Source of the DNA: Bugula neritina
Taxonomy: Eukaryota > Animalia > Bryozoa
NCBI GenBank assembly: GCA_964035545.1
Contig: OZ037766.1
Span: 15,118,722-15,182,721, forward strand
Reading direction: 5' to 3'
Length of the DNA: 64,000 nt
Below, piece by piece: positions 1 to 64,000 of this stretch (positions are counted from its first letter, which is position 1; every line of letters starts with the position of its first letter). A program made the position numbers and the translations under genes. The notes under the pieces are model-generated. The model was not told the origin of the DNA. It did not search any database and worked only from the letters and a program-made list of their open reading frames with translations.

Positions 1-3000
1 CAGGTTTTGTCTGACATCAATGAATGAGATGACGGCAGCCAGTGCAGGTACAAAAGCTCTCTCCAGAGCATCTTCTAAAGCATGCCTTGAAATACACAGG
101 AATAAAGAGTGAGACAAGAGAGCAATTTATGTAATTCATCAGATATCAACATAAGGGAACACAAAGAAACCTGTGGTTAGACATAAAAGCAACTATCAAC
201 TATATAATATCAATTTACAAACAGACAAACCTCAGTGTTTCTGATTGCTTCATGTTGCTAGCTTTTGCCGCATCCGACTTCACCCAGTGACCAGCATGGG
301 CCACGTACTGCTCCTGGTCCTCCAATAGCTTTTGAATGTGAGTGAGGAACACTAAGACAAACCCTGTAAGAAATGTGAAGGGGAGCTAAACACTGTGCTA
401 ATGTTGACCTACATACATTTCAGCTAAAATAGGTCTTAAAATTCAATACATGATTTTACTCGTATCTTAAAAGAAACTGTAAACTGCGCCACAACACTAC
501 AGTAGCTGCAAAGTAAAACTACTATACTCTATTAGACATATAGACAGCTGAGTAACTAGACAGGGGAGATGATCCAGTATTGTGATGGTCAACAAGTGAT
601 AGTCAGCAGGTAAAATATGACAGAGATGGCTGAAAAAAGAACATATAAAGGATGAAGCAGAGAAATTTAGCAGTGCAGCTCAGTTTATAATGATAAAATC
701 AAATGACATGCAGGTAGTTGATAATGCTAGCCTATTGGAAATAATATAGCCTACACTATACTAATGTAGTCTACACTATGCTAATGTAGTCTACACTATA
801 CTAATGTAGTCTACACTATGCTAATGTAGTCTACACTATGCTAATGTAGTCTACACTATGCTAATGTAGTCTACACTATGCTAATGTAGTCTACACTATG
901 CTAATGTAGTCTACACTATGCTAATGTAGTCTACACTATGCTAATGTAGTCTACACTATGCTAATGTAGTCTACACTATGCTAATGTAGTCTACACTATG
1001 CTAATGTAGTCTACACTATGCTAATGTAGTCTACACTATGCTAATGTAGTCTACACTATGCTAATGTAGTCTACACTATGCTCGTGTAGTCTACACTATG
1101 CTAATGTAGTCTACACTATGCTAATGTAGTCTACACTATGCTAATGTAGTCTACACTATGCTCGTGTAGTCTACACTATGCTAATGTAGTCTACACTATG
1201 CTAATGTAGTCTACACTATGCTAATGTAGTCTACACTATGCTAATGTAGTCTACACTATGCTAATGTAGTCTACACTATGCTAATGTAGTCTACACTATG
1301 CAGATGTAGGCTCAAAGTGAGATGGTCAGAATAGAGGAGAGTTTGACTTACGCTGATTAGTGTTGAGAAGGTCTCGCAGAGTACCGACTCTGTCGTATAT
1401 CTGTCCAGAGTTGATAACTGATACTGCAGCCGGCAGACATTGCATGATAAATTGGAGCGTGGATCCATTTGCTTCATCATTCTAAATAATTTTAATATTT
1501 GCTGATATTACAAAACAAAGAATTGTATGTGAATGTGTTTGTGAAGTGACCAGGAAAAGGTAAGGTACTATTGTACCTCACATAACAGTGCTACGTGCAG
1601 TGCTGTCTATAAGAGAATAGTATAGAGACTCAGCTATTGTATGTTGACAAGAAAATCTAAGAAAGGTCATCTGATAGGCACTGGGCATTTCTGTTGACCA
1701 ATAAAAATGTGGTCATTACCTCTGAGCTTTCTGATTGGTCAATCAATTGTTGTATAATTTGACTGGGTGTCAACTCCAAGCAGCTGTTAAGTGAAGGTAA
1801 CAGTATTTGTGGGGAGCGCGGGTCATCAATGTGCATACATTTCCACTTCCCACCTAAACCACAACAAAGCATTTTATTTCACTGCTTTACTTAGGAACAT
1901 TTTCTTACACACCAAACTGTCAAAGCACTGAAAATATTGACTTAGATCTAATTCATGTCTAAAATAATATTGAAATAAAAAGTATTACTTTTAATAAAAT
2001 AGGTCACAAATAACAGTTTATACAATATTCTTCTACAATAATTTATTATGTTGTGTACAAAGATATTTAATAAGAATATTAGGTAACACATGTATGCATA
2101 AAGTAATCTGCTAACACTAGAAGAAACAGCCTGTGTACCTTGATATCCAGTGAACTTGTGACCTCTGTGAAGGCTGAGTAGAAGCACGGTGAACGTGTTG
2201 ACACTTGCCCCGGAGCTTTCTCGCTGGATAATATATCGGACTGAGTCCAGCAGCTCAGTGTTTTCATCAGCCGCTTCACACTGAACTATGAGCAGTTTGG
2301 CTTTGGTGGAAGGCGTCGTGTAAAACCGTCTGCAAAATCACAACTAGAAGTTAGACATTGATGGGTTAGAATCAGCATTCACCTTTTAGCACTAATAATA
2401 AGCAATACAGTTTGCCACAGCTTCAGAGCAGTGGAGGTGAGAGAGAATAGCACGCTATTCACCAGCAGACAGGCACACTGCATCACTTCAGTTCGCATGT
2501 CATAAGTTTAGATACACAAACTGAATCAGATTAAATATAAAATATATCACAAATCCAAGAATTCATAAACATAGAAAATTAGAATCTATAAATGAGAAAC
2601 CTACCTGATATCTTCAGTAAATTGGTCTTCCTTCAAATAGTTTTTGAGAAAAACTCGGACTATATCTGTGGGGTGGCCGGAGAGGAGCAGGTTGTGACCC
2701 AGTCTCTCTTCATCCTCATCCACCATCAGCTCAGCGAATGAAGTCACCTGATTGCATGAGAGACAATTCGGATATGAAGGTTTGAGTCATGTTGCTATGA
2801 AATTTATTATCTTTTGAGTATTTTCCAACTTTAAGCCATTCAATAACAGTAAGTTTATAAAAACAACCAGGTTGTGTATAGCGAAATATTTGTTAAAATT
2901 AGGCATAATATATCGATTAATAAAACAGGCAGCTAAGTTATGGTTATGAAAAAAATTACACGTTAGCAACGGTTTGCTATAGAAGGTATTAACAGCTGTG

Positions 3001-6000
3001 ACAAACGAATTTTTGCAGCACTGAACTCCAAGTTAGAATTTGAAGAAAAGTAGATTCACATTTCTCAACACTCAGAGTGCTGACAACTCCAACTAACCTG
3101 TATGTAGACAGAACTATCAGATTCTGCTGACATGAGATGAGTGAGGTACTGCTGCAGCGTCTCATGGTATTGCTCAGTCATGTACATACTTTGTATCTTC
3201 TTAGCCTCAAATTCTAGCATCGTCTTGTCGAGACGTAGCACAGACTCTCCAGTAGCACATTGCAGTAGATGGAACTTGGCCTTTTCAAACACCTGAATAG
3301 TACGACCAACATAAACTAACAGTTGTTCAGCAAAATCAACATTCCGATTGAAAGAATGTGCTTGATGTTAATATTAATTTCACTTAGGAGCAATGGTAGA
3401 AAAATTTAGATAACCCAAGTTCTTCAACTTCTTTATTGAATTCTAGTTTGGATTGCAGGTTGAAATTCTCGCAAGAACATAACTCCTTTGCTACATTCTT
3501 AATCTAGAACACAGGCCTTTTGTAATTTCTCTATTATTGCACCTACCTCATTAATTTATTGTATAAACCTTGTTGAGACCTGTTAAAATTCAAAATATAA
3601 ACCCAAATAATTATAATATGAAGTACATGACAAGTTACCTGTTCCCAAAACTCCTCAACATCCCCGTCGACAGCCATGTCTTCCTCATCGCTAAGCTCGC
3701 TGTCGACAAGCATGCTCTGTTGTGTAAGGGGAGAGTCAGCAGTTCCCAGCCTACCACGACTCTTTATCTCATCTGTAGCCTGACGAATAGTCAGAGCTGT
3801 AGTTTCAGAGCTGTAGCCAATAAACGCCGTCTCTGTGGTTGACTTCTCAAAGTACTGCCTGTAAGGAACAACTTGGTCAGGTCTCATTCTACATACAGCA
3901 CTAATAGGACATAGTCTAAACTGAACCTTCACCTTCAATAAATAAGTACATCTGCACTTACTAACAGATAACTGCGAGATAAAAGTAGATACTGCTCAAG
4001 ACCCTAGCACTAAGTGAGTATAAAACAAGATCCATGGCCATAACCAGGCAGCAAAGCACTCCTAGAGAAGTTATACAAATGAAAGCTTACAATAACAAAA
4101 TGGAATTGCACAGCATACCTATTGATGAGAGCAGCTTTGTCAATATTCCACTCAAACTCGGGAGAGACGCGAGTTCGACAGGATGCGACAGGACACTCGC
4201 TAGCCATGTCTTGGCTAAACATCTTCTCCCGGCAGCATGGGCCGACGTAGTGCTGTAGACAGGGCAGCTTGTACGGCTGGTCCAGGGGCTCCCCACAGCC
4301 ATCACAGTCAAATGGGCACATGTTCATTCTATAATGTATAACGAATATATTACCTAATACAAATACAAAACCATCATATTGCATAGTACGTGTACTCAGG
4401 TTATAGCCAAGTGTAATCATAGCACATTCCATTTTAGCAAATATTTTTGGCTACAAACAAATACATAGCATTAGATGATTTAGTATTTCTTTAAAATAGT
4501 GTTATTATTTTTAAAATTCAAACTGTTTATAAGCTGGCAATTTATTTAAAGAAAAATACAACAGTATATTCACAAAATCGTGGCGTAGATTAGTGTATTT
4601 ACTGTAGTCTCCGCTGAGGAGTAACAAATTGATTCGCCCAATTCTCTATGCGCTCCTTCACAGTGTGCTGTTGTGTGTTGAGTAAGGAGGTGGCAGAGAT
4701 GTAGTGCTTCTCTAAACGGTTAATGAGAGGAATTGGGAACTGGGAATGTACTTTGTTCTTGTCGGCTATCACCACCAGTCTATTAGTAAATACCACAAAT
4801 GAACTCAAGTAAAGCAATTAAAATAATTGGCATGTTTAGTTGAATCTTTTATTATAATGCAACGATTAAACACATTTTAGAACCAAGTTTTTAAAAAGTG
4901 GTTTACTTGAAGACACATGAAGAAAATCTAAATTAAAATGGTATTTGAAGTATTTCGGCAGGATCTAAAAGAGTTTAAATTTAGACATTGCAGGTAGAAT
5001 AAAACCATAGCAAGTGCCCAGTTCGGCTACACTGTATATAAACATACATAACCGTTGTATATTCATTAAATACCAAAGTAATTATTTAAACTCAAAACTG
5101 GTAAGATGTAAAACTTTACCATGATACGTAGAAGTAAAGTCGATTATCTAAAACAGCACATGGTAACTTAAGTTAAAATTCAATAATCATTATGACTAAT
5201 TTCAGTTAAAATACTCACCTAAAGTTGTCATCAACGAAAGCTTTCACTCTGTGAGTACCAAGTCCAAGATCTACAAACTTTCTGTCACCCCAAGTAGAGA
5301 AGTACTGGTTGAGGGCGTCATATAGACTCTCGTACAGATCATCAAGATTGAGTAGGATCACAGGTTTACCCATGTCCATGCATGTCTTTATTCTGTAGAT
5401 GTTGTGACAAATCTGAAACACAAGGTTTATATTCAAATGCATGACTGAGCGAAAAACATAAACTTTTTAATGTCAAGAAAATAATTTCAGACATCAGTTG
5501 AAATGAAATATTCTGATAGAAGATGTTTCATTTCACATACGTATGAATTACCTGAGTATATGACAAGTCATCTCTAAACTTGCTGCCAAACACGACCTCT
5601 GGCTGCTGGTTGTGAGTTGAGAACTCATCCATTATGATACTGAGGACACTGAGATTCTCTGTCAGAATCAGCAGATATCTGCTCTCCAGGCTGAACATAT
5701 AGATTGTAGCAATTAGTACAAAAGTGAAGAGGTCAATATATTTGAATATGGAAGGGTGGACACACGAAATGTAATAAACAATCAGAAATATCTTTATATA
5801 TACCCATGTTGATATGCAGCACTTTAACCCTACATATTTTAAAATTGGCTCAAGACTGACCCTTTAAGAGCTGTATCTTCGCCAGAAAGACTCGACTTGA
5901 TGAGCCCCAAAGAATTGATAGGAGGCTTTCCATCCGGGCTGTCTGGTAATCTTTCCATAGAAGCACCGCAGTGTTGTCTGAATATGGTCATAGGGTCAAA

Positions 6001-9000
6001 CAGGTTAGAATCAAAACCTCCGAAATTCCTCTTAATGCTGTGTTCCAGCTGATTCTTGTTGAGTGGGCCGGCCTTGGTAGCAAAGCTGATCACCATCTTC
6101 ATCAAGCTGCACATGAACACCATAATACACAGCAATGACACATGTTGATACTATGCAACGAAAAGAGAGAATAAAACAACTAATAAGGCTGGCTTGAGAA
6201 CAAACCTGTAGAAATCTCGTAGGCCAAAGAACTCAGTTAGATCCCGAGCTAACGGCTTTTGGGCAGCACATATGTCAAGGTAGCCTCGAGCCAGCTGCGA
6301 GATGAAGTCACTTTGAACCACACCGAGTCTGGGTCTAATGACTGAGCCAGCAGCACTGGGTCGACAGATCTCTCTGTAAACAGCAGCAAACTAAATAACT
6401 CAGGATAAAAAAGCTGCTGGAGATATCGTTGCTATATTCACCATATATTTTATTTCATGCATAGAATATAGATATAGACACATGTACACATAGTATATAC
6501 GGACCAAAGTTTTTTCTTACTAAGTGAAATATTTTATGAAAGATCCTTTGGTCTTACAATCTAAAGAATTACCATAAACGTTTTTCCAAGTTGGTGAAAC
6601 AAAATTTGAAAAATTCAAATATTCAAGAGTGGTTATATCATGACTCTTTTTACAAATATCCAGTTGATTGCAGTTGCAATAAAAAACATAGATAATAATA
6701 CGATTCTCTTAATATTTAATTCCTATTTAAATCCAACTTATCTTATCTTAATCTATTTTTGTCCTCATCAAGCGTAGAGCTGGGGGTAACCTACTATAAT
6801 TTTACTTTTTTTTTTGAGGTCTTATTAATATTGCAAGATAATGAAAATTTAGATAATATAGAAAAAAGCGTTGCCAGCTATTGTCGCAACTAGATTGCCC
6901 TTACATATAAATGATTTCAATTGCATAGTATAAAAACATAAAAAGAACGTGTTGGGTGTGTTAGATATAAATTGTGTTGAAAAAACCACAAAGTAAGTAC
7001 TGCAGTACAAAATACAATCACAGAATTAATGGTTTATGATTTAATGTCAACCCAAGCAATTCAATCATTCACATGAGGTTGCTATGGCTTCCTTTAGCTA
7101 TAACTTGCAGATATAATATATTGCGTTTCAAAAGGGAATAGTAACAAACCCTGCAATATCCTGCAGCTCACGATCTTGAGGAGTTCCTCTCTGGACAAAT
7201 ATGCCACGGTTCATCTTGGCTGGATCCAGTGCCCAGTTAGAGATGCCAACAAAAGCACACTTCATGTATGGTTCTGGTGTAACACTACTGTCTTCACAAC
7301 CATCTTCTAGCAGAGGGTGTAGAGTCTATCAAAATATTAAGATTATTGTGAACAATGGCCAATATTTAATCTTGTTCTAAATGTTTGCCATCATTATGGA
7401 TAAGAATGAATAAGATATACCACCTAAATTATAATAGTATAGCCTACATATTTTACATAACATAAGCATTAATATTATATATATATCTATTATATGAACT
7501 AAAGTAGGACGAAAAATCATGTTACAAAATCTGGTTTACAAAATGCAAATGATTAGAAAAGTCAACATAGAAACTTATGTAAGGGCAATCAATAAAAATG
7601 GTGATCATCTCGCTTTCAAACGATGACATAACTTCATCACAGCCTACCTTAAGAGGCATGTTTTCAGAATCTTCAGCCAATCCGACTTCATCAAGTACCA
7701 CAACTGAGACGAATGTGTCTAGATCCTGCCCCTTCTGAAACTTGGCACAGTGTTTGAAGACTCCAGCTATTCCAGCTGGTGTAGCGTGTCTGCTGCACTG
7801 GAAGGCTGACATGTAAGACTAAAAAATACAATCAGTAAAATAAGTAAAATATCTAAAAAGAAGCCGCATAATACCCATATTCTGATAACTGTCAATACAA
7901 ATTTATGACCAGATTCAATTAAAGCATTATAAGAAACGATTTAAATATCACAATTTTACAGAAACAGAAAATATTATAGCACCACATATAAAAACCTCCA
8001 TCGAGAAAATTTAGTGTATAAGTACAACACAAAATATAAAACATACAGGGTTGGATGCATCTTACCCGTTTTAATCTTTTGAATAGATCATGCTTAGAAG
8101 ATGGTCCTTTCATTGCGTCCACAACCATAGCTTTGGACAGAGATTTAGAGCTGCCAGGTTTTCCAACCAGGAAAAGAGGAATTCTATTCTCAATGCAGAC
8201 AATCATCATGAAGACATTTTCTTTCAGAGCTTTGTTCTTGGCAATGTTCTTGTGTACGCTGTTGTCGACGACAGCATCGATGAACACATCCTGGCATCTG
8301 AAAACAGACTCCATAACCTTACTTATAGGACAGCACATGAATGAGTGATTTCATTGTAAAGTGCAGGCTATTGAAATCATACTTGGAAGTTCTTATAAAA
8401 TTTATAAATATAAGCTATTAGAAATAAGTGCCATTCACATTATTAGAGTGATATGCTGAACTCACTAATTGCTCTTAGGAAATAACAATAAAACACTCCC
8501 TCTAGTCACAAGCGATGACAAACTAAAACTTCACAGCTGAATGAGAAACTTCTACTGTCAAACCTATCACAGTCTGCTGCTTTCAGCAGTAAATAGTTAT
8601 GAACTAACATTTCAATCTCGTCCATCACGTATCGGGCGGGGTCCGGTGCTGCCCACCGAATCCCCATCATTTCCTGTATGGCTTCTCTGATCGCCTCAGC
8701 ATATCTCCTTCTAGTGTTCTCCTCCAGCCTAGCAAAGTAACAGACACCTAGGGCCAGCACCATGCTCCTTACCGCATAGTTCCTCTACAAGTATTTGATG
8801 GTCAGTAAAATAAAACATGAATACTTGAGAGTGTACTTGTCTACTCAAGTACACTGTTGTATATTTGAGTATACAACATACTTGCAAGAAGGTCAAATTT
8901 ATAGCTTGGTTTATTTATGTAGTTATACTTCTACGTAAATTAGCTAATATAACAATGAACTAATCACAACTAGCCAAGATGTTGAGTAAAGCATGGCTAA

Positions 9001-12000
9001 TGATTAAACTAACCATAGCAAGTAGAGAAATAATAAAGACCATAATAATTTATGCAAAAATTCAATACGTAAAATTTCCAAAATAAAATGAAACATTTTG
9101 ATATTAGCTCATAGCCGAAAGAGCAAACAACGCTATCTTTTTCATGTCACACCTTCATTTTCTCAAGCCTGTCTTCCCGCTCTTGTTGAGCAGCAAGTAG
9201 CTCTTCTTCGTCCAGGTCTCCCCCATCTGGGACTTCCATAGCCAGTCCAGTCGCACGCTTGTCATGCAAATCATCCATAGCAGCAAATAGATGATCCCGC
9301 TGACTGTAGAACCACCTTGACACCTCTAGCACTCTCTGTATGTCTCTCAGGCTCACAAAACTACATTCATCCTGCGTGAAATTCAACATCACTTGTCAAT
9401 ACTTCAAACGCCATAACTTGTATGTGTTATAGTAGACAATGCACTTCTATACGATGTAGGTACTGCAATTATACGTTGGCAGTACAAGTTGATCCTTCTG
9501 AATGATGAACACCTGTTAGATGAACAGAATTGGCTTGGTGCTGGATCTAAACAGTTATTAAAGTTATTAAACTAACTTTAGAGCAATACTTTCAATAAGA
9601 ATTTTTATATGAAATTAAAATTCCTATTTTGTATTGTTCGTAAGCAAAACATGTTGTGAGGTGTGTTTAAATTTTCGAAAATAAATATCAAGAGATGCAC
9701 GATTTTACCTTCTGCTGTCTCATGAAAGACTGGGTTATGTTGAGAACAATGGCTACTCTTGAGGTGAGGAAACCAAAATTTAGTCCGCCATTTTTTCTGC
9801 CATTACAGTTCTAGAACAATAGTTGATGTGTCTATTACATAATGATATATCAAATAGCTATATAGCATCATCATTGAATAGGTTTAAAAGGCATTATTCA
9901 ATCATATAATGTGTGCAATAAAGTTAGTTGTAATGTCAACATTTGGTAAAATATAAAAAGTGCATCATGCAAGCACAATACTCAGCTTACAAATTTCACA
10001 ATCATTCTTTGGATATAAATGAGTTCCACACTAGAACCAGGTCTGTGTTCCTCAACTGTCCGTATTGGGCCAGAGTCAAGAGTACCAAAGTCCCAGACCA
10101 GAGGAAGTAAACTCTGGGGAAGAGCCTGAACTCTGTACACCAGATGTCTCATCGGTATCTGACCTACAATACAGTTCAGTGAGAGTGAGGAATCAATCAT
10201 CCAACCCCACTAATGACTGACAGAAAACATCATGTGACAAATTTTAGATTGATATACCAAATTTGTCTTTTGTGTCCTCCTGGCTAACATTGTAACCCAG
10301 TCCAGCTCTCTTAAGCTTCTCAATCATATCAGGTGTGTGTCTAAGAGAGATAGTAAGAAATGTCAACAATATATTCAGATTATAACCTGAGAGATAGATG
10401 AGCACACAAACCCATACATAAGAAACCAGATAGGAACCATTATGTTTTAACATTATAACTGAATTCTCACATACTGGATGGGAAAGCCAAATAAGCTTAT
10501 GAAAAAATTAGGAACAACAGGTTGCAGGAAACATGTGAATGGGTAGGTCATAGAAAATGTGAATGAGTTGTATTTCCAAACAATAAAGCATACCTTCTGT
10601 AAGGGTTGCAAGCTGCTATGATCTTTAGTCCAGATGTTTTGTCTAGAGGTCTTCCTCTCATTCTACCATCACAGAGTATCTCTTTGACTAAACCAATAGC
10701 TTCTGTAGTGTTGGCCTCATCAAGGAACAATATTGTGTAGACAGAAGGTACCTGTAAAGTGTTAAACAATTTCTGTCATGCTCTTTGTAAAACTAGAGTA
10801 GTTTCATAACTTTACGAGTTTATATTACAAACATAGTTAGACAAATTGTGAGACCCATCATGAAGCACAAGACAAAAACCAGCCCAACTTTGCTTAGACT
10901 ATATTAGCTAATGATTGAAAACATATTTGTTATCAAGAAAAACCGCTTAACCAAAACACACATCAACTTACTCGCTCGGACTTAAAACTAGCAGCGTAAT
11001 CTTGGCAAATCTGCTGATTCTGAAGAGCCAGTTGCTGACCTTCTTCAACTTTCCTGATAATATCTTCTTCAGTTGTTCCACCATGAATCTGCAAAACATA
11101 AGCATACGTTTAGCAGTACCATTATAATACACCATAAAAGCCGAATCAATAACAGATAATAGTTGGATAAAAACAATCATGACACAAACCTTCACAATAA
11201 TCATGGTTTCAATTTCTTCCTTCAGAGCAGTTGGTACTTGTAACTTAGACATGAACTCTATAAGCTTAGTTTTACCACAACCAGTCTCTCCCATGATTAT
11301 CACAGGAATATCAACTCTGTGCGAGTATAGATAAAGAATAAATAAGAAAACTCCGTAATAACTGAATGATATCAACTTTGTAAGGATAAAAGCAAAACAT
11401 TATACTGTCACAAAGATATTTATTCATATACTCTGGAAACTACTTTGCCATAATATTTCAGATGTTCTGGTTAAGTAACATTTACTAAGAAAGATTGATG
11501 TCTAGCTAAAATCTTATCTCAGTATATGATGTATGACTAATATCTTAACTCAGTATCAGATGTATTACTAATATCTTATCTCAGTATCTGATGTATGACT
11601 AATATCTTATCTCAGTATCTAATGTATGACTAATATCTTATCTTAGTATATGATGTATGACTAATATTTTACCTCAATCTCTGATGTATGGCCAGTATTT
11701 TCTTAGCATTGTCCATTGTGAGTACATAATCAGAATCGGGGTCATCATCACCCCGAAAGAGTGGCTCCTCATTATACAAAGTTTTACTTCCTGGTCTCTC
11801 AATCGCGTGGAACATAGAGAAATTTACAGTAACAACATCCCGTAGCTTTTGTAACTGCTTGGTACTACAAAAAACATAAACACACTTTATATTCAGCATT
11901 ATTAAAATACATAAGTATGATTTCTTCATCAACACCAACTGTTGAAATTGTAAGAATTTCGACTTCTCTTACATTTATACCGATAAAATCAAGATATGCC

Positions 12001-15000
12001 ATGTGATAAACAAAGTGGCTCAAAACATGAGTTTGCTAGAATTATATTTCTACATAACAGAAAACAGCAACATGCTGTTCAACATGGAGATAATGGAATT
12101 TTTTTTAATTTGTTAGAGGTAATACTGGAGATTTCATGAGAAATAGTTACCGAGGAAGACCATTGAAGTTTTCTGTCAATGAGAGGTGATGTTGCTCGAG
12201 CGCCATTTTCAGTTCCCTGCTGATGCAATCTGGTATTAGAACTTCTTCAGTTGTACTGTCTAAAAGACTGTAGGATCTTTTGACTGTAGATAACAAAAGA
12301 AATTGTTCCGAGTAACCACACTGGGCGCTTAAATACATTGCTGTGGGTGTTGACCCATCTAATCTAAAACATTACTGTGAATAAAAAAAAGAATTTTTAT
12401 CTCTTTTGTTTGATACAATGTAATAGCTCTAAACTTTATGCCATAAAGTTTATGGCCAATCAGATTTAATTGTGGAACTGAACTAAATCATTTGGCATTT
12501 TCAATAATTTTCAACAAAACAACGAATTATCAATATGAGTAATCAGTTAGTATAGCATCTTTATGACAGACTATTTTAAAGAATCATAAGTATTGGAGAA
12601 AGAAACATTACGTTTTTTATCTTCAATGAAGAAGCCAAGAGGCGTAAGAGTCATCCCATCTTCATTAAAGAAAAGATATGGATGGTTAGCACTTTCCCAA
12701 GTTCTCTTCATACCAAGTTTATCCAACATTTCTGAACCATCATCTTCCTGCTCAGTTACCTTGTTTAGAATTGAGCAAAATGAACAAATGCGAACATCTG
12801 ACAAGAATTTGGATTATCAATTTGAAAGATTCAACAATAATTTGTTCATATTCTTATAGCCAGATAGCTAAAACAAAACAGTGTGAAGACAAATACTACA
12901 CGGATTGGATTTCAGCTAGTATTTTGCTAGATGTATCAAACTGGCACTAATAAACACTCACTTGGCAAAGAGAAGTGCCTGGCGTCTCTTCAGCAATCTT
13001 CAAGGACCTCGTAGCAAAATCCTATTCATAAAATGAAAGCAATAAGAACACATCATTCAAATAATATTATACACGTGCATGTGTAGAAATGTATATTAAT
13101 GCTGTGATTAAAAACATAATTTTCACTAAAGTAAAAATAATATTTTGTGTAGTCATTAAACAAAGTTGACGGAAAATAAAAACAATTAAGTATAATATCG
13201 CCAAATGTAGCATTGAATAGAAAATTACTGAATACCCTATTTGAAACAAAATGTCTCTACTTTTTTTCGAAGTTGTCTTTATAGGATTGAGTAATTTGCC
13301 AACATCTAACTAATACATTTGAATTTTGATGATCCCAACATTTCATGATAACTTGATAGGTCTCAGTGATGCAATATATATATAAAGATAACATATAATA
13401 AATACTTCTAAAGTAATATATTAAATATAACATATAATAAATACTTCTAAAGTAATATATAAAGATAACATATAATAAATACTTCTAAAGTAATATATAA
13501 ATATAACATATAATAAATACTTCTAAAGTAATATATAAAGATAACATATAATGAATACTTCTAAAGTAATATATAAATATAACATATAATAAATACTTCT
13601 AAAGTAATATATAAAGATAACATATAATGAATACTTCTAAAGTAATATATAAAGATGACATATAATAAATACTTCTAAATTAATATATAAAAGACACTTG
13701 ACTGACCTTGGCCATTCTGAACATGAACTGGACAACAAAATTTTTAAACCCAGGCAAATCTTCGGCAGTGCCTGCACTGCAAAAGGGAGATTTTTCAACT
13801 TTGAATAGCTGATTACTGAGGAAATAGACATAGTGTCTCAGTTCACTCCAAGTCGGGTCTTTAAGGCCACAGTTCCTATAATGAGACAGAATATGGAAAG
13901 AATTAATCTGAGTATACTTTACTTAACAGTGGATATATAAGTTCAATTAGATCATAGCAACAACATAGCAAACACTACAGGCTAGTAAAAAGTGTGAGCA
14001 TACTGAATTAGTAAGACAAGTGCGTCTTTAGGGGAGAATGTTTTGTCTCTCATCAATTCATCCATAATGCTAGAGTGCCGCAGCAAGTCATCTTGAATAC
14101 TCAGATATTTTAGCACTGTTTGCCATTCCTTTTGCTCAAGCACTTTAGGATCAAAGCCAATGAAGTCCACTGAAATAAGAATAAAAAATATAACATCGAG
14201 ACACCTGTGCACAATGACACCAGAACACCATGCCACAAGCACATTGTGACACCAGCACATCATGCCACAAGCACTTGGTGACAAAAAGTGAAACTGGAAT
14301 TTAGTTGATAAGCATTTGTGAGACTGAAGCGGCACTTGAACAGATAGTGAATGATGACTACACAATTGAAAGGCATAAACTTAAAATTCATTTGTCTGCT
14401 CGGAACTTGATTTTTCACTAGAATAAGGTTTTTCTATCTAGCTACTAAAGAATAGACACTGTCATTAAGTCAATAGTGATACATTACTCAAAACTGAACA
14501 ACTTTTGTATTGTTATATTTGCAGCTTTTAGAATATCATATGGCGATTCACATACTTTTAGATGTTCCATTCCACTGGTTGTATCTGGCCACCACTTCTT
14601 CTGGTGTGATACACATGATGGAGGGCAGTAGATCTAGTACTTCATGCACACATGACTTGTCCTGTGGTAAACACAATGTTAGTCATGGTATCAGTTTCTA
14701 GTGCCATAGCACACTGGATTTACACTTGAGGACTACGCTACTGTGTAACTATATTATAACTTACAGTGGTGATACACCATAGGAGCAGTTATTTATAATA
14801 CAGAATATTTTATATAAATACAGCTTCCTGCAACCTAGATAGCATACACTAATTGCAGGACAAAAAATATGAATTCAAGAGTCTGAATAACTAGATAAAT
14901 ACCACAGTGACCCCATAAACAAAATTAAATTATAGGGTTAAAAAATAAAACAATATTTATATGATGGTTATAGGCAAATAATAAAGTTGTCAAACTATTG

Positions 15001-18000
15001 TCTTAAATTACCTGCGCATATGTCATGTGGTGACGTATGGCCAATATGCGATGCCAACATAACACATATGTATACATAAACTATGTATTGATATGCACTT
15101 GTAACACATACCTTTCTGGTGAAAGGCATGCACTCAATAATGTAGTACTGAGTATTCTGTGCCTGCCATACCACACCTTCAGAGTTTACAATACTTCTCA
15201 GTATAATCAGGTTGAACAGAAGTTCATCCACCCCAGAATCAACCTAAATTAATAAAACAAAATCGAATGCTGATAAAAAATTCAATTTGACTTGATTTTG
15301 AAATTGAACTAGTATGCCTTATGCATTTTACCAGACAATATCGTGAAAATGATAGAGTACAAGTAGGTATGAGAGTATTAAGATTAATATGGATTGGATG
15401 ACAAATTATAGCAGTTTACTACTAGGAAAAACATAATATTTGTGTGATTATGAACAAATAAAGTGATTTAATGAATTGTACCTCGTGAGCAATATCCAAG
15501 TGTATTGTATCGAAGTTCTCCTCTTTCCGCACATCATATATTCCTCTTTTTTGTCCGTCATCCATGTCATCTTTCTGTTGGTAAGCCAGTTCATCTGTTA
15601 GCCTGGCTACAATCTCATCTGTGGATACTGTCTTGTATATGGGGATGATGATATCACGGCCTTGTACCATCTCTACCTCTCTAAGTCCCCTAATCAGATT
15701 GTCTCTCTGGAGGGTCTTACCTACACCAGCTCTGTTTGAGCGAATCAGCCGGGCCATAGACCTAAATACCATCTTACAGCTATACCAGAACATCAGCACA
15801 ATAGTTCGTTAAACTTTCCAAACTTAAGTAAAAACATTTCTATAAATTCGTATTTAAAATAAATCCAATCAAAAATGCATTGGTGCTAATTTTAAAATTC
15901 TAAAAATATTTATCTAATAAAATGTTTTATAAAATAAACTCAATCCCAATATTTTTAAAAATCTTTCTTATTCAGAGTTGATAAATAAATAATGACCATA
16001 TTACTCAACTGGCTTTTTGGCAAAAACTGAAATCAACAATTCCAAATATTACACATTGAAGAAAATTAATTTTAGGATTCTACTTTCACTCATATTCTAA
16101 GAGTAAAGAAAACTGCTTATTTTTTACTCTAGAGATGTTACAAGCTTTGCTTAAACAAACATGATGGTAAAAAATCACTAAAAAGATCAGTAGGCTATCA
16201 TGTCACGACTACACTGTGATAGTACTAGCTCAAACCAATATTTTTTAATCCCATAAGAGACTTTCGGTGAAAGTATTAAATGGTTCAACATTTAAAATTG
16301 ATAAATAAGCACTACATTCTGTTTCTAACCTTTCAGGATCAATATGGCAAGCCGAAACTGGCACTTCTGGCGGCACAGTGAGAATTCTGGTTACGTAGGC
16401 AGTGAGTTTCTTCTTGTCAGCTAGCATAGGATTCTTAACCAAGTATTTATCAAGATAGGCACGTATTCTTGCCTCTCGAACTTCCTCGGCATAAATCAAA
16501 GCAAGTCCATAATCTTTGTTACCTTCCTCTGTAGCATCACTCACTCTGTTCTCAATGAATCTACACACTTCATAGCTGAGGAGGTGGCAGTTTACCATAC
16601 AGTAGAATGAGTCAGGGTCAGCAAGTGCTCTGTTTAGGAACAGTGACACCTACAATAGAATAATAAAATATTATATTTTATACAAAGCGGTTTATTTTAA
16701 ATAATTCAAAGTTTACACTGACCTATATCATGTATTTTAATCCGGATTATAAAAACAAGCAGCTAGTTGCAAGTTAATTCATCTCAACATCTTAAGATAT
16801 AATATGTTATGGTAAGTTAGAAATAGAACTTGGTTCTTAAAAGCAACACAAAAATGAATAAAATATAAATTTGACTCATTTAGGTTTAATTAATCCACCT
16901 AATGTATTATTGACACATCCAACAATTGCCCACACTTCTTCTGAATAGACAGCTTCTGTGAATGAACAGCTACTGCATGAAAACAGCAAACCAGTGAACA
17001 GCCAGGTAATTTGGAACCCAGCCTGGCTAAATTAACTGGAATCTCAGTGAACTAGTTGAAGTAGTGAAAAGCAGAAATACTCTGCTGGAGTACGAGTTTT
17101 TCTCATTAGTGTAAACAACTTTCCGTTTTGTTGCAGCTACATAGATTGTTCATTGCAGTACCATGATGCTGTATAAAAAAGGACTTAAATATAGAATATC
17201 CTGCAACAAGTGCAATAAAGTTACCTGTTCACTGTTGGTAGATGAACTACACACGAGCACATTGTTTCTAGTTGGAGGGAAGGCGTACTGCGAGTCATGT
17301 TCATAGATAGACAGTACCATCTGGTAGGTAATTTCTACCAACGATAATGGTTTTAAATTTACTCATACGACTACTTTAAGCTTCAAAACTTGCCTCAAAA
17401 TTATTTGAAGAAATACAAGCAACTGTAATATTCATATTTTAACATTTAAAGGGAGCATTATGTTGTAAAATGCAAAGACAGGGTATTATAAAAACCTAAT
17501 ATGGTCAAAACTAGGAGAGGAAAGGAAGAGGAGAGAACACCAATAGACCATGTTATGAAAAGATACTAACAATAATAGTATAAAAGGATACCATAACAAG
17601 CATTAGAATAGGGTATTACTTAATAATACTATAGCAGGATACTATGAGAGGATACTAAGAGAAGATAATATAGAAAGATGCTATGAAAGGATAATATGAC
17701 ATAATGATACAGAAGAACAAAGAGCTAAGCTAGTAAGTCATATATAGAGCAAATTACATACTCTGTGGAGCAGCTATCAGCTGAGGCCGCCCTCTTTTTA
17801 GCCAATCAGGCAACTTTCTTTGACTTTCACTGTAAACTCTACACCCTGCAACCACAGCATACTACATTTATATATGTAGGTCACAGTAATGTGTTCATGT
17901 GCTCGGGTACAGCCTCCCCCCCCTCCGACACGCCTGCTGTACACAGATAGAGTATTTAAGCCTATAGCACTATACACACCCGAGTATTTGTGCACGAAAT

Positions 18001-21000
18001 TACCACATCATTGGTGCAACTGTATTGAAAAAAATTATAAATAATTTACAATTGTTGAGTTTATAAAAACTTCTTTTTTTTCAAATTTGGAAACCAGTTT
18101 TGCTTACACAGGCCAACAAATAACTTGATACAGAAGTCACAGTTTGAATACTTTTGTGCTTTCAGCAAATCATTTCATAATTATAAACAACAAATTTAGC
18201 AAATGAAATTAAATTGCTACCACAAAGTTAAAGTTATCCGTAATAGTTAAAACCATTCATATTTTTCATTAAACTAAATTGGTTGTTACTAAATTCACCA
18301 TATATTTAACATTGAAAACATAGAAACGTTAGTAAAAATAATTAAGAGCTTACAATAAGTAAAACTTTTAGATATCAATTTACATATGGGATTAATATCT
18401 AAAAAGTAAAGATGATTTTGATGTATTTTTTGTTCAAACAAAATTTGATTATAAAAAAAGGTTGCATAGACATGTATGTTAAAGCATTTTGTGAAACTTG
18501 AACGGCTTTATTAGACACTGTGAGTGTCTTTGAATTCAAAATTTCTAAAAACGATTTTGGTAAAACTAGCTTGAATACTATGCAAAGTATTTTTATACGT
18601 TGCACAAAGCAACTATAATTCACAGTAAAAAGAATAATAAAGTCTGCCAAGGCCTTTAATTGATATGCATGTTTGCATAAAACCTCCTAAATGGTTATTT
18701 AAAATTTTATTTCAGGTTCTAAAGAATTTACCAAGTAAATATACAGAATAATTTTATATATTTTGTGCTTAATATAGCATATTAATACTGAACTTGCCTA
18801 AACAACATAGCAGACAGTGCTGAGAGAATATTTTACAATCACCGACCTTTCAGCGTGTGTAGCAGAGAGCTGAGATGCTCAATGCTAAGAAGGTTTCGAA
18901 TTGTCTTTCCTGTCGCATCATTAAAGTCATTCCAAAATGATTCCAACTGTGAGATAAAAGAGCTTTGCCTGTTGAGAAGATGCACAAAGTCTTAAGAAAG
19001 TGTAAAACAATGAGTCTCTAGTGAGCCCTATCAGCACATAACACGAGCTAGAAATTTAGAAAAAAAAATTCTAGAAGAATGTCTTCTTTGAATATCTTCT
19101 ACACTTTTGGCACCTCAATATATATATAATGATATTACTATCATAGTTACAACATGATGAGACTAGTTTGCCCATAGAACTGACTTGTTAGTGTGACTGT
19201 TCACCTTGATCAACCACCAGCGAGAAATGATTCAGAAATCATGTGAAGACGTTGCATAACTACGCTTACAGACATAGTCATTTACAAACAACTTTGTCTC
19301 ATAAACATAATTGATTGGCTTGAGTCATATCAGGTCAAAAATTGAACGTAAAACTATTTCTCTTTTTAACCACCAACTAAAATTGCCTCCAGCATTCTAT
19401 GCCAATAAATGTATTTATATTAACTATCCAACCAAGAACATTATGTTATAACTGGCAGTCAAATATAAGCATATTCAGAACTCCCAAAGAATAGATCAGG
19501 TAACATGATGTCTCGCTGACAACGTAGCCGATGAAGCATACCTGTTGATGTTAGATGTGATGGAACTAAGCACACCCTCAGAGGTTTGCAGCTCCTCCTT
19601 TTTTGACTGGTCGGCTAAACTTTCTTTGTTCTCTTCAATCCAAGCCATTGTTTTAGCTAAAAATAGTTGCACATACATTCTTTATCTTTGAGTAGCATCT
19701 ATATTCTATGATTGAAGCTGAGAAAAGTTTTTTTTAATAGAGAGTCACTGCATAGTAATAAACAACAAACAACTACTCGTAAAGAAATAACTCACGAATA
19801 TGTGAACCCAAAATACATATTCATAAATAGTGTTTGTCAAGTTAATAAACGTCACATCATCAGATTAACAAGTTAGCTGCAGTATGATCTACAAAAGCCT
19901 ACCAGGTGACAAGTCTTTCTGAACTGCTTGAATCACAACACTCCGTGGCAAATCATCATGTTCCTCCATAATCTCATCAAAAAGATCTCTATGAATGGCT
20001 GACATAGACTCAAACATGGCAGTCTCATCATCTACTTCCATAGCTTGGCCATTGGGTGGATATTTGATCAGGTGAAACCACAGAGTCCTGCAGTCTACTT
20101 CATATATCATAGCCAACAGTGGCAGGCTCTGTAATTGAGTCAACATTTGTGCCAAAATTAAGATAAAAGACAAATTGACACAAACCAAAATAAATAGTGG
20201 GCCAGAATAACAGCTGCTATATTACTATTGGACTATGGGTTGGGTAGTCAGCAATGATGAATGAACGTAAACTTGCTTGCAGAATAATAAATGTTTCTCC
20301 CAAAATGTCAGGCAGTTAAGTTTAGGTACAGAAAATCAGCCACCATAAACAGTTCAAACCTGCTTCAAGCACGAATTATCTTGCTGCTGAAAATATGTGC
20401 CCAGCTCCTTTCTTAGAACCACCAGTTGTTCAGTTGTGTAGTAATTGAGAGCATGGTGCTCCCTGGAACAGAACAACAATACTATATATAGGTTATTAGA
20501 ATTAATTGTATTAAGCATATCTGCTGTTTCTTTCCTGGTCAAATATTTATGGGCAGATTCCGTAAATTGTAAACAGCAGTAGCCATTGAGCGCTCTGCCT
20601 GTCAAATCTGATTATTCTTGAAGTCTTAATTTATGCTCAATCAGTTATAACTAATCTTTGAATTATGTTTATAAATTGCAAGGCCAAAATTTTCATGTTC
20701 TATAACCTACATGTATGATAGTCCTCAAGTACTAAAACTTTAAGACTAACATGTTAAAACTTTATTTAAACTTTGTAGTTTATATAGCTCTAAACTGATT
20801 CAAACTTTATATCCAAGGTACTAGCAGCTTATGCTGTACACTGACCTTCTCTTTTCAATCATCATCTGTTGCCAACTTTCTAAGCAACGAGTCATGAATT
20901 CATACAGGTCGTGGCAGTGATCCAGAATTGTTTTCCCAGCAGACGGTTTACCAACAAACTGGTGCTTAATAGATTGCAGTTTAAACTTCACTTTGGAGGT

Positions 21001-24000
21001 CATTTCAGTAGAGCAGTCAATTTTCACCAACATCTCATCGAACTGTATGCAACCCTCCCTTCTGATCTCCAGATACACTCTGGCTAATCTTTCAACTGCA
21101 TCTCTCATCTGGACAAACACGAGATTATTAGAAACATCGGGAAGGTAACAAAGCAGAATGGGGGCATTGGCAATGGCGTTTGACTACATCTCTGTCAAAG
21201 CCAGTTAAAAGCCAATCAGGAGACTGATCTTGCTACTTATCAGTCATGTGATTGACTATATCCCATGTTACAACACAATTAGACAATTGTTACATGAAAA
21301 AGTTCAAGCTCTCTTACACGAACCCAAATTACGGCACAATACTCACTTCATCAAATCGTTTTATTGTGTTCATGTTTTCTTTTTGCTTTTCACCAGCAAC
21401 TAGAGTTAGTTTGCTCTGCAAGTCTTTGAGGTCACTGTAACTGTAGCACTTCTTTATCTTTTCACCATTTTCAGATTGGCCAGAGTTCTTTTGGTCTACC
21501 ATGCAGCTAAGCGAAATCACATCCTCGACTGTCTACACACAAAAAAGAGATATTTAATTACTGAGACAACAAATGCCAATCAGAGACGAAGAGAAGTTTC
21601 GAACACTTTCATATTCAAATTGAACAAGGGCTTTTAGTATTTTACGCTGAGGATGGCATCCTACTGAAAATTAAACAAACAATTGTTAGTAACTACAAAA
21701 AACCTCTCAATATACAAAAATAAAAGTTTTGTGGCAAGCAAGTACCTGCAACGAAAAGGGAGATGACACATTGTAATATGCATCACAACTAGTTACCTTA
21801 AATTGTTTACTGAAGTTGTGTATATTTCCAACCAAGTAAACACCAGTCTTGTTAATGGCAGTGGCTTGTGCTATTGAGTCTATTTCTACACTTCCAAATT
21901 GGTCCTTGACCTTCTTAATCCAGTCCACTTCAGCAGAAGAACTTTCCTATAGCACAAATTTATTGAAACAAAAATATTGTAAAACGTGAAACCAAAGCGC
22001 TTGCTTAACATTTTAAACAACTTACCAAGTTATTAGGCAGCTCTCTATTTTCTTTGAGGGAGTCCCACACGCCATTGCACATCTCAAGAAACTCTTCAAA
22101 ACTTGTGGTTGTGTTACTAAAATCATAATAAATGAGCGGCGCATAGCCAGTTAGAGCTATTAATAGACACCTTGTCTTCTGCGCGGCCAAATCATCTTCA
22201 CCAAGTGTACTGCTTGCCAGATCAACAAAGTTACTGATGTCCTTACCTACAACAACACCAGTTATACAATTCATGCGTTGAAGCTACCATCTTCAATAGT
22301 TTTCACCACTCATAATATTCAGTCAACTTACGCGGGACTTCTCTCTTCACCCATTCTACAAACTCTGTGCATTCCTTAAACTTGCGAATGCACTCAATCT
22401 GCTCCTTTGTAATGTCTTTGATTCTACTGCCAGTCCTTAGCAGGTCATCGGATATGTCTTTAAGCAGCAACTTTTTGCTTTTCTACAAAATACATGTTGC
22501 ACAATCTCAGATTACACAGCTATGTTTTTCTGCACATAAACAGACATCAATTGTAGTTAACCATTGTAGGCACAATACATAATACACAAAACATAAATAA
22601 TTAACATCAAACTTTTTAAACTCAAATAAATCAAATGCTCTATTAGAAGCAGATGATTTATGGACAAAAAAGAGATAAAAATTCATGAACTTACAGACTC
22701 CAAGATTTTTTCCATGTCAGAGAAATCTCCAGTTAATCCGAATTCTTGGCGCATTGCCAGCATAGTTTCAGCATTATAATGACAGTGATCCAGATGAGCA
22801 CACAGGGACACCTGCTTCTTCCTGTCCTTCAAAATCTTTTCACTGACCATGTGCTCTAATTCACTCTTAAACTCGTTCAAATCTTGGCCAAAATATGTTT
22901 TATGTATTTCTTCCAGTCCCCGGATTGTTATTTCTCCTATAAATAACCAATTTGTTTTACGGTTACAATCATCCTAAATCAATAGTACAAGTGCTGTAAA
23001 GAATCTATAGAACGGTGGAAGCAACCAACCTGATTCCAGATTACTGCAAACTTGGTTCAATTTATCCACAGCTTGTTGGTGTATCTTCACAACATCAGCA
23101 AGTGGTCCAGTAACAGCCCGTGAAACATATATGGCGAAAGCTCGTTCATAAACTCGCCGGTGGCAGTAGTTTTTAAAAGGAAGCAAAATATCACGAACTC
23201 CTTGTGGAATGAGCTCACAAACAATATGGCCATTATCCATAATGGCATCATTAAACTGAAGAGTCGCAATGTCTCTGCTTAACCAGCTATCAATTTGATT
23301 TCTCTCTACAAATATATGAAAAAAGCTGAGTGTATTTTGGTATTGCTTTTACAAAAAAAATATATACTACTAAAAAACCTACAATGTTCAAGCCCACAAC
23401 CTGCCCAAAAAGTAACAACTAAGTAGACTTACCATCAACCACTCTGTCACAAGTGCACCAGAGATCACTAAAGAGTGAGCGGAACTCTAAAAACAGTAAT
23501 CGTAGTCGTTCTCTGAGCTGAAAAGCCGACTCTATACGCTGCCGGTTACTCTTGAGTTCAGCAGACACATCACACAACTCGAGAACTTTGCTCTGGTGAT
23601 CGCGAAGAAACTTAAAATTTGAAAATGAGATACAGCCGTTGAGCAGATTATGAAACACTGAGGTCAAGGCTTTTGCTGATTTGAGCAATCGAGAGCTGTT
23701 TTCTTGACTAATGCAGTCTCGCTTATCATCAGTCAGGTTCTCTACAAAGAATAACATTACAATAGATATCTATATATTCATGTTCTCCTAATTAAACCCA
23801 TGGATTATTAAATAGAAACAAGCAAAAAATAAACATACGGTAAAAGTTCCAAACAGGAAGGAAGTTGCCCCACTCGACCATGTTCCTCACAATATTCTCT
23901 ATACTTTCATCATTCCTATCCCAAGTTTTATTTAGCGCCTGATCTACCAGTGAACCAATCTTGTGCTTCATCGTTCCAAAAAGTATTCCAGATTTTTTAG

Positions 24001-27000
24001 TGTCCTGTCACAAATAGCATGATTGAACACCAATAAACTAATCAAAGATAACCCACTCTACAACTAAGTAGCTACATTACGATTATTACAATACTTTATG
24101 ACCATAGGAACAATACAAATATGAGTGACTTACCATTAGAATCTGCTCAGCACGGAGGAAGGCTACTTCTGCAACGGTATTTCCCATGTCAGGAATGAAC
24201 TCCTGGTTACAATAGAGATCAACTACAGCCATAGTGTTAGTCTTTGCCACCTAAACACACATTAGACATGTATACAAATCTTTCAAACAATGCCAAAAAG
24301 AGCCAACACACTAACCATGTGTCCATCAGTTGTGGTTACCATGTAGTGTTCTGCAAGGTCTTTACTCACCAGGCCTAAGGTCTGTACTTTACATCAACTG
24401 CCAGCAACTTCCTTACAACAAATTATTATCAGCTGAATCTAAATCAACAATTTGAAGACCTCGTATGAGAAATAAGAAAGCTTCACAAATATTGAGGCCC
24501 CATGGTTTTCTACCTCAACCATCAATGTTTGACTTACTTGCACCAATCTTTCCTTAAGCTGTCTTTGCAGAAGTTGTATCCAGTAGCTGGACAGAATTTC
24601 ATTTGCGGCTTGACATTGGAACAACTCCTCCCAAATCTACACATAAGTTTGCAAGTAGAAATCGATAAATAGGTTTATGTTGAATTGTCAAAGACTTTTT
24701 CGGCATCATGAAAACATGTGGGCAATAGCTTTGAACTATCAAGGCATCATAACAAAACTCTACAATGATGGTGGATATAAAATACAAGACAATAATTCAA
24801 AACACAACTTCTATTTCTTAGCTTCAAAGCACAAGGTGATGAGTGACATGTTACATTTGAGTGACTTGAAACAAAACTTACCTGTATTTCTTCGGGCTTC
24901 AGCAAATTACCATTATTTCGAGATGACCAGTGAGGGTAGCTTCTCTGAAGAAATCCTCTTGGGTTCAGCAGTTCAACTGAGGTAAATAAGCCCCCGAATG
25001 CTGTGCTTAGATCACCAAGTAGAGCGACTAATGGACTCATCAGAGAGTTGAACAGCTCTTCATTTTGGGCATGACTTGTTTTTGGAGTTGACTTGGTCTG
25101 CTGGGGTTTGTATGAGGAGAACTTCTTGTCAAACACGAGCAGGTAAATTTGAACAATTTCATAGAAGCCTTTAGATGCAACATGAGAGAATTCTGTAGAC
25201 ACTAAGAGTTCCAAGAATTTCTGTGTTAAAGACACTGATTGGTCATCAGGAATGCATGTGGGTCTGCAATAAAAACCAAACAAGGCTAACAAATGCTCAT
25301 GTATTTTTCACAAAATAATATAATATGAAACATCATTTCTTGCCATTACCATGTTTAAACATTAACAAAATTGTGATAGGCCTATGCCTAATTGCTATTG
25401 ACATACTTGCTAAATCACTGCAGTATTTTTACGCCATCAGTGCACACTGAATTGAAACAAAAATTTTCTAAAAAATTTAAAAAGAATGCTATATAATTGT
25501 TAAAACTTGCAAAAATTACACCTTTGAAATAAATATTGCACTCAAAAATCTAATATAACTTGTACTCTACCGTTTAATAGAAACCTTGACAAACTTCAAC
25601 AACCCTTGAAAGAGTTTGAAAACCTGAAACAGTAACCCAGCAAATATTATTTATTTATCACATATTTGGATTTTTTTATTACCAAAAAATTTGCAAGTGC
25701 CAACTTACTAAATGCTGGACTAGCTCATTATTGTGCATACAATTTGCTAACAATGTCGTAACCACCGAAAGTTATGAGTTGTGGGAAAGCAAAAGCAATA
25801 CGTTCAGAAAACAATATACCTGCTCGGACTTATTTCTCGTATTTAAATTCTGAGAAACTTGATGGAGCACTGCATTCAATGGAATCATATACAGAGCAGA
25901 CATATTCTCCGTCTGCAAGACGTGTATCAACTCGGAGCAGGTCAGCAGCTTCAGAAAAGTATACGGCAGCCTCAAGTCAACTCTAAACCATGGTGATAAC
26001 CAGTTTAGCCAGCTTCGCCATTCAGTCCTTGAAAGAAAAGAAAAACCAAATAGCTACTTTGATGTCAATTTACTAAGAGGTTTAGCTGCTGCAAATGGTA
26101 TATTATAAAGAAATAAATTTATATTAAACTTGTTGATTATGCTTATACTCCAGCACAACAATTGCAACATCCTCAAAAACTTAAAATATATAATTTAATA
26201 TACTCACTGGATAGAGGCATCTTATAGTCCATACTATTGTAGATAATTATTCATAAAATACTATTTTTCAAACATTTTAAAATATCTGTTATCAACATCA
26301 TATTGCATACAATGAGTCATAGAACAATTATTAAACAGTGTAAACTTACGGATTCTGAGGTCGTACATGAAGGCTTCGAATGAGCTTTGAATCGAGTTGA
26401 GCGTCAACCCACTGGTCACTATCAACAAACTTGGTAAGAGTGCTGGAGTAGGACAGCAAGCCAACAAATGGGAGAAGAGCCACCCATACAGGGTTATGCA
26501 TCATGCGGCCACCAATGATGCCAATACTTGATAGTAGGGAAGCATGAACCTTCCTGTAAGATTTAAAAAGAGTTACTCTGTAATACAAGAACTTCGCATT
26601 TATGTGTATTATTTCAATTTCAAATTTGAATAAAAATTTACTAAACTTACTGCCGTAAATCTTCGTTACCAAAAATCTGCTTGGTAAAGAGAGAAATTAG
26701 CTTTTGTCCTGCACTAAGTTGATCATTCTGATTGACTTTTCTCCCCCCAGGGGCCGAAGATTTAGTAAGTTTTGTCAAATCCTGCTGAAGAGCAGCTACT
26801 CTATCCATTGTAGCACTGATAAATCTGACAAACAAGTCTTTGTTTGCCTCAATCAGTGAAAACCTATCGTCATATCTGAACCAAGACAGGTGGAGGAGAC
26901 CAAGCATAGAGCCAACTATTTGACAGATGTCATTCATATCTTGTAAACCATTCAAACAGTGCCTAATACTGTCTGTGATATAGCTGGAGAAAACCTACAA

Positions 27001-30000
27001 AAATGTAATAGATAAATTGTACTTTGTATCCAACAGAAGTAAAATTATATATAATAGACATCAACCAAAAACAAAAGACCAGCATCGCAACAACCTGAAA
27101 GATTAAAGAGTAAAAAAGGAAGAATTTTTGTCACGTATTTAGCCACCGGATAGAATCAAAGAACAATTAAGAAAAGAAAATAATTTTTCTTGACTATACC
27201 TGGTCCAGTTGGAGCATTGTAGATGTCATGTTGTAATGTTCAGGTGTTGTTTGGAAACCAGTGAGCAGCGGATATTGCTGTGACCTCACTTGCTCACACA
27301 TATCACATAGCGTGAGGAGAGTGGACCCTTTCTCGATCTCTAAAGACCAGTTAGGTAACATAGCCCGAACTCCTTTGGAATAATCAGCACTTTCTTGTCC
27401 AAATTTTAAAATACGCGAGTCCGCGTGTTTCCAAATGTCTGAACGTTTACTAGGGAAAGTCACTCCATCATAGACTGTAGCATCAGGTCCATTACCTGTG
27501 CAGACACAAGGCATACTTTTATTGAGCAATTTGAAGGTCGTCCTCTAAGGCTGATATGGTGAAAGAATGCATGTTTTGTTACCAAAAAATAAATGGAATT
27601 TTAGGCAACAATAGAATATTAAGATTACAAGTTAAAACCAAAACTGAATTAATTAATAAAAGTCGCACACATTATATTACATGTAAGCAATAGACAGCAT
27701 GCTTACCACCAATAGAAACAGAACGGTATGCTGTGGTTCTGTATTTTGCTCTGTGAATATACTCCCAATTGTCTTTAGAATAATTGACTCCATCATACAC
27801 TAAATATCTGTAGTCGGTGGTGTATGCTTGAGTTGATAGCGGAGTAAGTAATTCTCCAATATACACACCTTCTTCACTACTCATAAAACAAAATGTTTTT
27901 ATTATATTTTATGTTTTTGTTCAACTTTCATCTACCCTAGCTTAAATTTTAAGCAGATAGCAGCTGCAGCTTTATTAGTCGAGTCTAATTGTTACAATAG
28001 CAACAGCTGTGAAGGGGGTTGTCAAGCCAATTACTGGTAACTTGCAGACAAATACGTAGGTTCTTAGTCACCTTATTGTAGTAAATTCTCAAAAAGAAAC
28101 TTTAGGCAAGCTGTTTAGAGTAAAATTTGGTGAATTTGGCGACTTTCAAAAGAAAAGAGCTCACCAAGCTTTAGAGCACAAAAGTAGTTACGATTGAAGT
28201 AAAGAAATACAAGCTAATTGAGTAAATAAGTGTATACCAAAACCTCAACTACAAGTCAATCATGAATTACCTTTTTTTCATTCCTACGAGAGTTTCATTC
28301 CACCCAGGTTTCTCAGCACGAACCTCTACTACAGGTTCTGTGACGCCGTGCTCTTCAAAGTACTTGGCAAAATAAGTGGACAGAATTACCTTGAAAGTGA
28401 GACATCGCATAGTCCTAGAAAATAAGATGCACTAGGTGGTCAAAATTCTCCAAGTATAAGCAGTTTTCAATTGTTTGCTGTTTTAATTATAACGCAGAAA
28501 CCGTGTGGTGGGCAAACACATTTGCTGGCATCAGCGATGCTTTTAAGAATTACATCTCATGTCTAGCATAACAAGTACCAACTTAATAACCACTGTAATC
28601 TGCCAGAAACGGTTCATTTGAAAATTATTGTCAATAAAACACTGCTAACAACTGCAGGCCATGGGGTCAAACCTAACAAGTCTGATAAATGGATTTCCTA
28701 TAGCTCAAGTAACATACAATTTTAATGACAGTCAGTAGCAAAGCTCAACAAGGATTTAATGTTTTTGCTTTACCTCCTAAAGCATGCTAATATTTACATG
28801 GTTTTATATAATATCAACCTTTTTTCTTACCTTTTCTTCTTTTTTTTCTCAACAATCTTAGTTATTTTCACCTGTGGTATACATACAAAGACTAATTTTG
28901 ATGTATAATATAGAAAAGATGGCATAACGTTTGAAATCCAATATCACATGTACTAGCATATAGTTGAGGTAGGCAACTATAAAATAATTGACATAATATA
29001 CCTTTTCTAGATTGTTGTTTTCAAAAAGTTCATTTAAATTCTTTGATTCGTTGTTGATGAAGTCACTCATGCCCTTCATTGCATGTTTTTGAGCTTGTGA
29101 TGGCCTTTTAGCAGATCCGTGACCTGCTGGTGAGTTGGATTTTCTTTCAAACGCTGTCAGCAAGTTTCCTATTTTCTCTCTCCATTTCAACACGGAACTG
29201 CTATCAGCAGGAGTAAGTTGGTATGTGTCACCAAATGTTTCAAGCTTAGTCATGTATTCATGAATCACTTCTACTACGTCTTCAAGTAAACCTTTTCAAC
29301 ACAATAACATTGACAGATAATTATAGGAGCAAACATAACGCAACAGCTAAATATATACATACATTTAGTAGACATTTGCTGTTTAAAACAGGGTACTTTA
29401 ATAGCTCCAATTTAAAATCCTCTATAAAAATGACAGATGGCATATAACAATTTACAATATGCTAAATTATGTTCTAAAAAATTCTGCTTTCACCTTCTGA
29501 AGAATTGTCCTTAGAAGCACTTGCTTTGGCGTGTGAGTCTGTTTCAGGGTGCTTCTCTTCATCCTTTTTATCTGCAATTCCAACATAATTGATATAATTG
29601 AATATATTGAAACAATACAGTTGATTTGATAGAAAGATTTATACAAATATATTAATCCTTTTCCTAGAGCTGACAATCTAGAAAGCTGAAATGGCTAAAA
29701 AAACATGTTACGATAAAAACTGCAAGGCTGAATTACTTTGTACGGCCAAAGATCAAGAAAGTTATAATTACTCCCCTACATAATAAAGTAAAATGAACAG
29801 TTTAAATAAACCGACTGCCAATACTAACCTGTCTGATGCGAATCCTCCTGCATAGGTACGCTGCCAGTGACTGCCACTGTGTCTCCTGCACCACCACCAC
29901 CATCAGCACCAGCTTCTACACACCAACATGTAAGACAGTTATTATGCTGATGAAATGTGAGACACATCACTAGTTAGGGATACCTTAACTTGCTTCAAAA

Positions 30001-33000
30001 GGCTATGTACTCAAATAAAAGTGATTAAGGCACTGCATGAAATGAGAATCTTAGCACACCAATTTGTATACAATACCAACACATTGATTATTTATACAAA
30101 ACATAGTGTACATAGGGTAATAAGAGAAGAGAGCCAAGCAAAGTAAATATTAAAAAGATCCAAAGCCTGGCAAAGTTTTGGCTGGACACTTGAGCCAGAC
30201 CAGTACCATAGAAACAATATCAGCCAATGAGAGTATGACTGAGAAACTGAAGGAGCATGAGGTGTAGCTATAGCATAGTAACTGGACTGCTGACAGAGAA
30301 TAATGTAAATAACACAGTTAGTCTATGAATCCACAAAGTATAACCTACTATAGAGAGCCCGTGCTGAGAGTTATAGACCTACCTGATTTCTCAGTGCTGT
30401 CGTCAGTCTTGGTAGAATGGTAGTAATCTTCATCTGAGCTGTAGACATCATCGTCCTCCGCCTCCTCATTCACTACTTCAGCAGACTGTGACTCCCTGTG
30501 GGCAGACAACTCTGTTAGAGAGCTGGCCTTCCTAGGTATTCGAGCATGGAAACTCCACTCCAGGTCAACTCTATCCGTAACTCTTGCCAGGTCAGGCATA
30601 CTGTGTCTACGTAATGGATACCGGCCTGTATAGTCTCTCAATTCTTGAGCAGAGAGACCCAACTCTTGACCTTGACTATCACGAGGCTCTGTCCAGTCCG
30701 TTTGCATAGAGTCATGTGACTCCTGTGTGTAACCAGTATGAAACTCGCTTTGATGGAGATTTACTTTTGGTTCCGGCATAGTACCAGTGTCCATGTGATC
30801 ATCAAACCCAGGTGACTGGGTGTCATTAGCTACAAAATAACATAATATCTTTATATTTTTATCTCATATCCAGATTTTTGACAAGGAATAGGTAGCAGAG
30901 AGAAAATAAAAAATCAGCAAGCACAAAGGTGTGAGTTGGCATATTTTGATGGTTACGATTATTGACTGATAGGGGAATCCCCTTTACAAAAAATGGAGGT
31001 TAGGGATTTTTATATAGTTACAAATATTATGCTGCTGAATCTGTTGAAACTAGTAAATGAATGTAATCCTCAGCATGGGTCTATAAGCATAGATCACCAA
31101 CAAAAGAAAAAAATACCCCTGCTTTTGGCAGAGCTATTACAATTGCCACCATAAAAAGTAGGCCTACTACATTTTTATTTCTAAACCCTGATGAGTCGAG
31201 TGTTGAATGCATAGAGTTATATAATCATCATAAAGTAACATTATGATGAGATTAAAGTTAGTTTTTCACAGAAAGTCTGAGGAGGGAGTACGGACATTTG
31301 AGGATTGGTATAGCTCGTAGTGGGAGGCTCAATACTTTCAAGGAAAAAGATAACTCTTCAGCCACATATTCCCATCACCAATAATTTCAAACTTGAAATT
31401 ATCTAAATGTACTAACATGACAACAGATAGTCCAAACCAATAAAGAAAATATTCTTGAAGAAAACTTACAGATGTGAAACATATTTTGCCATCTATTTTG
31501 GTAACATGAGAGTAATTCTGGAGATTTTATTGACTTTTTGTGCCACCAAAGGTAGCTTCATTAGACTCTATTACTCTGATGTCAGCTAAATGCTAATTTT
31601 AAACAGCCGTCTTTGTTCCTAACTTGCAACTGCTAGCACAATATCAGGTATTACTAGAAGGCGGAGTAATATCATTACATCATACTTCGAATATAGCATA
31701 TACAAGTTTTTAACTTGCCCCACTTCTAACAGTGGACACTTCCAACTCCAACAACATAAGCTATGGTAAATTGATGAAATTAAATCTAAATGTATTTTAG
31801 AGTTATTCTCACAGAATGTACACTCACAACATTTCATATGAAACTTACAGAATACGTGACCATTCGGTTCAGGAGGTACATGATGAATGTGAAGTTGAGG
31901 AGTTCCGTTGGTTGGTGGCACAGAGTTTACCAGCTCTGTCTGTTGGAGAGAGTTGTCTAGGTTCATTGTAGCAGAACCATCATCTCGGCGAGGAGGGACA
32001 GACCCTTCACTATTCTTCATATCAACTGTTGGGTATTCCATGTTCACTTTTGGAGTCTTTTTAGGTGGTTCTTCTGAGCTCATGGCTGAGTTGCTGCTGT
32101 CTTCAGCACTTGGTTCGTCAGATCTGGAGTGTGAGTGACAAACTTACAAATCATTCCAAAAGACTTTCATAAAATAATAGAATGATTACTACAGTTAACC
32201 ATAAAGTTATAGAATGTGTGAAAGAATTACAATTAATATGTGAGTTTCTGTACAATGAAACCATCAATAAAAAGGTGTTTAATCGAAAATAGCTACCCTC
32301 CATGATCACCAGAATTTAGTTAATCTGAATATGGTTGTATTAATATGTATTGTAGACAGAGAAGAGGGAAGTTGACTGCAATCAGCTGTTCTTAATAGCT
32401 GACAGTATGGCTGTAGAAATGGTCTTACTAGAATGTACACTTTATAGCGCATAACACAGCCAGGAATTCTTATAATAACATTTACTTTTCGAATTTGAGA
32501 ACATTGTACATTAAAGAGAACACTCAACAAACTAACATAACATACAGTGCATTAAATGATGCAAAAGGAATCAAAGTCTAAAGTTGCGTTTATACCTCTG
32601 CTGAAAAAAGTACCGAGTTTAAGTTAATAATGCTTGTCCGGGTACCCCTTTATAGTCAAAAATCAGTTTGAAATCATATTGATGCGGTTGCTCACTTTTT
32701 GAAATTGAAATTTGACTCGCATAATAGCTATTTGGTGCCCTTTGTAAACGTAGTGAATTAGTGAAGCAGACAGCATAAAAGCGATAATTGAGAAGGCGTA
32801 GGCTATATAATTATAACCGTATAAGTACGTTGTCTCATCGCCAAAGTAATAACTTTTACAATGCAATGCAACTCGGAGAAATTTCAACCCGGCCAAATTG
32901 AATTTCTGACCGAAAATCGTGAAGGTATAAAGGCAACTTGAAAGATTTACAGCCGATGAGAAACACTCAGAGTTTGATGGTGAAATACCTGTCTAAGGGT

Positions 33001-34852
33001 GACTCAGCAAGCTTGCTGTAGTCTAGTGTAGAAGCTATGGGGTCATCAAAAGACACATGTAGCTGTTTAATCTGTGTGCTGACTTGTTTGACGTCAGCGG
33101 TTACACCATTCACAGTAGTATGGTCTCCAGATGCTGTATTCCTTTCTGTTTCTTCATCTGCAATGTTTCCGCTGTCTATGTTATTACTTGCTGTTGTTCT
33201 AACTGCTGTTTCATGACTGGTAGGTTTAGTAGAGTCTGGAGGTCGATCTATTAAAACAAACAAATAATACTTTCTCCTTTATTGATGCAGAAAAGGACAG
33301 TATTTAAAGCTATAGAAATGGGGACTTTCGTATGTGCTGATCAGTTAAGCAGTATGCTGGTTTGCACGGTTGGGGGAATTCCCCTTGTCTAACAATTACT
33401 AGCTAATCAATACAATGGAGGTTGTATTTCAATAGCAGCATTGTCACAGGTTGAACTTGCAATGAATATAATACAACATTTAAATGTAAACACTAGAACA
33501 TATAGGATAAATCTAAGGTCATGACCATACATGTCAGTTTGCAATCTGGTATGAATAGGAACTTGTGCAAACTGTGTAAAGGTGCTTCTATACTTATACC
33601 TTTGCAATTTTCATTTAAAAAAGAGACAAACTCACCAAGTTTCCTCAAAATGATTGTCTTGTGACTTTCTTGGCACATTTTCGGCCAACGGAAACAGTTA
33701 TTTCTTTTAGCTATCCCATGAGAATGTTACTTTTTATAGTAAGTGACTCATTTGAAGGGAGTTAAAGAAAGCTTTAGTAAATCAAGTAAAAGGTTTAAAA
33801 TTTAAATTGTCTTCATCATCATAATTTGTATGAACGACTTTGCCAATAGGCTTCCAGTAACCATTAAAATAGTCATCCTATGTGACTAGAAAGTGCTACT
33901 CGATTTTGCATGACTGCTTTATGCAACAATCAATACCATTGGTTGGCAGCTAAGCTTTAGCTAGTATCTCTTGTGTGTAACCTTAAAATAAACTGTCACT
34001 TAGATTTACAAAATATCTTGGCATCTTTTATATCTCCTGACAGGGCAACTTAAAACAGCACCATCTGTTTATAAACATAGCCTAACTCACCTGACTTACT
34101 GCTGCATTCAACTCTGTTATATAGTAAGGCTGTCATATAAAATGCTGTCTAGAAACTAAGCTATAAAGAAAAGCTGAGCACACTAAATGTTCCTTGTAAA
34201 CTTGACTTTAATGCACTGTCAACTTGATTTATGGCATATGCTCTATAGTCTAAGTCTATACTCTGTGGCATATTATGCAGAGTTGAATCTAGGCATGATT
34301 TCTAATCTGTTCTATAGTTGGTGCTTCAGCTTTGAGTATTACTTAATTTAGTATCTCTATAAGCATAGACAGTTAACCTGTGGCTGCTTTCAATATTTGT
34401 CACAGATTACTGATGACTTTGTGATTTAACACTTATAAACATTTACTATTCACTCATTTTGCAGATGATCTAGATTCTAGAAACTTACAGAGTTCATATA
34501 TTTTTATTATACTTAACAAAAGCTTGAACTGCCTAAAACCATGCTAAAAACCTAACCATCAGTGTTAAGCAGCTTGTTCTCTTTGATGAGGTAACAAAGT
34601 GGTAGCAAATACTTGGAACATGTTGGCCTTGTAAATCAGCTTTTGCAAAACCTGGCAGCAAAATTATTTTTCTGTGAATGTAGAGCTTGCATGTCCAACG
34701 TTTACCACTAGTACTACAATGAATGAAAACCCACCTGGGAATCTGGTGCCACATTCAGGACAGAACTTGGCCAGACCCCTCTTGCCCTTAGGTTGTGGAG
34801 TGTCACATTCTGCGCAGAGTTGAGGAACCTCTTGAGGAACGTCTGATTGCAT
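1..34852 (-). CDS. RNF213: RNF213/mysterin-like giant AAA+ ATPase / E3 ubiquitin ligase; about 68 exons in the window, 3' part beyond the left edge
   Basis: Spliced exons give collinear RNF213 motifs: SNRAGVGKT, DPTWSELRHYVYFL, WESANHPYLFFN, YVLTMDNAKKILAIHQRLR, IIMGETGCGKT, ILFLDEANTT, LVYRVQALPQSL, VSLRDIQR, LVGKPGSSKS, VVVLDEVGLAE, ISNWALDPAKMNR, FFGLRDFY, LYESLYDALNQY, DLGLGTHRVK, FPIPLINRLEKH, CATGESVLRL, HIDD, ISFIDVRQNL. Junction phases checked at many exons stay in frame. Likely start ATG at 34852 (MQSDVPQ). Confidence 0.96.
751..1300. repeat. Intronic minisatellite, 20-bp unit CTACACTATGCTAATGTAGT, about 27 copies
   Basis: Near-perfect tandem array; unit junctions form the palindrome TGTAG-T-CTACA. 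Confidence 0.97.
1577..1606 (-). CDS. RNF213: 30-nt symmetric micro-exon (TALHVALLCE)
   Basis: TTATAG acceptor and GAG|GTACAA donor; phase 0-0 between exons ending QSESSE and starting NDEANG. Confidence 0.55.
4119..4328 (-). CDS. RNF213: Symmetric 210-nt exon encoding an additional, deviant RING-finger domain
   Basis: TTATAG acceptor and AG|GTATGC donor. Translation: MNMCPFDCDGCGEPLDQPYKLPCLQHYVGPCCREKMFSQDMASECPVASCRTRVSPEFEWNIDKAALIN. In frame with both neighbouring exons (phase 2-2). Confidence 0.8.
7648..8297 (-). CDS. RNF213: Two exons with AAA4 Walker A and Walker B
   Basis: ALKENVFMMIVCIENRIPLFLVGKPGSSKSL and SYMSAFQCSRH...VSVVVLDEVGLAEDSENMPLK; catalytic K and E are intact. Confidence 0.93.
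10594..11316 (-). CDS. RNF213: Three exons with AAA3 Walker A and Walker B
   Basis: IPVIIMGETGCGKTKLI | IHGGTTEEDI...SER | VPSVYTILFLDEANTTEAIGLVKEILCD...IIAACNPYR, with GT-AG introns in phase. Confidence 0.93.
11511..11690. repeat. 31-bp tandem repeat overlapping an exon donor site
   Basis: ATCTTATCTCAGTATCTGATGTATGACTAAT-like units start at 11511, 11542, 11573, 11604 and 11635; a sixth at 11666 spans the splice junction. Confidence 0.9.
13381..13690. repeat. Intronic AT-rich minisatellite, ~38-bp unit, about 8 copies
   Basis: TATAAA(G/T)ATAACATATAATAAATACTTCTAAAGTAATA repeated; G and T variants largely alternate. Confidence 0.92.
15482..15760 (-). CDS. RNF213: Exon with AAA2 Walker A motif
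   Basis: SMARLIRSNRAGVGKT...TIHLDIAHE matches the RNF213 AAA2 S-x-RAGVGKS...HLD pattern. Confidence 0.9.
28831..28871 (-). CDS. RNF213: 41-nt micro-exon encoding VKITKIVEKKKKK(R)
   Basis: ACAG acceptor and AG|GTAAGA donor. It converts phase 0 (exon ending NLEK) to phase 2, which the next exon (TMRCLTFKV) needs; without it the frame hits a stop. Confidence 0.8.
33320..33384. promoter_or_regulatory. kappaB-like sites in the first coding intron
   Basis: GGGGACTTTCG (33320-33330) and the perfect palindrome GGGGAATTCCCC (33373-33384). Confidence 0.4.
34735..34852 (-). CDS. RNF213: First coding exon of the RNF213-like gene: N-terminal zinc ribbon
   Basis: MQSDVPQEVPQLCAECDTPQPKGKRGLAKFCPECGTRFP has CxxC...FCxxCG, as at the RNF213 N-terminus. 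Phase-1 donor (CCAG|GTGGGT) joins in frame to exon ~32988-33247. Confidence 0.85.
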
Positions 34853-35599
34853 GTTACAGCAAGATGTACATGACTTACAATTGATATACTAAAAATTATA
34901 AAAAGAATTCTCATCCCTACACTAAACATATTTAGCAGTAGAAAAATGTACTATATTAAAACTAGATTGAAACCTGCTACACACTATAAATTATATACTT
35001 ATTGAGTAGCAGTAAATAGGAACAGGCAAGCATTAATATAACAGCAAAACATAAACCACAGCAAATGTGTCTGTATATTGCTAAAACTTTTTAACTAAAA
35101 AAAGAAATGCCAACAACTACAACTTTTATTTATAGTTAGAGACTCTTTGTCAAAACAGGTGGCAAATGTAACACTTTTGCAGACCAATATAAACTTGTAA
35201 TACTGCATTCACTTGAAAGCAAGTATATGTTAATGGTAGCACTTTCAATCTTGTAATAAATAGGCTGTTATGTATGTAATAATACATGTAATTATAAAAA
35301 GTAAACTAATAATGAAAGAAATAATGAATATTTACATTTTACACAATTTAAGCACTTGATAAATGGTTACATAAGAGCTGGAAATGAGAACAAAAGAATA
35401 TCTGTCCTATGTATAGAGAGCAGACTGACATGTTTCATGTTAAACTTAATCAAACTGAACACTCATTTTCAACATTCAATGCCCAAGGGTCTAAACTGCA
35501 ACACTATGCAGGTATACCCGTATACTGTATAGCACTAGCTAAAGATTTTATGTTGATATGGTAAAATATTAATAAGGATCCAAAATAAGCGACTAATGA

Positions 35600-36480
35600 T
35601 AGTAATACTAACATAAATAATTCAAAATCAATTCACAACAATTTAGTTATACTTTCAGCTTAGTATTACTACCGTTATAACTATCACTATGACCATGACT
35701 ATCACTAACAGTATTTCTATCAGTATTAATTATTGTAATTGCTAAACATTAAACTTTAAGTTAAAGTACTAGTACTACTGAGTTACTCTTACTTGTAGAC
35801 TTTAGACACAGTCTTACAGTCACTTTTACTTTTAGCAACAACTTATAGTTAGTGAGTTACAAACATAGGCTGTCACTCAGTGAAACTGAAACTCACTGAC
35901 AGCGAGTCACTGCCAGTGAGTTTCAGTTTGACTTTGAGCTTCTCTCTCACTCTGAGTCTCACTCTTAGCCTACAGCTATAAGTATAGGTATAAGATTAAA
36001 ACTAAATAATATCTAATAAGAACATGAATACGAACATAAACATAACTCATAATCAGTAATGATAATTATACTCATACTAATAGAGTAATACTAATAGTAA
36101 TACTAATAGTCACTCTATCATAATCACAATTACTATTACTGTATCAGTAGTATAGAGAATAAGAATTGCCCAATTGCCAATGCCCAATTGGTATTACTAT
36201 TACTGCTAGATTTACTTTTAGTATTACTATTACTATGAATATTACTATTAGTACTAGTACTACATTTACAGTAAATCAAAATGAAAATGATTTTCTTTGA
36301 CTTACTTTTAGTAAATGTAATATTATTACATTTTGATTTACAGTATAACTATAAGTATAAGTATTAGTATAAGTGTTACACTTACTATTACTGTACTAGA
36401 ACGAGAGGAATACTAGTTAATTATAATTATTATTATGATTATAATTATATGAGTATTCCTAATAATTAATAAATATTATG
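35600..36480. repeat. Degenerate low-complexity tract with 3/6-bp periodicity
   Basis: Runs of ACTATT, AGTAAT, ACTATC and AGTATA hexamers; no ORF. Confidence 0.7.
35882..35929. promoter_or_regulatory. Inverted pair of ISRE/IRF-E-like motifs about 1 kb upstream of the start codon
   Basis: GAAACTGAAACT (35882-35893) fits the GAAANNGAAACT consensus; mirrored AGTTTCAGTTT on the other arm of a perfect 16-bp inverted repeat. Confidence 0.4.
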
Positions 36481-38080
36481 ACAGTGCCAGTGGTCAAATG
36501 AAACTACAGTTTTACAAAGTAAAAGCTGAAGTACAGCTGCGCTCGGTTAGCCGACGCTTTTAGAAACATAGACGCCCCTTTTGTTTGAGTTACTGAAGCT
36601 TTGATTCATTTTTTCTCTTAGATTAAAAGTTCACTCATATAATATACCATATCTGATATAATTATGCTATAGTTATTATCGATTAGTTATCAGAAATAAA
36701 AATACTCTGACTACGACAGTTTTGCTTTAATATCAAAATATTTACAAATATTTTCATTGGAATTGAAGTTTTTGTTCATAGGTATTTCTAGCAGTATTTT
36801 ATGAATTTTCTCGCGTTCATGCGGGTATACAAGTTATCCCCATTCTCTTAATTAGAAAATTATTTGTAAAACCAGAGTTTGGGCTTGCTTAAACGTCATA
36901 CTGTGCTAAAAACAGCACCCAGTTGGAGGTGACTTGGTGCAACTTGAAAGTTGCACGAAGTCACCAAGATTGTCGGTGTGCACAACTCCAAAGTGAAAAA
37001 TTGTTTTCCATCGTATCAACAGCTAATATAAGCCTATATATGTAATTATAGCGAAGTGCCAACAGACACAAATGAGCATGTGGAACACATTGAATATATT
37101 GGTACTAACCTTTATCACCATGCAAGCCAAAATTCTGCCGACTTCAAATATGAGAGTAACTTTTTTCAATTTGGGGGAGGGTGAATTCGCAGTGAGTGAG
37201 CATTATTCAAAGGGGTAGCGGGTAGGTATTATGGACTTTTTAATTATTTGAGTAATGTAGATTTAATGTTCAAAATATTTTCTGGAAAGCACTTGTACAC
37301 TTATATTGCTGTTTTATGCAGCATACCAGCTGTTATAAAATTACTATGGAGATTCATCAAAAGCCAACGCTCAGAACATTTATGCTCTTTGCCATTAGGA
37401 GAGAAAAGAGAGACATATTCTTCCGTTAAAATATTATTCAAGGTTTCATCCCACTTGGGCGCTTTTTTATTTTGGCGCAATATATATAGTAATGTACATA
37501 TATAACTATTGCATTTACTGCTAAATATGAAATAAGCTACCAATGCCAGCTATTTGCTTTAACTCAATACTAATTTAGCTAGAGTTTATTTTATTGAGGT
37601 TTTTGGTTAGAACAGCATGTTAGACAAATAATTTTCAAGTAGCAATATTTTACATGGTTTTATGTGTTTATTTTAGTTTTTCAGTTTATAAAAAATGCTA
37701 TAAAAGGCTTTATGAAATATAAAAGTTTATCAATCAGTAATTAATAATTTATCATGGAACCAACAACAATCATCAAAAAGGGCCGAGGACTCAACCTTAT
37801 GCACAGAGGCTACAGGCATAAGAAAGATACCATTTGTGGACCAAAACAGCATTGGAGATGTGCGGAGGTTGGCTGCCCTGGCCGTGTGCACACAGAGTTG
37901 TAATATAGCAGTATGTGATATACCATGGAATGTATTTATGCCTTTTATTCTTTTATTAGTTTCTGGTAAAAATGGCAAAGGTAATAATAGAAAAGTTGGC
38001 TTGCTGATGGCTTTTTTGCTTTCTATTATGTGCTAAATAATATCATAAAATGCATATATTACACTAAAGTCTATAAACAT

Positions 38081-38308
38081 CGTCTAAGTGGGAGTCGTCT
38101 AAGTGGGAGTCGTCTAAGTGGGAGTCGTCTAAGTGGGAGTCGTCTAAGTGAGAGTCGTCTAAGTGGGAGTCGTCTAAGTGGGAGTCGTCTAAGTGGGAGT
38201 CGTCTAAGTGGGAGTCGTCTAAGTGGGAGTCGTCTAAGTGGGAGTCGTCTAAGTGGGAGTCGTCTAAGCGGGAGTCGTCTAAGCGGGAGTCGTCAAAGTG
38301 GGAGTCGT
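38081..38308. repeat. 15-bp minisatellite CGTCTAAGTGGGAGT, 15 copies
   Basis: Near-perfect array; it produces the spurious (SGSRL)n ORF. Confidence 0.97.
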
Positions 38309-41299
38309 TCTGTTAATGGTATACTGGATGGTTTCATTTTATTTATAAATAGTCACACTCTTAATATTCATGTTATTTATAGTAATCAGTTTGTGTTTGT
38401 AGATCTATACCATATATGCGTAGAGCCTTGGATGTGTAGAGCAATAAACTATATTAATCACTCTTCAAAATGCAAGCTTCTTTTGAGAATTATTGGCACC
38501 AACAATTACACATTGACTACAGTCAAGATATTGAGTAGAAATATTAAGAGAACTTCAGTATAACATATATCTGACACCAATTTGAATTTAATACAACACA
38601 AGTCATACAATAGATTCACAAACTTAGGACACTAATAATTATTACTAATACTCAGCAATAATCTGATGTTTCAGTGAAGCAGTTTAACGTAAAGTGTGCA
38701 GGATTAGTTTGAGAATATTTCAACAGTATAGAGTTATGTGTAGTGATAACAAATAATAAATATAGTAAACATTAGCCATGCTCATTTGAAACATCAATCA
38801 TGAACTAATCGAATTGGCTTGCAAACTGCAATATCCATCTATTCTGGCTCTCTATTGGCTATTGGTGAAACAGCGTGATAGTAGAATTTTGTTAATCTTA
38901 CAGTATAATCAGTATGTCTATTAGTAGTGGAAACTACAATAAAGGAAATAGATTTATTTATCAAAGAAGAAATGTATTATAATATGGCATCATGTTATAA
39001 AAGCAATCACCAGTGATCTAAAGCTATTATATAATCGCTAATAGCTATATATAGACAATGACAAAGTTTTGGCTAAAATTTTGCATTAAGAATCTATGTT
39101 AGAATTAGTTGACCTGAAAAAACCTCTACAATTACATCATTGCATTCAATACAATTCTTTGACGCATTATATTTTAGTAGATCTAGTGTTATTGTTTCAT
39201 ATAATAAAGATATGGTGTATGCACTACTCTTAATTAATAGAATCTAAGCCACGCCTAGGTTATAACTGTTAATAGTTGTGTTTTACATCTTGAAACAATT
39301 GCTGTTGAAACATTTTGCCTGTGTAACATCATTACATCTAACTGAAGCCATAATATGCTACATTCCATTCTAATTATTCAAACCATATTTATATTTTGTC
39401 ACTCATACTCGAGTACCTTACAACTCAGGTTACATCTTCGTACATAAGAACAACACCTATAGTACTCATGTGAATAAAGACCATCATAAACAAGTAACTC
39501 GGTGCAGTCATTACTGAGCAACACTCTTTCACATAAACAGTAACATCTTCTACATGCGTATGGATCCTACTGGATGTAGTACTCCACATTGCCTGCTCTA
39601 ACAGGTATGAGTTATAAAGGGTATCTTATTCTTTGATGCTGGAAACTTTATTGGAGCTGGAGATAAAATTTCAGTTTCCGCTAGAATCTCTGTATTATGT
39701 ATGGTTTCTGAGTTCTGCAGTTGGAGTATCTCATCACAGTATAAGTTTACTTCTTGCAATTTAATCTATCATATGCTTTTGGTAGTTCTTGCATTTGTAC
39801 ACAAATATACTTTTAAATATAACATAATTGATAATGTTGCAAGAACAATTTTTTGCTGGCATTGCAAACATATACAGATAGGTAAAACATTAAAAAGTAT
39901 TTTAATATGAACAAAAAGCAAAAACTCTAAAACACATGCCTTCACAAAATGGCATTAATAATACGATTCATATATGGGAATTGCTCCTTGGATAATAATA
40001 ATGTTTGAAAAGAAATTAGTGTGCCTCAACTACTTGCATATTTTATTTTAAGTACTTATTTATATACAGATTATTACAATAAGTGAGCAAAAATTTTGTA
40101 AAAATGGTCAACAATTAAGCATAACATAATGAAAGACACAATGATACATTAACTGCTTGTTTACTGAGTATACATGAAGCTACAATTATTTATTGTTGCT
40201 TCAACACGTAAACTTTTTATACTTTATAAGAAAACTATGGATTATATAAATACATGTACGTTGCTGCTTTTACTGAGCTATAGCTAAGCCTTCTGTTCTA
40301 TTCACTCTCCTGGCAGTGAAGATGTATTAGTAAGTTATAGTTCCTAATTATTACTAATAGTAACATTAAATTATGTCATAACTATTTGAACATCCATCAG
40401 CTCTTTACATGCACAACATAATATAGTGATATATTATTCATAATGATTTTACTTTTAGTTTAGCATTTTGCAATAACTCACCAGAAAAATATTTTGAATA
40501 TAAAACACTATTTTTCACAGTAAAAAGAGAGTACGTCCTTATAATTGTGTCACACTTGGAGATTTTTTCAAAGAGGTTTTCTGGTTTAAGAAGCAAGCTC
40601 TGTGTAGTCAAGGCAGAGTTCAAAGAAAAGATTGATCCTCATACAATATACAGGCACATTTCCTGCAAATTCGATAACATCAACATGTTGATAGCTCAAC
40701 TATGATTTGCTAAAACCTTTTACATGCTGAGTGTTATAATATATTACAGCATAATGCTACGTATCAAATATTTTTAAATAGCCTATGCAGTGCAATTGTG
40801 AAGTAGAAAATTAACAAAGAGAAAGATGTATTATAGAAAGCAGAGGTGCGTTCTACTCATAACAAGTTGCATTCTTGTGACATATATTAGCCTATACCAA
40901 ACAATGTTTCTGTTGTAAAAGCCAATGAAACTCATGTATGCAAAATGCTGATTTCACAAAAAACCACTGAAATTAAAACCAAATAAGTTCCAAAAATAAC
41001 AAATGGACATGGATGGAACGGATACCGGTGCGCTGGTGCTTGCTGGCATGAGAGGAAAAAAGACAGCTTTTCCAAAAGATGCTGAAAGCAGCATTATGCC
41101 AATAGAGAAAAAACTTGAACTTGAAAAAAGGCACTCTCATAGCACAATTTATTTGGTAAATTTGAAATAAATAAATTAAATTTTTTTTTAATAGCCATTC
41201 AAGAAACCAAGAATAAAGAGATCATGGTTTATAATGGTATAGAAACGTTTATTTTTTACGTTGAAAATATCTTTATTTTGCTAATCATGCATGAATTAA

Positions 41300-42910
41300 G
41301 AAAAGTGTGAATTTTGGTAAAAAGGCTTGCATGGATAGTTATTCTTACAGAATCTGAAACACGTACTGAAAACATTCCACCGTAAAGACCCAAAGAGTTT
41401 AACTAACACAAAATAACGTGCTGTAGTCTACAATAGCTAAACTATTATGTAAAAATATCCAATATAGAACATTTTAATATAATATGTATTGTTAACATGC
41501 ACTCTATTTTATGATTATCGAAATATTGATTTTTTTTCAATTCATTTTATGCCCACAGTAGTACTACCTAGGAAGCTATATATATAGTTTGCTTCAACAT
41601 TTGCTAGCAGGTCAAATGAGTACTGATGAATAATTTTATACTCAAAAAGATCAGTCATTATCTCCAACGCTGAACAATAGACAAAAAAGCATGACAGTAA
41701 TTTTGATGTTATTATGGGAAGCAATGATGGTGCCGAAACCTGCCAATTAACAGGTATTTGCCTACTAACCCTATTAACTGCTAAAATGGAGCTAGAATGC
41801 AACTTAATCCTATATAGAGATGGTAGACTTATGGTTTGTGAAAGAACACCTAGAAATAATAAACGGAGTGAGAAAAAATTTGAAGCTTTTTCAGAAAATT
41901 TACTCTCTCAATTACAATAGAAGCTAACAAAAAAGTTGTAAGCTCCCGAGATGTAACATTCAAGCTAACTAACCAACCATACAAACCTTTTACAAAACTG
42001 CTAGAAGTACCATCTTCTGTGTACACAAGCAAAGCGACCACCCACTTGCAGTATCGAAAAAACCCTACCCAAAAATATAAATAAAATATTTAGCGCACTA
42101 TAGTTCAGTGAAATGGAGTTCAACACCACCATACACACATACCAAGAGGCACTCTCAAACAGTGGATACGACAGTAGATTGAAATATAATCCAACTGCAC
42201 CTAAACCCAACAAAATAGTAAAAATCGAAATAGAAGCATATTGTGGTACAACCGACCTTTCAGTTCAACCATGAAAACTAATATAGGAAAAATATGAAAA
42301 ACATTATTGATGGCTAGAACCAACCCAAACTTAAAACTGCATACATCTCTACTACCACTACTCAACTAAACGACACACAATGCAACTGTACACAATCTTC
42401 TGACTGTCCATTAAATGGCATATGCCTATACAAAGACTTAATCTACCAAGCAACTGCGACAAGACATGATGATCACTCCAGCCAATCACACATAGAAATC
42501 TGTTCAACTATTTCCAAAATCCAATTAGACAAATATTAAGCTTCCTTCCTACATGCAAGAACACACAACTTGGATTTTACAAGAAGACAACAAAAAGTTT
42601 AGCTTAAAATGGAGCACTTTGAAAATATGTAAATTGAACTGCAACTTAACTAACAGATGCAACTTATGTAGCTATGAAAAATACGTAATCTTAAAACAAC
42701 CAGAGTTATTCTCCTCAACAAATGTAAAGAACTTTTTAGCACATGCAAGCACAAACGAAAAATGTTGCTTGCGCATTTAAAAGATGCCAATTAAAAAATT
42801 CGCGTAGCAATGCGCAAACAATCTAAATTTCAAAATAAAATCCCTCGACCATAATGACCTAATGAGTGTATTTTATGCTACACAAAACAAATTTGTAGTC
42901 ATCTATGTGA
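41300..42910 (+). mobile_element. Degenerate Penelope-like element, Hydra-type (RT plus C-terminal GIY-YIG), copy 1
   Basis: FDVIMGSNDGAETCQL, LYRDGRL and CNCTQSSDCPLNGICL..LIYQAT motifs; many stops and frameshifts; 3' hammerhead remnant. Confidence 0.85.
42854..42902 (+). ncRNA. Decayed type I hammerhead ribozyme
   Basis: ATGAC-CTAATGA-GTGTA[ttttatgc]TACAC-AAAA-CAAATTTG-TA-GTCAT. All three stems pair, but the core has CTGATGA>CTAATGA and GAAA>AAAA. Confidence 0.75.
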
Positions 42911-42992
42911 GTAAATAAATTTATTATACTCAATATACCTAGTATCAATACCAAATACACACGCACGCACGCACGCACGCACACACGCACGC

Positions 42993-44310
42993 GAGTTTAT
43001 TTCATTTGACGTTGCAGACTTTTATCCCTCAATTTTACAAAACTTACTCCAAAAAGCTCTAACTTTTGCATCAGCATTTGACACAATCAGTAAGGTTGAA
43101 ATAAAACTCTCGACTCTGCAACTCTAGAAAAGCATGCAGGGAAACACAACTTCATCCTTTTTTTGATGTGGCAATGGGAGGGTACTATGGCGCAGAAACA
43201 TGTGAACTAATCGGAGCATACATTCTAAATATCATAGCACAAAAACATAACATGAAAAAACTTTGGGCTTTACAGAGATGATGGTTTAGGAATCTCAAAC
43301 AAAACTCTAAAAGAAACAAAAAACATGCAAAATATTCTCTGAAAATGTCTTAAAAATAACAATGGAAAGCAAATAAAAAAGTTATCAACTTTTTAGACAC
43401 TATCCTTAACTTAAACAACAAAACCTACACCAAACAGTTCTACTAAATACATTCATAGCAAACCCAACCACCCACCAAGCCTCATCTCAAATCTACCCTC
43501 CTCCGTTAATAAACAACTGCCACCAATATCCTCTAATGAAACAATTTTCAAGCAATCCACCTCCAACCACCAGAACCTCCTAAACCAAAGTGGCTGCAAC
43601 CAACAGCTACACTTTCTATCAAAACTACTAACAAATAACACACACAAAAATTCCCAAAACAGAAAAAAAAAATTGATACAATCTCTCTTAGAGCCAACAC
43701 GTAACCACAAAAATTACAAAAACATTTTTAAAATTATGAATGTAGAATTCTGAAACAACATCCACTCTATAAGAGAGTCAACAAAAACAATATAAAAGTT
43801 AGCTACAGCTGTATGCCAAACATAAAACAGACGATAAACACCCACAATAATAGAATATTAGAACAACAAAAGCAACCAAAACAAAACCCCTACAAAAAGT
43901 TGCAACTGCTGGGAAGCAGAAAGTTGTCCTCTAAAAGGAAACTGCCAGAAGAGCAAAGTAGTATATTAAGCAACTTTAAAAACTGCTGACAACGAGCCTG
44001 CAATGCACATTGGTTTGAGGGAAGGACTTTTCAAAGTAAGATATTCAAACCACAAATCATCATTTAACAACAAAGAGAAAGCAAATCAGACAGAACTTAG
44101 CAAATACATTTGGCAACTAACTAACAACATTAAACACACTATAAGTTAATTGAAAATATTAAAGACATATACCATTACCAAACGGTGTAATTTATGCTTA
44201 TTGGAATGTTTTTTATACTTTATACAAACCTAACATGTGCACTTCAAACAAGTGAAACAAAATTTTATCAACCTGCCTACATTAAAAAAAATGTTCACTG
44301 TGCAACCATA
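42993..44310 (+). mobile_element. Degenerate Penelope-like element, Hydra-type, copy 2 (5'-truncated)
   Basis: EFISFDVAD, FDVAMGGYYGAETCELIG, GLYRDDGLG, INFLD, KVSYSCMPN, CPLKGNCQKSKVVY and TELSKYIW; starts directly after a (CACG)n tract at ~42957-42992. Confidence 0.88.
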
Positions 44311-44519
44311 AAACTTAGAGATTCTATATATCTTTATATTTTATATACTAGAGTTAATAATATTCCAACACCTATAATAACCATCCAATAACAATTATAT
44401 TTGTTATAAATTGTGTGTTAACATTGTGTTTCTTTATGTATTTAAAAATATTTAAAAGCCTATAAGGCTACCTCATCTGACAATAGTGAGCACTTTTATA
44501 CCCTTTATCAAGAAACTAA

Positions 44520-45580
44520 ACATGCAAACTACCAGGAAATGATCTACCTGTGTCAATAGTCCTGTATATTGATAGAGAAAAAAACTTCAATGTTTTCTTG
44601 TCATATATATCATTCAGGCTGGACAATGGGAGCCCAGAGTATTAAAGAGAATTTCTATTGTATACTGCTGGGCCAGATGCAACAAAAGTGGTTGAAACTT
44701 CAGCTAGATATGCTGAGAATAGAAATTGCAAGACGATTCTGGAAACTTTGGAGCAAGAAAAAAATACCATACATGAAAGGTATAAATTCAATACAAGATC
44801 TCAGTTGACAGGTGAGAGATTTGATGCCTTTTATTCAAAAATAAGATCGTGAGCACGTCATTGCAACTTTACCTATCAAGCTATAAGTGAGGGTTAGACG
44901 CCATTAAATGAAATGCTAAGGAGCCGAATAGTCTTAGGGCTGAGAGATGATGCAATGCACAATTGAAGCTTATATCCAAAGGAAATGGGCTTATATTGGC
45001 AGCGCAGCAGTCACTCTTTGCAGGGCTCAAGAGGTTACCTCAAGTGCAATGAGTTAATTAGAAGCTAGTATCTCATTACAGTTACATAGAAGCAGTGACT
45101 GCAAGTACTAATAAATTTGGAAAATATTTAGGAGGAAGCAAGACTAGCTTGAAAGGCACTAACTAATCTTATAAATTTGAGAAAAAAGTAAAACTAGTAA
45201 AGGTAAACCAGCATTGCAGAACGTCAAACGGCTGGAGATAGTCAACAAGCTATGCCTAGTAGTAACTTGGAATCTAGACAGCAAAGTATGTCTACCAGTA
45301 CACGAATTTCAAAAGACCAGGCGGCATAATATAATCAAATGAGTAGACCTAGTGATAGGCCACAGAGGTTAAAGAAAACACCAAAGTGTGTATCTAGAAG
45401 ATTATAATACTTCAAGATGGATAGAAAAACATTTGCAAATTTTCTAAAGTTATATGAAAAAGAAATTTGAAGTGTCATTATACAAATATTTGGTTTAAAG
45501 GATCTAAACTAATGGTATTGTAAGAAAATTATTGGATTTTTTACTAAAAACATTTAATAGCTTGAAACGGAGACGTTATG
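44520..45580 (+). mobile_element. Internally deleted Gypsy-type LTR retrotransposon remnant (gag plus pol 3' tail)
   Basis: LLYTAGPDA, KNTIHERYKFNTRSQLTGERFDAFY, EMLRSRIVLGLRDD and LCRAQE gag motifs; RPQRLKKTPK tail typical of pol ends; no RT or integrase between them. Confidence 0.7.
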
Positions 45581-46349
45581 TAAGCAACAATTGTTGTAAG
45601 GAATAATTGAAATGATTGAAATTCTTTGTACACTTTTTTGGAGAAAGATAAAAATTAAAAAATAAAAACATAATTATCACAAAACAATGTTAACAGGTAG
45701 TAATACATAAACAGTAATACATTTTGAACAAACTCACTCGACTCAATGGGTATACTTCATTACAATATCTTGTTATATGAAACAAATCTGTAGCCAGCTA
45801 ATTAAGTGGTTTTTTTTGTCCAATATAGTGCAATTAGGCCTACATGATATGTAAAAGACTCATAAAATCCACTATTAGAACTTGTTTATAGAACTTTTCT
45901 TTGTGTAAATATACAATCATTGAAATTTTCCAAAGTATCGATGTAGGTATTGCATGCAATCTCAGCATTTTTTTACAATTAACACGAGCGAAATTATATG
46001 CAGTTTGTATTCATCTACGTGAGAGCTCTTCTGCAGTAATTGTAATACAACCCTTTACGTTCTCTTGCTTTTGACAAAAAAATACTATAATCAGGTACAT
46101 TTGTTTTTAGGATTGCCATTGAGACCATTGTAACCAGCTATTAGAAATTTTTAGAAAATATACGTTAAGCTGCAATAGTTTGGCTGCTGTATAAACGTAT
46201 GTTATTTACTTACCAGTTTAATCGATTTGACACAATAAAACCCATGCAAATTTATAGTCGCCATCCTTCTGAGAAAATCCCTGTTGGAAGGGGTTTTTGT
46301 TAGTGTTGATGATATGCAGAATATGCTTTGTCTTTGAAAATATTTATAC

Positions 46350-49300
46350 TATGTTATTCTTGTTATTAATAATAGTGAGTTTGTGCTTTTAGATTTATCC
46401 AAATTGAACCTTTAATATGTTGAGCAATAAACTATCTTAAACTCTTTGACTGGTCTCTGAATTTATAAAGCAAACATAGCATAAACATGGTGCCTTGAGT
46501 GAGGACTTGAAGAGACTAAAAGTAAAAGTGTTTGCTGGAAAGAGAGACAACAATCAATACAACTAAATCAACAACAAAAGTTCACAATATCATGATGAGT
46601 ATCAGTGTTGACTTTTTAGCCCCCAAGCCTATTCAAGATGGCTCTGACTTGTCCAACCAGTGGAAAAAATTCAAAAAAGAATTATTGAGCTATTTCTCAC
46701 AGCAGCTGAGAAAGCAAATTCTGATAATAAAGTCAAAGTAGCCATTATGTTAAGATGCATAGGCCCAAGAGGCAACGACATATTTAAAACATTCACTTTT
46801 TCAGATGGCAAATCAAAAGAAGTCTATGCTGATGTTGTAGAAAAGTTTGATGCTTTTTGTCAACAAGGCACTAATAAAGTAGTCAAAAGACATCAACTGT
46901 TATCAACCAAGCAGAATATTGATGAATATGTCATCTCACTTCACAAGATTGCTCGAGAGCGTCAACTGGACACGATGTATGATGATTTCCTAATACATGG
47001 CAAGTCCCTTAGCCAACATAACACTAGGTTGGAACAGGTCCTCACTAAACTTAAGCAGGTAGGTACAACACTCAACAAAGATAAATGTGTTGTAGGTAAA
47101 GAGCAGGTAGATTTCTTGGGTCATCGTTTGACAGCTCATGGCACACAACTGCAGCAAGATAAGCTGGAAGCAATTGAACACATGATGATTCCACAAAACA
47201 AGAAAGAGTTGGAGAGCTACTTAGGATTTGTAGCTTATTTGGCAAAGTTTGTTTAGAATCTTTCAGAGTTGACCGTTCCACTCAGACAAGTATGTAGAAA
47301 AGGTGTCCAGTTCCAGTGGGAAAAGCCACAAATGGAGGCTTTTGAAAATATCAAGAAATCTATACTGCAGTCACCTGTCTTGGCATACTTTGACCCTAGC
47401 AAGCTTATTACTCTTTCCTTTTATGCAAGTGCCCACAGTCTTAGAGCAGTGCTACTGCAGGATGGTAGACCTGTTGAATTTGCTGCCAAGTCATTGGCAG
47501 GATCTCAGCAAAACTATTCGCAAATAGAGAAGGAGCTTATGGCTATTGTATTTGCTTGCAAGAGATTCAAGTATTATATATGGTGCAGGGGCCCAGTCAA
47601 AGTTGAAACAGATCATAGAAGCTTGCTGGGTTTGTTTGAGAAGGCAATATGACTCCAAGACTTGTGAAGATGAGGCTGTAATTGCTGGAATATCTTATTG
47701 ACATGCATCTAACATTCAGACCAGGTAAAAAAAGTCTTGGCAGATACCTTGTCAAGACGCTGCCCATCAGAATCAACAGAAAATGTTTAGGTAGATGTAG
47801 ACCCTATGTTGCAGGTATGTTTTATAGTAATCCGCTCAGATGAGGTGATGGCTAAGTATCAAAAAGCCACAGAAGAAGATAAAAAGCTGTCAATGGTGAT
47901 TAAATCTGTTAGAAAAGGATGGCCTAATACTCGTAAAAGTTGTGCTGGTAGAGCGCTGGCTTACTGGAATATAAAAGATTCGCTCACGGTATAATGAAGG
48001 TTTAGTGTTCTATGGGTCTAGATTAGTAATACCCAGCATGCTGCGACAGGAGGTTCTAAGGGATCTACATTTGACTCATCAGGGAGTGAGTAAAACATTG
48101 CAAAAAGCTCAACACTCTGTGTTTTGGCCAGGTATTCGAAAAAGACTAGAAGAAAAATGCTTATCTTGCGAACCTTGTAAAGAGTTTGAGAAAACAGAAA
48201 GCAGGGAACCACTCATATCTTTTCCAATACCCCAATACCTGTTTCAAGTTGTAGGAGCTGACTTGTTTACTGTTGGGGGCACTGATTAACTCTTAGTAGT
48301 AGATTACCTGAGTAGGTTCCCAGTGGTGAAATGCCTTAAACAATCTATAGTAGCAGCTCAGGTGATAAGTAGTTTAGGTGAAGTGTTCTCTAATTTTGTA
48401 TGCTCTGAAGTCCTCATCTCTGATAATAGGCCACAGTTTTGCTGCAATGAGTTTACTAAGTACTGTCGGGAATGGGTAATACAACATCGTACAAGCTCAC
48501 CACTACATCCAGCAGGAAATGGCCAAGTAGAGCGCTGGGTAGGTACGGTAAAAGCTATTATTCAAAAGTGTAACGCAGAGGGTGAAGACTGGCAAAAGCT
48601 TTGTTGTCTTTGAGAAACACACCAGTGGATCAAAACATACCATCTCCATCAGAACCTCTGCAAGGTAGACTATTAAGGGACAGTATTCCGGTCATGTCAG
48701 CCAAATACCAAGTGAGTGGTTATGAGATTGAAGATGCAAGAGAGAAGTTAGGAGAAAGACAATCAAAACAGAAATTTTACTTTGACCGTAAGGGTGGCAC
48801 TGAAAAATCACTTCTAGACTTGGCCAAAACTGTCACTTCAAGACTGCAAAAGGTAAATGGATTACGGGTACAGTGACAGGTATAAGTGGTATTAGGTCAT
48901 ATGAAATTAATACTCCGGGTGGTAACACGTTTAGGCGCAATAGAGTTGACATTAGGCAAAATTTGGTAAGGAAACCAACTGGAGGTTCACCTATTCCTCA
49001 GGCTATAATGAGAACTCCGGAAGTTCAAGCCACTAGTACTGTAGGCACCGAGCTCGAGCCTGTAATAAGATCCGGTGAAACACAAACAGTCGTTGCAGGT
49101 AAAACGGAGGCATTCCCGGTCAGGGTGGAAAATGAGCGAACTACCGTAGTGGTAAGAGGGTGAGATTGCCTTCTCGATTTGCTGACTATGAAACATAAGC
49201 TCAGTGTCCACCAGACTTACTGGGTTAACTCAATAGTAGGTCATCAATTTATTCCTAGTTTAGTTTGTTGTTTTACTTGTGTGCAACATTTCTAATTTCG

Positions 49301-49450
49301 TACAATTCATTTGGAAAACAATCATTTCAGCCTTAGTAGTGAGCAGTACTACTGATTTAAAGCTGTAGCTAAAGCTGGTTTTATGTTTATCATAGATAGT
49401 TTGCTAGTTTTGTGGTTCATTTGCCTCTTTTTATTGGGAAAAAAGATGAT
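46350..49450 (+). mobile_element. Degenerate Gypsy/Ty3 LTR retrotransposon: LTR end, PBS, gag fused to partial RT, RNase H, integrase, PPT
   Basis: AATAAA...CA then PBS at 46488; gag WKKFKK/LRCIG; RT DDFLIHG...LNKDKC...VDFLGH; RNase H NYSQIEKELMAIVFAC and ETDHRSL; integrase HLTH...CLSCEPC, GADLF, SDN, NGQVER; purine tract GGGAAAAAGA near 49436. Multiple stops. Confidence 0.93.
46488..46505 (+). other. Primer-binding site of the Gypsy element, resembling elongator tRNA-Met
   Basis: TGGTGCCTTGAGTGAGGA directly follows the LTR-terminal CA. It matches TGGTGCCCCGTGTGAGGA (complement of the tRNA-Met 3' end, from recall) at 15/18. Confidence 0.6.
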
Positions 49451-51208
49451 GTCATAGATTTTTAGAGTATTCGAACTATGCCAGGCATGAATTTTCCCAT
49501 TGTTGTGATCTTTTGACTGAAATCTTAATTAAGCTGAAATATAACAAGAAACATTGAAAAATACTCTATAAACTGAAAAAAACATGCAAAAATCCAAACA
49601 CTATTACAAAATTATGCAGCCTAGCTATGCTTGTGCAAATAGTTTTTATCTTATACAAACTAAATATGTCCATGGCAAACAAAAGAATTGAATTACTGTA
49701 AACCACCTGCATTCAAATGAGTTTCTACTATGTAACCATAACACATGAAACTTTATAATATATAATATTGAAAAGTATAATTAATTAACTATATACCATT
49801 GCTTGATATTCATTGTATCTTTACGTTTTGTTACACTTGCTGTTTTTGAGTTACATAATGTAATGATTTAAGAATTTACCAATGTGCTTGATGAGAGCTG
49901 CAGAAGCATGAAAATATATTTATATATCCCAAATCATCAATTGACATCATTTGATGTCGTCTCCCATTTGGCTTCTGCACTACTTGGCTATACATTTTAT
50001 GATAAGCAACCAATAGAAACAACTATATCAAGAAGGAAAATAACAAACATGTTTAACCTTTGTGCAAAACATGTTCATTTTAGTTTTAATAACATCATTT
50101 ATACACAAACAGATGATGTAGTTATGGGGTTTTCTTTTGGACCAATAATTGGCAATATATTTATGACAAAACTGAAGCAAAAACTTATGCTAAGATGAAA
50201 TTAAATGTAGCCTTGGATAAAATACATGGGTGACACATTCACAACAATAGACACTCAACACCCCTGATTATTTTCATCCAAACATAAAATTTACACATGA
50301 ACTAAAAAACAATGAATTCTTTTCATTTCTGGATGCTGTAGTTTTTCAAGAACATGTTCACTGGAAACCCAGGTATCCCGTAAACAACTCATAATAATAC
50401 TTAGTGACAGTGGAACTATTTTCTTCTTAAAACCTTAAATTGAGCACACTAAAATCACTAGTGTTAAAAGCTCATAAGGTCTATTCTACTCAAACTCGCT
50501 ATAGAAAAAGATTGGTTGACTATACAACTCTCAAACAGTATTCAGATGATAGAGGAGATATATGCATATGTTCATACCATATAGGTAAAGTGTGTCATGG
50601 ATTTTTGAAAGAACCTTGAACTAAAATATATTTGCAGTGTCTTTAAATAAAAAGATAATAATTTAGAAAAACTCTCAAGTCTCAACAACATTACCAAGTA
50701 ACTCCTCAGTGAAAAAAACACACTAAAAAACATCTCTTAATTTAGTGAAACCGGATAAATGAACATTGCCATGTTATTAATTCAAAAATTTATCAACATA
50801 TCTCCACTACTAACCATGGAAGCCTTTCAATAGACAATGTAACAGTTCTGAATCAGTCATTTAAAGGAATCCCCAATCGAAAATTATAGCTGAAGCACTC
50901 TGCATTAAACAAATAAACCACAAGTTAATAAACAAAATTACTCCATACCACTAAAACTATGCCAATAAGTTTTACACTACTCAACTTTCACCAAGCCATG
51001 TTGTTTTTATATTCAGATATTTATATTTTGTCAACTCTAATTTATTTTTTATGCAAAGAAATCCGTATAATTTTTGACTCATGTAATATAAAAAACAAGG
51101 TTATCTCCCTCAGTTTAAATAATTTGAAATAACTGCCACTCTTTATACTTTGTGTCATGCATAGTGTTTAACATGACGTAATAATTTTTGAATTTTTATT
51201 TTTCATTG

Positions 51209-51250
51209 TTACTCTGAAGATGGGCACAGTGGTGCCCGAAATATAAGTTA
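51209..51250 (+). ncRNA. Minimal hammerhead-like motif in the Penelope pLTR
   Basis: ACT-CTGAAGA-T-GGGCAC[agtg]GTGCCC-GAAA-TATA-AGT: intact core boxes and a 6-bp stem II, but very short stems I and III. Confidence 0.6.
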
Positions 51251-51680
51251 ATTACTTTGCCTAATAAAGTAATAAAACAACAATGTTTATCGTATACTTA
51301 TTCATAATTAAACTGATAGCTCGTAAAGATATGTTTAAGTTAATCGAAGAGAAACACAAATCTCATTTGTTGAACAAATGAGATTGTCAACAAGATGTTA
51401 CAAATCATTCTAGATTAAATCAACAAAGATTAAAGCTGACATAAATTATATTCTAATTTTCAAGAGAGAATCTTATCTCCTACATTTTCTCAAGTGGAAT
51501 TGTCTATTCCTGGTAAGAACTACAAACTAAAAGCGAAAATTCCAAAACTAATTATGGAACAAGAATTAAAGAACAAACACCACTAGAAAAAGAGAGTACA
51601 GCAATCTCTTAATGAAGTCAAACAATTTCTTCAAAAAACCTAAGTTTGCTTTTCTATCTAGCCCTCGTAAGTAGAATATC

Positions 51681-52154
51681 TGTTATGGTGGGTTTTACTG
51701 ATTTTGAGTATTGTAAACTCACCGAATAATATGTATAATGTGGCCTTGGGGTGAGCTCAGGGTCGGTGTGCAGTTGCGGGTTAATAGCTTGGCTGCGAGG
51801 TAACTCCAGCTCCTGTCCGTCTGGTAGGGGTGAAGTTGAGACTCCGGGTTACAGTAGTTGGCTGGTGGTGCTCCTCAGTCTATGGTCCTGGGTCAGCACT
51901 CACTGACGTACTCTAACACATTCTAATTGAGTCGCATACATTCTATACAAATATCCGCAATTGTTCCTCAATCAGTCTCAAGTCTCCCAATTCTCCCATT
52001 TGCACTAGGTTATATAGTTACAACACTCACACAAGCCACACCCACGCTATAAGTAATATTAATATCAAACTTAGAGTTGTGCACCCCACACACATCCAAC
52101 AACAAGAGATAACAACTACACATATTTATAATACTTATAAATCCAGATATAACA
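51681..52154 (-). mobile_element. Solo LTR (474 bp) inserted in the Penelope ORF
   Basis: TGTTAT...ATAACA termini, 4-bp target-site duplication TATC (51677-51680 and 52155-52158), GC content above the flanks. TATA-like and AGTAAA signals suggest minus orientation. Confidence 0.85.
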
Positions 52155-52805
52155 TATCCTCTCTATTTTAAAAGAAATTAATTAATTAATTCATTGTGAA
52201 CATGTGCAAAAAATTAAACAACTTCGAAACTGCCCTCAAGGCCCTAAGGCTCAAGAATTAGACACTATGAATAGCCTACACAACCTTTTCTCAGTTCAAC
52301 TTACAAATCAACAACAAGCTATTGCCAGAGCATTAGATGTACACATCCCTACAAGAGCTAACAAAATTCATATTGAATCACAACCTGAATCTTTCTACTC
52401 AAATCAAAACTAATTATCTGAAAATAAACTCAAAGTAATTAAAGGTAAACTCTTAGATACGCACTCCAAATTTATAAACATTAAAACACCAAAATATTTT
52501 GATGACGCCCTAAAAAAATAGAAAAAAAAAATAAAAATATCACAATAATCAAACAAGATGAAGGAAAAGGTACTGTTGTCATAAATAAGAAAGACTAAAA
52601 ATTGACAAATGTTTAGAAATACTTAAGACACCAAAGTTTTCAGCATGTTCTACAGATCTAACAAAAACAATTGAAAATCGAATACAATTAAAATTGCATA
52701 GCATCAAAAAACATTTTCCTGACGCTGACTATAAAAGAATATATTCAACAGGTTCAGCACCTGGGAAATTTTACGGGACGGCTAAAATACACAAATTGAA
52801 GCAAA

Positions 52806-55800
52806 TTGCCTCTGTACCTAAGCACTCTTTAGAAATTCAGATACAGAGAAGACAACTCTCTAAAACTTAGAACTAACATTCTGTTTACTTGACTTACCTA
52901 CAGTAAAGCATAGATCTAAAATTATTACCAGCTTTTAGTTATTAGCAAGTCTCATTGATTATATTAACCTATACTTTATACTCACCATATTCTTCAATTT
53001 TTTGATTCATTCATAGCAACAGTCATCATTCAGTGAAAGTGAGAGAAGTTGTAGTTTGACCATCCAGTACAATACTTTTATAATTAGATGATGTGTAATT
53101 CAAAATTAAATGCAAGACACTGAGTTTCAAAAGACAAATTGACATTCTATTCACTACTGTAGATGTTGAAACAGCAGTACTAAATATTCAAATAATGTTT
53201 AACAATAAGTCATGACACAACGAATGACACAATGAATGACATAACGATCAATGGATTCAAATTTTAACAATATTGTGATCATGGATATTTGTTATAATGT
53301 GACTTCATAACAATTTGATTGACTCACATGTAAAGTTAGTATGAAATTGTTTCTCCTCTGTCTCAGATTTATGCTGCTACCAGCTATAATAATATTTTTG
53401 GAATAAATAATATTAGTACATTATAATAGTTCAGATCTATCACACGTGACCACATTAAAAAATACTTCATAATTTGATATTTAAAAGGATTAATTGTTAG
53501 ATTAAAATTAAAAATTCATCTACCTGCACACGAACTCTGTAGCCAGGAGGTGTTTCTATAAAGTGGAGCTACATTATAATGTGTCATTTCTGTACCTTTA
53601 ATGCAATAATGTTTTAAATAAAAGTAATTTATGAAGCAGCTATGGAAAAATATATATATGTATAATAAATGTACCACTAAATAATATCACATAGCAGCAA
53701 TATTATAGACCTACTATAAAACTGCATGTGTTAATATTATTTGTACTGAAACAAAGTATGACTATATATTTAGCTATTTCATGCCTTAACATAAAAACAG
53801 AAGCCTACTTATTTAAGCATTGAATAGCAGTTGTGTGCACTTTTTTCTAGAACCAGAAATACACCCATCTCATTGTTGTGTGCAGCAGAGTAGAAAAGTA
53901 AGCAAAGAACCTGCTATATACTCTTGTGGGCGATATCTTAATTTGCCCATGCAGAATTGTGGCACCAACGAGCAGTTGCCTTCATTATAATATAAACAAA
54001 GATGGCAACTTGAAAAAACCTCAAGCGAAGGAGATGAGGCTTATTAATACCAAATAGAGGCTGGAATCAGAAGGAGCATCAGCCAGTATTATATAACCTC
54101 TGTGTATATGTGCATGTGCTTGTGCATGTGCAGTTATATACGTATGAATTTCAAAAAACAAGAGCATTACCAATGAACTATAGTTTCAGTTCGGTGAGCG
54201 TCACAACAACATAAGGGTTCAAGTTTAGAGAAACATTACAGACCTGTCAACTTATTTTGTAAACGTAGATTTCATCTATTATTCAATAAATTCAGGTATA
54301 TATTATAGTAAAATAAATTGTTCCTTACTTCTATAAAAAAAATTGACAGGTTTTTACAATAGTCACATGGTGGATCACATGGTACAGTATACCAATATAA
54401 AAACTCAAATCTCCATCCCATCAGTAAAACTCTTCTGGGACATCCACAGATAACTTATTATGGTTACAACTTTTACAATAGCAGCTGTGAATGATAAAGA
54501 GCATACTGACCAACAGTAAGTATTATTGTCATCCATTACCTGTGTTATTAATACTTTTCATGCCATTGCGTTGTAAAATCACTCTTTGACTTAGTATTTA
54601 TTTACATTTTAAAAAAAGACCTGCTAAAAAATTGGTATTCAAAGTAACAAAACTGGCTTTCCATCATAAAAACGGGATGATTATTCCTCCGAATAATCAT
54701 GAAAAGTGTATTTACATAAAATTAGATGAATTTATAATAAAATTAAAATTCTTTAAGTCCACTATTCCTAATAGTGAACCATGTTTGCATGTAAAGAAGT
54801 GCAAAACTTTAGAAAACTTAAAAACTCATGCAAGGAGGTTTATTGACAAATCAATTGAATTTTATGATAAAATTGACTAAAGTGCGTTAGCTGAATGTAT
54901 TGTACATAATGATATATGTGTCAATGCACGCAACAATGGAACACCATTTTTGTTGTCAGTTATAGAGAACTGGAAAATATGTGCACCAAGCTTACTAGTA
55001 CAACAATAAATACATTTGGTCATTAAATATATATCTCAACTTCAAGCAATGGACCTTGGGACAAACGAAAGAGAGTACTTCAGGATGAACAAAGCACTTC
55101 TTAGATTTATTTATTATTCTGTGTTGCTTTCCATGAGAAATTATGTCAACTGTAAATGTTTTGTAGTGTTTGATAATGTTATTACAATGTTCATACTTGC
55201 ATATACTCAACATTCTCTTGCCTTTACTGTTGTCTGCTTACTTTAATTAATAAAGTAATAAAAACAGAATGTTTCTCGTTTACCTATTTATAATTAAATT
55301 ACTAGCCCATAAAGATATTTTTAAATTATATATAATATATATATTTTGCTTCACACCTGCTTTGCAAAATATTAATTGCATAAAAGGTACAGAAATGACA
55401 CATTATAATGCGACTCTACTCTATAGGAATATCTTCTGGTTAACAATTTTGTGTGCAGGTTGATAAATTTTTAATTTTAATCTCAAGATATTTTAATAAT
55501 CCCTTTAGATATTCAAGTGTAGACTTGTATAATTTTAATGTAGTCCTGCATGTGTGATAGATATGAACTATATATAATAATACACATGTATTTTCTATTG
55601 CTAGAAGACCATTTTGTTGCTATCACAGTAGTACAAACCTGAGACAGGGAGGAAAAATTTTATACTGTAATAAAGTGAGCAAAATTTTTATCAAATCACA
55701 TAAACAACAAATTATGAACATTTGAATCGATGGACCATTGTGTCATCCATTGTGTCATTCGTTGTGTCATGACTTATTGTTGAATATTATTTGAATATTT

Positions 55801-56022
55801 AGTACTGCTGTTTCAACATCTACAGTAGTGTATGGAGAGTCAGTTGGTATTTCAAAACTATACAGTATGTTGTATTTAATTTTGAACCACACATCAGTTG
55901 GTAACAATGTTGGATCCGTGCATCACTGTGGGTGAGTCAAGTAAAAATAATTGTAGTTATTTCTGGTTTTGGGAAAGTTGTCTTTTCTGTACTCGAGTCT
56001 CTCAATATTTAGGTGAAAAGAC
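52806..56022. repeat. Long inverted duplication: arms ~52806-53615 and ~55365-56022
   Basis: For example CACTACTGTAGATGTTGAAACAGCAGTACTAAATATTCAAATAAT (~53152) is the reverse complement of ~55786-55830. Further matching blocks at ~53490-53615/55365-55490 and ~52810-52875/55955-56022. Confidence 0.9.
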
Positions 56023-57576
56023 AAAGTTAAACAAAATTATTTCGTTTTAAACATATGCTTCTACGTGGCGTCTTTCATATATCCATTATGTAATTTTTCT
56101 TGTTTCTGAGTTTTAACAAGTTTAAAGAGAGATACTTCTAGCTGTAAATAAATCAATAATTATGAAACTAAGTAATCAGTACAATATATGCATATTTTAT
56201 AAAACCAGTAACCAATATTTTTAAACGATAGAATTGAAAAACGATCAACCTAGGTACATTATAACCCTTTGTATGGTCTGCAAACCAGTTATACAAGTAA
56301 TTAGTATAGTAAATGAATGTGACCATAGTATGATGCTGCATGAATTACCTATCTAAAAAGTCTATCATCAATGTTGTGTATATGTAAGTAGCTTCAGTCT
56401 AGTATAATTATCGTGTCATAAAATGTTCATATACTTCTTCAAAGTTTTTTAGAAAAAGGCCTTAAAATAATATTTATGTCAACAAAAATGTATAAAATTT
56501 AGAGTTAAATTAACTGTAAAATATAAATTGAAAAAATATACGTGTTTTTCAATTGACTATTTTAATCAGCAAAACTAAATATTACTTAAAACAAACACAT
56601 TATTAGATATGCAAATGAGTTATTCTGTTTTAGATATAATCTCAAAAATATGAAAAATTCCCCGCATGCAGTCTGAATTGATGGATGCCAATGCATGATC
56701 AGCATATTCAACTCAAATTATTTTATCAGAATAGTTGAGAGCGGCCATACATCAATCCAAGTTCAAGCAGTAGAGTAGAGCTTATGATGGCAATTTTTAC
56801 TTACTTGTAATTCATTTGCAACCTACATAAACAGTGGGCTGCCAACATGCAAGAATGGGCGAGTGGATCAGATTATTATTACCTTTTTTGCTATAGATCA
56901 CGCCAAGCCAAGACTCTGCTGATTTCAGTAACTTTCAAGTAACTTATTTGTATTTAGGAGAGGGGGGGGGGGATTTCGTGCATGAAAGAGGTGAATTGTC
57001 AAGGAAGTGCAATAAACTTCTAAATGTGTAATGATTTGATTAATTTAAGTTTTTTATTCAAAGTAATAATTTGAATTTTGAAAATTTTGAAATTTCATAG
57101 ATGCATAACACTTCTTAAACATATTATGTTCAAAAATTATGACTAAAATTGTCAGGTATTAAATGATAATTGAATTACATTATATGGAAAACAAAAGGAA
57201 TGCTTTCACAGTTTGTTGCACAGTTCCAGGCTGACTTTATTTTTCATCATAATTCTTTCCATACACAAAATGTGAAGCGTCATCCATTATGTTTGTTGCA
57301 GGAGCTTTTTTGGTAGCTTTCAGAAAGCTGATGTGTAACGAAAGCTTTTTGTGAAAGCTTTCGCGATAGCTATTTGCTGGCTGTTTTTATTCAATGAGTC
57401 AGTGTAGCTCAATTTTCCTCCTGCTAAAGATGCAGGCAGCTTATACGTTATTGTCAAAATAGTTGTAAGTATCAAGTATTATATTATCTTTTGTTTTGAA
57501 CTTCATTAACTAAATGTTTTGTCAACTCTGTATTAATGTTAAGTTAACAATATGTTTGTAATTTTTATGGTTATAT

Positions 57577-58660
57577 GTTACAGTATGAGTATGAGTCTAA
57601 GTACGAATGTGAGCTCAAGCCTAAGTCTAACTTAGAAAATATACTGTTGGCAATAGACAAAAAATAGAGTTGTGGCCTGCTTCTGTGTCCTCCATCCATT
57701 TACCCTTCATTAAGTGAATCACAATGCATAGGCATCCGTGCCAAACAGCACCCGTGCTGACGCAGCAACAATTATCAGCTGATACAGTAACCATTATCAG
57801 CTGATATGATGTTGTCAGAATGGCAGATCCGTTTTACAATATGAAAAAAATTATGAAGCAGTTTTCTCATTACTCAATAATAAAAATATTACATCTCTAT
57901 TATGAGTTTGAAAGATGATACAACATAATATATTATGTTAAACTTATGATGGGTCGTTTTGTTATTAATTGTGACTTCCAACTAGCGCTTTTTACTCACC
58001 TGCTGTATGAACTACGTAATCACCATCTTAATCAAGTAATTTACCACTTTGCATTGACGAAAGTGGTGTTACTGCATGGTGTTACTATGAGACACACGTT
58101 TTTCACTCCATCACTTTCGATAGCTGACTCAAAGCTGAAGGCCGGCATGACTTTTGACATTTTCCATTTTTATCTCTTAACATAATTTCAAAGCCATGTT
58201 TTGCTATCACTTATTGTTCGTCATTCGAAAAGTTAACATCTAGCTTTACTTTTTTCTTTTTTACACTAAAACTGCATTATTTGCACCTCACCAGGATTGC
58301 ATTTTCTGACTAAAATCTATTTGATTCAGTGTCAGCTATGGACTCAGTGTCACCTTCTACTGCTCTTTCAAAACTGGTATTGGCCAATCCTTGGTTGAAA
58401 ATGGGAAATTCTGTGTTCATTTCTCAACCAAATAACAATGTAAATGGTGAAACACCAGTGCAATGAGTAGTTAACCTATATGAAATTAGCAACTTTCTTA
58501 ACTCCGTCCTCAAATTCCTGCTATCCTCGCGTGCTATTATTACCTGAGACTTTAATATTGTTCCGTGCTACCTTTTTAATTTTCATTTTCCTTTAATTTT
58601 GTCGTATGCTTAGACTTCAATGGCATGTGTACAAGCACCATTGTCTATAACAAATAGTAT
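57577..58660 (-). mobile_element. Gypsy remnant: integrase C-terminus plus probable 3' LTR
   Basis: Minus-strand translation ...RNLRTELRKLLISYRLTTHCTGVSPFTLLFG*EM resembles the integrase YRxTPHxxTGxSPxxLLFGR motif. A TG...CA bounded segment at ~57577-57893 follows a short purine tract. Confidence 0.6.
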
Positions 58661-58689
58661 GGTTTCACCTAATATGAATGGCTAACATA

Positions 58690-58693
<4 letters not shown>

Positions 58694-58741
<48 letters not shown>
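58694..58741. repeat. (TA)n microsatellite
   Basis: Direct observation. Confidence 0.98.
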
Positions 58742-58746
<5 letters not shown>

Positions 58747-59476
58747 GAAATAAAATGAGATTTGATTAATATAATGGCATTTATTACTAGTAGTTTCTAC
58801 ACAAGAATGATGTGCACTCGTCAGATAAATTTGCCACTATGATTGCTTACAACTATAAATAATGTAATATGTAAATATACACAGAATAAAGCTAGAAGGT
58901 CAAAATATAACAAAGAGGTAGCATTGGAAGTGATTGGCTATGTTACAGCATTCTTGAGTAGAAATTTACTACTATGTCTGCATATGGATAAAAAGTCATT
59001 GCGCTTATTGAGGGAAGACAACTGTGGCTTATAAAGAATGAAATATTTTTCCCATGAGCATAACTGACAGTTTTTAGTGATGTTGTTATATGGTTGAGCT
59101 TTTCTGAGAATTTTCCAGGATATGGTAAAATCCAGACTTTTGTCTTTTAAGGTCCAGATGTGTTTGCTCAACTCAGTTTGCAAGTGCTTGGTTAGGTGTC
59201 TGAAGGAAGCAAGGTGGTTGTAGTATCTTGCCTTGAATGCAGTGGAGGAAATTCCTACATATGTTTCGACAGTATCGTTTGATGGGACGGATACTTTGGC
59301 CTGGTACACAATGTTTGGGGTGGTGCATTCTCCTGGAAGCGGGCAGGTCTCTACATTTCTACAGTTACAGCCTGCCTGTGATATAGGGGCGGTGTTGCAT
59401 TTAGTAACACTTTTGTTGTGAGCAGTGATGGTCTGCTCCAAATTTGGGCAGCAACTGTAGCTGAGTTTGAGTGTGT
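58742..59476 (-). mobile_element. 5'-truncated Hydra-type Penelope-like element with an intact GIY-YIG domain, flanked by (TA)n
   Basis: ORF 58938-59441: [24 protein letters not shown]...[16 protein letters not shown]...TELSKHIW...CQLCSWEK...LNKR; 3' hammerhead; (TA)n on both sides. Confidence 0.92.
58776..58835 (-). ncRNA. Intact type I hammerhead ribozyme
   Basis: Minus strand reads GGCAAATTTAT-CTGACGA-G-TGCACA[tcattct]TGTGTA-GAAA-CTACTAG-TA-ATAAATGCC. Full core and GUA cleavage triplet; predicted cut between 58785 and 58784. Confidence 0.88.
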
Positions 59477-59675
<199 letters not shown>

Positions 59676-59699
59676 TTAATCCAATACGCCCTAGGGCAT

Positions 59700-60165
59700 T
59701 AAATGGATATGCATATAGGTTTCATACTAAAATCATCAAACAGGCATAACAGGTTTAAATGGTACAGGGAGAGTAAAATGTTTGGCTACATTAGTGAATA
59801 TCTTGCCCTTCAAGTATAGGTTTCATTCTGTTGTAAAAAGAAAACTTAAATTGGTCTAGACCAAAATGTGGGTCGAGTGTTCCCCGACGTGTTAAATATG
59901 AAGTAATAAAAGAAATATAATCAGTAAGCTGTACTTCATATAAACCAAACTCAATTTTTTTTAGAAAGTTCAAATCTAGGTGTTGTCTTCTATCTTTGAT
60001 TTGTTCTATATTGTTTTTTATCATGCACTCTGAAACACTCTCCACAGGACCGAGTCTGTACGCCCACTTAACAGCCCGTCTCTGAACTGTTTCCACCTTG
60101 TCTATTAATGTTTTAATGTAGGGTGACCATACCTGACTAGCATACTCAAGAATTGGCATCTTTAT
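59700..60165 (-). mobile_element. 5'-truncated LINE (CR1/L2-group) RT C-terminus
   Basis: PILEYASQVWSPY...VETVQRRAVKW...FKFSFYNR. Confidence 0.88.
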
Positions 60166-60250
60166 TAAATTTTTAATGTATCAGATTGATAGAAGTTAGT
60201 TTTTTTGTTTGTTTATTGCTTATTTGTATAAAATGGAAAAGAACTCTAAC

Positions 60251-62840
60251 ATCTTGATCTTGATCTTGATTGGGTTAAGTCCCAAGACCTCTCGGAGAGA
60301 GTAATTGTGGAACCCTCAGATTTATCCAGGCTCAAAAATCCGCTACTATCTCTTCCGTACGGAGCTCCCGGACAGTGCGCAACAGGAAACCCTGCAGGTA
60401 CAGGCTCGAATCGCAGGCTATAGCACTGAAAGTGTTGATACGGGTATTCATGTTATGGGTTGAGGATTTCATAAATTTAAGTGTGTTTTTTACGGTTGGA
60501 AATAAATCATTATTAGCAGCAATACGACACAACAAAGAAATTCTCTGTGACTGTCTGCGCTTTCTTAATGTCTCTAGTTCTAGGTCAAATTTGGCATCTG
60601 TTACCGATACTTCTCTACCCTTTAAATTTTTAATGAACTGTACAGCCCTATTTTGGGTAACTTCTAATTTTGTTATTAGATGTTTATTGCATAGGTCCCA
60701 TACTTCAGCAGCATATTCTAGGAGAGGTCTACAAAGAGTTTTATACGCAAGAATTATAACATTTTCTGGGGCATTTCCTAGTGTGAGCTTGATTAAACCT
60801 AATACTCCGTATGCCTTTGATATGATATTTTCGACATGCTTATTCCATTTCAAATCTGCTGATAGCAATATTCCAAGGTATTTTACAACTCCAACTCTAT
60901 TCAGGGGATCTTCTCCTAATTTATAAGTAAAGACATTTTCCATATTTTTTGTTTTCTTACCAAAAGTGATGACATTACTTTTCTTTGAGTTGAACTTCAT
61001 ATTGTTTTCTTTTGTCCACCTATAAAGTCTAGAAAAATCTCCCTGTAGTTTATGATGATCATTTGAATCAGTAATGGGCAGATAAACAAGAGTGTCATCA
61101 GCAAAAAGCCTGATTGTACTATGTTTAACGCAGTTTACAATGTCATTAATAAACAAAACAAATAATGTTGGACCCAGCACACTTCCTTGTGGAACCCCAG
61201 AAGTCACTGGTGCTAAGTCCGAAGATACCCCGTCAATGACCACTCGTTGTGAGCATCCAGTTAAGAATGATGAAACCCATCGAATAATACAGGGATTTAT
61301 TTTTAACAATATCAATTTCTTTACAAGAATATGATGGTCAATTACATCAAAGGCTTTAAAAAAATCTAGCACAACTGCATCTACAAAATGTCCTTTATCT
61401 ATATGTCTTGATATATCGTGGTTGACAGTAGCAAGCTGAGTAACACATGAAAATTTGCGGCAAAAACTATGTTGGTTTTATGTATAAATTTTTCAATTGT
61501 GTGTTTAAATGATGCAGAACTACATGTTTAAGAATTTTACAACAAATTCACGTTAGTGATACTGGTCGATAGTTGGAAGCTAGAGTGCGGTTACCCTGTT
61601 TAAACACAGGTGTTACATTTGCAGTCTTCCAGTCATCCGCCACTATTCCTGTATTGAGTGAATGATTGAAAATACACACCAGTATTTCTGCTGTTCAATC
61701 AATGTTCACTGCGAGATAGTTCTTTGTAAATCCATCTACTCCAGGAGCTTTACCTTGTACAAGTTGTCTCAGCAGGTTCACAACTCCTTCTTTAGTTACC
61801 ACTATATTATCTTTCTCAGTGACTGATAGTGATTCTGGTAGAGGTGATGAAGTGGTTAATACACTGTAAAAGAAACCATTCAGAGTGTTAGATATCTTAG
61901 TTTTATCATACGTCAAGATACCATCATTGTTTTCTATGGAAGTAATCTCATTATCAGTCCCTTTTAGATCTTTAACATATTTGTTTAACAGTTTTGTGTA
62001 GCCACTGAAAAAAGGTTAGTATAGACGATTCACAAGCAAAGATGCTTTCAGTTTTCTAAATAATTTTTTATTATGGCGAGGTAATTCTTTATATTTAGCC
62101 AAGTGATCAGCATCACCAAATTTTTGAAAGCGGTTGTAAAACTTTCGCTGTTTCTTACATGCCTGTTTGGCTTCATGATTAAACTAGAGAGGCTCATGTA
62201 GATTTCTAGACTTGCGTTGTTTAGTTGGGACATATGAATTAACAGGTCTATGTAATTCAGTCTTAAATGTATTCTATATAACATTATTATCATATTTCAA
62301 CATTACTTTGTTTTTAATAGTATAAAGCAACTCATCTAGACCAGTTGTAAACCCGCTGAGTTCGATTTTGTAAAATAGCTTGATTGGGGGGGGGGGGGAT
62401 AGATGGTTTCTTCTTCTGTTCAACTTCACCAGTCAAGACCGTTTCTCTCATGAAATGGTCGCTAATACCCCGTGTTATTACATTTGTGCTTTGAACTTTG
62501 TATGACAAGTCAGTACAGATGAGATCTAATATATTGCCTGCTATGTGCGTAGATTTATGAACAAGTTGTTTCAAATGATTATCATTTAGAAAATTACAAA
62601 AGTCAGTATAGTATGTCCTCCAACAAATTGAAAGACCAGTATCTTCCCAATAGAGGGGTTTCAGACATCCCTCCAGAGGAATTTGTATTTTAAAGTTGTC
62701 TCCCCCTACAGGTATTAGGGGCAGTCTCAATGATATATAGAAGGCCCATAAAATAAGTAGAGATATATGGTTTGAGTGAAGACTACTACTAGTATAAGTT
62801 TCATTTTTTCTGAGATTATTATTTTGGCATAGGTACACAT
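60251..62840 (-). mobile_element. LINE (CR1/L2-group) ORF2: decayed endonuclease plus largely intact RT; 3' tail (ATCAAG)n
   Basis: GNILDLI, ISDHF, KAPGVDG, NYRPVSLT, LDFFKAFD, SGVPQGSVLGPTLF, LFADD, KYLG and RPLLEYAAEVWD; tandem ATCTTG at 60251-60270 marks the 3' end. Confidence 0.93.
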
Positions 62841-63050
62841 ATGAGCAGTTTCAGAATTTTTAAAAAAAAATTTGTTAATGATAAATGGCACAGAAAGAAA
62901 ACTTCAAAGCATATTTGTGGTTTTGGTTATTGAGCAAATCTGAAGCTGGCAGCTGTCATTATTATTTGCTTTGCTGACTGTAACCAGTCTGGTTAGAGCT
63001 GCTAACCTTTCAACTCTTAGAACAATAATAACATGCTCGTAAACTATCAC

Positions 63051-64000
63051 GGGCTTTCCATGTACCGATCTCAGATCGATCTTGCTGAGATCGATCTGAG
63101 AAATGTGCTCAGATCGATCGTTTTTCCATGGGAGTGTCAGATCGATCTCGCGAAGTTGCCTCCTCCTAAATGAAGAATACTTTAAAAGTATATTTTGTTT
63201 ACCTATTTGAGTGATTAAAGCTACTACTGTTGAAAACAAGATGGTCGTAGTCTAAAATCTAATCCTAGCTATAAACTATACGCAGCAAAGCTTTCAGTGT
63301 ATGGTAAATTGGCCAATTTAAAATAATTAATTTTAATTTTTTAGCTTGACAGCTTATATAGAATTAATGGCTGTCTTGCAGATTATTAATAAACTTACAG
63401 GACTGTTAGGCTTAAAATTACAAAGAAAATAGCTAATGAAACTAAGTTTTAATAGTCATTTAAATTTAATTTAAATTCTCCCATTTTTTTTACCTTCTGC
63501 TGCATGTAATTGAGTTTTCCTAATCATTGTACTGAAAGTCAAAGTTTTGGCATCTGAAAAGGTGGCTATTGTGGTGGTTCGTGGAACTACCAGCAGCACA
63601 ACATGTAGGGTCGCGTAATTGACCCGGAACAATGGATAGCCAATTAGCGTAGTTGATAGTTAGCAGCAATTGTAGTTTCCCGCTGCTAACTCAGTCGAAG
63701 CTAGAGTGTGAAATAGATTAGATGTGTAACTTGTTTGGAAATAATGTATCGTTTTTATAATGTATAGTTGTGTGTAAAATATACTCGTTCACTCGACTTA
63801 TCCTGGTGCAGTTCTATAGTAAATAGATAGACTCTCTGGATAGCACATCAACCCTAAAACTGAAAATCTTAACACTATTATAATTATTAAATACTTTGCT
63901 TAGTAATTATCAATAAGTTATCATTTTTATTAGCAGACAACATTGTAGCGCGCAGTCTTTTTCTACTTCTCAGATCGATCTGGGGTCTTTCCATGGTCTT
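63051..64000. mobile_element. Probable non-autonomous DNA transposon with AGATCGATC-rich inverted termini; right end runs off the window
   Basis: Cluster of AGATCGATC and CCATG motifs at 63051-63157, mirrored at 63963-63997 (CTACTTCTCAGATCGATCTGGGGTCTTTCCATGG). Confidence 0.5.

Follow-up and report, generated by a model that had tools for sequence, protein, structure and literature searches.

How did a short cysteine- and histidine-rich exon come to lie in the part of an RNF213-like gene of the bryozoan Bugula neritina that encodes the ATPase ring, and what is the finger that it encodes? RNF213 (mysterin) is of major importance in human disease (moyamoya) and acts in cell-autonomous immunity as a ubiquitin ligase, in which ubiquitin transfer runs through the RZ finger, the RING being dispensable in vitro. 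The gene considered here occupies the minus strand of the window, that is, the 64,000-nucleotide stretch of DNA that was analysed (contig C2:15118722-15182721), from about position 33,000 down past the left end of the window; the entire 216-Mb assembly was searched for its relatives. A first-pass annotation of the window, made from the letters alone, described a RING-finger cassette exon right after the AAA core of an RNF213-like protein. The key observations on the exon, its product and its relatives are described below.

The finger exon (4119..4328, minus strand) has the properties originally attributed to it: 210 nt in length, phase 2 at both ends, AG/GT borders, no stops and the quoted flanking peptides. 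In the minus-strand reading, the acceptor AG occupies 4330-4329 and the donor GT 4118-4117; the 5' base of the exon completes a codon split with the upstream exon (..CA|A), so that the upstream peptide ends in ..RRL followed by Q, and the last two bases (AG) form another split codon with the first base of the downstream exon, the G at 3858. Between these lie 69 whole codons (4121-4327), which are stop-free and encode a putative RING-derived zinc finger with the pattern C-x3-C-x2-C-x11-C-x2-H-x4-CC-x12-C-x4-C, which includes an extra Cys four residues upstream of the series first described, and a conserved tail (..F/Y-E-W-x-I/V-D..AL.N). The codons of the conserved Cys and His residues (C4, C8, C11, C23, H26, C31, C32, C45 and C50 of the exon peptide) span 4178..4318 of the minus strand. 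Two minus-strand phase-2 introns with GT..AG borders, one of 274 nt upstream (4329..4602) and one of 260 nt downstream (3859..4118), are each defined by the sequence and by a joint in RNA contigs. The upstream exon (4603..4779; 177 nt, phase 2-2), where RNA contigs end or join, encodes the ..PLINRLEKH..WA..F stretch of AAA5, and the downstream exon (3637..3858; 222 nt), represented by the RNA contig piece 3637-3857, starts with QYFEK..FIGY. These are followed, on the same strand and in the same transcript, by an exon at 3096..3290 (195 nt; an open frame and RNA contig pieces from four runs) and another at 2605..2745 (141 nt seen; RNA contig pieces). The lengths of all five consecutive exons in 2605-4779 are multiples of three and the introns between them are in phase 2, so that the gain or loss of an exon in this region is frame-neutral; accordingly, the reading frame survives skipping of the finger exon.

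The RNA evidence consists of assembled contigs from four public runs belonging to four studies, aligned to positions 2500-6500; an RNA-Seq library is on record for one of these runs, and the other three are classed as RNA by software guess. Each run yields one contig of ~1.5 kb that joins 2605-2745, 3096-3290, 3637-3857, 4118-4328 and 4606-4752 or further, and the skipped parts are bounded by CT..AC as read on the plus strand, hence by GT..AG in the direction of the gene. Both joints of the finger exon, 4328>4606 and 3857/8>4118/9, are present in all four runs, the three letters left between 4328>4606 and the annotated junction 4603>4328 reflecting a single synonymous difference at 4605. Because these intron-less contigs connect the finger exon to both of its neighbours, the exon is spliced into mRNA as predicted, through the junctions 4603>4328 and 4119>3858 that the first-pass annotation had singled out for verification. 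The skip joint 4603>3858 is absent from the contigs of the four runs, with the proviso that assembled contigs drop rare isoforms. Thus, the contigs show the included form only, the proposal of a cassette switched by splicing finds no support in them, and the finger exon is always included as far as the data show. The RNA contigs differ from the window at 2-9% of positions and so come from another strain or a cryptic species. A contig of run X6 has a loose end at 3862 which translates as the tail of a paralog's finger, indicating that at least one paralog also expresses its own copy.

The assignment of the gene to the RNF213 family, made at the outset, is supported by matches of individually searched exons and homologous stretches to mouse and human RNF213 chains that reach E 2e-23, and a dynein-like AAA core is recognizable in the product. 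The exons in 7919..11375 (minus strand; open frames 10968..11375 and 7919..8338) encode two Walker A loops, G-E-T-G-C-G-K-T and G-K-P-G-S-S-K-S, which we take to belong to the AAA3 and AAA4 modules of RNF213. The upstream exon matches the mouse and human chains at E 1.6e-10 (6tax residues 2584-2635; 7oik residues 3107-3158), and the homologous stretch of P0022 that covers the downstream exon aligns to mouse RNF213. Upstream of the gene, the window contains broken retroelement frames, identified by eye, at 46660-50198 (plus strand), 58938-61372 (minus) and 62332-63239 (minus); the plus-strand run includes reverse transcriptase- and integrase-like pieces, and the minus strand carries an RT-like frame of 346 amino acids, also found by eye. 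Simple tandem repeats, made of RLSGS units and TA-rich IYIY units, give rise to long artificial frames at 38030-38563 and 59418-59749, both on the plus strand.

In the domain map of mouse RNF213, the AAA core extends over residues 1775-3405, with IR5 of AAA5L at 3063-3103, and is followed by the hinge (3406-3588) and the RING (3940-3999) (PMC7311170). The alignment of the upstream exon with 7oik, a full-length mouse RNF213, puts the insertion on this map: even if the chain numbering is shifted by a tag of up to 13 residues, the finger interrupts AAA5, with IR5 some 45-55 residues before it and the end of the core about 250 residues after it. The initial placement right after the AAA core was therefore wrong. 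The WA..F helix and the FIGY motif, on either side of the insertion, were said to be contiguous in human RNF213; in the mouse protein, they are ~20 residues apart with no Cys between them, in agreement with that statement. IR5 lies at the AAA4/AAA5 interface and, in the resting state, blocks the nucleotide site of AAA4. A module in its vicinity could couple to the ATP state.

Standard domain models barely detect the finger. For the window's copy, Pfam reports no match at E up to 10; among the 28 fingers of our alignment A1, at most 9 match a RING model, all below threshold (best E 0.0006-0.06), and the finger falls short of the gathering score of the curated RING profile. Comparison of profiles yields a clear signal: hhalign of A1 against A2, an alignment of the nine canonical RINGs of the paralogs that itself matches solved RINGs including that of human RNF213, gives 98.2% probability and E 3.8e-14 over 55 columns. 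The A1 profile scores 28-44 bits against 8 of the 9 canonical RNF213 RINGs and 17.0 bits against the ninth (L021); two unrelated RINGs from this assembly reach 7-13 bits, and no solved RING in the PDB exceeds 20.7 bits. In a pairwise BLASTP comparison, the finger resembles the canonical RING of the same gene modestly (E 3e-5 over 34 residues). Judged by these profiles, the similarity of the finger is specifically to the RINGs of RNF213, the kinship proposed in the first-pass annotation.

Structure prediction points in the same direction. AlphaFold2, supplied with A1, produces a model with pLDDT 79 in which short strands are accompanied by a helix (residues 30-37) that follows the CC pair. A Foldseek search with this model returns RING domains in all of the top 50 places (TM 0.5-0.67), and the top VIA-align matches, which reach Z 7.0, are likewise all to RING or U-box domains; against the human RNF213 RING, VIA-align gives Z 5.9 and an rmsd of 2.4 over 54 residues with 28% identity. 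The language-model neighbours of the finger belong to zf-C3HC4 clusters. The predicted fold is thus RING-like, with the cross-brace beta-beta-alpha arrangement present in the model.

The ligand pattern is unusual. Residues P18, C23, H26, C32 and C45 are invariant in A1, and C11, Y19, G29, C31 and C50 are conserved in at least 90% of the members. The finger departs from the eight-ligand spacing of RING-HC domains in that H-x4-CC replaces H-x2-C-x2-C, and the A1/A2 alignment places Gly29 at ligand 5 and C32 at ligand 6, in accord with the early observation of a Gly ligand with an adjacent CC pair. Eight candidate ligands are kept (C8, C11, C23, H26, C31, C32, C45 and C50); the spacing of the last Cys pair varies between C-x4-C, found in the window, and C-x2-C, found in some of the homologs, and the Pro after ligand 7 is retained (C-P-V). 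In RING domains, the E2 is normally contacted by a hydrophobic residue between ligands 1 and 2. The finger consensus at this site is C-x-G-C, the window reading C-D-G-C, and in most members Gly thus stands in place of the hydrophobic contact. A complex prediction for the finger with two zinc ions and a UBE2D-like E2 (L028:1489-1929, contig C213, of uncertain origin) scored 0.05, a value that speaks neither for nor against E2 binding. Among the E2 (UQ_con) matches in the assembly, some are full-length and contain several in-frame TAA or TAG codons and no TGA (small contigs C95, C39, C272, C278, C118, C69, C21, C51, C173 and C252); the assembly would thus seem to include DNA from an epibiont or contaminant that uses a ciliate-type genetic code.

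The first-pass annotation left open whether the protein has two RINGs or one that had moved, and proposed extending the contig leftward for the canonical RING and RZ finger. The canonical RING is there, together with a candidate for the RZ finger. The open frame of the canonical RING (C2:15113863-15114075, minus strand), with the pattern C-x2-C-x11-C-x-H-x2-C-x2-C-x6-C-x4-C, lies about 4.6-4.9 kb left of the window start and 8.8 kb downstream of the finger; its exon is 177 nt long, of symmetric phase 2-2, and starts one codon before C-P. An RZ-like stretch, C..C-x2-C..GG-x-G-H, was located by eye ~8.1-8.3 kb left of the window start, 12.3 kb downstream of the finger. With the canonical RING and the RZ-like finger retained in the same gene, the protein has two RINGs, and the notion of a relocated RING can be abandoned.

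The PLINRLEKH exon is present in nine copies in the assembly, corresponding to nine RNF213-like paralogs, and eight of these have the finger exon at the equivalent position, with unchanged phase. The seven copies outside the window, 39-56% identical and without stops, are distributed over three contigs (four nearby on C2, one further along C2, one on C3 and one on contig C4). In six of the seven, the surrounding 3-kb locus contains the PLINRLEKH exon, the finger exon and the FIGY exon in this order, with AG/GT borders and the same phases. The ninth paralog, at C2:26.10 Mb, is without the finger: one exon ends in ..CA|gt and the next starts with ag|G.., giving the reading ..WAARFNSNQ-SKSSEIEKIFIGY, so that a single phase-2 intron occupies the site of finger insertion.

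The finger exon is under purifying selection: its dN/dS, a check proposed with the original annotation, is 0.06-0.21 in the unsaturated paralog pairs. When the window's copy is compared with the others, dS is about 2 or saturated, which makes this copy old. Given the spliced contigs, the open paralog copies and the low dN/dS, the finger exon is a genuine coding exon, more than a chance open frame.

The genomic arrangement of the paralogs shows several further features. RNF213-like loci map to C2:15.07-15.44 Mb, C2:26.1 and 26.9 Mb, C3:24.2 Mb and C4:18.8 Mb. Five of the nine paralogs are clustered on C2 in mixed orientation, and the left neighbour, on the plus strand, converges on the gene of the window. 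The fingers of paralogs L003 and L004 are near-identical, and their dS of 0.10 identifies a recent duplicate pair. A tandem repeat array of ~1.8 kb (..HNT-x-SH-x-CI..; C2:26103712-26105542) is located within the ninth paralog, apparently in an intron.

A single-sequence search of 1.84 billion representative proteins returned 22 matches with 35-65% identity, nearly all of them exon-sized fragments from metagenome or run assemblies, and no long protein of any kind. The one named match is a 613-residue 'rnf213-alpha-like' model from the bryozoan Watersipora subatra that starts inside the finger, and at its locus (OY755163.1:20917290-20953693), the upstream, finger and FIGY exons follow in the same order. 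With a second Watersipora model, P0033 (910 residues; INRLEKH at 753, finger at 802, FIGY at 875), at least two RNF213-like genes of this species carry the finger exon at the same site; an ENA metagenome contig (L027) shows the same order of the three exons. Pfam finds no domain at the finger in the Watersipora predicted proteins. The NCBI models split one Watersipora RNF213-like gene in two near the finger exon, with one model ending upstream at 4383 and the next starting at a Met inside the finger, which leaves the finger truncated in the 613-residue model. Mouse and human RNF213 contain no finger and have about 20 Cys-free residues at the insertion site; the RNF213 fragments P0034 and P0035 also lack it, and region searches with the Watersipora proteins recovered Watersipora and two finger-less RNF213 fragments only. 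The named holders of the finger are all bryozoan, and the finger is likely absent from other phyla, as far as a search that returned no long proteins can tell. With eight paralogs, Watersipora and one ENA contig carrying the finger, the insertion is not the one-off event in a single gene that it first seemed to be, but a long-standing trait of an entire subfamily.

Exon duplication appears to be the most likely origin of the finger. The family's own RING exon would have been duplicated, yielding a finger of ~55 residues with the RING fold; the copy would have landed in a pre-existing phase-2 intron within AAA5, and the canonical RING and RZ-like finger would have been kept alongside it. This scenario is suggested by the RING profile kinship, the common phase 2-2 and the unoccupied phase-2 intron of the ninth paralog. 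The two exons, finger and canonical RING, further resemble each other in beginning one to three codons before a common C-P-x2-C-x2-C start, in the L-x2-P-x2-L-P-C stretch, in a last Cys pair spaced by x2 or x4, and in the I/V-P-x2-Y/F tail; the direction of the change, gain as opposed to loss, rests on parsimony and on the search without long proteins. All things considered, we regard it as probable that the exon is an always-included part of a lineage-specific RNF213 subfamily, namely, a duplicate of the RING exon in a phase-2 intron of AAA5, and that the product is a two-RING protein.

Other readings of the exon have to be weighed against this one. The finger might be an ancestral domain that early metazoan RNF213 already possessed and that vertebrates, the ninth paralog and other lineages have since lost. 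The age of the copies, with dS saturated between the window's copy and most paralogs, would fit such a history, as would the existence of 22 homologs with identities down to 35%; however, mouse and human RNF213, P0034, P0035 and the ninth paralog all lack the finger, its named holders are only bryozoan, and its nearest relatives are the lineage's own canonical RINGs, with which it has in common the C-P-x2-C start, the tail that follows the last Cys and the variability of the last pair, so that we consider ancient presence followed by repeated loss unlikely. The probability appears lower still for a regulated cassette, whereby alternative splicing would switch between a one-RING, vertebrate-like protein and a two-RING protein. 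The exon can be skipped without loss of frame, and a protein made without it would look like the ninth paralog and mouse RNF213, but the symmetry is not special to this exon given that all five consecutive exons are multiples of three, and the four runs contain only the included form, a weak counterargument in view of the loss of rare isoforms from contigs. The possibility of a pseudo-exon, or a chance open frame in an intron, is close to nil: although Pfam recognizes nothing in the window's copy, this reading is refuted by the splicing of the exon into transcripts in four runs, its conservation in eight paralog loci and in other species, and dN/dS values well under 1.

Under the preferred reading, that of a duplicated RING exon, the role of the finger can be addressed in conditional terms. 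The finger would bind two zinc ions, with a rewired first site formed by C8, C11, C32 and either C31 or C4, as can be surmised from the Gly at ligand 5 and the conservation of the CC pair and the upstream Cys. Mouse RNF213 from which the canonical RING has been deleted still auto-ubiquitinates, so that ubiquitin transfer can do without this RING (PMC7311170). Given this dispensability and the Gly at the E2 contact, the finger would more probably be an extra docking surface on the motor ring, or have a regulatory role, than a classical RING that activates E2~Ub; classical E2 activation by the finger is doubtful on the basis of its residues. It is conceivable, although we do not favour it, that the finger is a competent second E2-recruiting RING which would dock a charged E2 beside the ATPase ring and add ligase activity. 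The predicted RING fold, the eight or nine conserved Cys and His residues, the conserved Pro after ligand 7 and the central helix after the CC pair are all compatible with recruitment, but the E2-contact position is Gly in most members, ligand 5 is Gly as well, and RING models score the finger below threshold. A far more speculative idea, which we deem very unlikely, is that the finger represents a new functional site on the motor ring, for example, one in which the invariant surplus cysteine of the CC pair would be a reactive or relay residue whose action is coupled to the ATPase cycle; the analogy is with the zinc-finger active site that RNF213 already has.

The implications of this arrangement extend beyond the locus. 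The subfamily appears to have duplicated its RING, putatively rewired one zinc site and set the copy on AAA5 next to a nucleotide-gating element; the finger has been kept under purifying selection and multiplied to eight genes. Here is a natural experiment on the function of the RNF213 RING and on the communication between the ATPase ring and the ligase modules. It is also a clear instance of intragenic exon shuffling, in which the donor exon, the recipient intron and an unmodified paralog coexist in one genome. Our search of the literature found no description of a second RING in RNF213 or of invertebrate RNF213 RINGs. What is new is an RNF213 subfamily with an internal, apparently RING-derived finger in the ATPase ring, for which we found no paper describing such an arrangement; the finger itself is already in databases, inside NCBI-predicted Watersipora proteins.

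Among known systems, the closest by far is RNF213/mysterin of mouse and human (PDB 6tax, 7oik, 8s24). The giant architecture is the same, with two Walker A modules in the window, an AAA5 stretch that matches at E 1e-10, downstream regions that align over about 500 residues, and a canonical RING downstream, followed in the bryozoan gene by the RZ-like stretch. The differences are that vertebrate RNF213 has ~20 Cys-free residues where the bryozoan subfamily has the finger of ~55 residues, and that this genome encodes nine paralogs, with a cluster of five on a single contig. Compared with the canonical RNF213 RING (human residues 3992-4045, PDB 9jta), the finger is alike in exon phase, in the C-P-x2-C start and in the tail after the last Cys; in contrast, it has Gly as ligand 5 with the CC pair one residue on, C-x2-H in place of C-x-H, and Gly in place of the hydrophobic E2 contact, and it resides in AAA5, whereas the canonical RING belongs to the E3 module. 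The RING-HC and U-box domains of other E3s (TRAF6, UHRF1, TRIM25, RNF146, RNF168 and CHIP) provide the best structural matches to the predicted model (TM 0.6-0.67, Z 5.4-7.0, 54-67 residues), whereas at the profile level the finger matches these generic domains weakly (E 0.004 or worse) and does not reach Pfam gathering scores.
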